NCBI GenBank assembly: GCA_003056085.1
Contig: LSNK01000001.1
Coordinates: 88,729-152,728, forward strand
Direction: 5' to 3'
From: Parcubacteria group bacterium M6-OD1-1
GTDB lineage: Bacteria; Patescibacteriota; Minisyncoccia; GWC2-36-17; M10-OD1-4
DNA: 64,000 bases
In this document: positions 1-64,000 of the stretch, in pieces
Numbering within the stretch: position 1 is the stretch's first letter
Layout of the letters: every line of letters begins with the position of its first letter
Program-made: the position numbers and the translations under genes
Notes under the pieces: generated by a model
Seen by the model: the letters and a program-made list of their open reading frames with translations, nothing else
Told to the model about the DNA's origin: nothing
The model's database searches: none

Positions 1-1182
1 TATTTCATCTTTACCTTCATCTTCTTCTTTGTCGGAAGAATTTATCGAAACTTTTCCGGACTCAACATCTTTTAAAAGACCATCAAACAAATCAGAAAGA
101 TTTTTTGTTTCTTTTTTCATCTCATCTAAGGAAGAAGCTTTAAGAAGACCTCCTAAGATATTTTTTATATGAGAAAGTTTTTCTTTTATATGAGAAATAC
201 TTATGGGAGTAAACTGAGGAACAACTTTCCGGCTTCTTGCCTGGAAATCTATCGCTCCCTCTATTTTTCCTAAGTCTCTTTGCAACTCGCTCTTTTTAGA
301 CTCAATCTTAAATAAATCTTTTTCATAAATTTCCAAATCCTCAAAAAATCCGGAAACTTTCTTCTCCTCATCCTCAAGCTTCAAAGATATTTCTTTTTGA
401 GAATTTTGCACATCCAAAAGAAGCTTGTCTAATTCTTCCTTCGTTTTATTTTTTTGGTCAAATTCTTTTTTTAGTGAAAGAAATTTGCTTGTAACAAACT
501 TTTTTTCAAGTTTTACAAGCTCTTCTTCTAATTTTTCTTTTTCTTCAAGTTTTTGAACCTGCTTTTTTAAAAATTTCAGATGAGGAGAAAGCTCTCTTTG
601 GATGCTCTCGGTTTTTTCTAAATTGTTTTTGGTTTGATTTAATTTTAAAATAGATTCATTTTTTTTGATTTGAAATTCACGAAGACCCAAAGCTTCGTCC
701 ACCATTTCTTTTCTTTCTTTTTCTGAGGCATTTAAAATATGGTCGCCCATTCCTTGATTTATTATGGTATAACCCTTAAGTCCGAGTTTTGCTTTTGAAA
801 TAAATTCGGCTAAATCTTTAAGTCTTACTTGAGAGTTGTTGATAAAATACTGATTTTCTCCATCTCTGAAAATTTTTCTTGATATAGAAACTTCTGTAAA
901 ATTTACAGGAAAAATTTTATTTGAATTATCAAAATACAAAGTAGCTTGGGCTATGTTCATTTTTGACTTTGAGCCCGAGCCGGAAAAGATAAGATCTTCG
1001 TTTTTTTTAACCCTTACATTTCGCATGCCCTGCTCTCCCAAAACAAACCTCAAGGCATCAGCTATATTTGACTTTCCACTTCCATTTGGACCGACGATAG
1101 CAGAAATCCCCAATTCAAAATCAAGGATTGTTTTTTGCGCAAAAGACTTAAAGCCTTGTATTTCAAGTTTTTTTAGAAACAT
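1..1182 (-). CDS. smc: Chromosome segregation protein SMC, N-terminal part (3' end lies beyond window start)
   Basis: Minus-strand translation from ATG at 1182 gives MFLKKLEIQGFKSF...IVGPNGSGKSNIADALRFVLGEQ (Walker A) followed by long coiled-coil heptads. The frame stays open to position 1. Confidence 0.85.
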   Translation of the reverse strand, partial: MFLKKLEIQGFKSFAQKTILDFELGISAIVGPNGSGKSNIADALRFVLGEQGMRNVRVKKNEDLIFSGSGSKSKMNIAQATLYFDNSNKIFPVNFTEVSISRKIFRDGENQYFINNSQVRLKDLAEFISKAKLGLKGYTIINQGMGDHILNASEKERKEMVDEALGLREFQIKKNESILKLNQTKNNLEKTESIQRELSPHLKFLKKQVQKLEEKEKLEEELVKLEKKFVTSKFLSLKKEFDQKNKTKEELDKLLLDVQNSQKEISLKLEDEEKKVSGFFEDLEIYEKDLFKIESKKSELQRDLGKIEGAIDFQARSRKVVPQFTPISISHIKEKLSHIKNILGGLLKASSLDEMKKETKNLSDLFDGLLKDVESGKVSINSSDKEEDEGKDEI

Positions 1183-1258
1183 AAATTTAGAATTTAGGAT
1201 ATAGAATTTTGAAGTTAGAATATAATTTTATAGCTTATATTCCATAATTTTGCGTAAT

Positions 1259-1948
1259 TTATTCTTTCCATCCTTTGTTTATGAGAGCGTTTTCCGCCGC
1301 TGACTGCTGAGCTTCCTGTTTTGACACTCCCTCACCTTCACCCACTGCTTCCTCACCCAAATATACTCCAATTTTAAAATGTCTGTCATGGTCCGGACCC
1401 CATTCATTTAGTACTTTATAAACCGGGGTAATACTAACTTTCTCCTGAGCTAATTCTTGAAGTAAGCTTTTTGAATCTTTGTGTAGTTTGTTTTTAATAA
1501 TATCATCAAGTTCCGGCAAGATAAATTTATGAACAAATTCAGAAGCAAATTCATATCCTCTATCTAAATAAATTGCACCTATTATAGCCTCAACAGCATT
1601 TGTTAAAATATATTGCCTTGCTCTCCCGGAGTCTTTTGCTTCACCTTTTGAAAGAAGCAGAAATTCATTTAGTTCCAATCTTGTCCCTATTGTTGCAAGC
1701 ATTTTTGAATTAACTAATGACGCTCTCCAAGAAGTGAGCTCTCCTTCCGGATTTGAATAATTTCTGTAAAGATAATCTGTAACTGCAAGCTCCAAAACAG
1801 CGTCCCCTAAAAATTCAAGACGCTCGTTGTGATCTAAAGAAAAATCCGGATTTTCATTTAAATATGATCTATGAGTTAAAGCCTGCGTTAATAAATCTTT
1901 ATTTTTAAAATTAACACCTAATGTAGACTCTAATTTTTCTAAATTCAT
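1259..1948 (-). CDS. rnc: Ribonuclease III
   Basis: RNase III signature ERLEFLGDAVLELAV, a C-terminal dsRBD-like region, 229 aa. Confidence 0.9.
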   Translation of the reverse strand: MNLEKLESTLGVNFKNKDLLTQALTHRSYLNENPDFSLDHNERLEFLGDAVLELAVTDYLYRNYSNPEGELTSWRASLVNSKMLATIGTRLELNEFLLLSKGEAKDSGRARQYILTNAVEAIIGAIYLDRGYEFASEFVHKFILPELDDIIKNKLHKDSKSLLQELAQEKVSITPVYKVLNEWGPDHDRHFKIGVYLGEEAVGEGEGVSKQEAQQSAAENALINKGWKE

Positions 1949-2009
1949 CTTTTTTAAAAAATCAGAAACAAAAAATTACCAATCCGAAGGGATTAGTAAT
2001 TCTTTGACC

Positions 2010-2444
2010 CTAATCTTTATTTTTATTTTCTAACATATTTTTATATATCGCCCCTAAAACACCATTTATAAATTTTCCTGAAGACTCACCACCAAATGTT
2101 TTTGCAAGCTCTATAGCTTCGTTTATCGCCACTTTTGGAGGAACATTTTCCGGATCGCCGTACAAAAGCTCATAAACACCAATTCTTAAGACATTCCTGT
2201 CAACTACGGTTATTTGGTCAAGAGGCCATTCTGGCGCATATTTTTCTATGGCTGAATTTATATTATCAATATTTTGCAGAACTCCGTCTATTAACTCACG
2301 AATAAAATCAATATCTGACATCCCGGGAGCAAATTCTTTAACATTTTTATCCAAGACACCATCTAAACTTTTGGTTTTATTCCAAAAATCCCACTCATAG
2401 AGTGATTGCATAACTATACTTCTTGAAAGGTGCCTATTTGCCAT
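2010..2444 (-). CDS. nusB: Transcription antitermination factor NusB
   Basis: 144 aa with NusB-like helical fold pattern (SLYEWDF..., ...[15 protein letters not shown]). Confidence 0.8.
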
Positions 2445-2502
2445 TTATTTAGCTTATTAGCTTATTTCAGCCCGCACTTTAGCGGAAACTTTTAGGAGAA
2501 AA

Positions 2503-2745
2503 TTATTTTTCCTCATGTTTATCTTCAATTTCTTTTTTCTTTTGCTTCTTTTCTTTTTTATCTAACTTTGCCATAACATCAATCACTTCTCTTTTGTTGT
2601 AATTGCCGCAATTTTTGCATGTTGTATGAGAAAGTACGGGATCATTGCATTTTGGACAAAAAGACATTGGAATTTTTTTAAGAGCATGATGCGCTCTTCT
2701 TCTATTTGTTCTTGATTTTGTTTGTCTTACTTTTGGTAAAGCCAT
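2503..2745 (-). CDS. rpmF: 50S ribosomal protein L32 with Lys/Glu-rich C-terminal tail
   Basis: N-terminus MALPKVRQTKSRTNRRRAHHALK plus CxxC...CxxC zinc ribbon typical of L32. Unusual KKEKKQKKKEIEDKHEEK tail. Confidence 0.7.
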   Translation of the reverse strand: MALPKVRQTKSRTNRRRAHHALKKIPMSFCPKCNDPVLSHTTCKNCGNYNKREVIDVMAKLDKKEKKQKKKEIEDKHEEK

Positions 2746-2855
2746 ATTTAGCTTCTTAGCTTTTAGCCTCTTAGCTTTTAGCTAAAAATATTAATTTTTA
2801 TTTTCAATATACTACCCTATAAATTTCATTTTGACAAGGCAATCAACTAAAACGA

Positions 2856-3926
2856 TTATGTCCTTGCGCATACAGCATAAACTGTCATGCTTCCTGAATT
2901 CCAATTTGCAGCTGCCGTCCAACCATTTGCACCAAGATTAGGTCTGTTGAATTTCATCCATACATAATTAACATCACCTCCTGCAACCATATTATAACCT
3001 CCAGATATAACTTTATATCCTGATGGACAAACAGCTGTCGCTCCATTGCCGGTAGCTGTAACAACCATCACATTAATCCCAACTGGAGTATCGGAGGTGC
3101 AAACAACTCTTCCGCTTGATGCCCTACACCACTGACCTTCTGTTAAATCTCCAACTAAACCTGTTGGAGCGCTTGCTGTGCAATTTATTTCTGTCCCATT
3201 TGAAGTGCACCACATATTATTTTGGAGAGTTCCGACTTCCGGATCATTCTCCGTTAAAACAGGAGGCGTTGCCTGACAATTTATAGTTGTTCCATTTGAA
3301 GTACACCATCTTCCTCCCTGAAGAGACCCCACAGCCGGATCTACCTCTGAAGGAGGGTCTGTTGTACAATTAACTACTGCTCCGTTTGAAGTGCACCACA
3401 TATTATTTTGAAGAGTTCCGACTTGAGGGTCCTGCTCCTGAGTTAAAAGCTGCTGTCCTTGCGAAAATATTCTTCCATTTGCTCTTATATCTCCATCTAC
3501 GTGAAGTTTCGCCTGAGGAATTATATCTCCAATTGAAATATCCCCGCTGTTTGCTATTTGAAATCTTGTTTGTTCTTGAGGATTTGATGGATTATTTGAA
3601 GTCTGAACATTATATTTTAAAGAATTTCCATCATTAAAAAAATATCCGTACCTTGGACTTGTTTGAGAATTTGAAAAAAATCTTATTCCTGACCTTGAGC
3701 CTTGCGAAACCCCATTATTTAACCAAATATCTCTCCCGATAGTTAATCCTCCTGTTTTTGTTTGGTTTGAATTTGATACATTTATCGGAGCAGGGAGATT
3801 ACTGATTGCCGGAGCCCCGGGAGGACCTATCCATTGAGCTTTTGTTTTTTGGATTATCATTGAACCTAAAAAAGAGAAGAAAACTACCGCTAAAACCATA
3901 GATATTATTTTAAATGGGATTTTCAT
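2856..3926 (-). CDS. Secreted Cys-containing repeat protein; paralog of 27906..29267 (shared N-terminal module)
   Basis: Signal peptide then AQWIGPPGAPAISNLPAPINV...GGLTIG, and a TLQNNMWCTSNG repeat present three times. The N-terminal 80 aa are alignable with the 27906 protein. Confidence 0.5.
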   Translation of the reverse strand: MKIPFKIISMVLAVVFFSFLGSMIIQKTKAQWIGPPGAPAISNLPAPINVSNSNQTKTGGLTIGRDIWLNNGVSQGSRSGIRFFSNSQTSPRYGYFFNDGNSLKYNVQTSNNPSNPQEQTRFQIANSGDISIGDIIPQAKLHVDGDIRANGRIFSQGQQLLTQEQDPQVGTLQNNMWCTSNGAVVNCTTDPPSEVDPAVGSLQGGRWCTSNGTTINCQATPPVLTENDPEVGTLQNNMWCTSNGTEINCTASAPTGLVGDLTEGQWCRASSGRVVCTSDTPVGINVMVVTATGNGATAVCPSGYKVISGGYNMVAGGDVNYVWMKFNRPNLGANGWTAAANWNSGSMTVYAVCART

Positions 3927-4085
3927 AAAATATTTAAATTATTTTTTATAATATATATTTTAACATTTTTTAAAAAATAATAAAACAGCTTCAACACAAA
4001 CCTACATTTAATAACTGATGCTTTTTTATACTGATTATAAAAATATTAAATATCATCAGAAAAAGAATATTTAATATAATAAAAA

Positions 4086-4125
4086 AAAGCAAATCCACTT
4101 AGGGGTTGAACCCCCAAGTGATGTC
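4086..4125 (-). terminator. Rho-independent terminator downstream of rnhB
   Basis: Hairpin cacttagggg/cccccaagtg with a U-run on the minus strand (A8 at 4081-4088 on plus). Confidence 0.5.
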
Positions 4126-4199
4126 TGCTGTGAAAAATCTACTTTTGAAGGCTCTGTTAGAATTAATTGTAAAATTTCTATTTAAAAATAAAAGGGTTT

Positions 4200-4835
4200 T
4201 TAATGCAAGAAAGACTTCCTATGAATTTCACAAGAACCGTACTTTTTTATCATCTCAAAATGAAACTTGGTGCCATACCCTTTATGTTTTTCAAAACCAA
4301 ATTCTGGATATTTTTCGGCGTATTCTTCCATTATTTTGTCTCTTGTTACTTTTGCTATTATAGACGCCGCCGCAATGGAAAATATTTTTGCATCACCTCC
4401 TATTATCGCTTTTTGGCTCACTGAAATATTTGGAATAATCTCTCTTCCATCAACAAGAACAAATACATCTTTTTCACTTTTTAAACCCAAGTCCAAAAAG
4501 GCAATTTTCATAGCAAGTAAAGACGCCTGCAATATATTTATTTTATCTATTGTTTTCTCATCAACAATGCCTATGCCGTATTTTACAATTTTACTTTTTT
4601 TTAATTTTGAAAATATCTCTTCTCTCTTTTTTGGAGTAACTTTTTTTGAATCTTTTATACCTAAATTTAAAAATTCTTCAATGCTTTCTCCTGATTTTTC
4701 TTTAAAAAAACAGGCAGATGCAACCACAGGACCAGCTAAAGGACCTCTGCCAACTTCATCAATACCAACAACACAATTATAGCCGGATCGCCAAATTTCT
4801 CTTTCTTTTTCTAATTTTGGTGATTGTTGTTTCAT
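4200..4835 (-). CDS. rnhB: Ribonuclease HII
   Basis: GIDEVGRGPLAGPVVASAC motif, 211 aa. Confidence 0.9.
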   Translation of the reverse strand: MKQQSPKLEKEREIWRSGYNCVVGIDEVGRGPLAGPVVASACFFKEKSGESIEEFLNLGIKDSKKVTPKKREEIFSKLKKSKIVKYGIGIVDEKTIDKINILQASLLAMKIAFLDLGLKSEKDVFVLVDGREIIPNISVSQKAIIGGDAKIFSIAAASIIAKVTRDKIMEEYAEKYPEFGFEKHKGYGTKFHFEMIKKYGSCEIHRKSFLH

Positions 4836-4884
4836 ATGATAATATTAACACAGCCTATATAAATTTTATAATTTCAAATAGTAT

Positions 4885-7800
4885 ATGTCAGAAGAAAAAA
4901 AATTCGTTCATCTCCACGTTCACTCCCACTACAGCTTGCTTGACGGCATGCCAAAAATAGAGGAGCTCATCAAAAAAACCAAAGAACTTGGTATGGACTC
5001 TATTGCTCTAACCGACCACGGCTACATGTACGGGATAATTGAATTTTACAAAACAGCTAAAAAACATGGAATAAAACCTATTTTAGGAGTTGAAGTATAT
5101 GTGGCTCCAAGAAAAATAACAGATAAAGAAACGGGAATAGATGATAAAAGATTTCATTTGGTGCTTCTTGCAAAAAATAATACAGGATACAAAAATCTTA
5201 TAAAACTGATAACAAAAGCAAATTTAGAAGGTTTTTATTATAAACCGAGAGTAGATAAAGATCTTTTAAAAAAATATTCAAAAGGACTGATAGCTTTGTC
5301 TGCGTGTATGTCCGGTGAAATACCTCGGGCAATATTAACTAAAAACTTTGAGAAGGCGGAAAAAACAATAAAAGAATATAAAGACATATTTGGAGAAAAT
5401 TTTTACTTGGAAATATCTCATCGCCCAAACATTAAAGTATCTGATACGGTAAATAAAAAAATAATTGAATATTCCGAAAAGTTTGATGTGCCTTTAGTGG
5501 CAACTTGCGATGTTCATTATATTGAAAAAGATGATGCAAAAGCCCAAGACACTTTAATGGCGGTTCAAACAGGAGCAAAGCTCGGAGAAGGCGATAGAAT
5601 AACTTTGGCACAGGATGATTTTTCTTTAAAAAGTCCTGAAGAAATATATGAAACGTTCCCCTACCCAAAGGAAGCGCTTAAAAACACGATTAAAATTGCG
5701 AAATCTTGTAATGTTGATATAGAACTTGGAGTAATCCAACTTCCTGACTATGAGGTGCCCAAAAATAGAACAACTGAAAGTTATTTAAAAGAACTTTGTC
5801 TTGGGGGTATTGAAAAAAGATACGGCAAAAATTCCTCAGACGATGTAATAAAGCGTCTTGATTACGAACTTTCTGTTATAAACAAAACCGGCTATGCGGA
5901 ATATTTTTTAATAGTTTCGGATTTTGTTAATTGGGCAAAAGAAAACAAAATAGTCGTCGGACCGGGAAGAGGCTCGGCCGCAGGCTCTATCGTTGCTTAT
6001 CTTTTAAATATCACAAATATAGACCCTTTAAAATATGATTTGCTTTTTGAAAGATTTTTAAATCCTGACAGAGTAAGTATGCCCGATATTGATCTTGATT
6101 TTGCAGACACCAGAAGAGATGAGGTTTTAGATTATGTTGTTGAAAAATATGGGCAAGAACGCGTAGCTCAGATTATCACGTTTGGAACCATGGCTGCTCG
6201 TGCTGCGATAAGAGACACAGGCAGAGCGCTTGGTATAAGTTATGATTTTTGTGATAAATTGGCAAAACTAATTGAATTTGGAACTTCTTTGCAGGATTCT
6301 TTAAATAAAATTCCGGAATTGAAAGAAATATATGAAACCAATGAAGAAGCTAAGGTGCTGCTGGATGCCGCAAAAAAATTAGAAGGGGTAGCAAGGCATG
6401 CGTCAACACACGCCTGCGCTGTTGTGATAGCAAGAAACCCACTTGATGAAATAGTGCCATTGCAATATGCAACAAAGTCTCAAGATGATTCCGGAAATGC
6501 AAAAAAAGATGAGAGAAAACAAATAGTTACACAATATGAGATGCATGCTATTGAAGATTTAGGACTTTTAAAAATGGATTTTTTAGGACTTAAAAATCTC
6601 TCTATTATTGAACGAACTTTAAAAATTATAAAAAGAAGACATAAAATTGAAATAGATATTGATAAAATACCACTGGATGACGAAAAGTCATTTAAATTGT
6701 TTCAAAAGGCAAAAACAACAGGAATATTCCAATTTGAATCTTCGGGAATGAAACGATACTTAAAAGAGTTAAAACCGACTGAACTTGAAGATATTATCGT
6801 TATGGTCGCACTTTATCGCCCAGGTCCTCTTAATTCAGGAATGGTTGATGAATTTATTAATAGAAAGCATGGGAAAAAAGAAATTATCTTTAAACACCCA
6901 ATCATGGAAAATTCCTTAAAAAATACATATGGGGTTATTGTCTACCAAGAACAGGTTATGCAACTTTCCAAAGACATGGCAATGTTTACTGGTGGACAAG
7001 CTGATACATTAAGAAAAGCTATGGGGAAAAAAATTGCTTCTCTTATGACTAAAATGAAAAATGAATTCATTGAAGGATGCATTAAAAATAATCTCAAAGT
7101 AGACTTAGCTAAAACTACTTTTTTAGATATGGAAAAATTTGCTGAATATGGATTCAATAGAAGTCATGCTGCGTGTTACGGACTTGTTGGATATCAAACA
7201 GCATACCTTAAAGCACGCTTCCCAGCAGAATTTATGGCATCCCTTATGACTGCCGACCTAAGAGATATTGAAAGAATCGCATTTTTGGTTGAAGAGGCAA
7301 ACACATTAGGCATAACTATACTTGCTCCAAGTGTAAATGAAAGCTTTAGGGATTTTGCAGTTATTTCAGACAATGAAATAAGATTTGGTTTAGTTGCTAT
7401 TAAAGGCGTAGGAGAAAACATAGCAAAAGCAATAATTGAAGAAAGAGAAACAAATGGAAAATTTAACTCACTTGAAGACTTCTTAATAAGAGTTAATCAC
7501 AAAGACCTAAATAAAAAATCTGTAGAATCCTTAATAAAAGCCGGGGCGCTGGATGAATTTGAGGACAGAAATCTACTCTATGGGAATGCGGTGAAAATTT
7601 TGGAATTTGTAAAAAATAAATCAAAAAAAGATGTAAAAACTCCTCAAATGGGTCTTTTTGATGATGATCCAAAAATTGATATGTCTGCTCTTAGATTAGT
7701 TGCCCCGGAAGAAAATATATCAAAAAAAGATATGCTCGCATGGGAAAAAGAGTTGATTGGACTTTATATTTCCGGCCATCCGCTTGGAGAACACAAAGAA

Positions 7801-8100
7801 CAGTTAGAAAAAGAGACGATAAAAATAGAAGACATAACCGACAACTTAGTTGGAAGAACCGTTAAAGTCGGGGGGATGGTCACCAATATTAAAAAGATAG
7901 TAACAAAAAATGGCGACCCAATGGCATTTGCCCAACTTGAAGACTTTTCTAAAAAAATAGAATTGGTTATCTTCCCAAAGACTCTTGAAAAAACAAAAGA
8001 TTTTTGGCAGGAAGACAAAGCAGCTTTTATATCTGGAAAATTAGATATGAGAAATGGAGAATATCAAATTTTATGCAGCACGGCAAAGGAAATAAAATAA
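4885..8100 (+). CDS. dnaE: DNA polymerase III alpha subunit
   Basis: PHP domain HLHVHSHYSLLDG, a pol III alpha core and a C-terminal OB fold, 1071 aa. Confidence 0.95.
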   Translation: MSEEKKFVHLHVHSHYSLLDGMPKIEELIKKTKELGMDSIALTDHGYMYGIIEFYKTAKKHGIKPILGVEVYVAPRKITDKETGIDDKRFHLVLLAKNNTGYKNLIKLITKANLEGFYYKPRVDKDLLKKYSKGLIALSACMSGEIPRAILTKNFEKAEKTIKEYKDIFGENFYLEISHRPNIKVSDTVNKKIIEYSEKFDVPLVATCDVHYIEKDDAKAQDTLMAVQTGAKLGEGDRITLAQDDFSLKSPEEIYETFPYPKEALKNTIKIAKSCNVDIELGVIQLPDYEVPKNRTTESYLKELCLGGIEKRYGKNSSDDVIKRLDYELSVINKTGYAEYFLIVSDFVNWAKENKIVVGPGRGSAAGSIVAYLLNITNIDPLKYDLLFERFLNPDRVSMPDIDLDFADTRRDEVLDYVVEKYGQERVAQIITFGTMAARAAIRDTGRALGISYDFCDKLAKLIEFGTSLQDSLNKIPELKEIYETNEEAKVLLDAAKKLEGVARHASTHACAVVIARNPLDEIVPLQYATKSQDDSGNAKKDERKQIVTQYEMHAIEDLGLLKMDFLGLKNLSIIERTLKIIKRRHKIEIDIDKIPLDDEKSFKLFQKAKTTGIFQFESSGMKRYLKELKPTELEDIIVMVALYRPGPLNSGMVDEFINRKHGKKEIIFKHPIMENSLKNTYGVIVYQEQVMQLSKDMAMFTGGQADTLRKAMGKKIASLMTKMKNEFIEGCIKNNLKVDLAKTTFLDMEKFAEYGFNRSHAACYGLVGYQTAYLKARFPAEFMASLMTADLRDIERIAFLVEEANTLGITILAPSVNESFRDFAVISDNEIRFGLVAIKGVGENIAKAIIEERETNGKFNSLEDFLIRVNHKDLNKKSVESLIKAGALDEFEDRNLLYGNAVKILEFVKNKSKKDVKTPQMGLFDDDPKIDMSALRLVAPEENISKKDMLAWEKELIGLYISGHPLGEHKEQLEKETIKIEDITDNLVGRTVKVGGMVTNIKKIVTKNGDPMAFAQLEDFSKKIELVIFPKTLEKTKDFWQEDKAAFISGKLDMRNGEYQILCSTAKEIK

Positions 8101-8102
8101 AA

Positions 8103-8138
8103 AATCTCTGACATTAAATGTCAGAGATTTTTTATTTT
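8103..8138. terminator. Bidirectional hairpin terminator between convergent dnaE and gatB
   Basis: aatctctgacatt-aaa-tgtcagagatt followed by a T-run. Confidence 0.6.
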
Positions 8139-8155
8139 GACTACCTTAAATTAAG

Positions 8156-9646
8156 CTACAAAAGAAGCTTCTCTAAAACTTCCTTTGTAACTGCTGGATT
8201 TGCTTTTCCTTTTGTTTTTGCCATAACTTGCCCCAATAAAAATTGTACTGAATTTAAATTTCCATTTTTGTAATCTAATACGGGTTTCGGATTCTTATCT
8301 ATCACCTCTTTTACAATCTTAGATATTTCTTCGGCATCATTTAATTGCAAAAGCCCTTTCTCTTCTATTATATGGTCAGGATCTGCGCCAGTTTCCACCA
8401 TTTGAGCCAAGACGGTTTTTGCAGCGGCTGAGGTAATCTTTTTTTCAAAAATTAACAACATCAACTCTGCAAGATCTTCTTCCGACATTTTCATATCGGA
8501 TATTTTTTTATTCGTTTCTCTTAATATCTTTTTTAAATCTGTGTTTATATAATTAATCGCAAGCTTAATAATTGCTTTTGTTTTTTCAGTATAAATATCT
8601 TCCTTTTTTTCTTTCAAAAGACCCTTTAGTTCCGAAACAACATTCTCAAAATAAAAAGTTGTTTCTTTATTGGTTATTAAAATATCAGCATCTTTTTCTA
8701 AAATTCCAAAAACTGTTTTAAACCTTCCAAGTTTTTGTTTTGGCAATTCCGGCAAAGAGGCTTTTAATGATTCGACATCAATTATATCTTTTGTTGGAAT
8801 TCCCTCTCTTTCACCAAGCTCCATTTGGGGTAAGTCCGGTTCCGGAAAATATCTGTAATCATGCGCACTTTCTTTCAGTCTTTGAGAGTATGTTATTTTT
8901 CTGTTTTCGTCCCAACCTCTTGTTTCTTGTATGACCTTCTCCCCCTTTTCCAAAAGAGCCTCTTGTCTTTTTTCTTCAAATTCTGCAGCATCTCTTACAG
9001 CTCGAAAAGAATTGAGATTTTTTATTTCAACTTTTGTTCCAAATTCTTTATTGTTTTTTTTCTTTAAACTTATATTAACCTCGCAACGCATTTGTCCTTT
9101 TTCCATATTGGCGTCAGAAACACCTAAATATTGAAATATTCTTTGGAGTTCTTCACAAAAAGACTTAGCCTCATCACCGGAAGTCATTTCCGGTTCCGTT
9201 ACGAGTTCCATCAAAGGAGCACTCGCCCTGTTAAAATCAACAAAACTGTAACCGGAAGCCCCATGAATAGACTTTGCGGTGTCTTCTTCCAAGTGAACTC
9301 TTGTTATGTTTATTTTTTTACCCAAAACTTCTAAATGCCCTCCTTCACAAATAGGCAAGTCATATTGGGATATCTGATATCCTTTCGGTATATCCGGATA
9401 AAAATAATTTTTTCTGTCAAACTTTGTATGTTTTGCAATCTTTGAACTCAAAGCATGACCAACCTTAACAACATACTCAACCGCTTTTTTATTTATGGTT
9501 GGAAGGGTTCCGGGATGCCCCAAACAAACCGGACAAATATTAATATTTGGACGGCTTTCCTCAGGGTCGTTTCTAGTACTGCAAAACATTTTTGTTTTGG
9601 TTTTTAGCTGCGCATGGACTTCAAGTCCTATTACTGTTTCATACAT
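8156..9646 (-). CDS. gatB: Asp/Glu-tRNA amidotransferase subunit B
   Basis: N-terminus MYETVIGLEVHAQLKTKTKMFC, a GatB/YqeY C-terminal domain, 496 aa. Confidence 0.9.
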   Translation of the reverse strand: MYETVIGLEVHAQLKTKTKMFCSTRNDPEESRPNINICPVCLGHPGTLPTINKKAVEYVVKVGHALSSKIAKHTKFDRKNYFYPDIPKGYQISQYDLPICEGGHLEVLGKKINITRVHLEEDTAKSIHGASGYSFVDFNRASAPLMELVTEPEMTSGDEAKSFCEELQRIFQYLGVSDANMEKGQMRCEVNISLKKKNNKEFGTKVEIKNLNSFRAVRDAAEFEEKRQEALLEKGEKVIQETRGWDENRKITYSQRLKESAHDYRYFPEPDLPQMELGEREGIPTKDIIDVESLKASLPELPKQKLGRFKTVFGILEKDADILITNKETTFYFENVVSELKGLLKEKKEDIYTEKTKAIIKLAINYINTDLKKILRETNKKISDMKMSEEDLAELMLLIFEKKITSAAAKTVLAQMVETGADPDHIIEEKGLLQLNDAEEISKIVKEVIDKNPKPVLDYKNGNLNSVQFLLGQVMAKTKGKANPAVTKEVLEKLLL

Positions 9647-9655
9647 AAAAATTTG

Positions 9656-10300
9656 TTATTTAAAAAACTTTATTAAAACTTTTTCAAATTCATCAGAAAC
9701 TTCTGACATTGAAGAATTACTGGGAATAAAATACATATTTTCAAATTTATCTTCCATTGCCTTAAAAGCATTCGCAGTTTTTTTTAAGAAATCTTCCTTT
9801 TTTTCAAAATACTCAAGACTTTCCCCGGACTTTCTATTCTTTAATCTCATAAAAGCAATGTCGGCAGGTATATCCATAATAAACATTAAGTCCGGTAAAA
9901 TAAAAGTGTCTCCTAATATATTTTTATGCTCTAACATCAAATCATCAAAATTCAAACCTTGCGCCATCCCATAAGCTAAAGTGGATAAAAAATACCTATC
10001 GCAGATATAAACAGAATTTTCTTTTTTCAAAATAGGTATAATTTCTGACATTAAATGCTCTTTCCTGTCTTTTATAAAAATTTTCTGAAATTCCATTAGA
10101 TCATCCGGAGTAGGCTCTTTCCCCTCTATAATATTTCTTGCTTTAATTCCTGCCTCCTGAGAAGATGGTTCATGCCCCGTATAAACATCATAATTTCTAT
10201 CTTTAAACCAACTTGCAATAAACTTAAGCTGAGTTGATTTACCCGAGCCGTCTATTCCGTCAATAGTTATAAATTTACCGGGATAAGAATTTTTTAACAT
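9656..10300 (-). CDS. tmk: Thymidylate kinase
   Basis: P-loop ITIDGIDGSGKSTQ, a DRY-like motif (ICDRYFLS) and a lid region. Confidence 0.9.
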   Translation of the reverse strand: MLKNSYPGKFITIDGIDGSGKSTQLKFIASWFKDRNYDVYTGHEPSSQEAGIKARNIIEGKEPTPDDLMEFQKIFIKDRKEHLMSEIIPILKKENSVYICDRYFLSTLAYGMAQGLNFDDLMLEHKNILGDTFILPDLMFIMDIPADIAFMRLKNRKSGESLEYFEKKEDFLKKTANAFKAMEDKFENMYFIPSNSSMSEVSDEFEKVLIKFFK

Positions 10301-10452
10301 AGAGTGTATATTATATTTTTCTTAAAACAAACAGCGCTTTTTATAATTGCTATTTCTAATAATATACTTGTTATATTACCTTAATAAAGAAACTTTGTGA
10401 AGAATCTAAAAAACAAAAACAGCCTCAGAAAAAGACTGTTTTTAAAAAATAT

Positions 10453-10878
10453 TTATTCTACGGTAATACCCATTGATCTTGCTGTCCCTTCAACAATACG
10501 AGAAGCCTGATCTACATCGTAAGCATTTAAATCAACCATTTTCTTTTCTGCTATCTCTTTTACCTGATCTTTTGTAACTTTCCCAATCTTTTTTTTATGA
10601 GGTTCACCTGACCCCTTTTCTACACCAGCCGCTTTTTTAAGCAGTTCTGCTGTAGGAGATGTTTTTAATTTAAATTCAAATGTTCTGTCTTCAAAAATTG
10701 TAATCTCAACAGGGACAACCTCTCCCATTTTGTCTTTTGTAGCTTCGTTATACTGTAAACAAAACTGCTGAATATTAAGTCCATGTGGACCAAGCGCTGT
10801 TCCTACGGGAGGCGCCGGATTTGCTTTCCCAGCCTGTATATTTATCTTAACTATTGTTTTTATTGGTTTATCTGCCAT
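10453..10878 (-). CDS. rplK: 50S ribosomal protein L11
   Basis: [30 protein letters not shown] is the canonical L11 sequence. Confidence 0.95.
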
Positions 10879-11010
10879 TTTTTTAGCTTATTAGCTTATT
10901 AGCTTATTTCAACCGGAGGCTGATCCGTCTTTGACGGAAGCTTTTTAGCTTAAAGTTACCTTAATTTATTAAACATTTTTATAAAAAATACATACTTTAT
11001 AAATAAAACT

Positions 11011-11085
11011 TTCAGATTTGAGCGCAGTTCGAGGAAAAATTTGAAAAATGAAGTGAATTGTAGTAAAGCTACAGCGAATAAATTT
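11011..11085. repeat. REP-like intergenic element copy 1 (between nusG and rplK)
   Basis: Module tttgagcgcagttcgagg...aaatgaagtg...tgtagtaaagctacag (hairpin)...cgaataaatt. Shares all modules with the copies at 12.06-12.29 kb, 13.0 kb, 22.3 kb and 56.7 kb. Confidence 0.45.
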
Positions 11086-11124
11086 TTCAGATTTTGACGA
11101 AAAAATGCACCAAATCTGGAAGTT

Positions 11125-11670
11125 TTATATTTTTTTGATTTGAAGGAAGTCCAATTCAACCGGAGTTTCTCTTCCAAACATAGAAACCAAAACTTTTATC
11201 TTTCCTTTCTCTTCGTCTATCTCAGATACTTTACCATCAAAATCCTTAAAAGGTCCGTCTACTATTTTTACCGCATCTGAAGCCGCAAGGTCTATCTTGT
11301 ATTTTGGCTCTTCCACACCCATTCTCTTTTGAAGTTCTTTTATTTCTGAATCTGATAATGGAATTGGAGTTGTACCGGAACCGACAAAACCCGTAACTCT
11401 TGGTGTATTTCTAACCACATACCAAGAAGCATCAGTAACTATCATCTCAACTAAAACATACCCGGGATAAATTCTTTCTTCCACTATATGTCTTTTTCCG
11501 CTCTTCATTTTTATTTTCTTCTCTTTTGGGACAAGAACATTAAAAATCTTATCCTCCATATCCATAGATTCAATTCTCTGTTTTAAGTTCCTTACAACAG
11601 CATCTTCATACCCCGAATAAGTGTGAATAGCATACCATTTTTTGCCTTGTTCTATTGTTTGTTTCGCCAT
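11125..11670 (-). CDS. nusG: Transcription termination/antitermination factor NusG
   Basis: KKWYAIHTYSGYEDAVVRNL NGN domain plus a C-terminal KOW domain. Confidence 0.9.
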   Translation of the reverse strand: MAKQTIEQGKKWYAIHTYSGYEDAVVRNLKQRIESMDMEDKIFNVLVPKEKKIKMKSGKRHIVEERIYPGYVLVEMIVTDASWYVVRNTPRVTGFVGSGTTPIPLSDSEIKELQKRMGVEEPKYKIDLAASDAVKIVDGPFKDFDGKVSEIDEEKGKIKVLVSMFGRETPVELDFLQIKKI

Positions 11671-11705
11671 TTTTAGCTTCTTAACTAATTAGCCTACTTA
11701 ATATA

Positions 11706-11909
11706 TTATAATATAAATTTATTCAGTAAATAAGAAAAAACGAAATCAAGCCCGCCTAAAAAAATAATCATTGCCAGCGAAAAAACAACAACAGCGATAG
11801 TGTAATTAATCGTAACTGATCTTTTGGGCCATGTAACCTTTTTAAGCTCTAATTTAACTTCTTTAAAATAAGTTACTATTGCAAAAAATATTTTTGAAAA
11901 AATATTCAT
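11706..11909 (-). CDS. secE: Preprotein translocase subunit SecE
   Basis: 67 aa with VKLELKKVTWP followed by a single TM helix. Conserved secE-nusG-rplK order. Confidence 0.8.
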   Translation of the reverse strand: MNIFSKIFFAIVTYFKEVKLELKKVTWPKRSVTINYTIAVVVFSLAMIIFLGGLDFVFSYLLNKFIL

Positions 11910-12061
11910 ATAATACAGATAAATAAATTTTAAAAAATTCCTATTTAAAAAAGCCCCTGAGGCTTTTATAATCGGTATGGTATATTATTTTTAATAAATA
12001 GTCAATAAGCAGCTATTTTATCCAAGAGTGGAATGATTAATTTTAAATCACAGTACCATTT

Positions 12062-12290
12062 AAGTGAAATGCAGTCGTATTTATTAAAATAACGAATAAA
12101 TTCTGAATTTTAACAGATAACATCCGCAACAAAACGCCAACCAAGCCGTAAAATACACTAAAATGAAGTTTTGTTGGATTTTCAAAATTGAGTTCAGTTC
12201 GCGGAGTAAGCAAGAAGTGAAACAAGCTGTACTTATTGGTACAGCGAGTTAGCTCCGTAGCTTACGACAAAGAAGTGAACCAATTTTGGA
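12062..12290. repeat. Two tandem copies of the REP-like intergenic element upstream of secE
   Basis: gaaatgcagtcgtatttattaaaataacgaataaatt, then aaattgagttcagttcgcggag...ctgtacttattggtacag...aattttggaaattc. Flanked by the approximate inverted repeat tttcaaaatt/aattttggaaa. Confidence 0.45.
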
Positions 12291-12297
12291 AATTCAA

Positions 12298-12921
12298 TTA
12301 AATGAATAATTCCACTATAGATATTATAGAAAACGCCAATATTGAAACAGCAACTCCTATTAAGGTAAACACTAACACTCTTGTGGCCTTTTTTGCCTGT
12401 TCAGGATCTCCTTTAGATGTCATATATAAAGCCCCTGAATAAAGCCCTGCTGTGACAGAAAGAAGAGCAATAAACCATGCCACCCAGTTTACAAGAGTGA
12501 CTAATGCATCAGTTATATTTGAAGCTGCCGATCGCACACTGCAAATACTGGATACAGCCGTAACACCTTCAGATGTAGAAGGACTTCCGGCAATCTGCAC
12601 AGTCAAAGCAACCAATGCCGGAGCCAATAATAAAACAATTATACCTATGGAAACGGCAACTATAGTCATATTTGCTTTTTTAATACTTTCTGGCTTGCCG
12701 GCTGCCGTTAAATACAAAAAACCTGCCCACAAAATAAACAAGATAGCTATCGGCGGCATTAAAACTGTAGTTAAAAAATTTGTGCCAAGACAAATAACTT
12801 CCGGTATGTTTTGAGCGGAAATAGCATTTGGAATCATTGTTTGTCCAAACACAAATGCAACCGGAGTAAATAAAAATAATGCTAACGGGAAAAATAGATT
12901 TAAAATTTTTAGTTTTCTCAT
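12298..12921 (-). CDS. Membrane protein with internally duplicated two-helix module (TrbC/VirB2-pilin-like)
   Basis: Signal peptide, then two alignable halves (ILWAGFLYLTAAGKPESIKKANMTIVAVSIGIIVLL / LLSVTAGLYSGALYMTSKGDPEQAKKATRVLVFTLIGVAVSIL), each hydrophobic-G-K/D-P-E-hydrophobic. Confidence 0.55.
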   Translation of the reverse strand: MRKLKILNLFFPLALFLFTPVAFVFGQTMIPNAISAQNIPEVICLGTNFLTTVLMPPIAILFILWAGFLYLTAAGKPESIKKANMTIVAVSIGIIVLLLAPALVALTVQIAGSPSTSEGVTAVSSICSVRSAASNITDALVTLVNWVAWFIALLSVTAGLYSGALYMTSKGDPEQAKKATRVLVFTLIGVAVSILAFSIISIVELFI

Positions 12922-13007
12922 TATTTTATTTTAACATAAAACTTAAAAAATCAAAGATAGTCACTTATATCTTACCTAAAGCAGCCCACATCTTATATTA
13001 AATGTTT

Positions 13008-13085
13008 TAATTTTGAATGCAGGTCGCAGTTAAAAAATGAAAGACAAAATGAAGTCGTGTTTATTAGTACGATGAAATGAGTTGT
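13008..13085. repeat. REP-like intergenic element copy (between the VirB2-like gene and gyrB)
   Basis: aattttgaatgcaggtcgcagttaaaaaatgaaag...gaagtcgtgtttattagtacgatgaaatgag. Confidence 0.45.
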
Positions 13086-13122
13086 GATTTTTTTAACAAA
13101 AAATGTGCTAAAAAAAGCTTTG

Positions 13123-15189
13123 CTAAATATCAAGATTTTTTACACTTTTAGCTCGAGACTGAATAAACCTTTTTCTTGAAGAAACATCCGTACCCATTAA
13201 AATATCAAACATTTTGTCAGCCTCTGCAGCGTCTTGAACAGCTACTCTTCCTAAGGATCTGTTTTTTGGATTCATCGTTGTATCCCAAAGTTGATCCGGA
13301 TTCATCTCTCCAAGACCTTTGTATCTTTGAATATTTATACCTGTTATTTTAACTTCTCCCTTTTCATCTAAATTTTCCTCTTTTTTGTCTAATGTTTTAT
13401 TTTCAGTTTTTGAGGATGTCTTTTGTTTTATAAATTTATTTATCAATTTTTCTTTTCCATCTTCTGAATATGCATATTCAACTGATCTTCCTTTTTGAAT
13501 TCTATAAAGAGGCGGCTGCGCAATATAAAGATATCCTTGTTCTATTAATTCAGGAAAATGTCTGAAAAATAATGTCAAAAGCAATGTTCTTATATGAGCG
13601 CCATCAACATCAGCATCTGTCATTATAATGATTCTGTGATATCTTGCCTTTTTTATTTCAAACTCCTCTGCGATAGCTGTTCCCAACGCTATAATAAGAG
13701 CCCTTATTTCTTTTGAAGCCAGCATTTTATCTAATCTTGCTCTCTCTATGTTTAAAATCTTTCCACGCAAAGGCAAAATAGCCTGAAATCTCCTGTCTCT
13801 TCCTTGTTTAGCTGAACCTCCGGCAGAATCTCCCTCAACAATGTAAAGCTCTGACTCCTCGGCATTTTTTGAAGAACAATCAGCAAGTTTTCCCGGTAAA
13901 GTAAGTCCTTCTAAAACCCCTTTTCTTAAAACGGTTTCTCTTGCCGCTTTTGCCGCTTTTCTTGCTTTTTGAGATAAGATGCATCTTTCAATAATTTTTT
14001 TTGCATCTTGCGGATTTTCCTCCAGAAAATAAGATAACGCGGAAGAGATAACAGCATCAGTTGCAGGCCTTGCTTCGGTTGAGCCTAATTTTGCCTTTGT
14101 CTGCCCTTCAAACTGAGGATCTCTTAATTTAACCGATAAAACAACTGTTAATCCTTCACGAACATCTTCCCCGGACAAAGAATCTCCTGAATCTTTTTTA
14201 AAAAAATTATTTTTCTTGGCGTAATCATTTAACACTCTTGTTAATGCGGTTCTGAACCCTGTTAAATGCATGCCGCCCTCCTTAGTGTTAATATTATTGG
14301 CAAAACTCATTTCTTTTCCGGTAATATCAATTATATATTGAAATGACGCCTCAACCTCAACCCCATCATGAGTTTTATCAACATAAAAAATATTATCATG
14401 CAAAGCGTCTTCATTAAAATTCAAATATCTTACCAAAGAAAGGAGTCCGCCTTCAAAATAAAAAGAATAGGAAGGTGTTTGCAAATTTAATTCATTTAAA
14501 TAAAATGCTTTTGAATCATCTATTTTACCTTCATAATTTCTTGCATCTATAATACGTATTCTTAATCCTTTAACAAGGTACGCCTGTTGCCTTAGGTGAT
14601 CCACTATCGTCTGAAAGTTAAATTCCAATTCTGAAAAAATTGAATCATCCGGAATAAAAGAAATTATTGTGCCATTTCGTTTTGACGGACCAATTTTTTT
14701 TGTCTTGCCTTGCGGTTTTCCGATTTTATATTCTTGAATATATTTCCCTCCGTCCCTATGTATCTCTGCACGAAGTGAAGTTGAAAGAGCATTAACTACA
14801 GAAACACCAACTCCATGAAGACCCCCGGAAACCTTATATGAATCCCCGCCAAACTTACCTCCTGCGTGCAAAGTCGTCATAACGGTCTCAAGAGCCGAAA
14901 CTTTTGTTTTTTTATGAATCTCAACAGGAATACCTCGTCCATTATCCACTACCCTTACAACATTATTTGGAAGCAAAGCAACTTCAACTTCATCGGCATA
15001 TCCTCCCATAGCCTCATCTCTTGAATTATCAAAAACCTCCCATATTAAATGATGCAAACCATCAACTCCCGTAGAGCCGATATACATTCCCGGTCTTTTG
15101 CGTACGGGCTCAAGCCCCTCTAAAACATAAATGTCCTCAGCAGAATACTTAGGACCCTTCTTTTTTTGGTTTTCTTTTTCTTTTGTCAT
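13123..15189 (-). CDS. gyrB: DNA gyrase subunit B (or a ParE-type topoisomerase ATPase subunit)
   Basis: GHKL ATPase N-terminus (LEGLEPVRKRPGMYIGST), a TOPRIM domain (EGDSAGGSAKQGRDR) and a C-terminal tail, 688 aa. Confidence 0.85.
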   Translation of the reverse strand: MTKEKENQKKKGPKYSAEDIYVLEGLEPVRKRPGMYIGSTGVDGLHHLIWEVFDNSRDEAMGGYADEVEVALLPNNVVRVVDNGRGIPVEIHKKTKVSALETVMTTLHAGGKFGGDSYKVSGGLHGVGVSVVNALSTSLRAEIHRDGGKYIQEYKIGKPQGKTKKIGPSKRNGTIISFIPDDSIFSELEFNFQTIVDHLRQQAYLVKGLRIRIIDARNYEGKIDDSKAFYLNELNLQTPSYSFYFEGGLLSLVRYLNFNEDALHDNIFYVDKTHDGVEVEASFQYIIDITGKEMSFANNINTKEGGMHLTGFRTALTRVLNDYAKKNNFFKKDSGDSLSGEDVREGLTVVLSVKLRDPQFEGQTKAKLGSTEARPATDAVISSALSYFLEENPQDAKKIIERCILSQKARKAAKAARETVLRKGVLEGLTLPGKLADCSSKNAEESELYIVEGDSAGGSAKQGRDRRFQAILPLRGKILNIERARLDKMLASKEIRALIIALGTAIAEEFEIKKARYHRIIIMTDADVDGAHIRTLLLTLFFRHFPELIEQGYLYIAQPPLYRIQKGRSVEYAYSEDGKEKLINKFIKQKTSSKTENKTLDKKEENLDEKGEVKITGINIQRYKGLGEMNPDQLWDTTMNPKNRSLGRVAVQDAAEADKMFDILMGTDVSSRKRFIQSRAKSVKNLDI

Positions 15190-15349
15190 AATTTCATTTT
15201 ATCACAAATACGAGAAAACGTAAATAATAAAAATAAATACTCGAATTTTAACACCTCTAAAATAAACACCCTTTAGGAATTAAACATCTAAGTGAAAAAC
15301 TTTTACTTGGAAACTATATCTCTATATAATAGAGCCTTCGTTTATATCA

Positions 15350-16093
15350 CTAAAAATCAATCGATAATTTAATTATCAAAACTACTACCATTAAAGCTAC
15401 TAAAATTTTCAACCATTTATCACCAAACTTTAAAGCAACCGATGCGCCAACCCATGACCCAATCATAGAAGTTATAGCTAAGGGTATCGCGATGGAATAA
15501 TTGATATAATCTGTTATTACAAAAATATACACTGCGCCAAAAAGAAAAACAGCAGTTATAAAAACCGCATTAGCTATCCCTTCAAGCAAATCTTTTTTCA
15601 AAAGTAAAACAAACATAAATATTAAAAATGTTGTTACACCGACTGAAAAAAATCCTCCATATATACCCAATATAAAAGAAAGTATGTACGATACAATTAA
15701 ACTATATTTACTTATGGCGCCGGATTGAATAATTCCTTTTGGTTTTATAAAAAGTGTAAATATTAAAGCGCCAAAAAATACAGCTACCAATCTCCTAAGT
15801 ATTTCTATATCTATATTAATAACTAAATTTGAGCCTATAATAGCTCCAATTAAAGCAATGATTGATAGTGGTATAGATAATTTAAAATCTATTTTTTTAC
15901 TTTTCCAAAATCTTACAACAGCAACAACATTAATAAGCCAACCTGAAAGAATATTTGCACCTATTGCTAAAGCTGGTTCAAGTCCTAAAAATAGAAGCGC
16001 TGGAAGAGTTATCATTGCTCCAGCTCCAACCTGTGCACCGACAAATCCCCCAATAAACCCAGATATTAAAATTACTGCCATTTCTAATGTCAT
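15350..16093 (-). CDS. TauE/SafE (DUF81) family membrane transporter
   Basis: 247 aa polytopic protein with Gly-rich helices typical of TauE/SafE. Confidence 0.7.
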   Translation of the reverse strand: MTLEMAVILISGFIGGFVGAQVGAGAMITLPALLFLGLEPALAIGANILSGWLINVVAVVRFWKSKKIDFKLSIPLSIIALIGAIIGSNLVINIDIEILRRLVAVFFGALIFTLFIKPKGIIQSGAISKYSLIVSYILSFILGIYGGFFSVGVTTFLIFMFVLLLKKDLLEGIANAVFITAVFLFGAVYIFVITDYINYSIAIPLAITSMIGSWVGASVALKFGDKWLKILVALMVVVLIIKLSIDF

Positions 16094-16133
16094 GAAATTC
16101 CATCTATGCTAATTATGTCATGTATATATTTAT

Positions 16134-18197
16134 CTAAACTCTCACTTCCCAATTATTTTCAGCTATTGCCTTGAGTATATTTTTCATCAACTCATCAACC
16201 TCTTTATCAGAAAGAGTTTTTTCTTGAGATTGAAATATTAAATGAAAAGCTAAACTTTTTGGAAGTAAAGCATTTGTTTTGTCATCTTCATAAATATCAA
16301 AAAGCTCAACATCAATAAGCAGTTGCCCGCCAACCTCCTCAATTATCCCTTGAACATCGGCTATTTTTGTATTTCTCTCCGTTAAAATCGCAATATCTCT
16401 CGTTACTGCCGGAAACTTGCTGATTGGTCTATAATCATACTCTTCATTTATTATTTGAATAATTTTTTCAAAATCCATTTCAAATGCGGCAACCCTTGTA
16501 TCTATATCCATTTTTTTTAAAATCAAATGACTTATCTCCCCTATGGTTCCTATAGTTTCATTTCCAATATTTATCTTTGCCGCCCTGCCGGAATGCCAGA
16601 ATAAACAATGCGGATGAATTGAACTTTTTTCAAAACTATTGAGCCACATATCTGAAATACCGAGTTTTTGAAAAAAAACATCTAAAATTCCTTTTATTTC
16701 ATAAAACGATTCAGCGCTTTCTTTTTTATTTTTTTTATACGCCAAAACTCCTGCAAGCATTTTCTTTTCCTTTATATCTTTTGTCTTTGACACAGAAAAT
16801 ACTTCCCCCAACTCAAATAGTCTTATGCTTTTTTGATGTTTTAAATTTTCATGCGTATTATTTAAAAGATGAAATAACAAAGATGGTCTTAAGAATTTTT
16901 TATCTTCAGATAATGGATTTAAAAGATTAATTAAACCCGTGTATTTATTATCAAATATTTTTATTTCTTTTTCTCCTATAAAAGAATAATTATAAGCATC
17001 TGAAAATCCTAAACCTACTAAAATATCCCTAACTTTATTAGAATAAAAATAATCGTTATTTCTTTCTGCCGGCCAAAGCTCAGCCTCTATGGGTTTTGCC
17101 TTTATATTTTCATAACCATAAATTCTCGCCACTTCATCAGCTAAATCCTCTTTTAAAGTTATGTCTAACCTTTCAAAAGGAACTTCTGCGATTAAAATAT
17201 CCTTTTTATTTGATTTTGACACTAAAAAATTAAGACGTTTCAAAATTGACAAAATATCTTTATCTGAGATTTCAATACCAATGATATCTCTAATATCTTT
17301 TGTAGAAAAAATTACTTTTGTTTTTTCATATTTTTTATCAGCGGTATCTATAACTCCGGAAACAACGTTACCTCCTGCAACATTCAAAACAACATCAACA
17401 ATAACATCCAAAGATTTTCTACATAAAATTGGAGAGACCTCGTTTTCAAACCTTAAAGAAGACTCTGTTCTCAAGTTCAGTTTTTTTGAGGTTTTTCTTA
17501 TATTTTTTGGTTCAAAATATGCAGATTCCAAAATTATATTTTTTGTACTTTTATCTATTTCGGCTTTTACACCTCCTTTAATACCGACAATGGCAAGAGC
17601 GTCTTTATTGTCACGAATTGTCAAAACTGCATTATCTAAAATATATTTTTCGCCTCCAAGAGTTTTTATTGTCTCTTTATCTTTTGCCTTTGCAATTATA
17701 ATTTTTCCATTCTCAATTTTATCCAAATCAAAAGCATGTAAAGGCTGCCCCATTAAAAGCATAACAAAATTTGCTGCATCAACTACATTATTTATTGAAT
17801 TTTGTCCTAATGCCTCTAATTTATCTTTTAACCACTTAGGTGATGGACCCACCTTAACATTTAAAACAACTCTCGCGGTGTATCTTGGACACAACTTGGC
17901 ATCTTTTACATTAACCGATATATAATCTGATATTTTTAATTTTTTATCCTCCTTAATTTTTGGAAGCTTAAAATTAATTTTTCTTTTAAGCAACGCCTCA
18001 AGTTCTCTTGCAACTCCAATATGAGAAAGACAATCATGAGCCCTATTTGGCAAAATGTCCACATCTAAAATATAATCTTTCCCAAATTTTTCAATTCCTT
18101 CAACTTCAAAAGCATGCATAGTCAAAATATCCGCAACTTTTTCCGGTTTTTCTTTTAAGTCTATGTGTTCTTTTAACCAATTGTAAGATATTTTCAT
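16134..18197 (-). CDS. pheT: Phenylalanine--tRNA ligase beta subunit
   Basis: N-terminus MKISYNWLKEHIDL, B3/B4 and B5 domains, 687 aa. Confidence 0.9.
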   Translation of the reverse strand: MKISYNWLKEHIDLKEKPEKVADILTMHAFEVEGIEKFGKDYILDVDILPNRAHDCLSHIGVARELEALLKRKINFKLPKIKEDKKLKISDYISVNVKDAKLCPRYTARVVLNVKVGPSPKWLKDKLEALGQNSINNVVDAANFVMLLMGQPLHAFDLDKIENGKIIIAKAKDKETIKTLGGEKYILDNAVLTIRDNKDALAIVGIKGGVKAEIDKSTKNIILESAYFEPKNIRKTSKKLNLRTESSLRFENEVSPILCRKSLDVIVDVVLNVAGGNVVSGVIDTADKKYEKTKVIFSTKDIRDIIGIEISDKDILSILKRLNFLVSKSNKKDILIAEVPFERLDITLKEDLADEVARIYGYENIKAKPIEAELWPAERNNDYFYSNKVRDILVGLGFSDAYNYSFIGEKEIKIFDNKYTGLINLLNPLSEDKKFLRPSLLFHLLNNTHENLKHQKSIRLFELGEVFSVSKTKDIKEKKMLAGVLAYKKNKKESAESFYEIKGILDVFFQKLGISDMWLNSFEKSSIHPHCLFWHSGRAAKINIGNETIGTIGEISHLILKKMDIDTRVAAFEMDFEKIIQIINEEYDYRPISKFPAVTRDIAILTERNTKIADVQGIIEEVGGQLLIDVELFDIYEDDKTNALLPKSLAFHLIFQSQEKTLSDKEVDELMKNILKAIAENNWEVRV

Positions 18198-18232
18198 TAA
18201 TTTAGGTTTTAGCTTATTACTAACAAGCTAAC

Positions 18233-19276
18233 TTAAAATTGTTTCAACATTCGCATATCTGTATTATAAAACAGTCTAACATCACCAACTCCATACTTTA
18301 TCATAGCAACCCTTTCTATCCCCATTCCAAAAGCAAAGCCTTTAAACTCTGATGTGTCAATCTTAGCAGAATCAAGGACTTTTGGATGAACCATACCGGC
18401 GCCACCAATCTCTATCCAGCCTGTTTTCTTACACAACGGACACCCTTTGCCCAAACATTTAAAACAAATAACATCCACCTCTACTCCGGGCTCAACAAAC
18501 GGAAAATAACTCGGTCTGAATCTTACTTTTATTTTTTCATTTTCTAAAAGTTTTTTAAAAAATAATTCCAAAACAGACTTTAAATGCACTAAAGACATAT
18601 CTTTTGCAACGACAAGGCACTCTATCTGATAAAACTGCATTTCATGTGTTGCGTCAGTTGCTTCTTTTCTAAAAACTCTTCCCGGACAAACTATTCTAAA
18701 AGGAGGATTATTTTTCTCCATATATCTTACTTGAACGGAAGATGTTTGAGTCCTCATTAAAAACCCCGGTCCAACGGTTTTTGGATCAAGCCAAAAAGTG
18801 TCTTGCATATCACGAGAAGGATGACTTGCCGGAATATTTAACGCATCAAAATTATAAAACTCCGTTTCAACTTCAGGTCCGGAAGCAACTTCAAATCCCA
18901 TAGATTCAAAAATATCTACAGATTTCCTAATAATATGAGTTAACGGGTGAATATGTCCCGAAAAAACTTTTTTCCCCGGAGCAGTTATGTCAATTTTTTC
19001 CTCTTCTTCAAGATTTTTAATATGCTCCATTTTAAGAGATTCTTTTTTGATTTCTATTTCATTTTCAATATAAATTTTAAGCTGGTTGGCAAATTTGCCA
19101 TATTCCTTTTTTTTCTCAATAGACAAACCTTTTATGGATTTTAAAATATCATTTAAAACTCCTGATTTTCTACTGAAATATTTAAGCCTAAAATTCTCAA
19201 TTTCTTCTTGAGTTTTTATACTTTGAAGTTCAGCTTCAACTTCTTTTTTAAGTTTATCAAAATCAATATCTTTCAT
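18233..19276 (-). CDS. pheS: Phenylalanine--tRNA ligase alpha subunit
   Basis: Class II aaRS core (FRPSYFPFVEPGVEVDV, GWIEIGGAGMVHP), 347 aa. Confidence 0.9.
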   Translation of the reverse strand: MKDIDFDKLKKEVEAELQSIKTQEEIENFRLKYFSRKSGVLNDILKSIKGLSIEKKKEYGKFANQLKIYIENEIEIKKESLKMEHIKNLEEEEKIDITAPGKKVFSGHIHPLTHIIRKSVDIFESMGFEVASGPEVETEFYNFDALNIPASHPSRDMQDTFWLDPKTVGPGFLMRTQTSSVQVRYMEKNNPPFRIVCPGRVFRKEATDATHEMQFYQIECLVVAKDMSLVHLKSVLELFFKKLLENEKIKVRFRPSYFPFVEPGVEVDVICFKCLGKGCPLCKKTGWIEIGGAGMVHPKVLDSAKIDTSEFKGFAFGMGIERVAMIKYGVGDVRLFYNTDMRMLKQF

Positions 19277-19337
19277 AAAACTTAGACCAATCTAATATTT
19301 AAATTGCAACAGAAAATATATTATGCAATAAATCCAC

Positions 19338-19703
19338 CTATCTTTTAGAAAAAACGAATTCTAAAAATATTATAAAAACTAACAAAAAAATTACATTTAA
19401 AATAGAAAAATATCCCGCATGCCGCAAAATAATCATACCCACAAACAGCAAAGACAAAAGAACTCCATAGAGAAAAGATTGAAAAAATACTAAACTATCT
19501 GTTTTTTTTAATAAACTTTGCGTTGAAAATCCAATTAAAAAAAATAATCCCGACAAAGAAAAAAACATACTCAGATAAAAAAATACGAACTTAAATATTC
19601 CGGCTTCTTCAGGATTTATTTTAAATAAAATCAAAAATAATATCAAAAAAGATATTATGGTCCCCATTAAAATAATACCAACAATATCTCTTTTAGTTAT
19701 CAT
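19338..19703 (-). CDS. Small polytopic membrane protein, function unknown
   Basis: 121 aa with three to four hydrophobic helices. Confidence 0.45.
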   Translation of the reverse strand: MITKRDIVGIILMGTIISFLILFLILFKINPEEAGIFKFVFFYLSMFFSLSGLFFLIGFSTQSLLKKTDSLVFFQSFLYGVLLSLLFVGMIILRHAGYFSILNVIFLLVFIIFLEFVFSKR

Positions 19704-19810
19704 CTTGAAAAATTAAAGTTGAATTTATTTAGCAATAACCTTATTTTAGAATAATTAAAGCTCAAATGCAAGAAACTTTTTTATATGCTATTTTAGAAAT
19801 TTTATTTAAA

Positions 19811-19842
19811 AATAAGTCTTTAATTAAAATTAAAGACTTATT
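19811..19842 (-). terminator. Hairpin terminator downstream of the tRNA cluster
   Basis: aataagtctttaatt/aattaaagacttatt with flanking A/T runs. Confidence 0.5.
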
Positions 19843-19858
19843 TTTAAATAAAATTTAT

Positions 19859-19890
19859 TGCGAGGCCAACTAGATTTGAACTGGCGATCA
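19859..19890 (-). pseudogene. Duplicated 3' fragment (T-arm plus acceptor) of tRNA-Asp
   Basis: The reverse complement GATCGCCAGTTCAAATCTAGTTGGCCTCGCA matches the 3' 31 nt of the adjacent tRNA-Asp with 4 mismatches. Confidence 0.5.
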
Positions 19891-19915
19891 TTTAACCTAA
19901 AAATAAAACTCTCTG

Positions 19916-19990
19916 CGGGGCCGACCAGATTTGAACTGGCGATCTCCTCCGTGACAGGGAGGCGTCATAACCAAGCTAGACCACGGCCCC
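19916..19990 (-). tRNA. tRNA-Asp (GTC)
   Basis: The reverse complement GGGGCCGTGGTCTAGCTTGGTTATGACGCCTCCCTGTCACGGAGGAGATCGCCAGTTCAAATCTGGTCGGCCCCG folds as a cloverleaf with anticodon GTC. Confidence 0.9.
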
Positions 19991-20012
19991 ATTTAATTTA
20001 AAATCAATTTAG

Positions 20013-20086
20013 TACCAGAGGTGGGATTTGAACCCACGACCCCAGGCTTATGAGTCCTGTGCTCTAACCAACTGAGCTACCCTGGC
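20013..20086 (-). tRNA. tRNA-Met elongator (CAT), or tRNA-Ile2 if lysidinylated
   Basis: The reverse complement GCCAGGGTAGCTCAGTTGGTTAGAGCACAGGACTCATAAGCCTGG...CCCACCTCTGGTA has anticodon CAT and a 1:72 base pair. Confidence 0.85.
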
Positions 20087-20134
20087 AAAAGCCCGACTGG
20101 GGGCAACCTTACTTTGTGTACTATTTTTTACTTG

Positions 20135-20206
20135 TTGCGGGGGTGGGGATCGAACCCACGACCTGCGGCTTATGAGACCGCCGAGGTACCACTCCTCTAC
20201 CCCGCG
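20135..20206 (-). tRNA. Initiator tRNA-fMet (CAT)
   Basis: The reverse complement CGCGGGGTAGAGGAGTGGTACCTCGGCGGTCTCATAAGCCGCAGG...CCCCACCCCCGCAA has the C1xA72 mismatch and three G-C pairs in the anticodon stem, both initiator hallmarks. Confidence 0.9.
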
Positions 20207-20277
20207 ATGTTTTATCTTATCAGCTTATGTTTTACAACTTAAACAAGATACGAGATATTTTAATATAAAAATTGATT

Positions 20278-20829
20278 TTAATCAAGTATCTTCAGTTCGT
20301 GCAGGGCTTTTTCATAATTTTCTATGATTACCTGAGCGTCAGTGTAACTTAAATCATAATTTGAATCATGCGCAATTTTATTTCTCACCTTATGAGACTC
20401 CCAAACCTTATTTATGGATGGCAGTAATTCCTCATTTAAAAGCTTAAGCCTTTCCCCCATATCTTTTCCTTTGCGCAACATTATTTTTAAAAGATCGTCA
20501 AATATCTTATCAGCTTCAATAATAGCGAGTTTATATTCCGCTTCCTGCATAGTTTGCATTCTCTGTTTTATACCTTTCCATCTTATTACAAATTCTCCCT
20601 TATAAGGAGGAGGCGTTTTTCTTGTAAAAGAATCTTTATAAATCTGAAATCTTCCTTGGAGATTATTTATTTTAAAAATAATATAAATGATGTGCAAAAA
20701 TAAAAACACGGAAAAAACAATAAATACGATTTTTAAAATAACTATCAAATTCAAAATTGATTCTGAGTTTAAAAAACCCAAATTATCAACTCCTCCATTT
20801 GTTTTTATTAAAAATTCTGCTGGGCTCAT
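20278..20829 (-). CDS. Membrane-anchored protein with HEPN/HepT-like C-terminal domain
   Basis: N-terminal TM helix, then a C-terminal ...VRNKIAHDSNYDLSYTDAQVIIENYEKALHEL resembling the Rx4-6H HEPN motif of HepT/DUF86. Confidence 0.4.
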   Translation of the reverse strand: MSPAEFLIKTNGGVDNLGFLNSESILNLIVILKIVFIVFSVFLFLHIIYIIFKINNLQGRFQIYKDSFTRKTPPPYKGEFVIRWKGIKQRMQTMQEAEYKLAIIEADKIFDDLLKIMLRKGKDMGERLKLLNEELLPSINKVWESHKVRNKIAHDSNYDLSYTDAQVIIENYEKALHELKILD

Positions 20830-20857
20830 TTTTTAACTTATTAGATAATTAGTTTCA

Positions 20858-22285
20858 TTAGCTTATTAACTTTTCATAATCTTCTCCCGCCTTAAAAAGA
20901 GTCTCTTCACAAAACCATGGGGCTATAAACTGAAGACCCACAGGCATATTATTTATCTTACCGCAAGGAACGGAAATCGCAGGAACTCCCGCTAAATTTA
21001 TCGGTACAGTAAAAATATCTGCAAGATACATCGCAAGGGGATCTTCTGTTTTTTCACCAAACGAAAAAGCTGTCGTAGGAGTTGTCGGAGTTGCTATAAT
21101 ATCAACCTTACTGAAGGCTTTTTTAAAATCTTCTGTTATTTTTGTTCTAACTTGTTGCGCTCTTTTGTAGTAAGCATCGTAATATCCGGCTGACAAAACA
21201 TAAGTCCCGAGCATCATTCTTTTTTTAACTTCCGGCCCGATACCCTCCGCTCTTGAATTTAAATAAACAGATAATAGGTCTTCGCTATCGCTTTTGTGAG
21301 TGGAAAAACCGTATTTAATCCCATCGTATCTTGCCATATTTGAAGATACTTCTGCAGGCATAATAACATAATAAACAGATAGAGCATCCTTGGTATGAGG
21401 AAGATCTATTTCTTCAATCTTAGCTCCAGCATCTTCCATTTTTTTTATCTCATTTTTTATAACATCCTCAACTTTCTTATCCATTCCCTCAATAAAATAC
21501 TCTTTAGGAATACCTATTTTTAAATCCTTTAATCCTTTTTCTTGAAGTTTCTCAGGATACATCACACTCGTTGCATCTTTTTTATCTTTTCCTTTTATAC
21601 TCTCAAACACCACTCTTGCATCATCAACTGTTTTTGTCAGTGGACCTATCTGGTCCAAAGACGACGCCATAGCAATAAGTCCATACCTTGAAACAGCTCC
21701 GTATGTCGGCTTAAGTCCAACCACTCCGCAAAAAGAAGCCGGTTGACGAATAGACCCTCCTGTGTCTGACCCTAATGCAAAAACACATTGGTTTGAAGCG
21801 ACTGCAGCCGCAGAACCCCCGGAAGAACCACCTGGAACTCTGCTTAAATCATTTGGATTTTTTGTTTTAAAAAATGCTGAGTTTTCAGTGGAAGACCCCA
21901 TGGCAAACTCATCCATATTTGTTTTACCCAAAAAAACAGAATCTTGTTTTTTAAGCTTTAAAATAACCGTCGCATCATATGGGGCAACATAATTTTCCAA
22001 AATTTTAGATGATGCTGTTGCCTTTATCCCGTCAATTAAAATATTATCCTTTATGGCTGCCGGAATACCTGAAAGCATTGATATTTCATTGCCGTTTTTT
22101 ATAGCAAGATCAACTTTTTCAGCCTGCTTTTTTGCTTCTGAAAAATCATTGCTCAAAAATGCTTTTATATCTTTGTCTTTGCTTTTTATCTCATCCATAA
22201 AAAAATCTGTCAGCTCAAGCGCCGACATCTCTTTTTTCTTTAATTTTTCATGAATCTCACGAATTGAATTACTTAAAATCTCCAT
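20858..22285 (-). CDS. gatA: Glutamyl-tRNA(Gln) amidotransferase subunit A
   Basis: Amidase signature GGSSGGSAAAVA plus the Ser-cisSer-Lys triad context. Start assigned to MEILSNSIREI at 22285. The 31-codon upstream extension in the ORF track is low-complexity and overlaps the intergenic repeat. Confidence 0.9.
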   Translation of the reverse strand: MEILSNSIREIHEKLKKKEMSALELTDFFMDEIKSKDKDIKAFLSNDFSEAKKQAEKVDLAIKNGNEISMLSGIPAAIKDNILIDGIKATASSKILENYVAPYDATVILKLKKQDSVFLGKTNMDEFAMGSSTENSAFFKTKNPNDLSRVPGGSSGGSAAAVASNQCVFALGSDTGGSIRQPASFCGVVGLKPTYGAVSRYGLIAMASSLDQIGPLTKTVDDARVVFESIKGKDKKDATSVMYPEKLQEKGLKDLKIGIPKEYFIEGMDKKVEDVIKNEIKKMEDAGAKIEEIDLPHTKDALSVYYVIMPAEVSSNMARYDGIKYGFSTHKSDSEDLLSVYLNSRAEGIGPEVKKRMMLGTYVLSAGYYDAYYKRAQQVRTKITEDFKKAFSKVDIIATPTTPTTAFSFGEKTEDPLAMYLADIFTVPINLAGVPAISVPCGKINNMPVGLQFIAPWFCEETLFKAGEDYEKLIS

Positions 22286-22320
22286 AATCTTTTTTAAAAA
22301 TAAAGTTTTCAAAATCAGAC

Positions 22321-22436
22321 ATAAGTTGAAATGAAAGTGAGAAATGTAGTCAGTTGTACTAAATAGTACAACGAACAAGCACCGGAATTTTCAACGAAAA
22401 GATATGTTAATTTTGGAAATTCTACAATATTGATTT
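22321..22436. repeat. REP-like intergenic element copy inside the gatC-gatA intergenic gap
   Basis: gaaatgaaagtgagaaatgtagtcagttgtactaaatagtacaac...aattttcaacg...ttaattttggaaattc. The terminal aattttggaaattc is identical to the end of the 12.2-kb copy. Confidence 0.45.
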
Positions 22437-22711
22437 TACTTTTATATAACCATCCTCATTCTCAGGAGCCGAGTCTATCAGCTTCTTTGCAAGCTCAGCA
22501 TCCTGTTTGTCAGGCTCATCGTCATCTCTAAAAACATTTTCAGAGGAAGAGGCATTAAGTGTCGGCGAAACATCCGAAACATCCACTTTATTTAACTCTT
22601 TTACATAATCCAAAACAGCTGACAAGTCCTTTGACAACTTACCTATTTCATCATCACTTACTTTTAATCTTGCAAGCGATGCAATATGTTTTACTTGATC
22701 TTCATCAATCA

Positions 22712-22712
<1 letters not shown>
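22422..22712 (-). CDS. gatC: Glutamyl-tRNA(Gln) amidotransferase subunit C
   Basis: 96 aa, VKHIASLARLKVSDDEIGKLSKDLSAVLDYV is typical GatC. Confidence 0.85.
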
Positions 22713-25202
<2,490 letters not shown>

Positions 25203-25206
<4 letters not shown>

Positions 25207-25778
25207 AAATTTAATTTTCTTGGAGAAATGGTTGTTTGAAGATATATTTTATCTCCTGTACTTTGCGATGCATTTTTGGACCCCACATTCATTAATATTG
25301 TTATTTTTGGCTGTCTTGCAGGATTATTAATATCAAAATTTAGAAAAATCACATTTGTATTTTGAATAGAAGTTATAGCCTCTGCATTTGCCGTGCTTCC
25401 AAAATTTCCACCAAAATTATCATCAAATTTTATCTGCCCATTATCTAAAACAAATCTCAAAACTTGGCCAATTCTATTTTCGGAATTGCTTATAAAAGAA
25501 ATATCGGAAGAATTATTTAAAACAAAAGAACTGCCCATCCTTATTTCTCTTGAAATAATTTCCATAGCATACCTTGCGCTGTCAGAAACATTTTGAGTAG
25601 CGATAGCTTTTCTTTGTCCTGAAATAGCATTTAAAAACATATTAGTGTTTATCGCTACAACAATTGCAAAAACCGCTATGGAAACCAAGAGCTCAATTAA
25701 AGTAAAACCGCCGTCAGCTTTAAGCTGTAAGTTGTGAACTTTAGACTTTTTATCAACTTTTGATTTTAAATTTTTCAT
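25203..25778 (-). CDS. Prepilin-type minor pilin, GspJ/PilW-like
   Basis: Class III signal GGFTLIELLVSIAVFAIV plus the ARYAMEIISREIRMG motif characteristic of GspJ. Confidence 0.6.
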
Positions 25779-25813
25779 AAAAGTTTTTTGTAAACCATCA
25801 ACTAAAGATTAAC

Positions 25814-26377
25814 TTACTTCCAATTAAATAGATATCCTTTTACAGAGATATCACAATTAACACCGCAGATTACATCCGACTGAACAGTAATACTGTCTAC
25901 GCTCGTTTTTTGCAAAGTTATAGTTCTTGTAAAGTCTGTGTTTGCAACAGAGCCGGCACCAGCTGTGTTATGAACATAATAACCATCAGAAAGTTTTATG
26001 CTGTAACCGGAACTCAAAGAACTGCAATTAACATCAAAAACAGAATCATTATATTGAATACATCCAACTTTTGACTGTCCGGTGCTCAAATCATCTGTAA
26101 TCCCAAAATCCCATACATTTCCATCAATCCAATTTATATCTCTTATGTTTCTTACAAGCTCAATTCCTTCTTGAGCCAACTGGGCGGCTATCAATCTTTT
26201 TTTTACTTCAGGAGCCAATTTGGTGGAGTTAACAATAGCCCCAACAGATGCCGTAACGCCAACCGTAAGAATAGTCACCGCCACTAAAACTTCTATCAAA
26301 GTAAAACCTTTATTAGTTTTTAGATTACAGGTTTTAGGTTTTAGATTTTTATCTATTTTTGATTTTAAATTTTTCAT
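25814..26377 (-). CDS. Prepilin-type minor pilin, GspI/PilV-like
   Basis: KGFTLIEVLVAVTILTVGV then AAQLAQEGIELVRN. The probable start is the internal MKNLKSKIDK at 26377. Leader and upstream 60 nt are near-identical to those of the 25203 gene. Confidence 0.6.
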   Translation of the reverse strand: MKNLKSKIDKNLKPKTCNLKTNKGFTLIEVLVAVTILTVGVTASVGAIVNSTKLAPEVKKRLIAAQLAQEGIELVRNIRDINWIDGNVWDFGITDDLSTGQSKVGCIQYNDSVFDVNCSSLSSGYSIKLSDGYYVHNTAGAGSVANTDFTRTITLQKTSVDSITVQSDVICGVNCDISVKGYLFNWK

Positions 26378-26405
26378 AAAAGTTTTTTGTAAACTAAAAA
26401 TTAAA

Positions 26406-26981
26406 TTACTGTATTTCAATATTGCCAAATTTATTTATTGTTACCGTTCTTGTATCTGTAATATTTTGCGTAATCCTTAAAACTATATTTTGTGGAAAAT
26501 TATTTGCATTGCCGAAAAAATAAGATATCGGCTCCGGAGGAACAAACGTTACTTCTTTATTTACAGTATCAGCAAATTCAATCCCGGACTCCAAAAAAAC
26601 AGGCTGTGGATCTATCTTTGTAGATTGACCGGAAAATCTTGTAACACCAGCATTGCAGTTGCTTCTGTCATCATAATATAAAAAATAAGATGTAGAGCTT
26701 TCAATTTTAATTCCATAAAAACAAACCGGGTTTGTTCCGTATTTTTTAGGAGACAAAGCTAAATTTTGAACCTTTCTTATATCAAAAGCAAACTTTTGAG
26801 TTGATCTTAAAAGCGCCTGTCTGTCATTTCCAACCTTAATATTTGCCACAGTTACCGCAGACATTATTATTATAATTGACATCGCTACAAGAAGCTCAAG
26901 CAAGGTAAAACCTTCATCAGCTTTAAAGAAAGCCTTGAATTTTAAAAATTTTTTAATATTAAACTTTATTTTTTTATTCAT
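26406..26981 (-). CDS. Prepilin-type minor pilin, GspH/FimT-like
   Basis: EGFTLLELLVAMSIIIIMSAVTVANI N-terminus after a long leader, 191 aa. Confidence 0.6.
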   Translation of the reverse strand: MNKKIKFNIKKFLKFKAFFKADEGFTLLELLVAMSIIIIMSAVTVANIKVGNDRQALLRSTQKFAFDIRKVQNLALSPKKYGTNPVCFYGIKIESSTSYFLYYDDRSNCNAGVTRFSGQSTKIDPQPVFLESGIEFADTVNKEVTFVPPEPISYFFGNANNFPQNIVLRITQNITDTRTVTINKFGNIEIQ

Positions 26982-27011
26982 ATCTCTTAAAGCTTGCGCC
27001 TTACTGCTTTT

Positions 27012-27782
27012 TTAATAAGCTAAATTTAAATACCAGCTTAAAATATCCATTCCAAAAAAGTAGGCTGTTAATGTTCCAACAATCAAAAAGGGTCCAAATG
27101 GAATTTCACTTTTAATGTTTTTTTTCTCAAAAGCCATAAGCATCACTCCTACCAAGGCGCCTACTATATAAGCTATAAAAAGTCCAATTAGAATCTTCGG
27201 CCATCCTAAAAAAAATCCCATAAAAACACCGTATTTTACATCCCCCATTCCTATCCATTTGCCGGATGATACAACATAAAGCAGAAGAAAAAAACCTGAA
27301 GCTAAAAAAGCAGCTAAAATATAAAATAAAATTTCAGAAAAACTGTAAAAATATAAACTATAAAAAAAAGAAATCGTTATTAAAGAATAGACCGCTATAT
27401 TTGGTATTATATAATGCTTAAGATCAAAAACAAATATCAAAATTATAAATGACAATACTGTAAATATATAAACAACATCAATTATTCCTTGAAAAGACAG
27501 CCCTGCCCAGATATATAAAAAAGTGCTCAAAAATAAAAATCCTGTTAAAAGTTCAACCAAAGGATACTGAAATGATATCTTGCCGCCGCAAGACCGGCAT
27601 TTTCTTTTTTGAATAAGAAAACTCAAAACAGGTAAAAGTTCGTACCACTTAAGTATGTGTCCGCATAAAGGACATCGTGACCTCTCTTTCACTAAAGAGC
27701 CCCCGACTTCCAAACGATACAAAGCAGCATTTAAAAAACTGCCTATTATAAGTCCAAATAAAAATATAAAAAATCCAATCAT
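27012..27782 (-). CDS. pilD: Prepilin peptidase (A24 family) with N-terminal Zn-ribbon
   Basis: CPLCGH...CRSCGG zinc-binding N-domain, then a polytopic peptidase A24 body with the conserved Asp pair context. Confidence 0.85.
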   Translation of the reverse strand: MIGFFIFLFGLIIGSFLNAALYRLEVGGSLVKERSRCPLCGHILKWYELLPVLSFLIQKRKCRSCGGKISFQYPLVELLTGFLFLSTFLYIWAGLSFQGIIDVVYIFTVLSFIILIFVFDLKHYIIPNIAVYSLITISFFYSLYFYSFSEILFYILAAFLASGFFLLLYVVSSGKWIGMGDVKYGVFMGFFLGWPKILIGLFIAYIVGALVGVMLMAFEKKNIKSEIPFGPFLIVGTLTAYFFGMDILSWYLNLAY

Positions 27783-27905
27783 AGTTAAGCAATAAGTTAG
27801 AAAGTTGAAAGCAAGCTCTCCACTTTCTTATATGATACCAAAATATAAGACAAATAAAAACAAAGACCTTATAAGGTCTTTGTTTTTATAAAATTTTCTC
27901 AAAAA

Positions 27906-29267
27906 TCACCTATACCAAACCTCCCAATTATAATATCCAAAACTTGAAGACAAATCTCTTTCTTCAACATCCAGTCTGGATATAAGACCGCCATTCCAAT
28001 CAACCCCTTCTGTGTAAGTACAGTATCCCGTACCGCCCTGTTGTATCCACTTTCCGGGATAGGAAGGATCATTTGAAGCTCTCCCTGTATCATCGGAACA
28101 AGTTTTCATAAGAGTTCCATTTATAATTAAACTTATCCTATCATTATTTAACCCAAAACTTCCCGATCCACTACTATTAGTGCCGGAAAAACCTATATCT
28201 GGACACTGAAAAGGAAAAGAGCCTTCTAAAAATTCACTTGCCCCCGAAACAACTTCACCTCCAATACAAAAATCGTCCCATTTATTTGAAGCTTTAAATA
28301 CTATTTCAGACACTGTGCCCAAAGGCCAATTAAAAATTTTACCCTCCACTCTTTGCATAATTTCTCCAGAATCCGTTACCCATGTAATTCCGGAGCTTTG
28401 TAAAGTTATTGTCGCCGTTTGAATCCAATCACTTCCCTTGGCAAGAAGAGTCCACCCTCCTGATGATGCCGCGCTGCCAACATCATCAATTTCGCAAACA
28501 ACTGTACCATCTTGATTTACAACCCTTATGGAAGACCCCGCGGCACAAGTTCCTGAAACTCTTGTTTGTATTGAAGCATTATCAACATCAGCGCTTGTTA
28601 AACTTCCGTCAATAACTTCAATTGTCCCGACGGAGTCAGCGCCTAAAGCCGTGCCTGCATTATCAACTCCATCGGCAAAACCTGCCGGTATTCCTGTAAG
28701 TTCAGACCAATCAACACCATCTTTTACATTTGTTTGAACCGTTGGGTCGGTTTCTGCCGCTGTTCCGGTATCATCAACATTATCGGCAAAGCCTGCCGGT
28801 ATTCCTGTGAGCTCAGACCAATCAACCCCGTCTTTTACATTTGCCTGAACCGTTGGATCGGTTTCTGAAGTAAGTCCGCCTATACACCCTGTAGAATCAC
28901 AAATAGTCCCGCTTGCCGTTACATCTCCGTTGTTTCGTATTGTAAGCCTGTTTTCCAATCCGGTTTGAGTTCGTGCTTGAAATGTTAAATTGTCAGCCAA
29001 GTTGGATACTTGCCAATATTGCGTCCCTCCTTCAGAAAAAAACCTTGCGCCTCGTTCAAGCCACAAATTAGAACCTAAAGTAAGACCTCCTTCTTTCCTT
29101 TGATTTTGGGCTCCAACATTTAAAGGAGCAGGGAGATTATTTTGGGGCGGGCTTGCTGTTATTCCCACCCATTGAGCAGATGTCTCTTTTACAATGGCCG
29201 CTCCCAAAAAGCTTAAAAAAACTAAGGCTACTGCCGTAAAAAATATATTTAAAAACTTTTTACCCAT
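27906..29267 (-). CDS. Large secreted repeat protein embedded in the pilus locus (candidate pilus-associated adhesin)
   Basis: Signal peptide, AQWVGITASPPQNNLPAPLNV...GGLTLG N-module shared with the 2856 protein. The ETDPTVQ.NVKDGVDWSELTGIPAGFADxVD repeat occurs twice (tail-fibre-like), then a Cys-containing C-terminal domain. Confidence 0.6.
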   Translation of the reverse strand: MGKKFLNIFFTAVALVFLSFLGAAIVKETSAQWVGITASPPQNNLPAPLNVGAQNQRKEGGLTLGSNLWLERGARFFSEGGTQYWQVSNLADNLTFQARTQTGLENRLTIRNNGDVTASGTICDSTGCIGGLTSETDPTVQANVKDGVDWSELTGIPAGFADNVDDTGTAAETDPTVQTNVKDGVDWSELTGIPAGFADGVDNAGTALGADSVGTIEVIDGSLTSADVDNASIQTRVSGTCAAGSSIRVVNQDGTVVCEIDDVGSAASSGGWTLLAKGSDWIQTATITLQSSGITWVTDSGEIMQRVEGKIFNWPLGTVSEIVFKASNKWDDFCIGGEVVSGASEFLEGSFPFQCPDIGFSGTNSSGSGSFGLNNDRISLIINGTLMKTCSDDTGRASNDPSYPGKWIQQGGTGYCTYTEGVDWNGGLISRLDVEERDLSSSFGYYNWEVWYR

Positions 29268-29270
29268 TGA

Positions 29271-29298
29271 CTTAATTCTTAATTCTTAATTCTTAATT
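29271..29298. repeat. Perfect heptanucleotide tandem repeat (CTTAATT)x4 starting 4 nt upstream of the start codon of the 27906..29267 gene
   Basis: cttaattcttaattcttaattcttaatt read directly from the sequence. On the mRNA strand it is (AAUUAAG)4-UCA-AUG. Confidence 0.9.
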
Positions 29299-29384
29299 TA
29301 TTATATCATACAAATAAACTATAACAAATAAAAAAACAACCCTTTAAAAAGGGCTGTTTTTTTATTTGTCTTATGAAAACAAAA

Positions 29385-29861
29385 TTAATTTTCTACGCAC
29401 GCAGCGGCAGCTATATTTTTTTCTGAACATCCTGTTGAGTCACAAATAAAAGCATAGCTATTCCTTCCTTCAAGATCAGCACCAACGCAGTAAGTACCAT
29501 CATCACCCTCAGCGGTCAGATTTTTATAAACATATGTATTCCCTGTAGGATCTCCCGGCGATGTTGGTAGAAACGTATTAAAAGCAGGAGATCCATCAGC
29601 GGTATTTATACAACGAGTAGCAGCCCATCCATTTCCAGCCGCACAAGCCTCATCTGTATTCACATAACCAAATGTACCTTGTGAATCCGCAAATAAAACC
29701 TGAGCAGTGTTGATAGCCTGCATATCCGCCTGTCTTTTGGCGTCTCTTGCTTTTACTCTTGCACTGTTTAAAGAAACAAGAACAATAGAAGATAATATTC
29801 CGATAATAGCGATAACAACTAAAAGTTCAATCAGTGTAAAACCTTTTTGATTTTTTTTCAT
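29385..29861 (-). CDS. pilA: Type IV major pilin (PilA-like)
   Basis: MKKNQKGFTLIELLVVIAIIGILSSIVLVSL is the classic type IVa prepilin N-terminus. 158 aa with a C-terminal Cys pair. Confidence 0.85.
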   Translation of the reverse strand: MKKNQKGFTLIELLVVIAIIGILSSIVLVSLNSARVKARDAKRQADMQAINTAQVLFADSQGTFGYVNTDEACAAGNGWAATRCINTADGSPAFNTFLPTSPGDPTGNTYVYKNLTAEGDDGTYCVGADLEGRNSYAFICDSTGCSEKNIAAAACVEN

Positions 29862-30157
29862 AATTATATTATTAAATTATTAAGCTCTGTCCTTCAATAT
29901 TTTTGTATCAAATTAGCAGAACTTTTCCATAAGCCCCAAGCTTGTAAAGAATATATTAATATTCTAAGGCTTATAAATTTCTTTTTAGCGATACGACCTT
30001 TTTTTAAGTTTTTAACTATACCCCTTAATTATATTATACAAATACTTTTTGAACAACACTTGCTGTGAATAACTCCTTGTGTTAGGTGGTAGTGATTTAG
30101 AAAATAAGTTTTAGTTTATAGTTGTTAGACGTTATAATTTCCCCCCTATAACCTAAG

Positions 30158-31363
30158 CTACATAGCTGATGTTATATTATACATCGGCATAAGTATAGCA
30201 ACCAAAAGTATACCCACACCTATCCCAAGCACCAAAATAAGAAGCGGTTCTATTATCGTCACCAAATTATCCATAGTATTTTCAACTTCTTTATGATAAA
30301 AATCAGCAACTGTTTTTAACGTACTATCTAATTTTCCCGCTTGCTCTCCTATCGCTATCATCTGACTCACCATAATGGGAATCTCATTGTGTTTTTTAAA
30401 AATAGAGCTTATAGTCCCTCCTTTTTTGACATTATCAATAGTATCTTCGATTATTTTTCTGTAAGTATAGTTGCCGACAACATTGGCAGAAACCTCAAGA
30501 GATTTCACAATGGGCAAACCTCCTTTAATAAGAGTACTTAAGCTGTCGGAAAATCTGGAAAGATAAAACTTGGTAAGTATAGTCCCAAAAATCGGTATTT
30601 TCAATTGAATTGCGCCCCAAATAACCCTCCCCATTCTTGTTGTTATCCAATGCAGAAAACCAACCACACTGCCTATTAACGCAATTAAGATTAACCACCA
30701 ATAACTTTGAAAAATTTCTGAAATTCCAATTACAATCCTTGTAAGTAACGGCAATTCTATATCTGCCTCTGAAAAAACAGATGTCAAATTTGGAATAACC
30801 CATACCATCATAACAAACATAACGCCAACAAGACCAAAAAGAATAAAGGCTGGATATATCATAGCTCCTCTTACTTTCTGAGTTAAATAATATTCTCTTT
30901 CAATGGTATCTGCCAAATAGTCAAAAACTTCTTCCAAGTTTCCGGAAAGTTCTCCGGAATGAACGATACTTATAAAAAAATCAGAGAAAACTTTTTTATG
31001 ACTGGACAGTGACTTGGAAAGAGAATTCCCGGAATTGACACTTTCGGTAATATCCTCCAGAACCTCTTTAAAAGTAACATTTTTAGTTTGGTCAACCATA
31101 GCCTGGAGAGATTCTATTACAGGAACTTTTGCTTGAAATAAGGCCGATATTTGACGAGAAAAAATAACAATTTCTTTTTGGGGAACATGATCAAAAAACT
31201 TAATCCTTTTATTGGTTAAAGAAATTTTAGATGCTTCACGCACGCTCAAAACTATTAAATTATTTCTTTGCAAAGTTTCAACAGCGGCATCTTGAGTTAA
31301 CGCTTCTACTGTTCCTGTTTTTGTTTCACCTTGCTGTGTTTTTGTTTCGTAGTTAAATAACAT
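30158..31363 (-). CDS. pilC: Type IV pilus platform protein PilC (GspF family)
   Basis: Two GspF repeats, three TM helices, 401 aa. Confidence 0.85.
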   Translation of the reverse strand: MLFNYETKTQQGETKTGTVEALTQDAAVETLQRNNLIVLSVREASKISLTNKRIKFFDHVPQKEIVIFSRQISALFQAKVPVIESLQAMVDQTKNVTFKEVLEDITESVNSGNSLSKSLSSHKKVFSDFFISIVHSGELSGNLEEVFDYLADTIEREYYLTQKVRGAMIYPAFILFGLVGVMFVMMVWVIPNLTSVFSEADIELPLLTRIVIGISEIFQSYWWLILIALIGSVVGFLHWITTRMGRVIWGAIQLKIPIFGTILTKFYLSRFSDSLSTLIKGGLPIVKSLEVSANVVGNYTYRKIIEDTIDNVKKGGTISSIFKKHNEIPIMVSQMIAIGEQAGKLDSTLKTVADFYHKEVENTMDNLVTIIEPLLILVLGIGVGILLVAILMPMYNITSAM

Positions 31364-31430
31364 TTGTTCAAGTTATGGTTATTAGATTATAGTTGTTAAG
31401 AACAATAACCTAATTACTACAACCTATCAT

Positions 31431-32498
31431 CTATTTTATGAGCATCCTAAGCTCCGCAGGATTAAGCGAGTGAATTTCAGCGTCTTCCATAGTTATAAGC
31501 CCCTCTTGAACCAATTTAGAAAGTGATTTATTTAAAGAAACCATTCCCATATCCGAAGAAGTTTCTATAACAAGATCAATTTGATGAGCCTTTCCCTCCC
31601 GAATAAGATTTCTAACTGCCGAATTTGCTATTAAAAGCTCATACGCCGCAACTCTGCCTCCACCTATTTTAGGAATAAGTCTTTTTGAAAGAACTCCGAG
31701 CAAAGTTCCTGCAAGCTGAGCCTTTATTTGGTTTTGCTGCGCCGGTGGGAATGAGTCAATTATCCTGTCTATGGTTTGTGCGGCGTTGTTTGTATGCAAA
31801 GTTGAAAATACTAAATGCCCTGTTTCTGACGCTGTAATTGCCGCAGAAATTGTTTCCGGGTCTCTCATTTCGCCAACCATAATGACATCTGGATCCTGAC
31901 GCAAAATAGAACGCAGAGCTCTCGTAAAGCTCTTTGTGTCATTTCCAACCTCTCTTTGATCAACCACTGACTTTACGTCCTTAAATAAATATTCTATGGG
32001 ATCCTCTATTGTAACTATATGATCTTTTCTTTGTTGATTTATCTCGTCAATCATAGCGGCAAGCGTTGTTGATTTTCCTTGCCCCGAAGGTCCAACCACA
32101 AGAAAAAAACCTTGAGAAGTTTTTAAAAGATCATGTATAATTTCCGGATGCATAAGCTCATCTAATGTTTTTATGGTTTCCGGGATAAGTCTTAGGGCTG
32201 CTGCAAATTTACCTCTTTGAAAAAAAACATTGACACGAAACCTTCCTATGCTGTCTACAGTATAGGAAAAATCTATTTCTTTCTCTTCCAGAAATCTTTT
32301 TTTCTGATCTTGACTTAAAATTAAAGACATAAAATCTTCACCTTTTTCTTTTGTTATAACTCCCGCTTCATCAAAGGTGACCAAAGAGCCGTCTATTCTA
32401 AATTGCGGTTTCCTGCCGACTGACAAATGCAGGTCGGAGGCATTTCTTAAAACAACTTCTTGAAGCAATCTTTCAAATTCTTCTTTCAGGTTATTCAT
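31431..32498 (-). CDS. pilT: Twitching-motility retraction ATPase PilT
   Basis: Walker A GPSGQGKSTT, Asp/His boxes and a PilT-type C-terminus, 355 aa. Confidence 0.85.
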   Translation of the reverse strand: MNNLKEEFERLLQEVVLRNASDLHLSVGRKPQFRIDGSLVTFDEAGVITKEKGEDFMSLILSQDQKKRFLEEKEIDFSYTVDSIGRFRVNVFFQRGKFAAALRLIPETIKTLDELMHPEIIHDLLKTSQGFFLVVGPSGQGKSTTLAAMIDEINQQRKDHIVTIEDPIEYLFKDVKSVVDQREVGNDTKSFTRALRSILRQDPDVIMVGEMRDPETISAAITASETGHLVFSTLHTNNAAQTIDRIIDSFPPAQQNQIKAQLAGTLLGVLSKRLIPKIGGGRVAAYELLIANSAVRNLIREGKAHQIDLVIETSSDMGMVSLNKSLSKLVQEGLITMEDAEIHSLNPAELRMLIK

Positions 32499-32514
32499 AA
32501 ATATTTTTTAAAAA

Positions 32515-32904
32515 TTAATTATTAGCGCAAGAACCTAAAATCTCACTTACTTTTTTAACAACTTCTTTTGGTGTGTAATTTGCCTTAATAAGGTAATCTT
32601 TAGCGCCAAGATTCATAGCTTTATCAATCTCCTCTTTTTGACCCAAGTTAGTCAACATCACTACCGGTATATCTTTATATTCATCTACTTTTTTAATGGC
32701 AGCTAATGTTTCCAATCCATCCATTTTTGGCATAACTATATCCAAAAGCACAATGGCCGGCCTTAATCCTTCAGAAAGCATTCTAATTCCGGTTTCTCCA
32801 TCTTCTGCCATAACAGCATCAAACCCTTCAGAATTAAATTTAGTTTGATACATATCGGACAGAAAATTATCATCTTCAATTATTAAAACTTTCTTATTTT
32901 CCAT
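32515..32904 (-). CDS. CheY-like single-domain response regulator (PilG/PilH-like position)
   Basis: VLIIEDD...DIVMPKMDG...K receiver-domain residues, 129 aa, no output domain. Confidence 0.8.
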   Translation of the reverse strand: MENKKVLIIEDDNFLSDMYQTKFNSEGFDAVMAEDGETGIRMLSEGLRPAIVLLDIVMPKMDGLETLAAIKKVDEYKDIPVVMLTNLGQKEEIDKAMNLGAKDYLIKANYTPKEVVKKVSEILGSCANN

Positions 32905-32934
32905 ATTTTTAAAAATTAAAATAAATTATTAAAA

Positions 32935-34650
32935 CTAAACTGTATCCTGCAAAACATCCTCCAATGATATCATGCCTTTTAAAACTTTAATAATGCCGTC
33001 CTGTCTTAATGAAATCATATTCTGTCTTTTTGCTTCTTCATTTATCTTTTCATCAACCTCGCCATTTATTATTATACTTTTTAATTGCGGTGTCATTTCC
33101 AAAACCTCAAATATAACCATTCTTCCAATAGTCCCTTTATGAGCACACTTTGGACATCCTACAGCCTGAAAAATTTTAAATTCCTGTTTTCTAACTTCAT
33201 CCTGCAAAAACTGGGGCATTTCCGATATATTTTTATCAAGTATTTCTTTTGCTCTTCCTTCCGGTTTGTATTCCGCTTTGCAATCATTGCAAAGTTTTTT
33301 GATAAGCCTTTGGGCTATAATAAGATTTAAAGCCGAAGGAAGCAAAAATGATTCAACCCCCATATCTATAAGACGGGAAACAACCCCGATTGCATCATTT
33401 GTATGCAAAGTTGAAAACACTAAATGACCGGTTAACGCAGCATGCACCACTAAAGTTGCTGTCTCTGAATCTCTAACCTCACCAACCATTATAACATTCG
33501 GATCCTGACGCAAGATACTTCTTAAACCGGAAGCAAATGTATAGTCAATTTCAGGCCTTATCTGAGACTGATTAACTCCATTTACATAATATTCCACAGG
33601 ATCCTCCAAGCTTATTATATTAACTTCCTCATTATTTAAAACTCCCAGCATCGACTGTAAAGTCGTTGATTTACCGGAGCCGGTAGGTCCTGTTGTCAGC
33701 ACCATTCCAAAAGGTTTCTTTAAAGACCTCTCAATGACTTCATAAGAATGCCCGAAAAATCCTAATTCCTCCAAAGTTTTAAGACCGGTTGACGGATCCA
33801 AAAGACGAAGCACAACCTTCTCACCTTCAATGGTAGGAAAAGTTGAAACACGAAAATCTATAGGATTTCCGTCTATTCTTATTCTAAATCTTCCGTCTTG
33901 CGGAACTCTTGTTTCATCTATTTTAAGATTTGATAGAATTTTTATTTTAGAAATTATAGCGCTGTGAGTAGCCTTGGGCAAAGTAAGACTGGCATGAAGC
34001 ACACCGTCTATTCTAAATCTTACTCTTGTGTCATCTTCCATAGGCTCGATATGAATATCTGAAGCTTTTCCTTCATAAGCATGCTTGAAGATAACATCAA
34101 TTAATTTATTTATAGGAGCTTCCTCGGATATTTTTTCCGCTTTTTTTGGATCATCTAATTTAATCTCCACTTCTGATGTTTTTTCTTCAATTCCCTCCAA
34201 AGCCTCTTTAACTTTTGTATCTATGGCGGAATATTGCCTAAACAAAAAATTAAATTGAGAATTTGTTATCAAAAATATCTGTGCATTTAAGTTGTTGCTT
34301 GTCAAAATAAATTTAATAGCGTCTGACGCCTTGATATCCTGCGGATTCACCATTCCAACTTCCAAAAGAGATCCCTTTTTTAAGAGCGGGATTATCTTGT
34401 AAGTCCTTGAGACCTCCTCCGGTATTTGGCTTAAAGCATTCCCCGGAATAGAATAATCTTCTCTTACTTTTTTTAAAGGCACTCCGTAAAACTTGCTTTT
34501 TGCATCAAAAACAACATCTTCAGAAAATTTTTCAAGTAAAAATTCTTCTTCAGTTCCTGAAAATTCTGAAAGCTCTTCTTTAAGACTTACAGCCTCTTCT
34601 TTTGAAATTTTATGCGTTGTAAATAATATATCTATTAAAGTTTTTTGCAT
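32935..34650 (-). CDS. pilB: Type IV pilus assembly ATPase PilB (GspE family)
   Basis: N-terminal GspII domain, Walker A GPTGSGKSTTL and a tetra-Cys Zn motif (CNDC...CPKC), 571 aa. Confidence 0.9.
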   Translation of the reverse strand: MQKTLIDILFTTHKISKEEAVSLKEELSEFSGTEEEFLLEKFSEDVVFDAKSKFYGVPLKKVREDYSIPGNALSQIPEEVSRTYKIIPLLKKGSLLEVGMVNPQDIKASDAIKFILTSNNLNAQIFLITNSQFNFLFRQYSAIDTKVKEALEGIEEKTSEVEIKLDDPKKAEKISEEAPINKLIDVIFKHAYEGKASDIHIEPMEDDTRVRFRIDGVLHASLTLPKATHSAIISKIKILSNLKIDETRVPQDGRFRIRIDGNPIDFRVSTFPTIEGEKVVLRLLDPSTGLKTLEELGFFGHSYEVIERSLKKPFGMVLTTGPTGSGKSTTLQSMLGVLNNEEVNIISLEDPVEYYVNGVNQSQIRPEIDYTFASGLRSILRQDPNVIMVGEVRDSETATLVVHAALTGHLVFSTLHTNDAIGVVSRLIDMGVESFLLPSALNLIIAQRLIKKLCNDCKAEYKPEGRAKEILDKNISEMPQFLQDEVRKQEFKIFQAVGCPKCAHKGTIGRMVIFEVLEMTPQLKSIIINGEVDEKINEEAKRQNMISLRQDGIIKVLKGMISLEDVLQDTV

Positions 34651-34659
34651 AATAAAAAA

Positions 34660-35007
34660 TTAAAATGTTGAAATAAATGGATTTTTTCTCCCAGGTTTTA
34701 TAATAATCTCTCCTGACGATTCATATTTTTTAAGATTTGAATAAAAAGGATTATCTAATTCTTTTTTCATTTTGTCTATATCTCTTTTTATCTTATTGAT
34801 AATTACCGCAGAAGACTCCGAAGAAGTAATAATCTCACCTGAAACAAGTTTTGAAACTCCTGCTTGAGGAGGTGCGGGAACGGTTTTAAAAAAAGCATTA
34901 TAAATAAACATAAACCCGACTAAGGACAGAACCACCAAAACAGCCACAAGTAAATTTTGTCTTGTTCTTCCGTCTTTTGGAAATAAATTTTTAATGGAAA
35001 AATTCAT
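34660..35007 (-). CDS. Small single-TM protein in pilM-N-O block (PilP-like position)
   Basis: 115 aa with one TM helix then a soluble domain. Assigned by position only. Confidence 0.4.
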   Translation of the reverse strand: MNFSIKNLFPKDGRTRQNLLVAVLVVLSLVGFMFIYNAFFKTVPAPPQAGVSKLVSGEIITSSESSAVIINKIKRDIDKMKKELDNPFYSNLKKYESSGEIIIKPGRKNPFISTF

Positions 35008-35015
35008 AAATAAAC

Positions 35016-35564
35016 TTACTGATAATACGCGTTTATGCTAACATCAAAATCAAAAATTGGCTCAATCACCACATCTTCTTCAATAACCTGACTGGATCTT
35101 GATATTGAAAATTTTACGATATCCATAAGGTGTTTATTGTTTTTTATATCTTCACTAAAATTTAAAAATGAGTCATAAGAACCGGAAATTTTTAAATTTG
35201 CCAAAATAATATAATATTCTCCCTTTCTAACTGATTTTTTTATAGGAGTTGAAAAACTAACATCTTTTGCAATAAGTCCATTTCTTGAAATAATATAATC
35301 TATTTCAACAAGAAGATCAGCAATGTTTTTTGATTTTGGCAATATATCGTTTATTCTTTGATTGTTTTTTAAAATTGGGGCAAATTCTTTATTTATATTT
35401 CCAACTTCTTTTATAATATATTGATACCCATCAAGCTCTTGTCCTTTTGCAGTAAGACTTGCCGACACTACTCCTACTTCTCTGTATTTAGGTTCAACAA
35501 AAACAACAGTTAAAATAACGGCGATAGTTAAAAAAATTGTTCCGGTTATATACCTTTTGTCCAT
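35016..35564 (-). CDS. PilO-like pilus assembly protein
   Basis: N-terminal TM helix, a coiled segment and a periplasmic domain, 182 aa, immediately after the PilN-like gene. Confidence 0.5.
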   Translation of the reverse strand: MDKRYITGTIFLTIAVILTVVFVEPKYREVGVVSASLTAKGQELDGYQYIIKEVGNINKEFAPILKNNQRINDILPKSKNIADLLVEIDYIISRNGLIAKDVSFSTPIKKSVRKGEYYIILANLKISGSYDSFLNFSEDIKNNKHLMDIVKFSISRSSQVIEEDVVIEPIFDFDVSINAYYQ

Positions 35565-35637
35565 TTTTATAATTTAAAAATTAACTTATCGTTAATCTTC
35601 TTCTTTTTGCTTTTCATCTTTTATTTTATCTTTAAAT

Positions 35638-36162
35638 CTATTTTTTGATATTTAGCAAAACTGAAAATTTAACACCTTTTTCAACTAAAGAGATGTCTGA
35701 TATTTCGTAACTTGATATATCTTTATTTTTAAAATACAAACTCACCTGTTCAGATAGACTTTTTGGATTCAAAGCAACTCCGATTAATTCCACTTTTCCT
35801 CTCATAACATCAAAGTCAGTATTCTCATAATAAACTCTTGGATGAATTGAACTTGAAATGACAGACAAAAGCTTGTTTGGGTCGGCGTGATTTTTTCTTA
35901 AATTTTCAACCACACTAAGTTGACCCTCCACTTCATTAAGTCTTCCTATCTCACTTGAAGTATTTTCTATATTAAGGTTTTTAATGGATTCGGCCACTTG
36001 GTTTAAGTTTTCAGTCAATATTGAATTGTAGAAAAAAAGACCGATATAAGAACCTGCGCTTATTATTAAAAAAATTATTGAGGTCGTTAAAAAAATCCCT
36101 GAAATTTTACTTTCTTTCGCTTCTATTTCAACATCGCTTTGTAATAGAGAAATATCCGGCAT
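35638..36162 (-). CDS. PilN-like pilus assembly protein
   Basis: Short cytoplasmic N-terminus, a TM helix and a periplasmic domain. Follows pilM. Confidence 0.5.
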   Translation of the reverse strand: MPDISLLQSDVEIEAKESKISGIFLTTSIIFLIISAGSYIGLFFYNSILTENLNQVAESIKNLNIENTSSEIGRLNEVEGQLSVVENLRKNHADPNKLLSVISSSIHPRVYYENTDFDVMRGKVELIGVALNPKSLSEQVSLYFKNKDISSYEISDISLVEKGVKFSVLLNIKK

Positions 36163-36320
36163 AGTTAAAAGTTAAAAATTAAAACCTTATGGTAATTATA
36201 CAATAAAAGTTGAAAATAAAAAAATTTATTTATACTTAATAATTGATGAGTTATAGATTGCAGTAATTTATAAAAAATAGCCTATAAACTAACACCCGCC
36301 TCTAATTCTTCAATAACAAA

Positions 36321-37403
36321 TCAGCGCCGCATAGCAAGTCCAACTGCAACAGAAAAAGACGGACCTATATTCTTTAAAGTTTTCTGAAGCTCTTCTGGAT
36401 AAATTAATCCCGAAAATGGATCAGCAACAGATGCTTTAATCTTTAATTTTTCTTCAAAATACTCAGATAGCCCAAGCATATTGGCAGAGCCTCCGCTTAA
36501 AAAAACCTCGCTAATTCTATGATTGCTTTTATTAAAATAAACATTCATAATTCTTTCTGTTTCCGCTAAAACTCCGTCTATCGTACGAAAAACATCTTTA
36601 GCATCTTCTTTTTGCGCCGGTGTCATCTTCAAACCCATGGCTTTTTTCAGCTCTTCGGCTTTTTTATAATCTCCTTGAGTAATTTTTAAAAATGCTTTTG
36701 TTATGGCAACCCCGGAAATATCATAATTATGAGACAGCCTGACAAATCCGTTATCAACTATACAATAATTGGTGGACTTTGACCCTACATCAATTATTAA
36801 AACCGGACTTTTAATGCCCTTGGCTATGGATCTTGCCATTGGAAATGTTTCCATTTCCAATGCCACAAGATCAACGCCGGACAACATTGATATATTGGAA
36901 TATTTACTTTTTACTTCATTTGGTATAGCAACCAAAAGAACTTGAATTTTATTCACCTTAGACCCTTCTTCTTTTTTTTCTCTTTCTATAATAGTTGAAC
37001 TTAAAGAAACCTGATCCATAGGAACCGGTATATATTGTCTTGCTTGAAATTCTATTGCTTTTTTAAGTTCGTTTTTTGAAAGATCAAGCATCTCTATAAC
37101 TGTAGAAAAACTTGAGAAAACAGGCACACTCATAGCGGTTTTTTTTGCTTCTGCCCCTGATTCTTTTATTATTTTTATAATCAAATCCGCGACTTGATCA
37201 TCAAGCACCCTTAAAGAAGCTTCTTCAAACTCACCTGCATCACCTCTTGAAAAAAGATGTATTTCGCCATAAGTATCAAGTTTGTATTTAGAGCCCTTCC
37301 TTGTTAATTGAACTATTTTTATAGAAGATGTCCCTATGTCCACACCCAAAAATGTGTGTTCTCGAAAAAGCTCAAGAAAGTTTATTTTTTGCGTTAATTT
37401 CAT
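36321..37403 (-). CDS. pilM: Type IV pilus assembly protein PilM (actin-like ATPase)
   Basis: LGVDIGTSSIKIVQL phosphate-1 motif of the actin/FtsA fold, 360 aa. Confidence 0.85.
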   Translation of the reverse strand: MKLTQKINFLELFREHTFLGVDIGTSSIKIVQLTRKGSKYKLDTYGEIHLFSRGDAGEFEEASLRVLDDQVADLIIKIIKESGAEAKKTAMSVPVFSSFSTVIEMLDLSKNELKKAIEFQARQYIPVPMDQVSLSSTIIEREKKEEGSKVNKIQVLLVAIPNEVKSKYSNISMLSGVDLVALEMETFPMARSIAKGIKSPVLIIDVGSKSTNYCIVDNGFVRLSHNYDISGVAITKAFLKITQGDYKKAEELKKAMGLKMTPAQKEDAKDVFRTIDGVLAETERIMNVYFNKSNHRISEVFLSGGSANMLGLSEYFEEKLKIKASVADPFSGLIYPEELQKTLKNIGPSFSVAVGLAMRR

Positions 37404-37422
37404 TTTATAATTTTAAAACAAC

Positions 37423-38706
37423 CTATGGTCTTTGCTCTTGAAACTCTGGAATGGGTTTATTAACATTTAGTTCCCCGGAATTTTTTGTTTCAGTGCAAGG
37501 ACCTCCTGTATTATCTCCTGTTATAGAAAGTGATATTATTTTATCTCCTGAACTTAAAAATTGAACCGTCGGGTCAGCTACTGTTGCATCATCAGTCCCT
37601 TGATATATAGAGTCTGCAATATCCCAGAAAAATGTATCACCAAAAGCTGAGGTGCAATCTCTCAAAATATCACCTGTAAAACATTGAGTAACTCCTGTAC
37701 TTGTAAATAATGTATCTAAGTTTGGAACTATAAATACCGGACTCCATGTAAAGTCAACCACAGGACGTCTATTTACTTCAATGAAAAAATCCGGAGAGCC
37801 TGCCATCTCTGTTACCGGAGAATCCTGACTGATGAAATTAGTAACCTTCACATTCCAATTATAACTCTCGCCCCTGATAAGAGTTGTCCCAACATAAGTA
37901 ACAGACTGTGTTTCTCCAGGTAATCTGACTATATTCCCCGTTATTGTCGCAACCGGCAAAATATCACCAATTTTAGTTACAGTTATTTCATAACTTTGCA
38001 TATTATAAAAATTTGAAAGATCGTATGTAAAATTAAAAATAGGAACTCTATTGTCGGTGCAATAAATTATAGATGTCCCTGTCGGAGTAACAGTAGGCGC
38101 CTCCGGCGCTAACCTTGCTTCGTATATTGAAGGTCCTGGAGTTCCATCCGAATCATCGCTAAAACTTATCCAACCGGGCACCACATCACCCCAAGCAAAT
38201 CCATTGAAAGTTCCGTCTCCTGCTGCAGCAACCTGATAATTTGATATTGCACAATTTCCTCCATTTTGACAGGAAAAAGAAATCCAGCCATTCGAAGCCT
38301 CCCCAATACTTGATAAAACTCTCGCCCAACCCAGAAGGTTTCCATTCGGATCTAACCTTGCCGTACAAGATCCGCTCGGACAACCAACTACATCAGCGGC
38401 ATTAAAAGAAATCCACCCAAGATTATCACTCCATGCATATCCCGAAGACTCCCTTGTTGTATGGGAAAACAAAACACCATAATCTGAAGTGGCGCAAACA
38501 CCTTGATTTTGACAACTCATACTTATCCATCCCGTATTTTCAGACCAAATCCAACCCAAAACATCAATTCCCTGACCTGCTGCCAAAGCAGAAGGCTCCT
38601 TGCGGGTTTCAGACCAACTTACAAAAACAAAAACAGCAAGAAAAACCACTAAGCCTGCGGCAAAAAAAATCTCTGCTTTACGCATATTGTGAATAATTTT
38701 TTTCAT
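37423..38706 (-). CDS. Secreted protein with GW(I)SxS repeats, at the head of the pilus locus
   Basis: N-terminal TM/signal, then repeated ...NTGWISMSCQNQGVC / NLGWISFN / SNGWISFSCQNGGNC / VPGWISFSD units. Same repeat type as the 44040 protein. Confidence 0.55.
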   Translation of the reverse strand: MKKIIHNMRKAEIFFAAGLVVFLAVFVFVSWSETRKEPSALAAGQGIDVLGWIWSENTGWISMSCQNQGVCATSDYGVLFSHTTRESSGYAWSDNLGWISFNAADVVGCPSGSCTARLDPNGNLLGWARVLSSIGEASNGWISFSCQNGGNCAISNYQVAAAGDGTFNGFAWGDVVPGWISFSDDSDGTPGPSIYEARLAPEAPTVTPTGTSIIYCTDNRVPIFNFTYDLSNFYNMQSYEITVTKIGDILPVATITGNIVRLPGETQSVTYVGTTLIRGESYNWNVKVTNFISQDSPVTEMAGSPDFFIEVNRRPVVDFTWSPVFIVPNLDTLFTSTGVTQCFTGDILRDCTSAFGDTFFWDIADSIYQGTDDATVADPTVQFLSSGDKIISLSITGDNTGGPCTETKNSGELNVNKPIPEFQEQRP

Positions 38707-38826
38707 TGTTTTAATTATACATTATTTTTCAAAAAAAATAAAAGGAAAATTATCAACTATTGCTCTTTACTTTTTTTCAAAATGTTGTAAAATTATATTA
38801 AGTCAATTTTAGAAGGGAGAAATATC

Positions 38827-39048
38827 GTGAGCGAAAAACCGGCAGATACCGATTTCTATTTTTCTGATCTTGAAGGCTATATGAAAGAGCAGGTGAAAGA
38901 AGCTTTGAGTTCCGTAAATAAAAATGTCGCATCAAAAAAACTCGGCCGTGAACCAACAGATGAAGAGGCTATCAAGCATTGGCTGGCTCATAAAGGCCCT
39001 GAAAACTTTGCAGAGCAGCACCGCTCTAAATTTTTAAAAAAGAAATGA
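38827..39048 (+). CDS. Small hypothetical protein (GTG start)
   Basis: 73 aa, charged. Followed by a strong terminator. Confidence 0.35.
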   Translation: MSEKPADTDFYFSDLEGYMKEQVKEALSSVNKNVASKKLGREPTDEEAIKHWLAHKGPENFAEQHRSKFLKKK

Positions 39049-39065
39049 TATTTCTCTTGAAATTT

Positions 39066-39100
39066 AATCCCGCGTTTAAATAAACGCGGGATTTTCATTG
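39066..39100 (+). terminator. Rho-independent terminator
   Basis: aatcccgcgttta-aa-taaacgcgggatt then ttcattg, a perfect 13-bp stem. Confidence 0.7.
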
Positions 39101-39168
39101 CCAAATTTAACCTTGAAAACATAAATTATAAATGATATAAAGAATGTATTACACAATAAATAAAAATC

Positions 39169-41736
39169 ATGGAAACATTAAATAAAATTTTTGAAAAATT
39201 TACATTGCATGCAAAGAATCTTTTTTTTACAGCAATGTCAGAGATAGAAAATAAAAAATCAAAGCTTATTGCTCCGGAGCATCTTTTGAGTGCAATTTTA
39301 AAAGAAAATGGTTCTTTGGCATATAATCTTTTGATGGTAAATGGAGTTAAACCAAAAAAAACAACTCCAAAAAAATCGGATGCTGATGCTTCTTATTCTC
39401 AAAAAACAAAAAAAAATCAAACAGAAATAAATCAAATAATTCTTTCAAAGTTAGATAATGCATCAAAAGAAATTTTAGTAAAATCAGTAACCGTAGCAGC
39501 ATTTCACGAACATAAATATATAGGATCAGAACATATCCTTTATGCAATTTTAGAAAAAACAGATCTTCTGAAAAAAAATAAAAATTATGAACAGCTGAAA
39601 AAGCAGACTCGTGAAATACTGGGTTCTTCTTCTCAGTTTCAAAATCTTCAAGAAGTTCCGCCAAATATTGCAAAAGGAAATTTTTTAAGCCACACAACCA
39701 CAAAAAAAGAAAATGCACAGCCAAAAAAAGAAATGGAAAAGGAGCTAAAAAATGACGAAAAATTTCCGGCTCTTTCTTTTTTCTGCGAAAATTTAAACAA
39801 AGAATGCAGCACTAAAAAATCAATGCCTGTTTTTGGCAGAGAAAAAGAAATAGAAAGGATATCTCATATTCTTTTAAGAAAACTAAAAAACAATCCTCTT
39901 CTCATTGGAGAGGCGGGAGTTGGGAAAACGGCAATAGTAAAAGGACTTGCTCAAAAAATAGTTAAAAAACAAATTCCCGCAGCGCTTTTAGACAAAAAAA
40001 TATTCTCTTTGGATATGGGGCTTTTAATTGCCGGGACATCATTTAGAGGAGAATTTGAAGCAAGACTTAAAGACATTTTAGAAGAAGCGGAAAACGAAGA
40101 AGTTGTTTTATTCATAGATGAAATACACACAATAGTGGGCGCAGGCTCAGCATCAGGTTCGCTTGATGCCGCAAATATGATAAAACCTGTGCTGTCGTCA
40201 GGAAATATTAAAATAATAGCCGCAACAACACCAAAAGAATACAAACTAACTATCGGAAAAGACACAGCCTTAGCAAGAAGATTTCACCCTGTGATAATAA
40301 AAGAAGAAACTCCAAAAGAAACACTCAGAACAATCTCGGGACTGAAAGAGACATATCAGGAGCACCACAACATAAAAATATCCGATGAAGCGATTGAGCA
40401 TGCTATTTTATATTCAGAAAAATATTTCCCGCAAAGAAAACTGCCCGACAAAGCTTTGGATTTAATAGATGAAGCATCTTCGTATCTAAGCAACACAAAA
40501 ACGGCCTCAAAAGACCAGCAAGAATTATCCGAAATTAAAAAAGAACTTGAAACTGTTATAGACGAAAAAAGAATGGCGGTTTTCAATGAAGATTACAAAA
40601 CTGGAAATGAACTTAAAAAAGTAGAAGGGTTTTTAGAGCAGGAAGCAAAGTTCCTGCAAAAAAGCATAGAAAGAGTGGGCTTCCAAGAACCGAGACTGAC
40701 TCTAACAAAAGAACATATAGAAAAAACTTTATATAAAATTCTAAACTTGCCGAAAACCGAAAAAGAAAATGAGAAAAAAGTTCTGAATCTCAAAAAGCAT
40801 CTGTTGAAAAATATTATCGGTCAAAATGAAATTATAAAAAAAGTTTCAGAAAACATTATAAGAGCGCACGCAAATATAAGAAAAAAACAAAAACCTCTCG
40901 TTTCTTTTGTATTTTTAGGACCGTCAGGAGTTGGAAAAACCGAACTTGCAAAACAAATTGCAAAAGAAGTTTTTGGAAGCTCGTTTGGCTACAATAAAGA
41001 GTTTAATTCTTTTATAAGAATAGATATGTCTGAATTTTCAGAACCTCACAGTACATCAAGACTACTCGGCTCCCCTCCCGGATATGTCGGGTTTGAAGAG
41101 GGTGGTTACTTAACGGAGAAAGTTAAAAATAACCCAAGGTCTCTTATTCTTTTTGATGAAATAGAAAAAGCTCACCCTCAAATATTTAACATATTGCTTC
41201 AAATATTAGATGAGGGGGTTTTAACCGACTCAAATTCTCAAGCGGTTGATTTCAAAAATACCATCATCGTTATGACATCCAACATAGGAACTGAGGAATT
41301 TAACAAAGAAACTTTGGGATTTTTCGGACAAGAGAAAAAAGAAGCAAGGAAACACTTTGAACAGATAAGAGAAAAAACAAAGAAGTCTTTAAAAGAGATT
41401 ATGCGTCCGGAACTTATAAACAGAATAGACAGCATACTTACCTTTTTACCCCTCTCTCCCGAAGCTCTTAAAAAAATAGTTAAAAAGGAGATAAAAGAAT
41501 TTAAAACACAGCTTAAAAAATCCAAAAATATTGATCTTGAAATCTCGGAAGATGTGCTCAAATATTTAACGGAAAAATCCCAAAGCAAAGATGAAGGAGC
41601 AAGACTTGTAAAAAGAATGATTGAGGAAAAAGTTGAGTTTCCTTTGGCTGAAAAAATATTATCAGAAAAAACAAAAGATGGAGATAAGATAAAAATATCC
41701 CTCGGTAAAAACGGGTTAGAAATTTTTGAGAACTAA
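39169..41736 (+). CDS. clpC: Clp/Hsp100 family AAA+ chaperone (ClpC/ClpB-like, two AAA modules)
   Basis: Clp-N repeats, D1 Walker A GEAGVGKTAIVKGLAQKI, D2 Walker A GPSGVGKTELAKQIA, a sensor-2 region and a short middle domain, 855 aa. Confidence 0.85.
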   Translation: METLNKIFEKFTLHAKNLFFTAMSEIENKKSKLIAPEHLLSAILKENGSLAYNLLMVNGVKPKKTTPKKSDADASYSQKTKKNQTEINQIILSKLDNASKEILVKSVTVAAFHEHKYIGSEHILYAILEKTDLLKKNKNYEQLKKQTREILGSSSQFQNLQEVPPNIAKGNFLSHTTTKKENAQPKKEMEKELKNDEKFPALSFFCENLNKECSTKKSMPVFGREKEIERISHILLRKLKNNPLLIGEAGVGKTAIVKGLAQKIVKKQIPAALLDKKIFSLDMGLLIAGTSFRGEFEARLKDILEEAENEEVVLFIDEIHTIVGAGSASGSLDAANMIKPVLSSGNIKIIAATTPKEYKLTIGKDTALARRFHPVIIKEETPKETLRTISGLKETYQEHHNIKISDEAIEHAILYSEKYFPQRKLPDKALDLIDEASSYLSNTKTASKDQQELSEIKKELETVIDEKRMAVFNEDYKTGNELKKVEGFLEQEAKFLQKSIERVGFQEPRLTLTKEHIEKTLYKILNLPKTEKENEKKVLNLKKHLLKNIIGQNEIIKKVSENIIRAHANIRKKQKPLVSFVFLGPSGVGKTELAKQIAKEVFGSSFGYNKEFNSFIRIDMSEFSEPHSTSRLLGSPPGYVGFEEGGYLTEKVKNNPRSLILFDEIEKAHPQIFNILLQILDEGVLTDSNSQAVDFKNTIIVMTSNIGTEEFNKETLGFFGQEKKEARKHFEQIREKTKKSLKEIMRPELINRIDSILTFLPLSPEALKKIVKKEIKEFKTQLKKSKNIDLEISEDVLKYLTEKSQSKDEGARLVKRMIEEKVEFPLAEKILSEKTKDGDKIKISLGKNGLEIFEN

Positions 41737-42415
41737 AAACCGGCAACCCAAAATAAAACTCCTTGCTTTAAAAACAAGGAGTTTTATTTTAGACATATTT
41801 TTCCCTTCTTTTTGTGTTACTTGCAAGAAAGAAGGAGTTTTTTTGTGCAAAGACTGCAAAAAGAGAATAGATATATTTAAAACTCCATCTCACTTCCCCA
41901 AAAAATCAAAATTGGAAATTTTTTACTGCGCAACAAAATACAAACAAGACGAAATAGAAAAATTAATTTACAGCTTTAAATATCAATTTATAAAAGAAAT
42001 TAAAAATGAACTTTGTGAAATTTTAATGGAACATCTTAAAATATCCGGGTTCAAAAAAAACAGCAGCCAAGTTTTAATACCTGTGCCTCTCCACAAAAAA
42101 CGACTAAGATGGCGAGGCTTTAACCAGTCTGAAATTTTAGCAAAAGAAATTTCAGATCATTTTGATATACCAATGATAACAAATGTGCTTTTCAGAAAAA
42201 AATACACAGAACCGCAGACTTTAAAACAAGACAGAAAAGAGAGAATTAAAAATGTTAAAAATGCTTTTTTGTGTAAAAATATTGAAATTATAAAAGACAA
42301 AGAAATAATTTTAATTGATGATGTTTTAACAACAGGCGCCACTTTAAAAGAGTGTGCTAAAATCCTCTCAAAAAATAATATAAAAAAAATAATCGCCATA
42401 ACAATAGCAAAATGA
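41726..42415 (+). CDS. comF: ComF-family protein (phosphoribosyltransferase domain, N-terminal Zn finger)
   Basis: CVTCKKEGVFLCKDCKK Zn ribbon then PRTase motif ILIDDVLTTGATL. The true start probably lies downstream of the annotated overlap with clpC. Confidence 0.75.
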   Translation: MRTKNRQPKIKLLALKTRSFILDIFFPSFCVTCKKEGVFLCKDCKKRIDIFKTPSHFPKKSKLEIFYCATKYKQDEIEKLIYSFKYQFIKEIKNELCEILMEHLKISGFKKNSSQVLIPVPLHKKRLRWRGFNQSEILAKEISDHFDIPMITNVLFRKKYTEPQTLKQDRKERIKNVKNAFLCKNIEIIKDKEIILIDDVLTTGATLKECAKILSKNNIKKIIAITIAK

Positions 42416-42453
42416 CAACTTTGGGGACGACCGTCCCCAAAGTTGTCATTTTG
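42413..42453 (+). terminator. Rho-independent terminator after comF
   Basis: tgacaactttggggacg/accgtccccaaagttgtca then ttttg. Confidence 0.7.
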
Positions 42454-42553
42454 AAATTCTAAAAATTTCTGTATTATAAATACTCAAAGATATTGCAAAC
42501 CGGCAAAAAAAATGATAACTTACTATTTATCAAACAAAATTCCGTTATAAAAC

Positions 42554-42620
42554 GGAGAGGTGGCTGAGCAATCGCCCCGTAAAAAGGCAGCGGTCTTGTT
42601 CCCAATTTATTCAAATCTTT
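42554..42620 (+). pseudogene. 5' tRNA-Ser-like fragment (acceptor plus D-arm) with divergent tail
   Basis: GGAGAGGTGGCTGAGC... identical to the first 16 nt of the intact tRNA-Ser(TGA), then diverges (cgccccgtaaaaaggcagcggtcttg-ttcccaatttattcaaatc). Confidence 0.5.
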
Positions 42621-42678
42621 AATTTGGTGATAAATTGCAATCCCGAAATAGAATTTGTTTGCAATTTGATATTAGAGC

Positions 42679-42800
42679 GGAGAGGTGGCTGAGCGGTTGC
42701 TCCCTGTTTGTCCAAGAGCAGTAGCGATTGGCTAACAAACAGCAGTACAGCGAGGCGAAGCCGAGTCGTAAAGGCGATAGTCTTGCTCCCGATTTGTTCA
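42679..42800 (+). pseudogene. Disrupted tRNA-Ser-like copy carrying a 58-nt hairpin insertion in the D-loop
   Basis: GGAGAGGTGGCTGAGCGGT, then the insert 42698..42755 (tgctccctgtttgtccaagagcagtagcgattggctaacaaacagcagtacagcgagg), then CGAAG-ccgagtcgtaa-AGGCGATAGTCTTG-ctcccgatttgttcaaatc. No anticodon or T arm. Confidence 0.5.
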
Positions 42801-42823
42801 AATCATTAATAATTTATAAAGCG

Positions 42824-42909
42824 GAGAGGTGGCTGAGCGGTCGAAGGCGATAGTCTTGAAAACTATTGTACGTTCACGCGTACCGAGGGTTCGAATCCCT
42901 CCCTCTCCG
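42824..42909 (+). tRNA. tRNA-Ser (TGA), type II with long variable arm
   Basis: GGAGAGGTGGCTGAGCGGTCGAAGGCGATAGTCTTGAAAACTATTGTACGTTCACGCGTACCGAGGGTTCGAATCCCTCCCTCTCCG, anticodon loop CTTGAAA. Confidence 0.85.
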
Positions 42910-42956
42910 CTTTGTACGATATTATGATTTGATTACAAATCGCAGTGCTGTGCAAA

Positions 42957-43010
42957 AACTATTGTACGTTCACGCGTACCGAGGGTTCGAATCCCTCCCT
43001 CTCCGCTCTG
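42957..43010 (+). pseudogene. Direct repeat of the 3' half of tRNA-Ser(TGA) (anticodon-loop to 3' end), att-site-like
   Basis: aaaactattgtacgttcacgcgtaccgagggttcgaatccctccctctccgct is identical to 42856..42909. It generates the artefactual ORF 42866..43090. Confidence 0.6.
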
Positions 43011-43080
43011 GTATTAAATCAAATTTTATTCGGGAAAAACGTTGCTCCGCTTTGCAACGGAAAATTAATTTACCAAAAAA

Positions 43081-43153
43081 GCGCCCATAGCTCAGCTGGT
43101 AGAGCAGTCGCCTCTTAAGCGAACGGTCCCAGGTTCAAGTCCTGGTGGGCGCA
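43081..43153 (+). tRNA. tRNA-Lys (CTT)
   Basis: GCGCCCATAGCTCAGCTGGTAGAGCAGTCGCCTCTTAAGCGAACGGTCCCAGGTTCAAGTCCTGGTGGGCGCA, anticodon loop CTCTTAA, one mismatch in the anticodon stem. Confidence 0.8.
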
Positions 43154-43203
43154 CAAGAAAATCAAAATTATAAAATAAATTAGTTTACAATTTAATCTTA
43201 TAT

Positions 43204-43330
43204 GAAGAGGTGACTGAGTGGCTGCTCCCTGTTTGTCCAAGAGCAGTAGCGATTGGCTAACAAACAGCAGTACAGCGAGGGCTCCCATTTTATTCACGCT
43301 TGCGTGAGTACAAAATGCAGTGCTTTAGCC
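43204..43330 (+). pseudogene. Disrupted duplicate of tRNA-Ser(GCT) 5' part carrying the same 58-nt insertion
   Basis: GAAGAGGTGACTGAGTGG, then the insert 43223..43280 (identical to 42698..42755), then unrelated sequence. The upstream 25 nt (tagtttacaatttaatcttatatg) are duplicated from the intact gene's promoter region. Confidence 0.5.
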
Positions 43331-43399
43331 TTTAGCCCGAGTCGTAAAAGTGACATATATACTTTATAATAAAAGATAGTTTACAATTTAATCTTATAT

Positions 43400-43488
43400 G
43401 GAGAGGTGACTGAGTGGCTGAAAGTGACACCCTGCTAAGGTGTTGTACGGGTTAAACCGTACCGAGGGTTCGAATCCCTCCCTCTCCG
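43400..43488 (+). tRNA. tRNA-Ser (GCT), type II
   Basis: GGAGAGGTGACTGAGTGGCTGAAAGTGACACCCTGCTAAGGTGTTGTACGGGTTAAACCGTACCGAGGGTTCGAATCCCTCCCTCTCCG, anticodon loop CTGCTAA. Confidence 0.85.
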
Positions 43489-43501
43489 CAATAGTAAAAA
43501 G

Positions 43502-43531
43502 GAAGTGCTAATTTATTAGCGCTTCTTTTTT
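43502..43531 (+). terminator. Terminator after tRNA-Ser(GCT)
   Basis: gaagtgctaat-tt-attagcgcttc then tttttt. Confidence 0.55.
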
Positions 43532-44039
43532 ACTTCTGTGAAGTAGGGATTCGAAGAATCCTCCCTGTTTGTTCAAATTTTCACCTAAAAGGTACAGGTA
43601 ATTTAATAACAAAACGCAGTACCTTTAGTGTAAGCCATTCGTTTTTTTATTTTATGATGTCTATTGGATAAAATCCGAACTTATTTTAAACAGAACCCCG
43701 ACTAATCACGTGCCGAGCGCATGGTAACTCTAAACTTTCTCTTACGCTTCTATGAATTGGTAATTCTGTCGGTGTGTTTCCGTCCACCCCTGCTGTGTTG
43801 CGATGAACCAAAACAGAAATTTTTTCAATACATTTTTTTAATTTTTTTCTGTCCTCATCTTTTTCTTTTAATAGAATTTGTGAAGTGCCCTGCGGGTGAA
43901 AAAATTTTTCTGTTTGGGGTTTCCTCTTAACCAGAGAAAAGCGGAAACGTTCTAATCTGAATCGCAAGAAGAACAAAATTCCTTCCCCCATCACACCTAT
44001 GCGCGAGCAATATAAAGGAATTCCCTGAAATTTCAAAAG

Positions 44040-45581
44040 CTATTGACGTTCAAATACCTCTTTTAATTGAGCGCGAGTCTTTGGTCCGACCAAGCCGTAT
44101 CCGGTAGTTTTTTCATCTCCAAAAGAAACAATATCGTGTTTTTTTTGAAACCTTCTTACTGCGTCTTGAGTAAGTTGTCCAAAATATCTAGTCTCATTGC
44201 TCGCTGAGCCGGAGCCTTGATCGGCAAGTTTTGTATCAGGGTCTGAATTGAGCAACTGTTGCAATTCTTTTACATCGTCATTCTGCATTCCAAATCGAAG
44301 AGTTTTAATAAACACAGCCAAAATAGGTTGAGTCGGCGTTTCCAGCTGTTGAATAGAAGGGGTTTCCGTTGGTATTTCTGTGGGTTGTTGTAAAAAAGAA
44401 TTCACAAACGCTCTGGTTGACGGCCCGAAAAAACCAGTGCCTCTTTTTAATCCTATAGGAGCCAAAATTTTCGAGGCGTGCTTTTGCTGGTATATAATGA
44501 GTGCTTTTTTGGTTAAAGGCCCGAAGTATTTGGTTTCGTTGCCCGGAGAACCTGGGCCTTGATTCGCCAAAGGATGCAGTTGGTTTAAGAATTTTTGCAA
44601 AGTTTTGACATTTTCTCCTTTGTCGCCAAAACGCATATTGCGCTTAAAAAGCACTACTGTTGTAAAATGTTCCTGTGGAGGTAATTGAAAAATCTTTTTG
44701 GGAGCATAAATAACACTATCGGAGATAACTTTTGAATACCGTACATATTTGTTAGAAAATTTAACATAGAGTGTTTTTTCTCCATATTTTCCCGATAAGA
44801 TCCATGAGGTTGAAGTAGTGTAATTGATATATATAGCTGGAGAGAAGTTTAAATTATCCGCAATAGCAATTTTTTCAGCATCCGGTCCGCCTTCAAAATT
44901 AAGAATGACAGTAGCGTCATTAGTAATATCTGGAATTATGAAAAATTTAAATCCGTCATCTGGTTCAGTTAGAGGAGGCGGAGTCCAGCCACCACCACCT
45001 CCGCTAATAGGGTCAGTTTCGTCAGTGTCGCTAGCTGACGAGCAGCCGGGATCTGAAGGATAATCAATTAGACCATCGCCGTCATCATCAAGAGAATTAT
45101 TGCAAGCCGCCCGCGCGCTTTGAGGACGCCAATCTGTTTTGACTTTAAAATCAGATGAACCGCAAGAGCTGGCATTGGCGCAATTAAAACTAATTTGGCC
45201 TGTTACAGTGCTTGAAGCGTAGCCGCTGAAATATCCCGAGCTACCAATAGTAACACCGGAAAAATCTACCCAGCCGGTATTTTCTCCCCAAGCTGAGCCG
45301 GACAATATTCCTTCGCCGTTATTGTTAACGCCTGAACCGTCTGGATTAAGGTTGATCCAACCGTAATTGGCGCTCCATGTATATCCGGTCATGCCTGTAT
45401 CAGTAATGGCTACACTGCCGCCGGATACGCCAAAATTTATCCAACCGGCATTTTCCGACCAAGCGTATTTATATGTAGAGTCAATTGTGCCGTTGGTTTC
45501 AGAAGCGAAAGCAAAACTTGGCAATAATAGAATTATAGATGTTACTAAAATAAAAAATAATTTTACGTATTTTAATTTCAT
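44040..45581 (-). CDS. Secreted protein with W-S/G-E-N-x-G-W-I/V-x-F repeats and two C-terminal peptidoglycan-binding-like repeats
   Basis: Signal peptide. Repeats AWSENAGWINFG / TWSANYGWINLN / AWGENTGWVDFS. Acidic DDDGDGLIDYPSDPGCSSASDTDETDP segment. The helical bundle pattern ...GDKGENVKTLQKFLNQ...YFGPLTKKALIIYQQKH (PG_binding_1-like) occurs twice at the C-terminus. Confidence 0.6.
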   Translation of the reverse strand: MKLKYVKLFFILVTSIILLLPSFAFASETNGTIDSTYKYAWSENAGWINFGVSGGSVAITDTGMTGYTWSANYGWINLNPDGSGVNNNGEGILSGSAWGENTGWVDFSGVTIGSSGYFSGYASSTVTGQISFNCANASSCGSSDFKVKTDWRPQSARAACNNSLDDDGDGLIDYPSDPGCSSASDTDETDPISGGGGGWTPPPLTEPDDGFKFFIIPDITNDATVILNFEGGPDAEKIAIADNLNFSPAIYINYTTSTSWILSGKYGEKTLYVKFSNKYVRYSKVISDSVIYAPKKIFQLPPQEHFTTVVLFKRNMRFGDKGENVKTLQKFLNQLHPLANQGPGSPGNETKYFGPLTKKALIIYQQKHASKILAPIGLKRGTGFFGPSTRAFVNSFLQQPTEIPTETPSIQQLETPTQPILAVFIKTLRFGMQNDDVKELQQLLNSDPDTKLADQGSGSASNETRYFGQLTQDAVRRFQKKHDIVSFGDEKTTGYGLVGPKTRAQLKEVFERQ

Positions 45582-45916
45582 AAAATAATTTTACGAAGAA
45601 TTTTTATTTGCCAACCGACCTATTTTTACTTCCATTTCGCAAATAGACAATATTGACAACTTCCACCTTTTTATCACCGTCATATATATAAAGGAACTTT
45701 AACGCATTTTTTCGTAGCTGTTATTAGTGTTCTTATAGAATCAGACACGCCTTTTTGATAGACAGTTTTTAAATATCGCGTTTTAAATTTCTGCCATTGG
45801 TCGTGGGCAACATAACCAACGGAAAATACAGCTCAAACAACAACAATAAAAATTAAAATATTTTTTTAGTTATAATATTTTTTTCAGTCATACTGGTTAA
45901 ATAATTATTTTTCATA

Positions 45917-47887
45917 TTATTTATAATAATCTACCCATCCACCTAATAATGTATATCCAGTTCCAACATGAAGTATTAAATAATTACTAGCGGTTGATTT
46001 TACGACTCTAGCTCTATAAATATCGCTGTAAGAAACATCAGTAATGACTTCTTCTTCAGAATTAGCAATATTTAATACTTGTATAGCACTATTTATGATA
46101 CCTCCATTGGCGCCAATATTAAGAAAATTATATCCGTTAACCCAAGTAGAAGATATATACATCCGATAAACTGCACCATACCTACCACCTTGTTGGTCAG
46201 GACTGTAATATGCAATACCATCTGCAGGAACTACATAAGCACCATCCGAAACCCTCTTTAGTCTTCCAGCAAAGCCACCAGAGCTTATGCCATTTCCGTC
46301 AATTCTTGCTATCACAGCATTGTTTGCATAAATATCAAAAATTCCATCTGAAACCCAATTAAAGCCAGTATCACTATCTCCTATCGCTAAGTCAATAGAA
46401 GGAGAAGCGCTAGTCCCAATACCAACATTTCCAATTGAGGTTATTCTTACTCGCTCAACATTATTCGTATAAAATTCAATTTGTCCGTCAGCCGTACTAA
46501 ACATACCTCCGTCTGTATCACCTGGGGAAGTAAAAGAGTATCCACCACCGTTGGAAGGGGTAGCTCCTTTGGCTCTTATTTGCCCGTTTACTTCTAGCTT
46601 TACATTTGGGGCGCTGTTTCCAATGCCGACATTACCAGTGTCTAAAATAGTAAATATATTAGTGCGAGTATAAGATCCGTCATCAGCATTTACTCTTAAC
46701 CCTACATCTGTTTTTTGCCATTCAGCCCAAGTGGATGTTGCAGAATTTTCTTTTAAATAAATTGCGGCCGCTAAACTGCCAGTAACCATAATTTTGGTAT
46801 CACCACCACTTACTTCTAAAAGCTGAGCAGGAGCGTTAGTCCCAATACCAACTTTTGCATTTAAAATATTTACTTCATCAGTTGTTTGGTCGTCAAATTC
46901 AATTCTTCCGGCAGCTGCGCCCAAACCGAGCCAATCACCTGTTGCTGTTGAATCAGCAAAAGCTGCGCCTGTTGTCATAGACCCTACTTTGGTAATATCT
47001 CCAGATCCTACGCTCGTCCATGCAGGATTGGCACCTGCCCCAAGAGTTTTTAGAAGTTGTCCTGATGTTCCCGGAGATAGATTTACCCAATTAGTTCCAT
47101 TAAAATATATAATGTCTCCTTGACTGGCTGTAATACCAGCAATGTCTGTAAGGTAGGCGTTACCGGCTTGCTTAGCATTCCAAGTAGAGGCCGAAGAAAT
47201 ATATGAATCGCCAATAGCGGTGCCATTCCATACGCCCGTTGCAATTGTACCTAATGTGGTAATATTTGATGTTCCCGCCCAAATTGATAAGGCAGTATTT
47301 TCTACATTGCCAAGACTAAGATTAGTTCTAGCCGCTGCGTAGTTAGCAGAACCAAGCAATGTCTGGATATTTGCGGAAGGCGTAATTCCAGCGTAAGTAG
47401 TTAAGTCAGCGTCATATGCTTGAACATTTGTTCCAATAACCAAACCCAAGTTAGTTCTGGCGGTAGAAGTACTGGCTAAATCTGAAAGATTGTTAGTTGA
47501 AAGAAGATCTCCTCCTCCACTACTAATAGTGCCCCACGCAGGATTAACGCCTGCTCCAAGAGTTTTTAGAAATTGCCCTGACGTCCCTGGAGCTATATTT
47601 ACCCAATTAGTTCCATTAAAATATATAATATCTCCTTGACTGGCTGTAATGCTTGAAATATCTGTGAGATAATCATTTCCATTCTGTGGAGTATTTACTG
47701 TACAGTTAGTGTCTCCTGGAGCGCAAGTTGGAGATAGAGTCTCTCCAAGATTATATGACGATCCTGGTGGAGCAGCCAAGGCAGTGTAAATAAAGGTTGA
47801 GAAAGCAATGATAAAAACACCAAGCAAAAACTTACTGCTTGTTTGCAGGACATTTATAACAGTGAGTAATTTGTGTAAATTTCTCAT
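45917..47887 (-). CDS. Large secreted tail-fibre-like repeat protein
   Basis: Signal/TM N-terminus. A 57-aa unit YLTDI(S/A)(S/G)ITASQGDIIYFNGTNWVN(I/L)(A/S)PGTSGQ(F/L)LKTLGAG(V/A)NPAW is duplicated. Ser/Gly/Thr-rich beta-type sequence, 656 aa. Confidence 0.6.
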   Translation of the reverse strand: MRNLHKLLTVINVLQTSSKFLLGVFIIAFSTFIYTALAAPPGSSYNLGETLSPTCAPGDTNCTVNTPQNGNDYLTDISSITASQGDIIYFNGTNWVNIAPGTSGQFLKTLGAGVNPAWGTISSGGGDLLSTNNLSDLASTSTARTNLGLVIGTNVQAYDADLTTYAGITPSANIQTLLGSANYAAARTNLSLGNVENTALSIWAGTSNITTLGTIATGVWNGTAIGDSYISSASTWNAKQAGNAYLTDIAGITASQGDIIYFNGTNWVNLSPGTSGQLLKTLGAGANPAWTSVGSGDITKVGSMTTGAAFADSTATGDWLGLGAAAGRIEFDDQTTDEVNILNAKVGIGTNAPAQLLEVSGGDTKIMVTGSLAAAIYLKENSATSTWAEWQKTDVGLRVNADDGSYTRTNIFTILDTGNVGIGNSAPNVKLEVNGQIRAKGATPSNGGGYSFTSPGDTDGGMFSTADGQIEFYTNNVERVRITSIGNVGIGTSASPSIDLAIGDSDTGFNWVSDGIFDIYANNAVIARIDGNGISSGGFAGRLKRVSDGAYVVPADGIAYYSPDQQGGRYGAVYRMYISSTWVNGYNFLNIGANGGIINSAIQVLNIANSEEEVITDVSYSDIYRARVVKSTASNYLILHVGTGYTLLGGWVDYYK

Positions 47888-48104
47888 ATAGCTTCTATTT
47901 CTACTAAACTTACTTTTTTATATTAATTCGGTAAAGAAATTAATTAATTTATAATCGCGATTTTTTGACAAAATTGATTTAAGTATATTTTTTTATAATT
48001 CTAATATTTGTATAATACCATATTTTCAATTATAATAATATCTGTCAATATGAAATATTAAATTAACACTTAGGTAGTAGTAATAAATTAAATACTCTAT
48101 CTTA

Positions 48105-48332
48105 ATGTTAGTATTATATTTTAAAGTTATGTCAAGTAATCAAAACTTATCAAAAAATATAAAACGATTAAGGAAAACCAAAGGGCTCTCACAAGAAAAA
48201 TTGGCGAGACTGGCCGATGTCGCCAATAATACCCTTATTAAAATGGAAACAGGGGAAAATAAAAATCCAACACTTAAAACCTTAAAAAAGGTTGCAAACG
48301 CCTTTGGGGTTAGTGTTGATGATTTAATTTAA
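48105..48332 (+). CDS. XRE-family HTH transcriptional regulator
   Basis: LSQEKLARLADVANNTLIKMETGEN is an HTH_3 motif, 75 aa. Confidence 0.8.
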   Translation: MLVLYFKVMSSNQNLSKNIKRLRKTKGLSQEKLARLADVANNTLIKMETGENKNPTLKTLKKVANAFGVSVDDLI

Positions 48333-48355
48333 TTAACTAATTTTATTTAAAAATT

Positions 48356-49357
48356 ATGGAAAATACATCAAAAAAACACATTGTTCTAAAAATTTTATTA
48401 GCATTATTGCCTGCTTTAATCTTTACACAAAATTACGCTTGGATGACGCTTAATTCGTTTACAGGAGTAGCTTTTTTGATTATTTGGGCGTTAATGATTT
48501 GGAGTGTTTGGCAATTCACAGAAAAGAACTATATTATTGAAAGATTTTTTCGCCTAACGGAAATATCTTTCTTTTTACTTCCTTTGTCAGCTATCATTTT
48601 TGCATTTGTTCTTGGCTCTCAAGTAGTTACCTCTACATCAAACGAAATTGAGCAAGCTGGAGCTGCTTTAGGTACGGCAATAGGTGGAACTTTTGCAGTT
48701 ATCTTAGCTTTTATTATTGGGCTTATAGGGGGTATCATCATGCACTTAATAACCAGCAAATATGATAAAAAAGCAGAGGCGTCTGAAGTAAAACAATCAG
48801 AATCTTTATCGAACAAACACGGCGTTATCCTTTCACTCGTTGCCGTGATTACTCTTGCTATTATCATAGGTTCTATTTCAAGTGCTCAACAATCCGCACA
48901 AATTACTAAAGAAAAGGAAGAATTAAGTAATAGCTTACAACAGAGCGGAATAAATCAAACTGATACAACGGAAACAGAACAAATAAAAACAGAAAACAAA
49001 AAAGTCACGATAGAAATTATGAGTAAAAATTTTCATGAGGCAGATTATATGTCAGGCGATTATCAGGATCAAATCACAATGGATTTGAAATTTACCAACA
49101 CTACCGATAAAGAAATAAGAGGAGTTGAGGGCGTGCTTACTTTTTACGATATTTTTGATAATAAAATATCCGCGACAAAAGTAAGTTACGACAAAGGAAT
49201 CCCCGCAAACGAAAGCAAAGTTTGGAAATCTGGAACAAACTATAATCAATTTATGGATGAGGATATAAAGTTGAGAAACACTGAACTAAAAGACTTGAAG
49301 TACAAATGGGAAGTTTCAACGATTATTTACACCGATGGCAGTAAAGAAACATTATAA
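48356..49357 (+). CDS. Membrane protein with C-terminal extracytoplasmic beta-rich domain, partner of the XRE regulator
   Basis: Several N-terminal TM helices, a Gln/Ser linker and a C-terminal about 130-aa domain. Adjacent to the HTH gene, 24-nt gap. Confidence 0.6.
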   Translation: MENTSKKHIVLKILLALLPALIFTQNYAWMTLNSFTGVAFLIIWALMIWSVWQFTEKNYIIERFFRLTEISFFLLPLSAIIFAFVLGSQVVTSTSNEIEQAGAALGTAIGGTFAVILAFIIGLIGGIIMHLITSKYDKKAEASEVKQSESLSNKHGVILSLVAVITLAIIIGSISSAQQSAQITKEKEELSNSLQQSGINQTDTTETEQIKTENKKVTIEIMSKNFHEADYMSGDYQDQITMDLKFTNTTDKEIRGVEGVLTFYDIFDNKISATKVSYDKGIPANESKVWKSGTNYNQFMDEDIKLRNTELKDLKYKWEVSTIIYTDGSKETL

Positions 49358-49366
49358 ATATGGGAA

Positions 49367-49705
49367 TTTTTAACACAATTATTGATAAGCACAAAGCAAC
49401 AAAGCAAAAATCTCTAAATAAAAAAGAATTTAGGGAAGCTCTTTTGCATGCCGTTGATGATGGAAAATTAACTAAAAAAGAAAACAGAACTTGGTTTAAC
49501 CGATGAAGATGTAAAAAGCATGCGTGTAGAGATTTTTACCACCGCTTTTTCGGTCGCAAAAGAAGACAAGCAAGTTACGGAAGAAGAGAAAAAAGAACTG
49601 AAAGAAATCCAAAAATATCTTGGAATTGCAGATGACGAAATACAAACAACAAAAAAAGAGCTTAACCGCTCACGGTTCCAGCACGAGGTTGCTCACAATA
49701 ACTAA
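49367..49705 (+). pseudogene. TerB-like small protein gene split by a frameshift at an A-run
   Basis: ATG 49367 encodes MGIFNTIIDKHKATKQKSLNKKEFREALLHAVDDGKLTKKE... and stops at 49505. The +1 frame continues ...ELGLTDEDVKSMRVEIFTTAFSVAKEDKQVTEEEKKELKEIQKYLGIADDEI to 49705. The junction lies at aaaaaag (49472-49478). Confidence 0.4.
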
Positions 49706-49880
49706 AATACCAGACTTTTATCTGGTATTTTAGTTATTGTAATCGATTGTAATTTTTATACAAAATAAATGCCCTCTACTAATAAACTACTTCATCGCAT
49801 TTCAATAAAACAAAAACTTTGATATAATAATACAAAAAGGTCATCTAATTTATTTATTAATAATTAAATATAAAAATACA

Positions 49881-50264
49881 ATGTTAAAAAATTTATCTAT
49901 TAAAACATCTACACAAGATCTCTTTTTTAGAATCGGACTTTCAAGTTTTTTTCTTATAAATTCATTAACCGCATGGCTTGCGCCCGATGAATTTTTAGAA
50001 CTACTGGGGATGAACTCTCTTGCCTCAGCAATTGCAGACCCTCAATTTTGGGTTTATGTTATAGGAATCAATGACGCTATATTATTTTTATTGATTCTCT
50101 CCGGATATTGGCGCAAAAAAATCGCCATTTGGGCGGGACTTTGGGTAATCGCTGTTATGTATGTAACAATATCTGAAGGTACAATGGAATTTATTGAGCA
50201 TATCGGTATTTTATCTTTTGCTTTTTATTATTACTTTACATTTCAAAAAACTTCTCAAGAATAG
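49881..50264 (+). CDS. Small membrane protein (DoxX-like)
   Basis: 127 aa with four hydrophobic helices. Confidence 0.45.
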   Translation: MLKNLSIKTSTQDLFFRIGLSSFFLINSLTAWLAPDEFLELLGMNSLASAIADPQFWVYVIGINDAILFLLILSGYWRKKIAIWAGLWVIAVMYVTISEGTMEFIEHIGILSFAFYYYFTFQKTSQE

Positions 50265-50290
50265 TAAAGATAATAAAATTATCGAAAAAA

Positions 50291-50334
50291 ATTACTACCT
50301 GTTGCGCAGTCGCGTAATAGGTAGTAATTTTTTA
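50291..50334. terminator. Bidirectional terminator between convergent genes
   Basis: attactacct-gttgcgcagtcgcgtaat-aggtagtaat then tttttt. Confidence 0.6.
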
Positions 50335-50341
50335 GTTTAAA

Positions 50342-50821
50342 TTAAATATTTAAAATTCTAAAAAGCGCTATCCCTAAAGAGACGGATACATTTAAAGATT
50401 CTTTTTCCCCTCTCATTTTGATTTCGGCCACCACATCGCACCTTTTAAGAATTTGTTTTGAAATTCCCTTAACTTCATTGCCAAACAAAAAAGCAATCGG
50501 ATATTTTGGCTTTATTTTTTTGTAATCTAAAGAATCTTCCGACAGCTCAACCCCAACAACAAAGACCCTTTCTTTTTTAAGTTTTTTAATTAAAGAACCC
50601 ACCTGTTTACAGTGTTCCCATTTAACGCTTTTTTCCGCGCCTAAAGCAGACTTGGCAAAATCTTTTCTTTTCCTGCCAAACCTATCAAGTGGTGTTGGAG
50701 TATAACCGCAAAGATATATTTTTGAAATACCGGCAGCATCTGCGGTCCTAAAAATAGCTCCGACATTGTAAACGCTTCTTATATTATGAAGTATTATAAA
50801 AGCTTCTTTTTTATTATTCAT
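50342..50821 (-). CDS. SpoU/TrmH-family RNA 2'-O-methyltransferase (SPOUT fold)
   Basis: IILHNIRSVYNVGAIFRTADAAGI...LFGNEVKGIS...SLNVSVSLGIALFRI are SPOUT motifs, 159 aa. Confidence 0.8.
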   Translation of the reverse strand: MNNKKEAFIILHNIRSVYNVGAIFRTADAAGISKIYLCGYTPTPLDRFGRKRKDFAKSALGAEKSVKWEHCKQVGSLIKKLKKERVFVVGVELSEDSLDYKKIKPKYPIAFLFGNEVKGISKQILKRCDVVAEIKMRGEKESLNVSVSLGIALFRILNI

Positions 50822-50883
50822 CTTTAAAGTATATCAAAATTTAAAGTAAAATAAAAAAGTCATTTTATATACTTTTATTTTAA

Positions 50884-51399
50884 ATGAAAAAAGGATATTA
50901 TAGATATATGAACAAAGAAGAGATTTATTACAAAAAATCAGACGACGAAATAGAATGGTCAGCTTACGAATTTTTGCATCACGAAAAAGACAGGCAATGG
51001 TTTTTGGTGTTTTGGATAATATCCGGCGGTGTTTTTGCAAGTCTTCTGATATTTGGCAATACTTTTGGAGCCGCAACCATGGCTTTGTTTATAATTATTT
51101 TGTATATGTATGCTTTAAAAAAGCCTGAAACAATTCATTGCAAACTTACACAAGAAGGAGTTGTATTCAACGATAGATTATTTCCTTACAACAACATTTC
51201 GTCTTTTTGGATTCTTTACGAACCGCCTGTCAAAGAACTCATTATAATAAGCAAGCATAAACTAATGCCCAAAATATCCATTCCGATAGATGATGCCAAC
51301 CCAACAGAAATAAGAGAAATAATGCTCAATAACGGAGTATTAGAAAAAGAAGAGGAGGAAACTCTTTCTGAAATAATTGCAAGAAAGCTAAGATTCTGA
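50884..51399 (+). CDS. Hypothetical membrane protein
   Basis: 171 aa with two TM helices after an acidic N-terminus. Confidence 0.45.
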   Translation: MKKGYYRYMNKEEIYYKKSDDEIEWSAYEFLHHEKDRQWFLVFWIISGGVFASLLIFGNTFGAATMALFIIILYMYALKKPETIHCKLTQEGVVFNDRLFPYNNISSFWILYEPPVKELIIISKHKLMPKISIPIDDANPTEIREIMLNNGVLEKEEEETLSEIIARKLRF

Positions 51400-51414
51400 T
51401 ATATAAAGATAAAC

Positions 51415-51488
51415 GCTTCCGTAGCTCAACTGGATAGAGTGCTTGGCTTCGAACCAAGAGGTTGGGGGTTCGAGTCCCTCCGGGAGCA
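51415..51488 (+). tRNA. tRNA-Arg (TCG)
   Basis: GCTTCCGTAGCTCAACTGGATAGAGTGCTTGGCTTCGAACCAAGAGGTTGGGGGTTCGAGTCCCTCCGGGAGCA, anticodon loop CTTCGAA. Confidence 0.85.
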
Positions 51489-51618
51489 CAAAAATTTAAT
51501 TGGAAAAATTGAGTATTTAGTTTTAGATTTATTTTGGAATATTAAAAAAGCGCGAGTTATTTAACTCGCGCTTTTTGCATAAAATATATTACGCAAAAGA
51601 TTATATTTTAAGCTGTTA

Positions 51619-51816
51619 TTATGCTTCAAAAATCAGGTATTTTTCACCTTCATACGGATACACAACAGCCTTCCCGCTTCTTTTAGCATCATAATTGCCT
51701 TTTACAACAACCATACCCGAAGAATCGGGAATTTCCAGCTCATTTAGTCCATTCTCTCTGATTTCCAAAATGGCACTTTTTATCTTTTTTTGAAAAGAGT
51801 CTGTAAAAGCAATCAT
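51619..51816 (-). CDS. Small hypothetical protein
   Basis: Probable start MIAFTDSFQKK. The longer ORF-track version (to 51876) overlaps the kinase gene end. Confidence 0.35.
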   Translation of the reverse strand: MIAFTDSFQKKIKSAILEIRENGLNELEIPDSSGMVVVKGNYDAKRSGKAVVYPYEGEKYLIFEA

Positions 51817-51862
51817 AATACTCACCTTGTTTTTTAATAATATAATTATGTAAACATATACA

Positions 51863-52501
51863 TTAAATATTGTCAATGTATTTTTTCAATTTTCTTTTGG
51901 TTATTTTTAAAAACTCAAAGTCGTCGGTAAAATAAGTTACTTTGCTTTTGATGTCATCAAATTCTCTGTATGGGTCTTCATCACCAAAATACATTTTTTT
52001 CCCATTTCCAAAATCAATTACAAAAGGTTCACCGTTTTTACCCACCATAATATTTCTATCTTGAGCATCTCTATGAAAGATATCTTCTTTATGCATCTTA
52101 GTGAAAAAATTCTCCAAACTGCTGAAAAATAAATCAATGTTAAAATTTTCCGGAAGATTCTCCCTTCCTTCTATAACATCGCTTAAACTGACAGCATCTA
52201 ACCTTTCCATAACAAGCGCATGCACGTTATCTCCCGATTGTGTTTTAGCTTTTATTGAATAATACGGATTCGGAACTCTAACAACATCATCTATCTCTCT
52301 TAAACTATCCAAAAGTTTCGCTTCTTCATCTACCTTGCTAAACTCATTTCCTTTATAATAGTCACCTTCTATATCCTTAATAATCTTATAGCAAATTTCC
52401 GGATTTGTTTCACTGAAGCTGACTTCCGCTGTCCTTCCCTCTCCTAATCTATTTTTTTGGGTTCCTAAAATTTCAAAAAATTTATGAATGTATTTCTTTT
52501 T
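51863..52501 (-). CDS. Atypical small protein kinase (RIO/Kdo-kinase-like) lacking an in-frame canonical start
   Basis: The frame is open from 52501. It encodes the Gly loop LGEGRTAEV, a catalytic loop IFHRDAQDRNIMV and DFG (VIDFG). The first ATG/GTG/TTG is only at 52312, after the Gly loop. The upstream HTH ORF is in the +1 frame across an A7 run (52497-52503). Confidence 0.5.
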   Translation of the reverse strand, partial: KKKYIHKFFEILGTQKNRLGEGRTAEVSFSETNPEICYKIIKDIEGDYYKGNEFSKVDEEAKLLDSLREIDDVVRVPNPYYSIKAKTQSGDNVHALVMERLDAVSLSDVIEGRENLPENFNIDLFFSSLENFFTKMHKEDIFHRDAQDRNIMVGKNGEPFVIDFGNGKKMYFGDEDPYREFDDIKSKVTYFTDDFEFLKITKRKLKKYIDNI

Positions 52502-52736
52502 TTATCAAAGAATTATTTTCAATGATTCTTTGGTTAATTTTAGAGCTTCTTCTTTTTTCTTTAGATAGTCTATGTGCTGCAGCTCCTTTGTAGACATCCT
52601 TGCCATTTCTTTTAACTTCTCTTAATATCGTTGTTCTGTGAAAATCTAACTCTTTTCCTATTTCCGCGTATGTACGTCCTTGTTTTAACATCAAAGCTAT
52701 ACAAACACGATCATCTCGTTTAAGATGTTTATGCAT
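52482..52736 (-). CDS. IS30-family transposase-like N-terminal HTH domain only (standalone HTH protein, or possibly fused to the downstream kinase by a frameshift)
   Basis: RDDRVCIALMLKQGRTYAEIGKELDFHRTTILREVKRNGKDVYKGAAAHRLSKEKRR matches the IS30 HTH_38 pattern (L..GxSxxxIAxxLGRxxSTIxRExxRN...Y.A..A). No DDE domain follows. Confidence 0.5.
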   Translation of the reverse strand: MHKHLKRDDRVCIALMLKQGRTYAEIGKELDFHRTTILREVKRNGKDVYKGAAAHRLSKEKRRSSKINQRIIENNSLIKKEIHS

Positions 52737-52902
52737 ACTCGTGGTATTTAATTAGTTGATTACAAACTATTTATACCACGAGTTTTGCTTTGGTGCATTT
52801 CAGGTGTTAATTCAGCATCTGCTCTTGACAAAAAGCGTAAAAAGTTATTTAATTTAACAAATATGCTGGCACTTTACAATCAAATTATTTCAGGAGAATA
52901 TT

Positions 52903-53487
52903 ATGGACGGCGATTTCTTTTTTACTTTATTTATAACCTCAGTGGTTATAAATTTGATTTTTATAATAAAAATGGCAATGATGCATAAAAAACTACACAC
53001 CAACCCTCTGACCGGACTGCCAAACAAAGAAGGCTTTGAACGAGCAAGAAAAAACAAAGAAGAAAACAAAGGATCCATACTTTATTTGGACCTGGATAAT
53101 TTCAAAAAAATCAATGACGAATACGGCCACTCTGTTGGAGATGAAGTCATCAAACTATTTGGCAATTTCTTAAAACGTCAAATAAGAAGCACCGACGAAC
53201 TCCGCAGACTTAACGGCAAAAAAAATAATATCGCGCATTTTCATGGAGACGAATTTGTTATATTTCTTGACGGAGCTTCATTTTCTGAAGCAAAAAAAGT
53301 CAAAAAAAAGATTATATCAAATTTAAAAAATGAAGAATTTCTCATTGAAGAAGCTGACGGAAATATTAGCATTAGTGTTAATACAACCATTGGCATTGCT
53401 CTTTTTGAAGAGTCTTACGAAAAGACCATACAGCAAGCAGACGTAAAAATGCTTGAAGCAAAAAAAGAAAAAGGCGTAACAAGATAA
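52903..53487 (+). CDS. Membrane-anchored GGDEF-domain protein with degenerate active site (HGDEF)
   Basis: N-terminal TM helix. GGDEF fold motifs LDLDNFKKINDEYGH...RSTDELRRLNG...AHFHGDEFVIFL. The first Gly of GG(D/E)EF is replaced by His. Confidence 0.75.
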   Translation: MDGDFFFTLFITSVVINLIFIIKMAMMHKKLHTNPLTGLPNKEGFERARKNKEENKGSILYLDLDNFKKINDEYGHSVGDEVIKLFGNFLKRQIRSTDELRRLNGKKNNIAHFHGDEFVIFLDGASFSEAKKVKKKIISNLKNEEFLIEEADGNISISVNTTIGIALFEESYEKTIQQADVKMLEAKKEKGVTR

Positions 53488-53591
53488 TTTTATCCCCCTT
53501 ATTAAATTTGATAAGAGGGATTTTTTCTTGCAAAAACTGCTTATTTTCTATATTCTTAGTTTAAATGTTAAATAAATAAAAAATTAAATTT

Positions 53592-54191
53592 ATGTTGGTT
53601 ATTGATATGGAGGCTACGGGGTTAGACGCCCGCAAAAATTCAATATTAAGCATTGGCGCAGTTGATTTTGATAATTCAAGAAGGCAATTTTATGAAGAAT
53701 GCCGAGTTTTTGAAGGCGCTGAGATTGACCCTGAGGCACTGGCGGTAAACGGATTTACAAGAGAAGAATGCCTTGATAAAAGAAAGAAAACACTAAGAGA
53801 AGTTATGATTCTTTTTAAAGAATGGATTGACGAATCTGAAGGAGACAAGATACTCGCCGGACAAAATGCCTACTATGATAGAGAAATTTTAAATGAATCT
53901 TTTAAAAGATCTGCCATAGATTTTCAATTTCATTTCAGAATAATAGAGATGCACTCTATAGCGTATTTTGATTTTATAAAGAAAGGTTTGACCCCGCCCC
54001 ACAAAGAAGAAATTTCCGCTTTAGGCTTGGACAAAATATTAAATTATGTCGGACTGCCGGATGAACCAAAACCTCACAACGCGCTGACAGGAGCAAAGGT
54101 GGAAGCTGAAGCGCTATCAAGAATATTTTATGGTAAAAATCTTTTGGAGGATTTTAAAGAATATAAAGTACCTGAAATATTTTTAAAATAA
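53592..54191 (+). CDS. DEDDh-family 3'-5' exonuclease (DnaQ/oligoribonuclease-like)
   Basis: Exo I motif VIDMEATGLD, Exo II YYDREIL and Exo III H...A, 199 aa. Confidence 0.75.
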   Translation: MLVIDMEATGLDARKNSILSIGAVDFDNSRRQFYEECRVFEGAEIDPEALAVNGFTREECLDKRKKTLREVMILFKEWIDESEGDKILAGQNAYYDREILNESFKRSAIDFQFHFRIIEMHSIAYFDFIKKGLTPPHKEEISALGLDKILNYVGLPDEPKPHNALTGAKVEAEALSRIFYGKNLLEDFKEYKVPEIFLK

Positions 54192-54240
54192 AAAGATCCG
54201 GCATTATGCCAAGACCTTTTATTGAGTTTATTGCCTTTTA

Positions 54241-54444
54241 TTAATCAAATCCTTCCGGTAATTGCCGTTCAGAAATTGTCTCCCATATATTATTTTTCTT
54301 ATTAACAACAGGAACTATATTTATTTTGGGATTTTCCCATTCTCTTATAGACATCTTCAAAAGTCTATATCCTAAAAATATTAATGTTATTGATAGATAA
54401 CCACCCACCAAAAAAACAATAATTTTTAAGATTTCCAAGCTCAT
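54241..54444 (-). CDS. Small membrane protein
   Basis: 67 aa with one TM helix. Confidence 0.35.
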   Translation of the reverse strand: MSLEILKIIVFLVGGYLSITLIFLGYRLLKMSIREWENPKINIVPVVNKKNNIWETISERQLPEGFD

Positions 54445-54524
54445 AGCATGTTCTCCTTGTTTTTAAACTTATTTAATAGAGTATAATACAAAAATACACA
54501 AGTCAATTATGCTAAAATTAATCT

Positions 54525-56648
54525 ATGAAATCAATTGATATTTGCGACCCGATAGAAAACCTAAGGGGTGTAAACTCAAAAATAACAAAGCAGTTGGAGC
54601 ATCTTGGTATAGAAACTGTCCGGGACTTGCTTTTGTATTTTCCAAGACGCTACGACGACTTTTCTGTCACTACCAAAATAAAAGACATTACGATAGGAGA
54701 AAAATATACTATATCAGGCACTGTGCTTTCTATTGAAAACAACAGAGCTTTCAGGTCCAGAATGGCGATAACAAGCGCGCAAATAAGCGACGGAGACAGA
54801 ACCATAAAAGCTATCTGGTACAATCAGCCGTTTTTAATAAGAAACATACACAAAGATCAAAAAATAAACATTTCCGGAAAAGTCGGATACCAGCAAAAAA
54901 GTTTAATTATGCAAAATCCGGCTTATGAAGTTTTGAATTTAAACTCAGAAACCACACATACGGGAAGACTCGTCCCGATATATAAAGAAACGCGAGGACT
55001 AACATCAAGATGGCTAAGATCTCTTGTTAAAAATGCGCTTACTTGTTCCGACCAAATAGAGGACATTTTGCCCGAAGACATAAAAAAGAAAAGAAGCTTA
55101 ATAAGCACTCAAAGCTCCGTAAAACAAATCCATTTTCCTAAAAACAGAAAGGAGCAGCAAGAAGCAAAAAGAAGGATATCTTTTGACGAACTTTTTTTGA
55201 TACAGCTTGTAATATTAAATTCCAAAAAACAACTTGAATCTGTCGGCGCACCGAAAATAATTCCCGACATCAAACTTACAAAAACAATATTAAGCTCTCT
55301 TCCTTTTAAACTTACGGACGCGCAAAAAAAAGCCTTGTGGCAGGTATTGAAGGATATGGAAAAAGGAGTTCCGATGAACAGACTCGTTGAGGGGGACGTT
55401 GGTTCAGGAAAAACTTTAGTTGCGCTTTTGTCTGCCGCAAGTACGGCAAAAAGCGGTTGGCAAACAGCTTTTATGGCGCCAACGGAAATTTTAGCTTCCC
55501 AGCATTTTACAGAAACTATAAAAGTCTTAACTGACGCCAACTTAAACATTGCGCTTTTAACAGCATCGGAAAGCACAGCGTACGAACCTGAACTTAAAGA
55601 AATATATTCTCCTAAAAAAAACGATCTTATTAAGATGATAAATAACGGGAAAATAGATATAGTCTTGGGAACGCATTCTCTAATACAGGATAAAGTAAAA
55701 TTTAAAAAACTCGGACTGGTGATATTGGACGAACAACACAGGTTTGGAGTTAAACAGCGCGCCACACTGCTCAAAGACCAAGATTTCACTCCTCATCTTT
55801 TAAGTATGACCGCAACTCCCATACCAAGGACACTTGCAATGACAGCATACGGCGACTTGGATATTTCTTTAATAGATCAAATGCCAAAAAATAGAAAAAA
55901 AGTGATTACAAAAACGGCTTCGGGGAAAGAAAGAAAAAAAGAATACGACTTCATAGAAAAAGAAGTTAAAAAAGGACGACAGGTTTTTGTTATTTGTCCG
56001 AAAATAGAAAATAAAAATCAAGATGACGTAGAGCTCACGGAAAGACAACTTAAATCTCTTAAAATAAAAGCGGTAAAAGAAGAATATGAAAAACTTTCTG
56101 AAAAAATATTCCCTCACCTTAAAGTTGCTATGCTTCACGGGAAAATGAAACCGAAAGAAAAAGACCAGATAATGAAAGATTTCAAAGATAAAAAATATGA
56201 TATATTAGTTTCAACATCAGTAATTGAGGTTGGGGTGGATGTTCAAAATGCAACTATTATGATGATAGAGGGTGCCGATAGGTTTGGGCTTTCTCAACTT
56301 CATCAATTTCGCGGCAGAGTTGGCAGAGGAGAACACCAGTCTTACTGCTTTTTATTTTCCGATTCAGAATCGGAAAATTCAAGAATAAGACTTAAAATAA
56401 TGGAAACATGTTCTGACGGATTTAAGCTGGCGGAATACGACTTAAAAATGCGAGGACCGGGAGATTTTTTAGGAAAAAATCAATCCGGTATTCCGGATGT
56501 TGCAATGGAAGCATTGATAAATCCATTTTTAATTTCAGAAGCGCAAGAAGAAGCAAAAAAAATAATAGAAAAAGACCCAACTCTCAAAAAACATCCAAAA
56601 ATTTTAAAAAGAATATCCAAAATGACGGAAGAAATACATTTTGAATAA
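54525..56648 (+). CDS. recG: ATP-dependent DNA helicase RecG
   Basis: Wedge/OB N-domain, helicase motifs GDVGSGKT...DEQHRFGV...VSTSVIEVGVDV...QFRGRVGRG, 707 aa. Confidence 0.9.
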   Translation: MKSIDICDPIENLRGVNSKITKQLEHLGIETVRDLLLYFPRRYDDFSVTTKIKDITIGEKYTISGTVLSIENNRAFRSRMAITSAQISDGDRTIKAIWYNQPFLIRNIHKDQKINISGKVGYQQKSLIMQNPAYEVLNLNSETTHTGRLVPIYKETRGLTSRWLRSLVKNALTCSDQIEDILPEDIKKKRSLISTQSSVKQIHFPKNRKEQQEAKRRISFDELFLIQLVILNSKKQLESVGAPKIIPDIKLTKTILSSLPFKLTDAQKKALWQVLKDMEKGVPMNRLVEGDVGSGKTLVALLSAASTAKSGWQTAFMAPTEILASQHFTETIKVLTDANLNIALLTASESTAYEPELKEIYSPKKNDLIKMINNGKIDIVLGTHSLIQDKVKFKKLGLVILDEQHRFGVKQRATLLKDQDFTPHLLSMTATPIPRTLAMTAYGDLDISLIDQMPKNRKKVITKTASGKERKKEYDFIEKEVKKGRQVFVICPKIENKNQDDVELTERQLKSLKIKAVKEEYEKLSEKIFPHLKVAMLHGKMKPKEKDQIMKDFKDKKYDILVSTSVIEVGVDVQNATIMMIEGADRFGLSQLHQFRGRVGRGEHQSYCFLFSDSESENSRIRLKIMETCSDGFKLAEYDLKMRGPGDFLGKNQSGIPDVAMEALINPFLISEAQEEAKKIIEKDPTLKKHPKILKRISKMTEEIHFE

Positions 56649-56675
56649 AAAATATAACACTTAAAAATCAAAAAA

Positions 56676-56716
56676 TAACAACCTTTTTGACGACCGTCAA
56701 AAAGGTTGTTATTTTT
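56676..56716. terminator. Bidirectional terminator between recG and the GT2 gene
   Basis: aacaacctttttgacg/accgtcaaaaaggttgtt then attttttt. Confidence 0.65.
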
Positions 56717-56744
56717 TATAAATTCCATTTGAGATACCAAACTT

Positions 56745-56790
56745 CAAAAATTGAGTGCAGGTTGCAGCTAAAATTTTGAAGTTTTATCTC
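56745..56790. repeat. REP-like element copy (hairpin form)
   Basis: cttcaaaaattgagtgcaggttgcagctaaaattttgaagtttt. The ttgagtgcaggttgcag core lies in the loop of a ttcaaaatt/aattttgaa stem. Confidence 0.45.
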
Positions 56791-58322
56791 CCTTTTGGAG
56801 TCACCCAAAAACCCATATACTTTCCGAGCATCAACCTTGTCTGCGCTTCAAGCCCTGGAAAAGATCCAAAAACAATTATAGTGACAAACAAAAGCGGCCA
56901 TTGAAGTATCATTATAAGATATTTAAATCTTCCGTATTCCGGCGGTTTTGGAGGAAGTATCATCATGGTTAAAATTACTGAAGTTATTATACCAAGCATA
57001 GCAAGCATCATTATGGACTTTGTTATTTCAGGCAAGTTATAAGCTAAAAGAAGTTGATTAAACGCCTCCCCGCCAAGATAAAGCGGCAACCACCCCAAAA
57101 GAAAAATTATAAGTGCGTTAGTAGCCCAAGAATGAAAACCCTCTATAATTGTCCAAGAATAATGCCACTTTTTTTTGAATGATATTTTTTTGTTTTTTAA
57201 AAAACCAAACAAAAAATACGGCACATTTTCCACTCCGTAACCCCAACGCCTTTGTTGTTTATATTGGTTTATCATCGTATGCCAAAACTTTGGAGCGACA
57301 TTTGCGTCCATAGAAACAGGATAATACATCGGCACAACAGAATAGTCCCCGTCATATCTTAAAAAGCATTGCCAAAATATTCTTGAATCCTCAGAGACCA
57401 TATTTACCTGCCAAAAATCAACGTCTACAAGAGCTTGAAACGGCATTGAGTGCGAAGAAAAAGTTGTCATTCTTTCCGGTCTTTCCTGCTGAAGAGTGTG
57501 CCAAAAAGTAGCGGAAAAAGATATAACTCTTGCGATGGCCGGCGCCTGCCAAATGTTGTTTATATAAAAAGGAACGGGTTGGTAACTCGCTCTTTGTGGG
57601 TTTTTTGTTGAAAGATAAACATACATAAGCCTTGAAAAATATTCTTTCCACAAAACAGTATCAATATCCAAAGCGGAAACGACTATTTTATCATACGGCA
57701 AGTTCTCCTTGTCTATTATTTCTTCTTTTACTTTTTTCCCCGCAAAAGCGATGTTTGACCCCTTGCCGGCTATTTCACCCTCAATGTTCCCGGGGTGTTT
57801 TGTTATTAAAAACCTGAAAAACTTATCGCCAAACTTTTTTTTGATTTCTTCCGCCAACTTTTCTGCACGCTCTCCCACCCTTTCTTCTATTGCAAACACA
57901 ATTATCATTTTATCTTTAGGATAATTTATATCTAAAATTGACTGCATAGTCGGCTCAACTATATCCATTCCTTCATCGTAAACCGGAAGCACTATCAAAT
58001 TATAAAAATCCTCCCATCCCTTTTTTTCCTTTCTTAATCTTTCCATCCAGTTTATTTTTATATTTTTTCTTGTTTCCTTAAATCCAACTTTAAGATGAAA
58101 AGATAAAAATATGGTTTTTAGCAGCCAGTAAACATCAAAGGCTATAATAAAAAATGCTATAAAAACCGGAGAAGACCAAGATAGAAAAACAACCAATATT
58201 AAGGTCGTCCACGATAAAAAACCTGGAAATATTTCAAAAATCCGATAAATCAGCCTTTCTTTTTTATCTTTAAGATCGTTTGCTTTTGAAAGCTTCAAAT
58301 AATACCTATCGCTGTCATTCAT
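56784..58322 (-). CDS. Membrane-embedded processive family-2 glycosyltransferase (cellulose/chitin/hyaluronan-synthase-like)
   Basis: N-terminal TM pair, a GT-A domain, the Q(Q/R)xRW motif (QYKQQRRWGYG) and a C-terminal TM bundle, 512 aa. Confidence 0.7.
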   Translation of the reverse strand: MNDSDRYYLKLSKANDLKDKKERLIYRIFEIFPGFLSWTTLILVVFLSWSSPVFIAFFIIAFDVYWLLKTIFLSFHLKVGFKETRKNIKINWMERLRKEKKGWEDFYNLIVLPVYDEGMDIVEPTMQSILDINYPKDKMIIVFAIEERVGERAEKLAEEIKKKFGDKFFRFLITKHPGNIEGEIAGKGSNIAFAGKKVKEEIIDKENLPYDKIVVSALDIDTVLWKEYFSRLMYVYLSTKNPQRASYQPVPFYINNIWQAPAIARVISFSATFWHTLQQERPERMTTFSSHSMPFQALVDVDFWQVNMVSEDSRIFWQCFLRYDGDYSVVPMYYPVSMDANVAPKFWHTMINQYKQQRRWGYGVENVPYFLFGFLKNKKISFKKKWHYSWTIIEGFHSWATNALIIFLLGWLPLYLGGEAFNQLLLAYNLPEITKSIMMLAMLGIITSVILTMMILPPKPPEYGRFKYLIMILQWPLLFVTIIVFGSFPGLEAQTRLMLGKYMGFWVTPKGR

Positions 58323-58499
58323 ATTAATGGCCTGCTTATAATCTTCAATATTAAAAATATTTTACAAATTAAACATTAGAAATTCTAATGTTTAATTTTC
58401 GCAATGAGATCATAAGTAGGTTCTTATATCCTATATTAAAAATACAAAATAAAAAACATTGACTTTTCACCAAAAATAGTTTATATTAAAATAAGTTTT

Positions 58500-59153
58500 T
58501 TGACAATGAGGATATTTGATATGCAAAACTGGCAATTTATTTGGCATAGGATACTTGTCGGACTTTCTTTGAGAAAAGAAATATATCCGGTAAGTAACGA
58601 AATTCTAACTTTTCCAAACAGCATTACCGCTTTTGGCTTTCTGTCTCTTTTTTTATATCAAGCAAATTATCTTTACGGTTTTTTGCATAACAATACCGGT
58701 TTTTTCCCTGGACACATTGCGCTAACACTTCTTGTTGTCGCAATAATAAGCGATGCTTTGGATGGATTTTTTGCAAGGACGCTCGGAGCCTGCTCTCATA
58801 TTGGAGAAATACTTGATCCCGCAAGAGACAGATACCTCGCTTTTGTAATACTGCTTCAAATGGCAACGGTAGAAAAAACCTCTTTTGTTATTTTTGTGGT
58901 GGGTTCAATCATTTTAATTGAAACCTCCACAGCTATTCAAAATTGGAAATACTCCATAGCAGTCAATGGAGTAGGTAAACTAAGGATGGGAATTCATATG
59001 TTTTGCAGTTTGATATTCGTCATCCAAACTTACCAAATTTGGACATCAATCAATATAATAAGCACCGAAACTCTTGTTGTGATAATGCTTTTGGCGACAG
59101 TAATGTCGTCATTCAAATATGTATCACTGGCATCCTTGCCAAACAGCAAGTAG
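58500..59153 (+). CDS. CDP-alcohol phosphatidyltransferase family protein (PgsA-like)
   Basis: The DALDGFFARTLGACSHIGEILDPARDR region matches the family signature DGx2ARx8Gx3Dx3D, 217 aa. Confidence 0.75.
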   Translation: MTMRIFDMQNWQFIWHRILVGLSLRKEIYPVSNEILTFPNSITAFGFLSLFLYQANYLYGFLHNNTGFFPGHIALTLLVVAIISDALDGFFARTLGACSHIGEILDPARDRYLAFVILLQMATVEKTSFVIFVVGSIILIETSTAIQNWKYSIAVNGVGKLRMGIHMFCSLIFVIQTYQIWTSINIISTETLVVIMLLATVMSSFKYVSLASLPNSK

Positions 59154-59387
59154 AACATTGTTCCAAACAAAAAGACTCCCTTATCAACATCTGGGGAGTT
59201 TTTTCTTGTAAAAAACACTTAAAATGCTATTATTATAACAATATGAAATTAAAAACAAAAGGCATTTAAATTTTTGGATGTAATTTGCGGAAAAATCAAG
59301 GAGCAAAATGAGTCGTACTCAAAAGTACGACGAATGAGCACCTCAGATTTTAACAAAGAAGTACGTCAAAAATAAAATACCCACGAT

Positions 59388-60140
59388 ATGAAATTAAAAA
59401 CAAATCTGCACTTTCACACAGCAGACGACCCAAATCACGAAATTGAATATTCTTTTTATCAAGCGATAGACAAAACATCGGCGCTTGGTTTTTCTGTTTT
59501 GGCTCTTACCTGCCACAACTACTTTGCTTGGTCAAAAAAATATGCGGAATATGCGGAAGAAAAAGGCGTTTTGTTAATCCCCGGGATTGAGATCGGCATA
59601 GACAGAGGAAAAGTTTCAAAAGAAGGAAGACATCTTATAATTTTGGGATGCGATAAAGATGTAGAAAAAATCCAAACATTTGACGATGTAAGAAAATACA
59701 AAAAAGAACATCCTGAAATTTTTATTCTTGCTCCCCACCCATTTTTTTACGGAAGCTTCAGTTTAAAAGATGCTCTTGAAAAAAATATTGATATAATAGA
59801 TGCCATAGAACAATCCTGGTTTTACTCAAAGTGGTTTAATAAAAACAAAGAAGCAGAAAAAATGGCGAAAAAATACAACCTGCCTTATATATCAACATCA
59901 GATACTCACTTTTTTAATTTTATAGACAGACATTACGCCACAATAACAACAAAAGAACAAACGCAAGAAGCAGTTTTTGAATCAATGAGAAAAAAACAAT
60001 TTAAAAACACAACAAGTCCTCAAAACTTCTTGCTTGATTTAATGATAATACAAGGAATATTCACCATCTCAGATAACATAAAACGATTTGCCAAAAAATT
60101 CTCTAAAAAACCTGCTGCCAATCTTGATTTTTCCGAATAA
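59388..60140 (+). CDS. PHP-domain metal-dependent phosphoesterase
   Basis: N-terminus MKLKTNLHFHTADDPNHE... and internal His/Asp ligand spacing of the PHP fold, 250 aa. Confidence 0.7.
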   Translation: MKLKTNLHFHTADDPNHEIEYSFYQAIDKTSALGFSVLALTCHNYFAWSKKYAEYAEEKGVLLIPGIEIGIDRGKVSKEGRHLIILGCDKDVEKIQTFDDVRKYKKEHPEIFILAPHPFFYGSFSLKDALEKNIDIIDAIEQSWFYSKWFNKNKEAEKMAKKYNLPYISTSDTHFFNFIDRHYATITTKEQTQEAVFESMRKKQFKNTTSPQNFLLDLMIIQGIFTISDNIKRFAKKFSKKPAANLDFSE

Positions 60141-60216
60141 ATAATGTAATATTCATCCAATGATAAATCCGACTACGGTCGGGTTTTGATATTAAAAGAC
60201 CAAAAAACTTAAAAAT

Positions 60217-60288
60217 GGCCTCATCGTCTAACGGTTAGGACACCAGCTTTTCAAGCTGGCGATCGGGGTTCGATTCCCCGTGGGGCTA
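60217..60288 (+). tRNA. tRNA-Glu (TTC)
   Basis: GGCCTCATCGTCTAACGGTTAGGACACCAGCTTTTCAAGCTGGCGATCGGGGTTCGATTCCCCGTGGGGCTA, anticodon loop TTTTCAA. Confidence 0.85.
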
Positions 60289-60298
60289 CAATTAAAAC

Positions 60299-60340
60299 AA
60301 AAACCTCCTTACTCACGAAGGGGGTTTTTGTTTTGGTTCG
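60299..60340 (+). terminator. Terminator after tRNA-Glu
   Basis: aaacctcctt-actcacg-aagggggttt then ttgttttgg. Confidence 0.55.
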
Positions 60341-60414
60341 TATTTTCTGAATAACTCAACGGGTTGAGGTATTCAATTTACTCCGTTATTCTCTATTAAG
60401 TGGTATAGCATACT

Positions 60415-60445
60415 ATCCAAATTTTGGATATTGATTTTTTGGATA
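60415..60445 (+). promoter_or_regulatory. Candidate operator for the XRE regulator: 15-bp palindrome plus a repeated half-site
   Basis: atccaaattttggat (perfect palindrome, 60415..60429), then ttgattttttggata (TTTGGATA again), 15-30 nt upstream of the XRE start codon. Confidence 0.5.
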
Positions 60446-60459
60446 GACAATGATAGCAT

Positions 60460-60681
60460 ATGAACAAATCAATCCATACAAAAGAATACGCCAAATTTGT
60501 AGAAAAATTAAAGCAAGCTCGTATTGAAGCTGACTTTACACAAGTACAAGTTGCCAAAAAACTAAAACGTCCCCAATCACATGTTTCAAATATTGAAACA
60601 GGACAACAAAGAGTTGATGTCATTGAATTGAAAAGATTCGCAAAATTGTACAAAAAAAATATTAATTATTTTATTAAATAA
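60460..60681 (+). CDS. XRE-family HTH transcriptional regulator
   Basis: FTQVQVAKKLKRPQSHVSNIETGQQRVDV is an HTH_3 motif, 73 aa. The stop abuts the next gene. Confidence 0.8.
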   Translation: MNKSIHTKEYAKFVEKLKQARIEADFTQVQVAKKLKRPQSHVSNIETGQQRVDVIELKRFAKLYKKNINYFIK

Positions 60682-60683
60682 AT

Positions 60684-61283
60684 ATGGGATTTTTTAATTT
60701 TTCAAAATACAACAATGCAGAAAAAGAACTCCTAGATTTATATAGCACCGAGTTCGAAAACATAGGAATTCCAGAACCATCTAAAATGGCGGGAAATTTG
60801 TTAGATGAAGCAATCAAAGAATCTAAAAAAATTAATCTTCCCGTTAATGCTGGAGATTCACTTTTAGATAAAGAAAAAAATAATGAAAGCACCCACAATC
60901 TTTTAGAAAAAAAGAGACGGGAGGGTGTGCGTGATGAAGATATTAGATGGTGGTGGAATTCGAGCGACCTAGAACGAATGATGATGTTAAAAGTTGATGA
61001 GTTTCACCGATTAGCTTTACATATAAAATGTCGGGAAGATGGTTTGTCGGCTGAACAGTCAGCTAATCAAGTTAGAAAATTTCATCCTATTTATGGAAAC
61101 CCAGAAGAAACAACTCATACTGATGGGGATGATGGACCACTACCCGAAGAACTAAAAAATAGAATTAATATTTATATAGAAAGAAAACCACAAACAGACC
61201 CTGAAAAATATAAAGATGAAATTGAACAATCAACTACATTTAATGCTTTAATACGAAAAGAACTTAAAAAGAATAACCTTTAA
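60684..61283 (+). CDS. Hypothetical protein (island gene 1)
   Basis: 199 aa, no recognisable motif. Co-oriented with the XRE gene, 2-nt spacer. Confidence 0.5.
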   Translation: MGFFNFSKYNNAEKELLDLYSTEFENIGIPEPSKMAGNLLDEAIKESKKINLPVNAGDSLLDKEKNNESTHNLLEKKRREGVRDEDIRWWWNSSDLERMMMLKVDEFHRLALHIKCREDGLSAEQSANQVRKFHPIYGNPEETTHTDGDDGPLPEELKNRINIYIERKPQTDPEKYKDEIEQSTTFNALIRKELKKNNL

Positions 61284-61321
61284 AAAAATTATCTACGATA
61301 AAATTAAAATATGGAAATGAT

Positions 61322-61546
61322 ATGCATATAGAATATTATAAAAAATTTAGAATAAATATACATAAACCTGAGCCAAGAGATAATAATTGGTTAATAGAGT
61401 GGGATTTAATGATTTCTGTTAAAAATGGTTGGGATCCTTATTCTGATGATAAATTTATTGAAGAAATACCAAATTCATATCCAGAAGATAATTGTCTTAC
61501 TATTGTTTTAAATAGAGTTAAGAAATATATAGATAAAAATTTATAA
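61322..61546 (+). CDS. Hypothetical small protein (island gene 2)
   Basis: 74 aa. Confidence 0.4.
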   Translation: MHIEYYKKFRINIHKPEPRDNNWLIEWDLMISVKNGWDPYSDDKFIEEIPNSYPEDNCLTIVLNRVKKYIDKNL

Positions 61547-61549
61547 AAT

Positions 61550-61981
61550 ATGTATTTAAAATGTAACATATGCGGTAAAAATAGTGTATTTATTTTTCCA
61601 TGGCTTGCTGGGGATAATAATTGTAATAAATGCTCTAAACAGTTTGAGTATAGAAGAAAAAATGGCTTGTGTTTAATGTGTGGTAGTTCTGAGAAAGTAT
61701 TTTTCTCTGGAAAATGTGATAAGTGTCACAAGCTGCAACAACCTAACGAATTTAAGCCAGAAAAAAATATTGGAAAAGATGTGAAAGTGCTTAATAAGCT
61801 TAAAAATAAACCAGCTTCTCATTCACTTATTTTTTGGCTTATTGGATTTTTTGTAATTGTTATTTTCTACAAACCAATTTTCTTTATTATTCAATACCTT
61901 CTTTGGTTTTTTCTAGTAATTCTATCTGAATTAATATGTTTAATCTCCTTAGGAAATCTACTATGCAAATACACAATATAA
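61550..61981 (+). CDS. Double zinc-ribbon protein with C-terminal TM helices (island gene 3)
   Basis: CNICGK...CNKCSK and CLMCGS...CDKCH, then two hydrophobic helices. Confidence 0.5.
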   Translation: MYLKCNICGKNSVFIFPWLAGDNNCNKCSKQFEYRRKNGLCLMCGSSEKVFFSGKCDKCHKLQQPNEFKPEKNIGKDVKVLNKLKNKPASHSLIFWLIGFFVIVIFYKPIFFIIQYLLWFFLVILSELICLISLGNLLCKYTI

Positions 61982-62005
61982 CCAATATTAAATCACATAA
62001 AGAAT

Positions 62006-62539
62006 ATGATTTATCTTGTAGGTGTAGATCATAGAATTCAACATGATGGGATTGAATCAGCTAATCTAAATCAAAGAAAAAAATTTATTGATTATTTAGT
62101 TTCTACTTTTAAAGAGCTTAATATATCTATTGTAGCTGAAGAATTTAATGAAGACTCTCTTGAATATTCTTATGCAAAAAATAGCACAGCTAAACTTGCA
62201 GTACAAAAAAATGATATAAAACATATTTACTGTGATCCCAACATCAAAGAACGAAAAGAAATAAAAATTCCTTCTGAGGACAAAATATGTAAAGATTTAG
62301 GAATTAAATTCATTAGGAATAATAGTGAAGATGAGGCTCGGATTATACAAGAAAAAAGAAAATACTACATTATACGAGAAAATTTTTGGCTTGATAAATT
62401 ATCTGATTCTTTACATAAAGAAATATTAATTATCATCGGAACAGATCATATAAAAAGTTTTAAGAAATTACTTAATTCAAAAAATATTCCTTGCACCATT
62501 CTAAATAACAATTGGTGTTTTGAAAATTTGTTAACATAA
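62006..62539 (+). CDS. Hypothetical protein (island gene 4), convergent with the RT gene
   Basis: 177 aa, N-terminus MIYLVGVDHRIQ, a later ILIIIGTDH. No confident family assignment. Confidence 0.5.
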   Translation: MIYLVGVDHRIQHDGIESANLNQRKKFIDYLVSTFKELNISIVAEEFNEDSLEYSYAKNSTAKLAVQKNDIKHIYCDPNIKERKEIKIPSEDKICKDLGIKFIRNNSEDEARIIQEKRKYYIIRENFWLDKLSDSLHKEILIIIGTDHIKSFKKLLNSKNIPCTILNNNWCFENLLT

Positions 62540-62563
62540 CACAATAACTTGTGTTATGTTAAC
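62530..62563. terminator. Perfect 15-bp stem hairpin shared by the convergent 62006 and RT genes
   Basis: gttaacataacacaa-taac-ttgtgttatgttaac then ttttctc. Overlaps both stop codons. Confidence 0.6.
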
Positions 62564-63515
62564 TTTTCTCCACATATTTTTTATACTTCATTAGAGCTAT
62601 ACGCTTTTTTTTAGCACCTCTTATTTCAATTGGGGATAAACCTTTTTTTAATTGATTTTTGATTTTATCTATCTTCGATCTAGTCTTTTTACCAACTGAC
62701 ACCTTATTTCTATACATAATTAACCCCAAATGCTCAATTCCTTCCTCATGAGAGCATATAAATTTCTTTTCTTGATTTAAAGGTAAGTCATTACTTAATA
62801 ACAACTCTTCTATTTCCTCAGAGATAACTTTCATATCCTCTTTGGAAACCCTGCTTACTGTTATTCCTATATCATCAACGTAAATAGCAAGTCGCGAATC
62901 TTTTCCTTTTAAGCGTTTTTTTACTAATCTATCTATTCTTATAAAAACATCTAAATTACACCAAACAGCCAATCTTGATGAAGTGGCAAATCCACGAGCT
63001 ATAGTTTTTTTGGAAGATCCATTTCCTTTTGGACCAATTGGAACACAGCATACATCAGAAAGAATTTTAGAAGCTCTATAATCACAACCGCACTCACTCT
63101 TAAAAAAATGATAAACTTTTTCTTTTGTTACATTTTCAAAAAAAGTTTTTATATCTAACTTTAATATTGTCCTTTTTCTTTTTTCACCGAGTAAATGTTC
63201 CGCAGCTTTTTTATGATTTAATCCACCAATACCACCAAAAATAAAGTGGGGTAACATTTTGTCATGAGGAGCAAGAATACTTTTATTTATTTTATCTAAT
63301 AGTTTGCCTAGATTAGTACTTTTTGCATTGCGTACATATTTATTTTTATCAGGCTTTGAGTGTTTTTTATTATCTTTCCAATATTGGTCAAAATTACTTA
63401 TTACACCATTTATTAAATTTAAAGATTCTTCTTTGGAAAAATATTTATTACTCAAATGCTTTGCTAATTCATTTTTACTCCTAATAAAAAGTTTTGGATA
63501 TCTTCTATTTTGCAT
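62559..63515 (-). CDS. Compact reverse transcriptase (retron-like or defense-associated RT)
   Basis: RT motifs in order: PHFIFGGIGGLNHKKAAEHL (motif 1, nAkkH-like), ILKLDIKTFFENV (motif 2), VPIGPKGNGSS...FATSSRLAVWCNL (motifs 3/4), IYVDDIGI (motif 5, catalytic YxDD), LPLNQEKKFIC (motif 6), HLGLIMY (motif 7). 318 aa with no fused extra domain. Confidence 0.75.
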   Translation of the reverse strand: MQNRRYPKLFIRSKNELAKHLSNKYFSKEESLNLINGVISNFDQYWKDNKKHSKPDKNKYVRNAKSTNLGKLLDKINKSILAPHDKMLPHFIFGGIGGLNHKKAAEHLLGEKRKRTILKLDIKTFFENVTKEKVYHFFKSECGCDYRASKILSDVCCVPIGPKGNGSSKKTIARGFATSSRLAVWCNLDVFIRIDRLVKKRLKGKDSRLAIYVDDIGITVSRVSKEDMKVISEEIEELLLSNDLPLNQEKKFICSHEEGIEHLGLIMYRNKVSVGKKTRSKIDKIKNQLKKGLSPIEIRGAKKKRIALMKYKKYVEKS

Positions 63516-63828
63516 ATTTCTTTAAAAACTTTGCTTTATCTTGTATTAGATAATTTTGCATTTTTTCACCAAATTCTATAAATTTTCTTTCTATTGTAGA
63601 ACTTTTATCTATTTGTTTTTCATTACCAAAAAGAAATGGAGTGATAGACGAAGGATGAACATTTAAAATTTTAGATAACTTTAAAAGAAATTTCTTAGAC
63701 ACTTCTTTTTGACCAGTTTCTATCATAGCAATAAGAACAGTAGACACATCTAATGCCTTGGCAAATTCAGACTGGGTAAGTCCAGCTTCATCTCTTATTT
63801 TTCTTATTAGATTTGGAAAAGAATACAT
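63505..63828 (-). CDS. XRE-family HTH protein translationally coupled to the RT
   Basis: LTQSEFAKALDVSTVLIAMIETGQKEVSKKFLLKLSKILNV is an HTH_3 motif, 107 aa. Its 3' end overlaps the RT start by 11 nt. Confidence 0.75.
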   Translation of the reverse strand: MYSFPNLIRKIRDEAGLTQSEFAKALDVSTVLIAMIETGQKEVSKKFLLKLSKILNVHPSSITPFLFGNEKQIDKSSTIERKFIEFGEKMQNYLIQDKAKFLKKYAK

Positions 63829-63837
63829 ATAAGAAGA

Positions 63838-63984
63838 CTATAGGGCGACTACCTCAAAAAATCTATGAGTATACGAATAATTTTTAAAATCATCCATAAA
63901 AATCTTAGAATTTTCATTTTCAGTAACCGCCCTATGATACGGGAGACACAATTCATATACAAAAACTAAAGTATTTTTATTCAT
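63838..63984 (-). CDS. Very small ORF upstream of the HTH-RT pair (possibly non-coding)
   Basis: 48 codons (MNKNTLVFVYELCLPYHRAVTENENSKIFMDDFKNYSYTHRFFEVVAL). The same DNA contains inverted repeats, so it may instead be a structured RNA. Confidence 0.25.
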   Translation of the reverse strand: MNKNTLVFVYELCLPYHRAVTENENSKIFMDDFKNYSYTHRFFEVVAL

Positions 63985-64000
63985 AAAGTTATTTCTTTCC

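Follow-up and report, generated by a model that had tools for sequence, protein, structure and literature searches.

A tRNA-Ser locus of a Parcubacteria genome as a possible nest of small mobile hairpin elements and displaced tRNA pieces

The window analysed here is a 64,000-nt stretch of the genome of Parcubacteria group bacterium M6-OD1-1 (GCA_003056085.1 LSNK01000001.1:88729-152728). Within 1.1 kb of it lie intact genes for tRNA-Ser(TGA), tRNA-Lys and tRNA-Ser(GCT), on which ARAGORN and the Rfam tRNA model agree (59-68 bits), surrounded by partial tRNA copies and short recurrent motifs (Table 1). An earlier note had read this mosaic as a graveyard of integration and excision events. All the features that it listed are present within a few bases of the positions it gave, including the 5' tRNA-Ser fragment, the disrupted tRNA-Ser copy and a T-arm-like piece (43545-43565); some details differ. 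The direct repeat of the 3' half of tRNA-Ser(TGA), described as perfect over 54 nt, matches 42859-42914 at 55 of 56 positions, the first 53 perfectly, and begins 44 nt, not 47, past the end of the intact gene. The partial duplicate of tRNA-Ser(GCT) matches 43364-43420 (91% over 57 nt) and includes 36 nt of upstream sequence rather than 25; a change of G2 to A breaks its acceptor stem. A mismatched A/T-tract hairpin, missed by the promoter/terminator scan, follows the intact tRNA-Ser(GCT).

Table 1. Features of the mosaic locus (positions counted from the first nucleotide of the window).
Feature	Position	Strand	Basis or remark
Fragment 1, 5' relic of ancestral resident tRNA-Ser(TGA), nt 1 to G35	42554-42598	+	
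E_f, complete but degenerate hairpin element (TTCCC AATTTAT ... ATAAATT GCAATCC)	42599-42641	+	directly 3' of fragment 1
Leader of layer-2 tRNA copy	42642-42678	+	inverted repeat I5; MFE fold of 42640-43040
Outer tRNA-Ser(TGA) exon 1, nt 1-21 to D-loop ...GGTTG	42679-42699	+	direct repeats D2, D3
E_a unit, 71 nt, in D-loop between G and A	42700-42770	+	R1 66.6 bits
Outer tRNA-Ser(TGA) exon 2, D-stem 3' strand to anticodon-loop CTTG	42771-42785	+	same as intact copy
E_b, 169 nt, hairpin element split around cargo, at TTG/AAA (35/36) of outer copy	42786-42954	+	
Intact tRNA-Ser(TGA), inner copy	42823-42910	+	ARAGORN; Rfam tRNA 59.4 bits
Outer tRNA-Ser(TGA) exon 3, A36 to 3' end (the 54-nt repeat of the earlier note)	42955-43010	+	direct repeat D1
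Small hairpin with GCTCCGCTTTG	43040-43059	+	10-nt match to tRNA 3' end and trailer, weak
Intact tRNA-Lys(CTT)	43081-43154		ARAGORN; Rfam tRNA
Partial duplicate of tRNA-Ser(GCT): 36 nt upstream and tRNA nt 1-21	43168-43224	+	direct repeat D4
E_c unit, in D-loop of Ser(GCT) fragment	43225-43346	+	R1 66.6 bits; fold
E_d with short tail TTTAGCCTTTAGC, nested in apical loop of E_c tail hairpin	43282-43323	+	R1 38.2 bits
Ser(GCT) fragment resumes: AAAGTGACA, D-stem 3' strand and anticodon-stem 5' strand, then truncated	43347-43355	+	comparison with intact gene; D10
Intact tRNA-Ser(GCT)	43400-43489	+	ARAGORN; Rfam tRNA
Truncated 5' end of 'Unit T' module: antisense to local T-arm (AGGGATTCGAA), then GAATC	43543-43560	+	
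E_e, hairpin element (43561-43622) with enlarged AT-rich apex, and tail CTTTAGTG	43561-43630	+	R1 29.2 bits

Two short motifs recur, as the earlier note had seen, and more often than it counted: CTCCC-NN-TTTGT six times (42599 as a variant, 42700, 42786, 43225, 43282 as a variant, 43561) and ACAAA-NN-GCAGTRC five times instead of four (42735, 42935, 43260, 43310, 43609). For the latter motif 0.43 occurrences were expected, and none of 100 shuffles reached five. The motifs are not scars but the 5' and 3' ends of a structured element conserved across CPR genomes, a hairpin of about 47 nt. Its 13 base pairs covary strongly, and it has a GC-GNA-GC apex and a tandem G.A motif. The 1.1 kb holds six copies, all on the + strand, and no further copies were found elsewhere in the 64 kb. 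A motif match at 10722 was treated as chance, being located in the L11 gene without a 3' partner; weak matches of the model R1 at 12011, 10735 and 62913 were not convincing.

A pattern scan found the element at 59 loci, 49 in named CPR/Patescibacteria and 8 in unclassified MAGs, against about four expected by chance on an estimate from 596 Gb, both strands and 31 gap lengths, divided by 4^21.5; several MAGs had matches on two or three contigs. Model R1 identifies 72 copies in 441 kb of loci. In the core, 98.5% of cells are paired over the 13 pairs, with 59 double-sided changes; none of 500 shuffles was as good, and slid controls pair in only 28-48%. The conserved helix is NNTTTGT/ACAAANN, bulged by 2-3 nt on its 3' strand; the apex varies and is mostly GC-GNA-GC, and tandem G.A/A.G is kept in 42 of 47 cores. 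A second, 'tail' hairpin is usual, and units of types (i) and (iv) carry two similar GA-motif hairpins. Mean column identity of the core is 83% across CPR classes, which is unusual for a MITE-like element and could reflect a host function instead. The Rfam 15 covariance models returned only tRNA, apart from antisense-tRNA and hairpin artefacts below gathering scores; the searchable literature yielded no match and 2.9 million viral contigs no copies. The element appears undescribed so far.

The tRNA pieces and elements lie in layers. Fragment 1 is cut after CTTG in the anticodon loop, shares its upstream context and the anticodon-stem GCGGT with an uninterrupted orthologue (L065), and has in its D-loop the footprint of a deleted unit (ACCCCGTA in the related locus L073). 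The element behind it, E_f, matches R1 at 42597-42645 (27.5 bits, E 6e-4), has a computed hairpin fold, and is better preserved in L073 than in the window. About 40 bp of pairing join the layer-2 leader to the trailer at 43011-43036. Inside this layer, E_a, whose fold was computed as well, consists of a core (42700-42748) and a tail hairpin, AGCGAGG-CGAAG-CCGAGTCGTA, also present at 12 other loci. E_b is divided into a 5' arm (42786-42822) and a 3' arm (42911-42954), which pair over more than 21 bp (inverted repeat I6, motif matches), and its apex holds the intact tRNA-Ser(TGA) with leader and trailer of its own; an alternative local reading (42903-42950) scores only 23.5 bits with R1. The whole of 42640-43040, 401 nt, folds in a perfectly nested manner (-172.9 versus -108.3 +/- 5.6 kcal/mol, z = -11.5).

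Removal of 42700-42770 and 42786-42954 restores a full outer tRNA-Ser(tga) (ARAGORN) with one mismatch to the inner gene, and removal of E_a alone restores the D-arm of the intact copy, again with one mismatch. The outer gene was reconstructed by direct comparison with the intact paralogue; a boundary scan of 30,720 combinations by ARAGORN was too permissive, accepting 13,614 'tRNAs' of many identities. Further downstream, the core of E_c (43225-43273) is identical to that of E_a (direct repeat D3, 96% over 75 nt) and occupies the homologous D-loop position of a different tRNA-Ser gene; its tail ends with CCGAGTCGTA at 43346. The truncated Unit T end is supported by inverted repeats I3, I10 and I11 and by Unit T of six other loci, and E_e is identical in L026, of the same species. 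The small hairpin upstream of tRNA-Lys may be all that is left of the 3' end and trailer of the resident gene.

Comparison with related genomes, which the earlier note had proposed, was made through homology search from ComF and the downstream ORF. L061 and L065 have orthologous empty sites in which ComF, tRNA-Ser(TGA) and tRNA-Lys follow one another uninterrupted. L073, an independent metagenome assembly of the window's species with 98.3% identity across 4.1 kb, spans the same nest, which rules out an assembly artefact. Between the two strains, fragment 1 differs at 9 of 45 nt (20%) versus a background of 1.7%, and the inner 384 nt at two positions; the extent of decay matches the layering. 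Intact tRNAs with introns do not suffice to describe the fragments, and there is variation among orthologous loci. Of three assemblies of this species, two end here.

Element positions coincide with the breakpoints of the tRNA pieces, which lie in the D-loop, in the anticodon loop (TTG/AAA, 35/36), in the T-arm remnant and in the apical loops of other copies. Unit boundaries, G/CTCCC...GAGTCGTR/A, are alike in 14 units, and target duplication was found at none of these 14 junctions. At E_b the junctions read ...GTCTTG/CTCCC and ...GTGCA/AAAACT, so that the loop CTTGAAA is partitioned with no shared overlap; E_a, E_c and the filled site of Unit T likewise lack a shared core. The insertion-site consensus is loose, A-K-G/ (G at -1 in 54 of 61 copies, A at -3 in 40, and G or T at -2 in 49). 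Nesting of copies within the apical loops of other copies reaches four levels (L013, L036, L043, L048), a paralogous empty and filled pair of Unit T is present at L008, and further copies lie in non-tRNA intergenic hairpins and beyond terminator-like hairpins.

The reading that we favour, with roughly even confidence, is that the locus is a nest of at least six small, non-autonomous hairpin mobile elements whose movement depends on structure, probably that of folded ssDNA, together with displaced tRNA pieces. Each copy is a hairpin flanked by CTCCC (5') and GCAGTRC (3'), usually with a tail hairpin, and would insert in one orientation between G and A without target-site duplication. Its target would be the loop of a sequence able to form a stem-loop, whether in a tRNA (D-, anticodon- or T-loop), at the apex of another copy or in a different hairpin. 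On this model, the ancestral tRNA-Ser(TGA) would have been split at TTG/AAA, leaving fragment 1 and, behind it, E_f as its relic. Another copy of tRNA-Ser(TGA) would then have gained E_a in the D-loop and E_b in the anticodon loop, the latter bringing a complete replacement tRNA-Ser(TGA) at its apex. The partial tRNA-Ser(GCT) duplicate would have taken the same D-loop unit as E_c, itself hit by E_d, and E_e lies in the remnant of another tRNA-flanking module. The family, with its fold and boundaries, the nesting, and the difference between empty and filled sites are shown by the comparisons above. Movement probably takes the form of folded ssDNA and involves a trans-acting enzyme encoded elsewhere, for example an HUH/Y1-type transposase or a structure-specific recombinase, and the partial tRNA copies are presumably by-products, either displaced gene ends or tolerated duplicates. 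Several findings count against this reading: the window yielded no transposase, integrase or HUH enzyme and no enzyme is recurrently linked in the 59 loci, viral contigs hold no copies, the core is more conserved than is usual for a MITE-like element, 24 of 25 copies near tRNAs are on the strand of the tRNA, 5' fragments of tRNA-Gln fully match their own tRNA in six lineages, and the signal for strand-specific folding is weak. Nor does it supply a mechanism for the frequent association with partial tRNA copies.

The graveyard idea of the earlier note stands in that successive insertions occurred at tRNA-Ser and left displaced and relic pieces; its att logic is only partly borne out. In a model of this kind, repeated integration and excision by a tyrosine (or serine) integrase would leave attL/attR-type duplications, with the hairpin and Unit T as arm regions of tiny integrase-less derivatives mobilised in trans, as in CIMEs. 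The arrangement of the family agrees with integrase logic: among 73 elements, eight abut 5' partial tRNA copies and eight precede 3' partial copies, each beside an intact gene; 5' copies are upstream of that gene, 3' copies downstream, and the element is on the side of the island. The anticodon loop or T-loop is where the 3' copies start, and these are reportedly the classical crossover sublocations in tRNA genes (Williams 2002, NAR 30:866). Large serine recombinase genes adjoin tRNA genes in L012 and L050, and in L040 and L047 a tRNA-Gln fragment and the element are duplicated together.

The junctions speak against such an origin. The note expected an att core at the tRNA 3' end, but the breakpoints are in the D-loop and anticodon loop, the hairpin junctions have no common core, and the anticodon loop is partitioned, not duplicated. 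At E_a, E_c and L024 the tRNA continues on both sides of the insertion, and neither these cases nor self-nesting and the Unit T pair need an identity block. The 54-nt repeat reads as the 3' exon of the outer tRNA copy rather than as attR of an excised island, and is parted from the 5' exons by the 169-nt hairpin insert that holds the intact gene; the 44 nt between gene and 53-56-nt repeat are one hairpin arm, of which the other lies upstream of the gene. Two independent att events are unlikely for E_b because its arms are complementary over more than 21 bp, and the free covariation of the stem indicates single-strand folding, not paired protein half-sites. Compared with known tRNA-targeting integrative elements, in which partial copies likewise flank an intact gene and 3' ones start in the anticodon or T-loop, the locus lacks a shared core and an integrase, its 'islands' are merely 40-200 nt, and 5' copies are as common as 3' copies.

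The integrase for which the earlier note proposed a genome search was not found in the window: Pfam and NCBIfam screening of 57 ORFs in the 64 kb gave no Phage_integrase, resolvase, rve or DDE domain and, with Pfam, no integrase, transposase or HUH enzyme. No enzyme is recurrently linked to the element in the 59 loci, the best family occurring in four, and neither the window nor the 441 kb of loci yielded a Y1/HUH TnpA or a RAYT. A GIY-YIG protein and a large serine recombinase each occur at about three loci and do not flank elements. A retron-type RT at 62.5 kb and unannotated ORFs beside the locus were considered as the local enzyme and rejected. Taking these points together, we regard integrase-mediated duplication as an unlikely source of the mosaic.

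A different possibility is that the hairpin acts at the RNA level as an intervening sequence, excised from precursor RNAs by a CPR endonuclease and ligase in the manner of archaeal bulge-helix-bulge (BHB) introns; the internal loop GCUCCC / GCAGURC above helix P2 would be the recognition motif. The outer tRNA-Ser(TGA) would function as a gene of three exons, and a second tRNA would come out of its second 'intron'. The outer exons are intact, with one mismatch in 88 nt, while unconstrained pieces decay; inserts occupy loops, whether the D-, anticodon- or T-loop of a tRNA or the loop of another copy, and each of the two tRNA copies is enclosed by a long leader/trailer stem. Nearly all copies near tRNAs (24 of 25) are on the tRNA's strand, and an RNase III is encoded within the window. 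Under RNA parameters, 38 of 47 cores fold better as the top strand, with no difference between top and bottom under DNA parameters; strand-specific folding (9 wobble versus 5 A.C cells) is too weak to decide between ssDNA and RNA. Group I introns occur in Patescibacteria tRNA genes, including at the 35/36 site (PMC13011429), thus in the same phylum and position as E_b and E_f. The inserts are 47-71 nt (169 with cargo) versus hundreds for group I, lack the U.G/IGS, and have a Ser rather than an Asn or Asp host; Intron_gpI (RF00028) gave no match in 42000-44200 at E <= 10, and none in 19 loci at the gathering threshold.

Archaeal BHB tRNA introns, split and permuted tRNAs and intron transposition in Thermoproteales (PMC3218864, PMC3241643, PMC3978253) resemble the hairpin inserts in occupying several tRNA positions, in multiple and nested insertion, and in long leader/trailer stems; BHB introns can also frame whole RNAs as processing stems. 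Here, however, the host is bacterial and most interrupted copies are incomplete. BHB geometry, two 3-nt bulges with a 4-bp helix between them, was not seen at the junctions of E_a and E_b by inspection, the sequence after CUCCC not being complementary to that before the 3' site. We know of no splicing endonuclease in the bacterial host of such inserts, and there was no Rfam ribozyme or intron match. The GCGNAGC apex, moreover, is far more stable as DNA than as RNA: d(GCGAAGC) is an ultra-stable mini-hairpin (Tm 76.5 C versus 39 C for r(GCGAAAGC)), and hairpins of this type are typical of ssDNA initiation sites and resist SSB binding (PMC13037366).

The wider family also argues for a role at the DNA level. 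Among 73 elements scanned, none of the 67 outside the window is in a complete tRNA gene, and a metagenome scan for the 3' arm followed by a T-loop gave the window's own species as its sole true match, the other 30 of 31 matches being ordinary tRNAs whose D-arm GCACAAAUGGCAGUGC mimics the 3' motif. Every interrupted copy has an intact one next to it, and some interrupted copies are clearly dead (G2 to A, truncations). Copies in non-tRNA intergenic hairpins occur in both ORF orientations, and others lie beyond terminator-like hairpins. The near-random orientation relative to neighbouring ORFs (45 same, 32 opposite), the occasional inverted neighbours (about 4 of 72) and the dead fragments carrying elements favour a DNA-level role, as does the finding that only Asn and Asp tRNAs are missing from the standard annotation of 95 complete CPR genomes (PMC13011429). 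An RNA-level intervening sequence is rather unlikely.

In a related and quite unlikely version, the hairpin would be the recognition module of a new, protein-dependent CPR system for RNA excision and ligation, a bacterial counterpart of BHB splicing, perhaps with the tRNA-matching segments as guides. Hairpin-joined 5' fragments and the antisense and sense segments of Unit T could conceivably programme the destination of the element. The 5' fragments of tRNA-Gln are identical to their own downstream tRNA at 22 of 22 positions in six divergent lineages, which hints at constraint or a guide-like role.

The extreme conservation across CPR classes, the clustering at tRNA loci and the lack of a linked enzyme would also suit a functional motif that does not move: a site in tRNA operons for processing, termination, priming or protein binding, for example, with local duplication and gene conversion as its only means of spread. 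Mini-hairpin apices are known from ssDNA priming sites, and tandem G.A is typical of protein binding. However, copies inside tRNA D- and anticodon loops would destroy function, copies nest in one another up to four deep, related genomes and paralogous units lack the element at the same sites, and identical copies are present in two different tRNA-Ser genes. This explanation is very improbable.

Mobile hairpin elements, the favoured reading, have several known counterparts. IS200/IS605 elements, PATEs and REP/RAYT systems are likewise small, non-autonomous and strand-specific, with asymmetric ends free of TIRs, imperfect hairpins and no target duplication; their insertions lie beside a short sequence in ssDNA. 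In the present element the ends are asymmetric (CTCCC versus GCAGTRC or GAGTCGTR), hairpins are subterminal, and neither TIR nor TSD is present; a DDE-type MITE was rejected on its differing tips (CTCCC versus GCAGTRC with tail) and the lack of TSD. It differs from these systems in that one hairpin spans nearly the whole element, in its phylum-wide conservation and in the tRNA cargo of one copy, and its target, a hairpin loop with the A-K-G/ consensus, is looser than the known TTAC or TTGAT. Relative to REP/RAYT, it has no GTAG-type head, few inverted neighbours and no RAYT, and has copies inside tRNA-derived sequence. Integron attC and CTX-phage-type ssDNA sites share a folded strand, an imperfect palindrome, a one-strand bulge, a variable apex with room for cargo, and arrays; the element lacks R boxes (RYYYAAC / GTTRRRY), was not found linked to IntI or Xer, and inserts into tRNA loops and itself.

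Genomes of CPR/Patescibacteria measure about 1 Mb, most of their tRNA genes are single-copy, and few mobile elements have been recognised in them; in such genomes the hairpin element would be a new player in genome dynamics. It would be a phylum-wide, strongly conserved element of 47-71 nt with tRNA hairpin loops as targets, which nests in itself, is able to bring along a replacement tRNA, and has displaced tRNA pieces around it. It breaks short-read assemblies and may confuse tRNA annotation. Were the RNA reading true, it would constitute a new class of bacterial intervening sequence. The tRNA cargo raises the question of whether insertion is self-compensating, or even addictive for the host.

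The tRNA-Ser locus contains intact genes for tRNA-Ser(TGA), tRNA-Lys(CTT) and tRNA-Ser(GCT) interspersed with partial tRNA-Ser copies (Table). The genes, pieces, repeats and recurrent short motifs described in the earlier note were all recovered, the genes by ARAGORN and Rfam and the pieces and repeats by a repeat finder, which also delimits a 57-nt duplicate of the tRNA-Ser(GCT) upstream region and first 21 nt of the gene. The 3' motif ACAAA-NN-GCAGTRC occurs five times within 900 nt (0.43 expected for the entire window), the 5' motif CTCCC-NN-TTTGT occurs six times at the locus, and all copies of both are on the + strand. The same arrangement is present in L073, an independent assembly of the same species (98.3% identical), and therefore the locus is not an assembly artefact; two further assemblies (L060, L026) end exactly at this locus.

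Table. Coordinates of tRNA genes, hairpin elements and associated features (window positions unless a locus from another genome is named)
Feature	Location	Basis or remark
Intact tRNA-Ser(TGA)	42823-42910	ARAGORN + Rfam
Intact tRNA-Lys(CTT)	43081-43154	ARAGORN + Rfam
Intact tRNA-Ser(GCT)	43400-43489	ARAGORN + Rfam
5' tRNA-Ser pieces	42554, 42679, 43204	repeat finder
3'-half tRNA-Ser(TGA) repeat	42955-43010	repeat finder; 56 nt, 55/56 identical
E_f	42597-42645	R1 27.5 bits
E_a	42698-42750	R1 66.6 bits
E_a + 22-nt tail	42700-42770	71 nt
E_b	42786-42954	169 nt
E_c	43223-43275	R1 66.6 bits
E_d	43280-43325	R1 38.2 bits
E_e	43559-43624	R1 29.2 bits
Weak R1 match	12011-12058 (+)	19 bits, E 0.04
Unit T, truncated	43543-43560	
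Unit T	L008 2040-2300; L011 7590-7760; L020 440-640	
Unit T	L027 6480-6640 (-); L030 2500-2690 (-); L050 ~2000-2230 (-)	
Extra GC-rich hairpin inserts	L040, L047; L049 7430-7480	L040, L047: upstream of element
tRNA-Ser(GCT) partial duplication	L065 4400-4760	tandem, 5' part
GIY-YIG nuclease-like ORFs	L047 952-1209 (-); L002 1-279 (-); L050 2752-3111 (+)	small
Serine-recombinase-like genes	L012 249-1874 (+); L050 3109-4758 (-)	large; 39% mutual identity
Reverse transcriptase + HTH protein	62562-63837 (-)	RT of 320 aa
Type IV pilus/competence cluster	25206-38706 and 41726-42415	

The 5' and 3' motifs are paired brackets, each pair enclosing a hairpin, and the NN positions of the brackets covary (TG/CA, GA/TC, AT/AT). 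Scanning 185,579 species genomes for the pattern CTCCCNNTTTGT-N(15-45)-ACAAANNGCAGTRC yielded 59 loci, as compared with an estimated ~4 by chance. Genomes named Saccharibacteria, Paceibacterota, Parcubacteria, Azam-/Niyogi-/Wolfe-/Kaiser-/Zambryski-/Jorgensenbacteria or Patescibacteria account for 49, and the remainder are eight unclassified MAGs, one Ignavibacteriales MAG and a weak match in one Paenibacillus. The majority of matches measure 46-48 nt and share the consensus (G)CTCCC-NN-TTTGT-YCAAGAGCGAAGCGATTGR-NNA-ACAAA-NN-GCAGTRC, in which the interior between the fixed words is conserved although it lay outside the search pattern. Across 47 distinct cores, pairing in a 13-pair structure reaches 98.5%, and 59 changes are double-sided; not one shuffle out of 500 was as good, and slid controls were only 28-48% paired. 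A tandem G.A/A.G step is retained in 42 of these cores, the apex is GC-GNA-GC in most, and the element core is highly conserved across a phylum. Rfam 15 holds no matching family, and a full-text literature search found only group I introns in Patescibacteria tRNAs, not describing this hairpin. These sequences form a CPR-wide family of structured hairpins, apparently undescribed, that act as insertion elements targeting tRNA loops.

The window is an unusually deep nest of such elements. A covariance model of the element (R1) matches copies E_a and E_c to E_f as well as the 3' arm of E_b, and found nothing convincing in the rest of the 64 kb; the weak match at 12011, which keeps CCAAGAG...GATT and CAGTAC with CTCCC and the paired stem missing, may represent a highly degenerate copy or a chance hit. 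The interruption points of the tRNA copies coincide exactly with element positions. E_a with its tail lies in the D-loop of an outer tRNA-Ser(TGA) copy, and E_b follows CTTG in the anticodon loop of the same copy. The two arms of E_b are mutually paired for more than 21 bp, and the tip holds the intact tRNA-Ser(TGA), which has a leader/trailer stem of its own; E_b may be a 'self-compensating' insertion bringing its own tRNA. What had been noted earlier as a 54-nt repeat is the leftover 3' exon of the outer copy. Minus both inserts, the outer copy is called tRNA-Ser(tga) by ARAGORN and differs from the inner gene by a single mismatch. The 401-nt region has a perfectly nested 'Russian doll' fold (-172.9 vs -108.3 +/- 5.6 kcal/mol, z = -11.5). 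E_c, identical to E_a, occupies the homologous D-loop position in a truncated, mutated (G2->A) tRNA-Ser(GCT) duplicate, and E_d is nested within the apical loop of the E_c tail hairpin. E_f is directly 3' of fragment 1, the 5' piece at 42554, and E_e is located in the remnant of a 'Unit T'.

A second structured module, Unit T, is likewise conserved and lies 3' of tRNA genes in CPR genomes. Its first segment is antisense to the T-arm of the local tRNA and covaries with that tRNA; then come three conserved hairpins, and the module closes by directly repeating the tRNA 3' end from T-loop C56. Five copies display six compensatory pairs, and no Rfam match was obtained. The hairpin element is an optional insert within one Unit T loop.

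Several lines of evidence point to insertion. Orthologous loci, located via ComF homologues (62% and 61% identity), have an uninterrupted ComF-tRNA-Ser(TGA)-tRNA-Lys order. In fragment 1 the upstream context is still ancestral, as is the anticodon-stem sequence (GCGGT, shared with the related L065); the fragment is therefore what is left of the resident gene after a cut at 35/36. Between two strains, 9 of its 45 nt differ and E_f differs at 4, as against just 2 differences in the inner 384 nt (background, 1.7%); decay tracks the nest layers. Elements nest in one another's apical loops up to four deep in L013, L036, L043 and L048, and of two Unit T copies in L008 one lacks the hairpin (GAACCGCGGG|CCGCAG) and the other has it. 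A purely functional, non-mobile motif conflicts with such empty and filled sites and with nesting. The same boundaries, G|CTCCC ... GAGTCGTR|A, delimit 14 units, the flank has G at -1 in 54 and A at -3 in 40 of 61 copies, and no target duplication was seen at unit junctions. The window's layout is reproduced independently in L003 (Wolfebacteria), where a nested element comes after a Ser 5' part that ends in ...TTG| and precedes an intact tRNA-Ser and then a 3' piece starting immediately after the same TTG.

Partial tRNA copies are regular companions of the elements. Among 73 scanned elements, eight abut a direct 5'-part copy, mostly of tRNA-Gln, ending in the D-loop at index 21-23 with the tRNA intact nearby, and eight precede a 3'-part copy starting in the T-loop; only in L024 and the window copies does tRNA sequence flank an element on both sides. 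The tRNA-Gln order is fragment, element, second GA-motif hairpin, ~55 nt and intact tRNA-Gln; in six divergent lineages these fragments match their own tRNA at 22/22 positions, whereas fragment 1 of the window decays quickly. Some tRNA-Gln 5' fragments carry extra, unrelated GC-rich D-loop hairpin inserts of 30-36 nt (e.g., CCTGGCCGGTTAGGCCCGTCCGCGGGCAGG), and the Kiruna MAG has two loci with the entire fragment-insert-element-tail block. The L065 duplication, with no recognisable hairpin element, consists of the upstream 55 nt, nt 1-20, an 18-nt D-loop insert and nt 26-38, joined at the microhomology CCCTGCT(A/T)AG. In metagenome loci L067-L097, the D-arm GCACAAAUGGCAGUGC of numerous ordinary tRNAs (among them Thr, Asn, Pro and Ile, frequently in arrays) matches the 3' motif ACAAA-NN-GCAGTGC; these are false positives of the metagenome scan, and the likeness may be coincidence or a clue to motif origin.

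The earlier proposal that partial copies remain from integrase-mediated integration and excision is partly supported: it accounts for the topology, with 5' ends displaced to the upstream side and 3' ends to the downstream side, but leaves unexplained why junctions share no core and why the E_b arms are complementary, as well as the self-nesting, the free covariation and the absence of an integrase from the window. The elements may alternatively have an RNA-level, intron-like role. The exons of the outer copy are intact, insert positions parallel archaeal non-canonical introns, and 24 of 25 near-tRNA copies are on the tRNA's strand. However, none of the 73 lies in a complete tRNA gene outside the window, complete interrupted genes being essentially absent there, and neither BHB geometry nor a ribozyme match was found. 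In 95 complete CPR genomes, only Asn and Asp tRNAs were reported as absent from standard annotation (PMC13011429); therefore interrupted genes are not sole copies of other tRNAs.

We favour a non-autonomous mobile element that would be active as a folded single strand and insert into hairpin loops. The GCGNAGC apex is the classic DNA mini-hairpin (Tm 76.5 C for d(GCGAAGC) vs 39 C for r(GCGAAAGC)), which is known from priming sites on ssDNA and withstands SSB binding (PMC13037366). With respect to neighbouring ORFs, the elements are oriented almost at random (45 same, 32 opposite), some adjacent copies are mutually inverted, and copies are also present past terminator-like hairpins and within dead gene fragments. 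These features together favour ssDNA over RNA. Because their ends are asymmetric and no duplication is seen, the two-hairpin units are most like miniature IS200/IS605-type elements; the bulged stem and variable-size apex are reminiscent of integron attC sites. Movement through such an ssDNA step would depend on a trans-acting enzyme encoded elsewhere, perhaps an HUH/Y1-type transposase or a structure-specific recombinase.

No recurrent protein family adjoins the elements among neighbour proteins of their loci, and 2.9 million viral contigs contain no copy. The window is ordinary core chromosome whose sole mobile-type gene, a reverse transcriptase next to an HTH protein gene, is ~19 kb off; best PADLOC matches (RT_VI, 1e-29; HTH_VI, 4e-14) indicate a type VI retron defence system, and no link to the tRNA locus was found. 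In other genomes, GIY-YIG nuclease-like ORFs occur among tRNA genes, and that of L047, between a tRNA-Gln 5' fragment (nt 1-25) and intact tRNA-Gln, is placed like a free-standing homing endonuclease. The serine-recombinase-like genes of L012 and L050 are convergent with and abut tRNA-Ala and tRNA-Ser(CGA), and may mark tRNA-targeting islands in CPR genomes.

The locus adjoins a large type IV pilus/competence gene cluster encoding pilins with N-methylation motifs, prepilin peptidase, T2SSE, T2SSF, PilM, PilO and ComF. This neighbourhood fits a DNA-uptake lifestyle, and could be relevant if the element moves as single-stranded DNA.

Follow-up and report, generated by a model that had tools for sequence, protein, structure and literature searches.

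A likely non-autonomous mobile element of two unlike hairpins in nested tRNA-Ser gene copies and protein genes of Patescibacteria

The window, as the whole 64-kb stretch of DNA analysed is called here, contains a cluster of intact and broken tRNA-Ser genes (Table 1). An exact 58-nt string occurs twice in this cluster on the + strand, at 42698-42755 and 43223-43280, with 0 mismatches; 58-mer repeats expected by chance number 0 (100 dinucleotide-preserving shuffles). Each copy is preceded by a 5' fragment resembling tRNA-Ser (GGAGAGGTGGCTGAGCGGT at 42679, GAAGAGGTGACTGAGTGGC at 43204). The original prediction of one identical element carried twice by tRNA-Ser pseudogene copies is confirmed on both counts. 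Between the two 58-mers the element shows no difference, but their 5' flanks mismatch at 3 positions out of 17; the copies therefore do not belong to a single long duplication.

A longer element, named E, has the 58-mer as its core and reads 5'-CTCCC, hairpin P1, GCAGT, hairpin P2. The predicted location in the D-loop was correct and the predicted extent was not, since the first two bases of the 58-mer, tg, are tRNA sequence and E continues through P2. E begins at CTCCC (42700 and 43225), reaches past the 58-mer into the second hairpin and stops at ...GAGTCGTA (42770 and 43346). E1 and E3 have a common 3' end (CCGAGTCGTA at 42761 and 43337), and their sole difference is the P2 tip, GGC-GAA-GCC in E1 and GGGC-TTTA-GCCC in E3, where E4 is nested. 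Six members of the family (E0-E5) are found in the window, all within 1 kb and none in the rest of the 64 kb. The 5' motif of E has 6 exact matches in 64 kb and the 3' motif has 5 (0.43 expected), all of them inside this 1-kb cluster.

Three tRNA-Ser genes lie one within another, with L0 outermost and L2 innermost. E0 and E2 are each inserted in the anticodon loop of a dead tRNA-Ser(TGA) copy, the two copies being successive ones, and the junction of E0 in L0 is the same as that of E2 in L1 (repeat D6). The intact tRNA-Ser(TGA), presumably functional, sits inside the E2 stem, the P1 loop of which holds the gene plus its leader and trailer. A remnant in the L0 D-loop (AATCGCCCCGTAAA) may be a decayed E copy. 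The inverted T-arm copy next to E5 resembles the 5' end of module X of other genomes. A 5.9-kb strain-variable island is found directly downstream of tRNA-Ser(GCT); no integrase or defence genes were found in this island beside the cluster. A promoter/terminator scan across the cluster was uninformative, and neither a ComF-anchored metagenome scan nor a tRNA-Ser-body scan detected relatives of the locus.

Table 1. Coordinates of the tRNA-Ser copies and E copies in the window.
Feature	Position	Strand	Remarks
L0, outermost, oldest tRNA-Ser 5' fragment	42554..42598	+	Up to ...GGTCTTG in anticodon loop; repeats D2, D6
E0 core	42599..42641	+	Diverged E (TTCCC-AATTTAT...ATAAATT-GCAAT); after CTTG in L0 anticodon loop
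E0 P2	42642..43034	+	Arms 42642-42657 and 43020-43034 (inverted repeat I14); encloses whole L1 unit as cargo
L1, 5' part of middle tRNA-Ser(TGA) copy	42679..42699	+	nt 1-21; C->T at 42698
E1	42700..42770	+	71 nt; CTCCC-P1-GCAGT-P2; L1 D-loop at TYG^AAGG
L1, middle	42771..42785	+	nt 22-36, AAGGCGATAGTCTTG
E2	42786..42954	+	Between 2nd and 3rd anticodon bases of L1 (CTTG^AAAA)
E2 P1 arms	42786-42806 and 42924-42948		Inverted repeat I6
L2, innermost, intact tRNA-Ser(TGA)	42823..42910	+	ARAGORN; Rfam tRNA 59.4 bits
L1, 3' part	42955..43007	+	nt 37 to 3' end; 98% identical to L2 (repeat D1)
L0, 3'-half remnant	43035..43051	+	AAAAACGTTGCTCCGCT; its flank pairs with L0 leader (inverted repeat I8)
Duplicated leader and nt 1-21 of tRNA-Ser(GCT)	43168..43224	+	tRNA part 43204-43224, one substitution; repeat D4, 91% over 57 nt
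E3	43225..43346	+	74 nt minus passenger; homologous D-loop position, CTG^AAAG
E4	43282..43329	+	48 nt, short P2; nested in E3 P2 loop, GAGGG^CTTTAGCCC
tRNA-Ser(GCT) pseudo-copy	43347..43355	+	nt 22-30; truncated after
Intact tRNA-Ser(GCT)	43400..43489	+	ARAGORN, Rfam
Inverted, diverged tRNA 3' end / T-arm copy	43526..43560	+	Abuts E5; inverted repeats I3, I15, I16
E5	43561..43630	+	AT-rich P1 tip, short P2

The bounds of E were set by direct reading and exact reconstruction, automated excision with ARAGORN being too noisy (it mostly returned neighbouring intact tRNAs). When E1 and E2 are deleted in silico, joining 42679-42699, 42771-42785 and 42955-43006, a complete tRNA-Ser(TGA) with one substitution is obtained. 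Deletion of E3 rebuilds nt 1-30 of tRNA-Ser(GCT), and deletion of E4 restores the P2 hairpin of E3. Because excision rebuilds the host sequence, the insertions of E are precise, lie 3' of a G and carry no target-site duplication; at E1, E2, E3 and E4 the host is restored exactly. Nesting of E in E at two loci of the pattern scan described below (L093 and L111) is likewise without duplicated bases.

The G at -1 of the junction is part of the target. It is present in 107 of 124 E copies among the matches listed, with A and G/T favoured at -3 and -2. Target sites include the D- and anticodon loops of tRNAs, the loops of other hairpins and the loops of E itself. Sites of the G^AA type, for example, are also used in the anticodon loops of scan loci L030 and L069 and as GCG^AAGC in the element's own tip. 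Some targets lie outside loops, as in tRNA-Gln, where the site GGTAGG^AC is in the D-stem. The orientation of E is set by the strand that bears the target. Among the matches listed, 40 of the 43 copies beside a tRNA run in the same direction as that tRNA; relative to neighbouring ORFs there is no orientation bias. Most E-bearing tRNA hosts are truncated fragments beside an intact copy, and several of the 5' fragments start exactly at tRNA +1. In a tRNA gene that the cell needs, E would be lethal; it persists where the tRNA copy is partial or redundant, between genes, and at frame-keeping sites in protein genes.

E is about 48-75 nt in size and its two hairpins are unlike each other. The basal stem of P1 has 7 bp and covaries freely; P1 further comprises a YCAA/TTGR stem, tandem G.A mismatches and a tip, most often GCGAAGC. 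The sequence of P2 is variable. The predicted fold of E1 is two hairpins on either strand, and the nested inverted repeat first noticed in the 58-mer is real. In P1, 98.6% of the cells are paired. Both sides of a pair have changed in 82 cells, compared with 24.8 ± 3.3 in shuffles (0/500) and no more than 8 in slid controls. The P1 tip, CAA-GA-GCGAAGC-GA-TTG, is conserved even where the search pattern left positions free. A GA-stem-GA design is common to P1, P2 and module X. The DNA mini-hairpin d(GCGAAGC) is extraordinarily stable, with a Tm of 76.5 °C, whereas the Tm of r(GCGAAAGC), a related 8-mer in RNA form, is just 39 °C (PMC13037366). The P1 tip of E has the same sequence as this hyperstable mini-hairpin. 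Mismatches in P1 are 11 G.T and 7 A.C, about equal, and folding energies are alike for DNA or RNA and for the + or - strand, so these comparisons do not tell apart which strand folds, or single-stranded DNA from RNA as the active form.

Further copies are widespread. A pattern scan detected E in at least 119 loci, and of the matches listed about 110 are in Patescibacteria/CPR genomes (MAGs), several of which carry 5-7 or more copies. A single tandem duplication with no other copies, the case that would have told against the original prediction, does not apply, since the flanks differ and more than 100 further copies exist elsewhere. Viral contigs gave one match, likely a chance one. E is also found within its own tip (scan loci L093, with 3 levels, and L111), in head-to-tail tandems and next to partial tRNA copies. 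Rfam 15 has no match to E at gathering thresholds or at E-values up to 10, nor any in the related loci, which bears out the earlier view that this is not a group I intron. No description of E was found in Rfam or the searchable literature. Among 75 tRNAs of E-bearing genomes, partial tRNA copies flanking intact tRNAs comprise 27 3' copies and 15 5' copies. At its end, the conserved module X carries a direct repeat of the 3' end of the tRNA from the T-loop on, a classical crossover site.

E also occurs inside protein genes. It is found in frame within UvrC, an RluA-type protein, ABC-F, Mfd and SMC, with recognisable domains on both sides, and the frame is kept in 15 of 22 gene-internal candidates, a count that rests on the scan loci themselves. 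The in-gene inserts measure 54, 69 and 72 nt, each divisible by three. In Mfd, orthologues provide reciprocal empty sites, and E can lie antisense yet in frame (scan loci L095 and L024). The encoded peptide is mostly ...APxLSKSEAIGxKxQS.... Across E copies, the depletion of stop codons is strongest in the two frames in which E is read within genes; the absence of stops from all six frames was considered as well and is true only for the GC-rich consensus. Compared with PDB homologues, the RluA-type protein has E in a naturally variable loop, so no clean insertion is visible there; the Mfd pair shows one. A search of a 5.8-billion-protein database with the encoded peptide gave no match, with only 2 word candidates, and is thus uninformative.

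Together, these features suggest that E is likely a non-autonomous mobile DNA element of Patescibacteria/CPR, comparable to Rickettsia palindromic elements (RPEs), REPs and IS200-type hairpin elements. The miniature, MITE-like mobile insert of the original prediction holds up as a mobile insert (a multi-genome family, precise, self-nesting, with reciprocal presence and absence in Mfd) and is MITE-like only loosely. In contrast to a classical MITE, E has no terminal inverted repeats and leaves no target-site duplication, and its inverted repeats, P1 and P2, are internal and mutually different. The element would move as folded single-stranded DNA, with a trans-acting enzyme that would recognise the conserved P1 tip and the CTCCC and GCAGT single strands. 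By analogy, its handling may be similar to that of IS200/IS605 and REP hairpins by HUH-Y1 transposases. At its insertion sites, E is joined into one strand directly 3' of a G.

RPEs are short palindromic selfish repeats found in frame within unrelated housekeeping protein genes, where they are translated as extra peptide (PMC10969869). E is similar in being short, palindromic and in frame in unrelated protein genes, in having no associated transposase known and in residing in small reduced genomes. RPEs occur in RNA genes too. They are about 100-150 bp, form several sequence families and are confined to Rickettsia; E, at 48-75 nt and in Patescibacteria, is set apart by size and host. It also differs from them in its CTCCC-P1-GCAGT-P2 order, GCGAAGC tip, superphylum range, G-specific junction without target-site duplication, self-nesting and association with tRNA copies.

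REPs are single hairpins of 20-40 bp with a GTAG or CGTC tag (PMC3733652). Like REPs and BIMEs, E is a small imperfect palindrome present in many copies, and REPs are believed to be processed as hairpins of single-stranded DNA, the foot of which has conserved single-stranded bases. Unlike REPs, which lie outside genes and on either side of their RAYT gene, E is also found inside genes, has two hairpins and carries CTCCC/GCAGT instead of the tag; the palindromes around the RAYT-like genes observed here are of other kinds, not E. IS200/IS605 elements insert strand-specifically 3' of a short target without target-site duplication, and have subterminal hairpins and single-stranded DNA intermediates. 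E likewise lacks a target-site duplication and is inserted 3' of a short sequence in one orientation, but its target is far less specific than a tetranucleotide. IS200/IS605 elements and PATEs have similar hairpins at both ends, a 4-5-nt target and a TnpA-encoding parent; E has unlike hairpins, needs little more than a G and has yielded no parent.

Two other systems have features in common with E. In archaea (Thermoproteales), tRNA introns 'transpose' between tRNA genes and positions, and split and permuted tRNAs are known. Like E, these introns are short, nearly identical inserts that different tRNA genes carry at one and the same non-canonical position; they form a bulge-helix-bulge in functional genes and are spliced by an archaeal endonuclease, whereas the bacterial hosts of E are truncated pseudo-copies and also proteins, and both orientations of E occur. 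Integron attC sites and the CTX-phage attP(+) site are folded single-stranded DNA hairpin substrates with conserved structure and variable sequence. They require an integrase and a partner site, and attC bounds gene cassettes; E is dispersed and lacks R'/R'' core boxes, and its surroundings yielded no integron-type integrase.

No mobilising enzyme for E was identified. Y1_Tnp genes exist in E-bearing genomes. Y1 (IS200-like) transposase genes are present in 5 of the 119 scan loci, and none is encoded in the 64-kb window. RAYT/Y1 transposases were considered as the mover and set aside, the 5 genes being flanked by their own, different palindromes and not by E. Among the 119 scan loci, no matching E ends more than 140 nt apart enclose an ORF, as a parent element would. 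The case for mobilisation by a Y1 HUH transposase on single-stranded DNA is circumstantial: the hyperstable tip is of the DNA type, and some of the genomes have Y1 genes, although these are tied to other repeats.

The conservation of P1 can also be read differently. E may be a functional host motif, either a site on single-stranded DNA for priming or protein binding or a structured RNA module, that is kept by selection and moves only incidentally. We regard this as unlikely. The P1 tip is nearly invariant across distant CPR classes while the basal stem covaries, GCGNAGC mini-hairpins serve primase and RNA-polymerase recognition on single-stranded DNA, and the GA-stem-GA design recurs, all as expected of such a motif. 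Its sites, however, look haphazard (dead tRNA copies, its own loops and the surface loops of unrelated proteins, in either orientation), its copy number and position vary between orthologous genes, and all copies of the 64 kb lie in one decayed tRNA region.

Very unlikely, in our estimate, is that E is an intervening sequence at the RNA level, removed or tolerated by CPR processing and spread by reverse splicing and reverse transcription, so that the interrupted L1 could still give a tRNA. The multiple-of-three lengths and the depletion of stop codons would be needless if E were spliced out, and the copies in protein genes lie in both orientations and are still in frame (the two antisense Mfd copies). 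The tRNA hosts, mostly truncated with an intact copy alongside, fit this reading poorly, as do the absence of any Rfam intron or ribozyme match, even at the relaxed threshold, and a tip motif that is hyperstable as DNA and much less so as RNA. It would account for the sense-strand bias of the tRNA-adjacent copies, the perfect cloverleaf gene that is left once E1 and E2 are removed, the conserved single-stranded CUCCC and GCAGU around a covarying helix, the 5' fragments that start exactly at +1 and the G.U-type pairs in the leader-trailer helices of the tRNA-Ser units.

A scar of integrase-mediated recombination at tRNA genes, with the hairpin as part of an att site, is highly improbable for E. 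The footprint of site-specific recombination at the D-arm, offered in the original prediction, is likewise not supported. The partial copies that very often flank intact tRNAs, the repeat at the end of module X and the strain-variable island downstream of tRNA-Ser(GCT) speak for it, but E is inserted at several places in tRNA genes (D-stem, D-loop, anticodon loop and beyond the 3' end) as well as in protein genes, its own loops and tRNA-unrelated intergenic DNA and leaves no repeat of its target, and no integrase was found in the neighbours of the window or in either version of the island. The att-scar reading may apply to module X rather than to E, and the partial tRNA copies around E may have another origin.

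That the second 58-nt copy arose by duplication or gene conversion between the tRNA-Ser 5' fragments, and not by independent insertion, is just as improbable: the homologous D-loop position, the T for C that L1 shares with the GCT copy two bases upstream of E1 and the 100% identity over 58 nt plus 10 nt speak for it, but the tRNA flanks, with the 5' mismatches given above and a 3' similarity of only about 60%, leave little homology for conversion, the P2 tips differ, G^AA-type sites are independently occupied elsewhere, and even if true it would explain the second copy and not the element.

A wider version of the mobile-element reading, which we consider doubtful, joins E, module X and an in-frame 'element Z' in one CPR-wide system, where one conserved enzyme moves tiny single-stranded DNA hairpins into tRNA-gene loops and coding sequence. 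If this were true, functional tRNA genes would time and again be replaced from within, which would give the three-level nest of tRNA-Ser genes, and essential proteins would be continually seeded with new peptide segments. In a still bolder variant, sense-strand E copies would be removed from RNA by a bacterial splicing activity.

A large part of the diversity of bacteria belongs to the CPR/Patescibacteria, and their tiny genomes are thought to be poor in mobile elements. As a mobile element, E would rank among the commonest CPR repeats, superphylum-wide, about 50-75 nt long and present in tRNA gene copies and conserved proteins. It would also be a second, independent case of the 'selfish DNA inside proteins' known from Rickettsia. 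Its defined architecture (a tip identical to d(GCGAAGC), a G-specific junction and no target-site duplication) makes the search for an enzyme directly testable. The nested tRNA-Ser genes would be a record of successive gene replacement at one locus. E has practical consequences as well. It adds segments of 16-24 residues to proteins, which affects alignments and structure prediction, and it makes tRNA pseudogenes that confuse annotation. It can also break assemblies. For example, in a near-identical Saccharibacteria MAG the contig terminates exactly at the same E5 copy (scan locus L068).

E is probably a mobile DNA element. Its established traits are a defined two-hairpin structure (5'-CTCCC, hairpin P1, GCAGT, hairpin P2), precise insertion 3' of a G on one strand without duplication, nesting within itself, and survival only in tolerant contexts. 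The 58-nt sequence of the original prediction, the core of E, does occur as two exact copies (42698-42755 and 43223-43280; 0 expected by chance), and each is preceded by ~20 nt from the start of a tRNA-Ser-like sequence, as claimed. Region reading and repeat mapping place the 58-mer in a local repeat family. In the 64-kb window the 5' motif YTCCC-NN-TTTRT-YCA has six matches without mismatch and the 3' motif ACAAA-NN-GCAGTRC five (versus 0.43 expected), all within 42599-43622 and none in the rest. The NN pairs of the motifs covary (TG/CA, GA/TC, AA/TT, AT/AT). Copies in other genomes show that the second hairpin beyond GCAGT is part of the element, which explains why CCGAGTCGTA is shared at 42761 and 43337. 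The predicted fold of copy E1 has exactly two hairpins, P1 and P2.

Copies of E and intact tRNA genes in the window
Feature	Position	Length and placement	Basis
E0 core	42599-42641		exact reconstruction
E1	42700-42770	71 nt	exact reconstruction
E2	42786-42954		exact reconstruction
tRNA-Ser(TGA), intact	42823-42910		
tRNA-Lys, intact	43081-43154		
E3	43225-43346	74 nt + nested 48-nt E4	exact reconstruction
E4	43282-43329	48 nt, within P2 loop of E3	exact reconstruction
tRNA-Ser(GCT), intact	43400-43489		
E5	43561-43630		exact reconstruction

An intact tRNA-Ser(TGA), altered only by one C->T substitution, results when 42679-42699, 42771-42785 and 42955-43006 are joined; 43204-43224 plus 43347-43355 likewise give nt 1-30 of tRNA-Ser(GCT) with one change. 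Since this in silico rejoining restores the tRNA sequence, insertion of E is precise, and the target-site duplications that the original prediction suggested looking for are absent at the rejoined window sites. The exact reconstruction also assigns the G before CTCCC to the target and not to E. In the window E enters the D-loop at TYG^AAGG and at CTG^AAAG; in the anticodon loop it enters at CTTG^AAAA, separating the second anticodon base from the third. Among the matches listed, 107 of 124 copies have a G directly before CTCCC, and A is preferred at -3 and G/T at -2. An intact tRNA lies within 300 nt of 43 of these 124 copies, 40 of the 43 being on the tRNA's strand, and orientation relative to neighbouring ORFs is unbiased; this combination is as expected of a strand-specific target and not of a bias due to replication or transcription.

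The wider search for copies, also proposed originally, used the pattern CTCCCNNTTTRTYCA-N(8-38)-AYAAANNGCAGT on one genome per species and found at least 119 loci. All comparison loci were found with this window-derived pattern; it under-samples copies that have diverged or carry cargo, and its fixed columns are uninformative on conservation. About 110 of the loci are in Patescibacteria/CPR MAGs (among the matches listed, Saccharibacteria, Paceibacterota, Azam-, Niyogi-, Kaiser-, Wolfe-, Zambryski- and Nomurabacteria), and several listed MAGs carry 5-7 or more copies. The few non-CPR matches, with poor stems, look like chance matches, and the viral contig scan gave a single, chance-like match. 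One Saccharibacteria MAG contig (L068), 98-99% identical to the window, ends exactly in E5, which shows that the repeat breaks assemblies.

A 45-nt core, CTCCC NN TTTGT YCAA GA GCGAAGC GA TTGR NN ACAAA N'N' GCAGT, is the most frequent form among the matches listed. P2 always follows GCAGT directly in these copies and is variable in sequence, either short (CCTTTAGGG type) or long (CCAGC-GA-GGC-loop-GCC-GA-GTCGTGG type). Across 13 P1 pairs in 64 distinct cores, 98.6% of cells are paired, with compensatory change at 6 pairs; both-side changes number 82 cells versus 24.8 ± 3.3 when shuffled (0/500 shuffles reach it) and at most 8 with slid partners. The P1 tip is nearly invariant at positions left free in the search pattern. 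Such invariance would suit a functional motif of the host, but the placements look haphazard, and this explanation is unlikely.

Many copies lie in proteins: 48 of 124 among the matches listed are within long open frames. Recognisable hosts are UvrC, an RluA-type synthase, an ABC-F ATPase, Mfd and SMC, with domains flanking E on both sides. Sense copies almost always have the phase G|CTC CC.., giving (A)PxLSKSEAIGxKxQS, and in-gene inserts are 54, 69 or 72 nt long. In two Mfd orthologues E occupies different positions; at each site the other orthologue cleanly lacks the 24 residues, and one copy is sense, the other antisense. By an unbiased count among the matches listed, 22 copies lie between two coding frames and 15 of them keep the frame; stop codons are rarest in the two used frames (21% and 10% of copies versus 57% shuffled). 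The same in-frame behaviour has been described for Rickettsia palindromic elements (PMC10969869). Constraints on frame, length and stops would be needless if E were spliced from RNA. An intron is thus quite improbable, the antisense in-frame copies, insert lengths in multiples of three, truncated tRNA hosts and lack of an Rfam match (no family even at E <= 10) all speaking against it. A different short in-frame repeat, 'element Z', encodes GNPRTERAE(R/Q)SPYDG and occurs three times in the Mfd gene of locus L095, being absent from the L026 orthologue; E is inserted within it (...CGACGACTG^GCTCCGC...) in five loci of different CPR lineages (L095, L024, L042, L055, L108).

E also inserts into itself. 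It is nested in its own tip (GAGCG^AAGCG) at three levels in locus L093 and once in L111, without duplication, and head-to-tail tandems occur among the matches listed. A recurrent layout in those matches is a tRNA 5' fragment, then E, then an intact tRNA 40-210 nt downstream. The hosts are tRNA-Gln (E after nt 22; at least 8 loci), tRNA-Ser (after nt 36: L030, L069) and tRNA-Glu. Directly after E the tRNA sequence continues before it is cut short in L065, L030, L034, L119 and both window copies, so that E resides in partial, dispensable tRNA copies. Partial copies are common: 75 tRNAs of the listed loci and the window gave 27 3'-end copies (last 17 nt repeated 40-420 nt downstream) and 15 5'-end copies (first 17 nt repeated upstream). 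Six of the 15 have no abutting E, and several partial copies have no E nearby; E therefore probably survives at sites where it does no harm and is not the origin of every fragment.

In the window three tRNA-Ser genes form a nest. Within the P1 stem of E2 (42786-42806 / 42924-42948) lies the intact tRNA-Ser(TGA), along with ~15 nt of its leader and trailer, which pair mutually (inverted repeat I6). The interrupted copy L1, with its own leader-trailer pairing (I5), sits inside the P2 stem of E0 (42642-42657 / 43020-43034; I14). E0 in turn breaks a still older tRNA-Ser copy, L0 (42554-42598), whose 3' half is reduced to a remnant at 43035-43051 (I8). The live gene is thus innermost, and each older shell is a tRNA-Ser split by E at the identical anticodon-loop position, L1 being split in the D-loop as well. 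An E-with-tRNA composite may have replaced the disrupted gene, or a tRNA cassette may have been inserted secondarily at the hairpin tip. On the tRNA-Ser(GCT) side, the leader and nt 1-30 are duplicated in tandem (direct repeat D4), and the upstream truncated copy holds E3 and E4. Leader-trailer pairing extends ~12-16 bp past the acceptor stem in tRNA-Ser units (window 42664-43019, 42807-42924, 42540-43062; L030, L069); the helix sequences vary among copies and include G.U-type pairs. This suggests that the precursor has a conserved extended helix, or that the unit is a hairpin cassette.

That E is the scar of an integrase at tRNA genes, proposed originally as a recombination footprint at the D-arm, is very unlikely, since many E sites lie outside tRNAs, insertion leaves no repeat and no integrase was found nearby. 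Such a reading may instead suit module X, a conserved unit of ~85 nt with several hairpins, which lies downstream of many different tRNAs (GGAATCGAACCGCGGG^CCGCAG, a GAAGA-loop hairpin, then CGAAGGTYTCGAGC-loop-GCGAGAGGCG). Module X starts with an inverted T-loop copy, ends with a direct repeat of the same tRNA's 3' end from the T-loop, is absent from Rfam, and may be a separate tRNA-targeting miniature element or att-like module. E is often inserted at its ^ (L022, L070, L073, L086, L099, L047); uninterrupted examples are L015 (~2040-2150) and L040, and window 43526-43560 is a degenerate 5' part only. Mere duplication or conversion of the two 58-mers is scarcely credible: the tRNA-like flanks have 3 differences in 17 positions, against none in the element (D3), so the copies are not one long duplicated block, the case originally named as refuting, and the E family would be left unaccounted for.

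E resembles several known systems. Like Rickettsia palindromic elements (RPEs) it is an in-frame selfish palindrome, and with REPs and IS200/IS605-type elements it shares hairpins, lack of duplication and a strand-specific target. However, E lacks the GTAG/CGTC tag of REPs and is not extragenic, it fails the defining tests of each of these families, and its size and host range differ. The MITE-like mobile insert first envisaged is supported as to mobility (self-nesting, a multi-genome family) but is MITE-like only loosely, there being no terminal inverted repeats and no target duplication. Literature searches in several vocabularies, of partial coverage, gave no description of E; an earlier one is possible.

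A trans-acting enzyme would recognise E in what would be its active form, folded single-stranded DNA. This idea draws mainly on the P1 tip, GCGAAGC (variants GCGTAGC and GCAAAGC among the matches listed), identical to a hyperstable DNA mini-hairpin. d(GCGAAGC) is extraordinarily stable (Tm 76.5 C), the RNA counterpart of a related 8-mer, r(GCGAAAGC), melts at 39 C, and hairpins of this type serve single-stranded DNA recognition by primases and phage N4 RNA polymerase (PMC13037366). Mismatch asymmetry and folding energies single out neither strand and neither DNA nor RNA. A single-stranded DNA, HUH-like step in E movement is a tentative proposal, rather doubtful as yet. No cognate transposase for E was found. 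IS200-like Y1 transposase genes, present in 5 of the at least 119 loci and not encoded in the 64-kb window, give no evidence for a mobiliser: the palindrome flanking each gene is a simple one of its own, not E. These RAYT-type genes (L003, L007, L032, L081, L087) have perfect palindromes, e.g., ATGTTTGGACCTCGGAGGTCCAAACAT in L081, so classical RAYT-REP systems are also present in CPR genomes.

In two loci (L044 450-491 and L114) a 5S rRNA gene has an E copy just downstream, beside an apparent inverted 5S fragment. A LOOT RNA (RF03000) in L025 (7573-7692) is apparently unrelated to E. Immediately downstream of the tRNA-Ser(GCT)/E5 region is a strain-variable island (~43850-49750): in L068 ~5.0 kb of unrelated genes replace the 5.9-kb island, with 98-99% identity on both sides. 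The island has a G+C of 0.38-0.39 versus about 0.31-0.33 and encodes a PG_binding_1 protein and ORFs without Pfam or PADLOC match; neither version contains an integrase. A 27-bp near-perfect inverted repeat at 42403-42458 (AATAGCAAAATGACAACTTTGGGGACG / CGTCCCCAAAGTTGTCATTTTGAAATT) overlaps the stop of a ComF-like gene and is probably its bidirectional terminator.

Follow-up and report, generated by a model that had tools for sequence, protein, structure and literature searches.

A Type VI retron and an XRE-headed operon, two apparently independent modules, meet behind a tRNA-Glu gene in a Patescibacteria genome

Published Type VI retrons have the order ncRNA-SP-HTH-RT, with the coding sequence of SP, a small ORF, lying inside a structured hybrid RNA, and they require just the RNA, SP, a helix-turn-helix (HTH) protein and a reverse transcriptase (RT). 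Retron-Vpa2 (Zhang et al. 2025, bioRxiv 10.1101/2025.10.22.683967) and Retron-Sen3 (Garcia-Rodriguez et al. 2026, bioRxiv 10.64898/2026.04.27.721009) are of this type, and HTH proteins of 91–110 aa and named SP clusters of 75–79 aa have been recorded for it (Mestre et al. 2020). In E. coli, ssDNA could not be detected from a Type VI retron of Ca. Levybacteria, the sole CPR one assayed. Two further kinds of described systems bear on the locus analyzed here. Operons controlled by XRE or C proteins, like XRE-type toxin-antitoxin pairs, begin with a small Cro/C1 HTH gene that has a palindromic operator at its own promoter and a tightly coupled next gene. Islands linked to tRNA genes, including the tycheposon-type islands reportedly described by Hackl et al. 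in streamlined genomes, place accessory and defence genes immediately 3' of a tRNA, with strain-variable content and atypical composition; typical tRNA-linked islands carry an integrase and an att duplication.

In the small-genome Patescibacteria bacterium considered here, a tRNA-Glu gene is the left landmark of a variable segment at the end of the window (the whole stretch of 64,000 nucleotides that was analyzed), and the gene content shifts 3' of it. The tRNA, the XRE gene, the genes for proteins of 199, 74, 143 and 177 aa and the convergent HTH-RT pair were all found where the initial annotation had placed them. The sequence past the window was taken from another assembly (L001), which is identical over 60189-64000 and continues for 2.2 kb more. 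The features are as follows:

60217-60289, + strand: tRNA-Glu, anticodon TTC (ARAGORN; Rfam tRNA, 64.3 bits)
60291-60337, + strand: strong intrinsic terminator hairpin, 20-bp stem and T run (terminator scan; inverted repeat I1)
60413-60446, + strand: candidate XRE operator, a palindrome plus a third half-site, 14 nt 5' of the XRE start codon
60460-60681, + strand: XRE73, Cro/C1-type HTH regulator of 73 aa (Pfam HTH_3, 5.1e-10; PHROG transcriptional repressor families)
60684-61283, + strand: p199, 199 aa, member of an orphan family, start codon 2 nt after the XRE stop
61322-61546, + strand: p74, small orphan ORF of 74 aa, low-GC cargo
61550-61981, + strand: p143, 143 aa, double zinc-ribbon N-terminal part and hydrophobic C-terminal part
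62006-62539, + strand: p177, 177 aa, putative TIKI/EreA/ChaN-superfamily hydrolase
62530-62563, no strand assigned: bidirectional terminator hairpin with a 15-bp stem (terminator scan), common to the XRE operon and the convergent retron
62559-63515, - strand: Type VI retron reverse transcriptase, 318 aa, YVDD (PADLOC RT_VI, 1.2e-29; Pfam RVT_1, 2.7e-13)
63505-63828, - strand: Type VI retron HTH protein, 107 aa (PADLOC HTH_VI, 4.7e-14; HTH_3, 2e-14)
63838-63984, - strand: SP, small ORF of 48 aa directly upstream of the HTH gene, candidate toxic effector
63985-64000, - strand: non-coding portion of the hybrid RNA of the retron, continuing past the window to ~64350 (read in L001)

We consider it likely, with a probability of about 0.7, that the DNA 3' of tRNA-Glu is a variable, defence-type region in which two independent modules, an operon headed by XRE73 (module A) and a retron (module B), meet at a shared bidirectional terminator.

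Judged by its sequence, module B (62559 to ~64390, - strand) has all the parts of a Type VI retron and is a bona fide defence system. Among the 47 RT models in PADLOC, RT_VI is the best match to the reverse transcriptase, followed by RT_IV at 2.9e-23, and the HTH protein falls within the size range recorded for the type. The RT has 396 homologs at E<=1e-20, nearly all of those with source names coming from Patescibacteria lineages; V213, D214 and D215 of the catalytic motif are invariant and Y212 is nearly so. As in other Type VI retrons, the motif is intact, the HTH gene lies upstream of the RT gene and overlaps it (by 11 nt), and a small ORF is found directly 5' of the HTH gene. The HTH protein is 59–69% identical to those of L005, L026 and L027. 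The initial annotation recognized the HTH-RT pair; the 48-aa ORF escaped it, and the module extends ~390 nt past the window. In each of the five retron loci, an ORF of 46–48 aa stops 6–10 nt short of the HTH gene, with the shared motif ELCLPYxRA...(V/I)A(L/I) and then the stop. It is shorter than the SP of the named clusters and, within the comparisons possible, has no detectable similarity to them.

The hybrid RNA is ~510 nt long and structured (fold z = -5.27). Its 5' end lies ~350 nt past the window end, and the SP gene makes up its 3' part. A sigma-70-type promoter with an embedded palindrome (TTGCCA-17-TATACT) is found at ~64358-64386, with terminators upstream of it at ~64478-64537 (both in L001 sequence), and the promoter and RNA blocks upstream of SP are conserved among the retron loci. 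Covariation was examined in a five-sequence alignment (A6) against slid controls and 500 shuffles. The 85 pairs of A6 have 87.5% of their cells paired, versus 37–45% in the slid controls, and compensatory changes occur in 33 of them, versus 4–10; none of the 500 shuffles reaches A6. Covarying elements include a hairpin within the SP coding sequence and a long-range helix by which the RNA 5' end pairs with SP codons (window 63949-63955). A long structured RNA that precedes and engulfs the SP gene, with a long-range helix from its 5' end into the coding region, is a further likeness in general layout to Type VI retrons. If the module works as Retron-Vpa2 and Retron-Sen3 do, its toxic effector would be SP, kept in check by the HTH protein and by the folding of the RNA. 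The hybrid RNA would be bound by the RT, which would reverse-transcribe a portion of it into ssDNA, as in proteobacterial systems, and SP would be released, with abortive infection as the outcome, once a phage interfered with the host's recombination or RecBCD functions. The host is a member of the Patescibacteria, from which the set of Mestre et al. 2020 already included one Ca. Levybacteria example.

The retron cassette (promoter, RNA, SP, HTH and RT) occurs in four other Patescibacteria contexts, represented by five loci (L005, L024 and L025 at the same place, L026, L027), and no gene of the XRE block is present in any of them; conversely, none of five other p199 contexts contains a retron or RT. 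Elsewhere, relatives of the window's parts reside in variable neighbourhoods, many of them rich in defence genes and many next to a tRNA; the L027 retron, for instance, has Abi_C and type I R-M genes as neighbours. These comparative data contradict the idea that the proteins of the XRE operon are accessory effectors of the retron within one functional system, for which one could cite the adjacent, convergent arrangement around a common terminator and a weak match of XRE73 to HTH_VI (1.9e-08). That match is generic, since the capH and RmrA models match XRE73 too, and the published systems do without further proteins, so that a single system appears scarcely credible. An XRE repressor with its operator, small orphan ORFs and a place next to a tRNA might also recall a prophage or phage-satellite remnant. 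This origin is very improbable: relatives of p199, p177 and the RT clade are absent from IMG/VR, a set of 50,697 phage records contains no match to p199, p143 or p177, PHROG matches are limited to the HTH and RT proteins, and the block has no structural, replication or integrase genes. The RT likewise has no match in the plasmids searched.

Module A (~60340-62563, + strand) is one five-gene operon headed by XRE73, with intergenic gaps of 2–38 nt and terminators only after the tRNA and after p177. The first of these terminators, on the evidence of its sequence, insulates tRNA-Glu from the operon. The palindrome noted by the initial annotation exists: TATCCAAA-T-TTTGGATA occupies 60414-60430 and is followed by a third half-site, TTTGGATAG, at 60438-60446 (together I8, I11 and D1 of the repeat scan). 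The layout of L017 is the same, tRNA, hairpin and XRE in succession, and its XRE, 52% identical to XRE73, is preceded at the same relative place by a related palindrome, TATACCAAACTGGTATA. XRE73 probably represses its own promoter via the TATCCAAA/TTTGGATA operator. In having a small Cro/C1 HTH gene first, an operator at its promoter and a tightly coupled next gene, module A resembles the XRE-controlled operons and toxin-antitoxin pairs outlined above.

The retron is of a known kind, and it is p199 that represents the lead offered by this locus. The protein has 320 homologs, with 47–73% identity among the matches listed, and belongs to a Patescibacteria-wide family of 894 clusters at 50% identity. 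It has no match in Pfam, PADLOC, PHROG or NCBIfam, and its all-alpha AlphaFold2 model (pLDDT 93.2) has no match among the folds of PDB or BFVD. XRE and p199 are the only recurring pair of module A, and two different XRE types have been seen in it. The pair could be a type II toxin-antitoxin or abortive-infection system, serving to stabilise the variable region or to protect the cell. The XRE gene is immediately upstream and, at a gap of 2 nt, probably translationally coupled, the operator would permit autoregulation, the pairing recurs with both XRE types, and its place is the edge of variable, defence-rich regions. Unlike an XRE-type toxin-antitoxin partner, however, p199 can occur without XRE, as in L022 and L023, and in L017 other genes separate the two; identity as high as that among the matches listed is unusual for a toxin family, and p199, in contrast to the partners in such operons and pairs, is not a member of any known toxin, restriction or defence family. 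Two clusters, moreover, contain fusions of the p199 domain with GT2 glycosyltransferases. We regard a toxin-antitoxin pair as unlikely.

The GT2 fusions, together with glycosylation genes located upstream both in the window and in L022, lend themselves to a second explanation, in which XRE-p199 is an ordinary, vertically inherited chromosomal pair, possibly related to the envelope or to glycosylation, with accessory genes only behind it. The large, strongly conserved family and the near-genomic GC of XRE and p199 (0.313, versus 0.339 for the window) are compatible with it, as is L016, in which an ortholog of the glycosyltransferase (54% identity) is followed by tRNA-Glu and, ~5.8 kb downstream, by a 72.5%-identical p199. 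The interval between that tRNA-Glu and p199 holds, however, a tRNA-Lys and unrelated genes. In four of the five contexts, the only independent ones available, the p199 gene immediately follows a tRNA gene, and it is co-directional with a different tRNA in each lineage (tRNA-Glu in the window, tRNA-Leu in L010, tRNA-Asn in L017, tRNA-His in L022), a pattern not expected from simple vertical synteny; plain vertical descent is a possibility that we entertain only tentatively. Downstream of p199 the genes differ in every locus, even between strains with identical p199 DNA. Because L016 too has p199 downstream of tRNA-Glu, XRE-p199 may have resided there for long rather than having been inserted recently. 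On the reading of two independent modules, it would be a module of Patescibacteria, resident or recurrent, that flanks tRNA genes and behind which accessory genes accumulate. Our best guess is that p199 has a regulated accessory, defence or envelope-related function, not one in recombination.

The initial annotation viewed the whole block as a single defence or mobile island with its other border beyond the window, and this is partly supported: the retron provides the defence component and the composition is atypical, but the block comprises two modules, and the 5.9 kb available downstream of tRNA-Glu give no indication of an island brought in by an integrase. Such an island, inserted into the tRNA 3' end, carrying both the XRE operon and the retron and having its integrase and attR further out, would agree with the position directly 3' of a tRNA, the atypical composition, the occurrence of retron relatives within 0.7–2.3 kb of the 3' end of a tRNA (tRNA-Asp in L005, tRNA-Ser in L024), and the accessory and defence genes that neighbour relatives of the block's parts. 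Two other assemblies with identical sequence also break at tRNA-Glu (L003 stops at 60289, L001 begins at 60189), but such breaks are expected anyway, because co-occurring relatives share the tRNA sequence. Searches from tRNA-Glu to the end of L001, the right-hand border of the region lying further on, and of four other p199 loci revealed neither an integrase or recombinase nor any repeat, of at least 11 nt, of the 3' end of the tRNA, so the five loci differ in this respect from typical tRNA-linked islands. The two modules never travel together in the other loci compared, XRE-p199 is close to genomic GC, and a p199 gene likewise follows tRNA-Glu, at a distance, in L016, the closest partly syntenic relative in a search that found no close one. 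We consider a single integrated island quite unlikely. The tRNA-proximal genes (XRE-p199) are here the conserved part, and not the mobile one as in tRNA-linked and tycheposon-type islands.

The segment is compositionally atypical, in agreement with the initial annotation's change of content after the tRNA: GC drops to 0.251 over 61284-62539, the 74-, 143- and 177-aa genes, versus 0.339 +/- 0.033 in the remaining sequence (1-kb windows), and tetranucleotide distance has z ~2.1–2.3. These three genes are specific to the window locus among the loci compared and would be low-GC cargo added downstream of p199; any function assigned to the four operon partners of XRE73 is putative. p74 has no family match (Pfam, PADLOC and PHROG among the searches) and no homolog in any fetched locus. 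p143 is, as first described, a double zinc-ribbon, probable membrane protein, with four CxxC motifs at residues 5, 25, 41 and 56 and a stretch (residues 87–141, Kyte-Doolittle score >1.6) long enough for two membrane helices. The claim that none of the four proteins has a catalytic motif does not hold for p177, in which GxxH occurs at residues 6–9 and 145–148 and E45/E46, H73, D77, R83 and E125 are invariant (alignment A2). Its AlphaFold2 model (pLDDT 91.2), an alpha/beta core with five strands, has as one of its two best Foldseek matches a borderline hit to HopBA1 (5t09; prob 0.96, TM 0.49, E 0.03), counted among the TIKI superfamily proteins (PMC6254334). A histidine-phosphatase fold scored similarly, and sequence profile searches support neither assignment. 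The paired GxxH motifs of p177, with its invariant Glu and His, resemble the 2His/2Glu set of the TIKI/TraB/EreA/ChaN/HopBA1/RRSP superfamily, although most of its members are much larger than 177 aa, and p177 looks like a putative TIKI/EreA/ChaN-type hydrolase. One p177 homolog (P0003) is flanked by a TIR protein and R-M/DndB genes.

All of the features that the initial annotation had placed 3' of tRNA-Glu (the tRNA, an XRE gene with its palindrome, the unknown ORFs and an HTH-RT pair) were confirmed at the positions it gave. Its gene list was incomplete, lacking a 48-aa minus-strand ORF that immediately precedes the HTH gene. The layout of the region is as follows.

Features 3' of tRNA-Glu (window positions)
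60217-60289, tRNA-Glu(ttc)
60291-60337, terminator with a 20-bp stem, directly after tRNA-Glu
60460-60681, +, XRE73 (73 aa), first of five co-directional ORFs
60684-61283, +, p199 (199 aa), co-directional with XRE73
61322-61546, +, p74 (74 aa), co-directional with XRE73
61550-61981, +, p143 (143 aa), co-directional with XRE73
62006-62539, +, p177 (177 aa), co-directional with XRE73
62530-62563, bidirectional hairpin with a 15-bp stem, first terminator after the start of the XRE operon
62559-63515, minus, RT gene (318 aa), convergent to the XRE operon
63505-63828, minus, HTH gene (107 aa), convergent to the XRE operon
63838-63984, minus, SP ORF (48 aa), directly upstream of the HTH gene

The five ORFs of the XRE operon are separated by gaps of 2-38 nt, and the operon is terminator-free until the hairpin at 62530-62563. 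The earlier description of p143 as a double-zinc-ribbon membrane protein agrees with its four CxxC motifs and with a hydrophobic tail whose length would accommodate two membrane helices. Homologs of p74 and p143 were sought in family libraries and in the fetched loci and, for p143, also in phage records; p74 had no hit in the libraries or loci, and p143 none in the loci or phage records.

Among 47 RT models of PADLOC, the RT is best matched by RT_VI (1.2e-29, 101.5 bits), followed by RT_IV (2.9e-23, 80.7 bits), and the 107-aa HTH protein, whose gene overlaps that of the RT by 11 nt, matches HTH_VI (4.7e-14). The catalytic YVDD motif is intact at residues 212-215, with V213, D214 and D215 invariant and Y212 nearly so among 31 homologs. 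Type VI retrons were defined by a clade-3 RT and a Cro/C1 HTH protein of 91-110 aa, often with a small accessory protein (Mestre et al. 2020). In the systems dissected recently, this small protein (SP) is a toxin, which the HTH protein, itself also binding the RT, neutralises (bioRxiv 10.1101/2025.10.22.683967; 10.64898/2026.04.27.721009). Its coding sequence lies inside a long structured RNA, described as a hybrid RNA (hyRNA) in Retron-Vpa2 and as long-range pairing between ncRNA and SP in the Sen3 lineage. A metagenome scan and look-ups added four further retron contexts (L005, L024/L025, L026 and L027), with RTs 54-64% identical, and in all five loci an ORF of 46-48 aa with the motif ELCLPYxRA...(V/I)A(L/I)* stops 6-10 nt short of the HTH start.

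The region upstream of the HTH gene, most of which lies beyond the end of the window and was read from L001, a metagenome contig that continues it, is alignable over ~560 nt across the five loci. At its head is a conserved promoter, TTGCCA-17-TATACT in L001, with an embedded TATAC...GTATA palindrome; several further blocks of conservation come after it. For the RNA, a putative transcript of ~510 nt, the structure predicted by RNAalifold comprises a long-range helix, in which the 5' end (CAATTCA) pairs with SP codons 10-12 (TGAATTG; window 63949-63955), one long hairpin within the SP coding sequence and three more in the non-coding part. In the five-sequence alignment A6, 33 of the 85 pairs show compensatory changes; paired cells amount to 87.5% vs 37-45% when the partners are slid by 1-3 columns, and none of 500 shuffles reaches the observed values. 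The single-sequence fold has a z of -5.27, and the region matches no retron or other family in Rfam. Because the RT and HTH profiles, the SP ORF and a structured RNA are all present, we assign the RT module with high confidence, on sequence grounds, to the known Type VI retrons; ssDNA synthesis, toxicity of the SP, its neutralisation by the HTH protein and anti-phage defence are putative functions by analogy with the characterized systems. Compared with the named Type VI SP clusters (75-79 aa), the SP of this group is set apart by its length of only 46-48 aa, and the HTH protein, at 107 aa, falls within the 91-110 aa of Mestre et al. 2020. A retron of Ca. Levybacteria is already included in the published Type VI set. 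The present retron stands out by its shorter SP and its CPR host.

The RT clade comprises 396 homologs at E<=1e-20, the source names of which are nearly all Patescibacteria lineages. Patescibacteria have very small genomes, are assumed to depend on hosts and have usually been characterised as defence-poor. Judging by these hundreds of RT homologs, the recently dissected Type VI architecture of hybrid RNA, small toxin, HTH protein and RT is common in Patescibacteria, and the short SP, combined with clear RNA covariation, offers a compact natural variant for mechanistic comparison.

The retron behaves as an independent cassette: homology among the five loci begins at the promoter, and the flanking genes differ on both sides in each locus.

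Flanks of the related retrons
L005: 123-aa ORF and tRNA-Asp; foreign patches of 58% GC on the upstream side
L024: ComF-like and methyltransferase genes, tRNA-Ser
L026: small membrane ORFs
L027: Abi_C and a type I R-M system

Neither XRE73 nor p199, p74, p143 or p177 was found in the other retron loci (L005, L024, L026, L027), which contradicts the possibility that the XRE operon supplies accessory genes of the retron. Two patches of 48-59% GC at 7060-7330 and 8160-8940 of L005, a contig of ~33% GC, lie directly upstream of the retron, are clearly foreign DNA, and one of them carries a 239-aa ORF. At 7107-8679 (minus strand) of L026, downstream of the retron and convergent with it, lies a small paralogous family of membrane ORFs rich in Gly (78, 134 and 157 aa, mutually 32-47% identical).

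At the other end of the region, p199 belongs to a large family. A word-indexed search yielded 320 homologs, with 47-73% identity among the 120 listed, and an exhaustive search yielded 894 clusters at 50% identity; source-named members are Patescibacteria or unclassified bacteria. A scan of all 63 aligned members against Pfam, PADLOC, PHROG and NCBIfam gave no match, nor did the family profile against PDB sequences, and no member was found in IMG/VR or phage records. The AlphaFold model is confident and all-alpha, with ten helices (pLDDT 93.2), and has no significant Foldseek match in the PDB (best E 2.1) or BFVD (best E 1.6). Five independent genomic contexts could be compared.

Contexts of p199
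Window: tRNA-Glu, XRE73, p199
L010: tRNA-Leu, XRE of a different type, p199
L017/L021: tRNA-Asn, XRE (52% identical to XRE73), 138-aa ORF, p199
L022/L023: tRNA-His, p199, without XRE
L016: tRNA-Lys, p199 4.4 kb downstream, behind other cassettes

All five have p199 and the tRNA in the same direction. By a rough estimate, ~5% of positions would fall within 1.2 kb downstream of a tRNA. The genes that follow p199 are different in every locus read (NYN, RhuM/Fic, LexA-methylase/Vsr and DUF6804 among them), even strains with a DNA-identical p199 block differ downstream (L010 from L011 after 2.9 kb, and L017 from L019), and p74, p143 and p177 do not recur in the other p199 loci examined. XRE and p199 therefore form the conserved part of a variable region, at its tRNA-proximal end. 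The palindrome TATCCAAA-T-TTTGGATA precedes XRE73 at 60414-60430, and a third half-site follows at 60438-60446. Since the XRE73 ortholog in L017 has a palindrome, TATACCAAACTGGTATA, at the same relative position upstream, related to the window's TATCCAAATTTTGGATA, a candidate operator and putative autoregulation of XRE73 are supported. Because L016 carries an ortholog of the window's glycosyltransferase (54% identity) beside tRNA-Glu and a p199 (72.5% identity) further downstream, there is also a hint that p199 has long been resident at the tRNA-Glu locus in this lineage.

The initial annotation had interpreted the whole block as a mobile or defence island, the strict form of which would be a single integrase-borne element with att repeats at tRNA-Glu. 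Composition lends this some support, as the p74-p177 stretch (61284-62539) has a GC content of 0.251 vs an average of 0.339 +/- 0.033 for the remaining 1-kb windows, of which only 1.7% fall below 0.28, the retron genes are at 0.281, and the tetranucleotide distance of the segment 3' of tRNA-Glu has a z of ~2.1-2.3; XRE and p199, however, are not atypical (0.313). The strongest tetranucleotide outlier of the window lies elsewhere, at 42000-47000, where a tRNA-Ser/Lys/Ser cluster is followed by two large secreted/surface proteins (513 and 656 aa). The search for an integrase or a tRNA-Glu repeat was carried past 64000 with L001, a 5,999-bp NCBI contig identical to window 60189-64000 that extends 2.2 kb further, and neither is present in the extension. 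Over the entire 5.9 kb 3' of tRNA-Glu (60290 to ~66188) there is no integrase or recombinase and no repeat of the tRNA 3' end (attR) of at least 11 nt, so that a single integrase-borne island is not supported by this stretch, beyond which the far border may lie. The initial interpretation is partly supported, in that the RT module is a retron and the region is of accessory/defence type. The other p199 loci (L010, L016, L017, L022) likewise showed no recombinases and no tRNA-derived repeats, including attR of that length.

Beyond the SP ORF, L001 continues with ~840 nt without a long ORF, an alpha/beta-hydrolase gene and the 3' end of another gene. The hydrolase gene is bracketed by direct repeats of ~100 nt, 76-87% identical and with small hairpins, a motif that is absent throughout the 64-kb window.

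Repeats bracketing the hydrolase gene
L001 172-259 and 437-486 vs 1426-1443 and 1505-1603 (window-equivalent ~64585-66016)

A prophage or plasmid origin is contradicted by IMG/VR, phage tblastn and plasmid tblastn searches, all without a match. The relatives found are both distant, L002 (PHP protein 50% identical, non-syntenic) and L016 (partial synteny), and exact-protein look-ups returned the same sequence with no further locus. L003, a Logan contig, ends at 60289 and L001 starts at 60189, the overlap consisting of tRNA-Glu and 28 nt upstream; these breaks in two independent assemblies were given no weight as evidence for an island, because they are expected where related genomes in one sample have the tRNA sequence in common. 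A composite of XRE-p199 module, cargo and retron fits the data. In this arrangement, XRE-p199 is a recurrent and possibly resident tRNA-proximal module, the low-GC cargo genes follow it, and a self-contained Type VI retron adjoins the cargo in a type of region that collects accessory and defence genes.

If XRE73 and p199 were a type II toxin-antitoxin pair, the toxin would be expected to belong to a known family and never to occur without its antitoxin; p199 matches no known toxin family, and a toxin role appears weakened because p199 occurs without an adjacent XRE in L022/L023. The p199 domain is also found as the C-terminal domain of GT2 glycosyltransferases in two clusters, with equal linker length, and in one instance it follows a methyltransferase domain (fusion proteins P0319, 761 aa; P0310, 487 aa; P0367, 377 aa). 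The latter instance, judging by the layout of L022, may be a fusion created by gene calling across a tRNA. With its orphan status and its tRNA-flanking habit in five contexts, the family potentially marks a novel element. In the most far-reaching version, p199 would be the hallmark of an undescribed integrase-less module that lodges immediately 3' of tRNA genes (Glu, Leu, Asn, His) and seeds arrays of changing accessory and defence cassettes in minimal genomes, with p199 itself possibly a new kind of factor for targeting or recombination, or else a new effector under regulation; we consider this unlikely, at somewhat less than one chance in five. The family is large and well folded, and its position relative to tRNA genes and variable regions is striking; should a census confirm this association, accessory DNA would seem to be organised in a manner specific to the lineage.

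Remote homology and structure prediction, proposed initially for the unknown proteins, gave no known fold for p199 and a borderline result for p177. The latter has only five homologs (32-43% identity), and G6xxH9, E45/E46, H73, D77, R83, E125 and G145xxH148 are invariant in the six sequences. Its model (AF2, pLDDT 91.2) has a five-stranded alpha/beta core, for which the Foldseek match of best geometry is the effector HopBA1 (5t09; prob 0.96, TM 0.49, rmsd 4.7 Å, E 0.03), a rival match being the phosphoglycerate-mutase fold (E 0.018, rmsd 9.4 Å). The GxxH pair and conserved Glu fit a 2His/2Glu catalytic set; a GxxH/Glu motif definition for TIKI-type members reportedly also comes from Sanchez-Pulido and Ponting in 2013. 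HopBA1 is a protein of the TIKI superfamily, the active members of which use this set (PMC6254334). No TraB, Erythro_esterase or ChaN match was obtained in Pfam (E<=0.1), nor a sequence match in the PDB. With a fitting motif pattern, a borderline HopBA1 match and no profile hit, p177 is graded as a probable TIKI/EreA/ChaN-like hydrolase. One homolog sits between a TIR protein and R-M/DndB genes; a constant partnership with TIR proteins holds in L007-L009 and fails in L028.

XRE-led modules also occur outside the tRNA-Glu region. A second one in the window, at 48105-49357 (+), consists of a 75-aa XRE ('LARLADVANNTLIKME...'), nearly of the same type as that ahead of p199 in L010, followed by a 333-aa multi-pass membrane protein. 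Between 3552 and 8010 of L016 there are three N-terminally truncated copies of the L010-type XRE (3666-3758, ~5540-5628 and 7898-7990) with an identical breakpoint, the first beginning 12 nt past the 3' end of tRNA-Lys; each stands ahead of a different cargo, which for the third copy is a p199 homolog. [quoted passage not shown] The long inverted repeats around the L010 block, considered as terminal inverted repeats of a transposon, were rejected as such, being copies of a GC-rich, internally palindromic REP-like intergenic element. Such elements (L010 1574-1653 and 4306-4345; L011 2854-2933, 3129-3204 and 4416-4493) flank XRE-led modules in this Hainich groundwater CPR population, and the L010 and L011 strain contexts part exactly within one of them.
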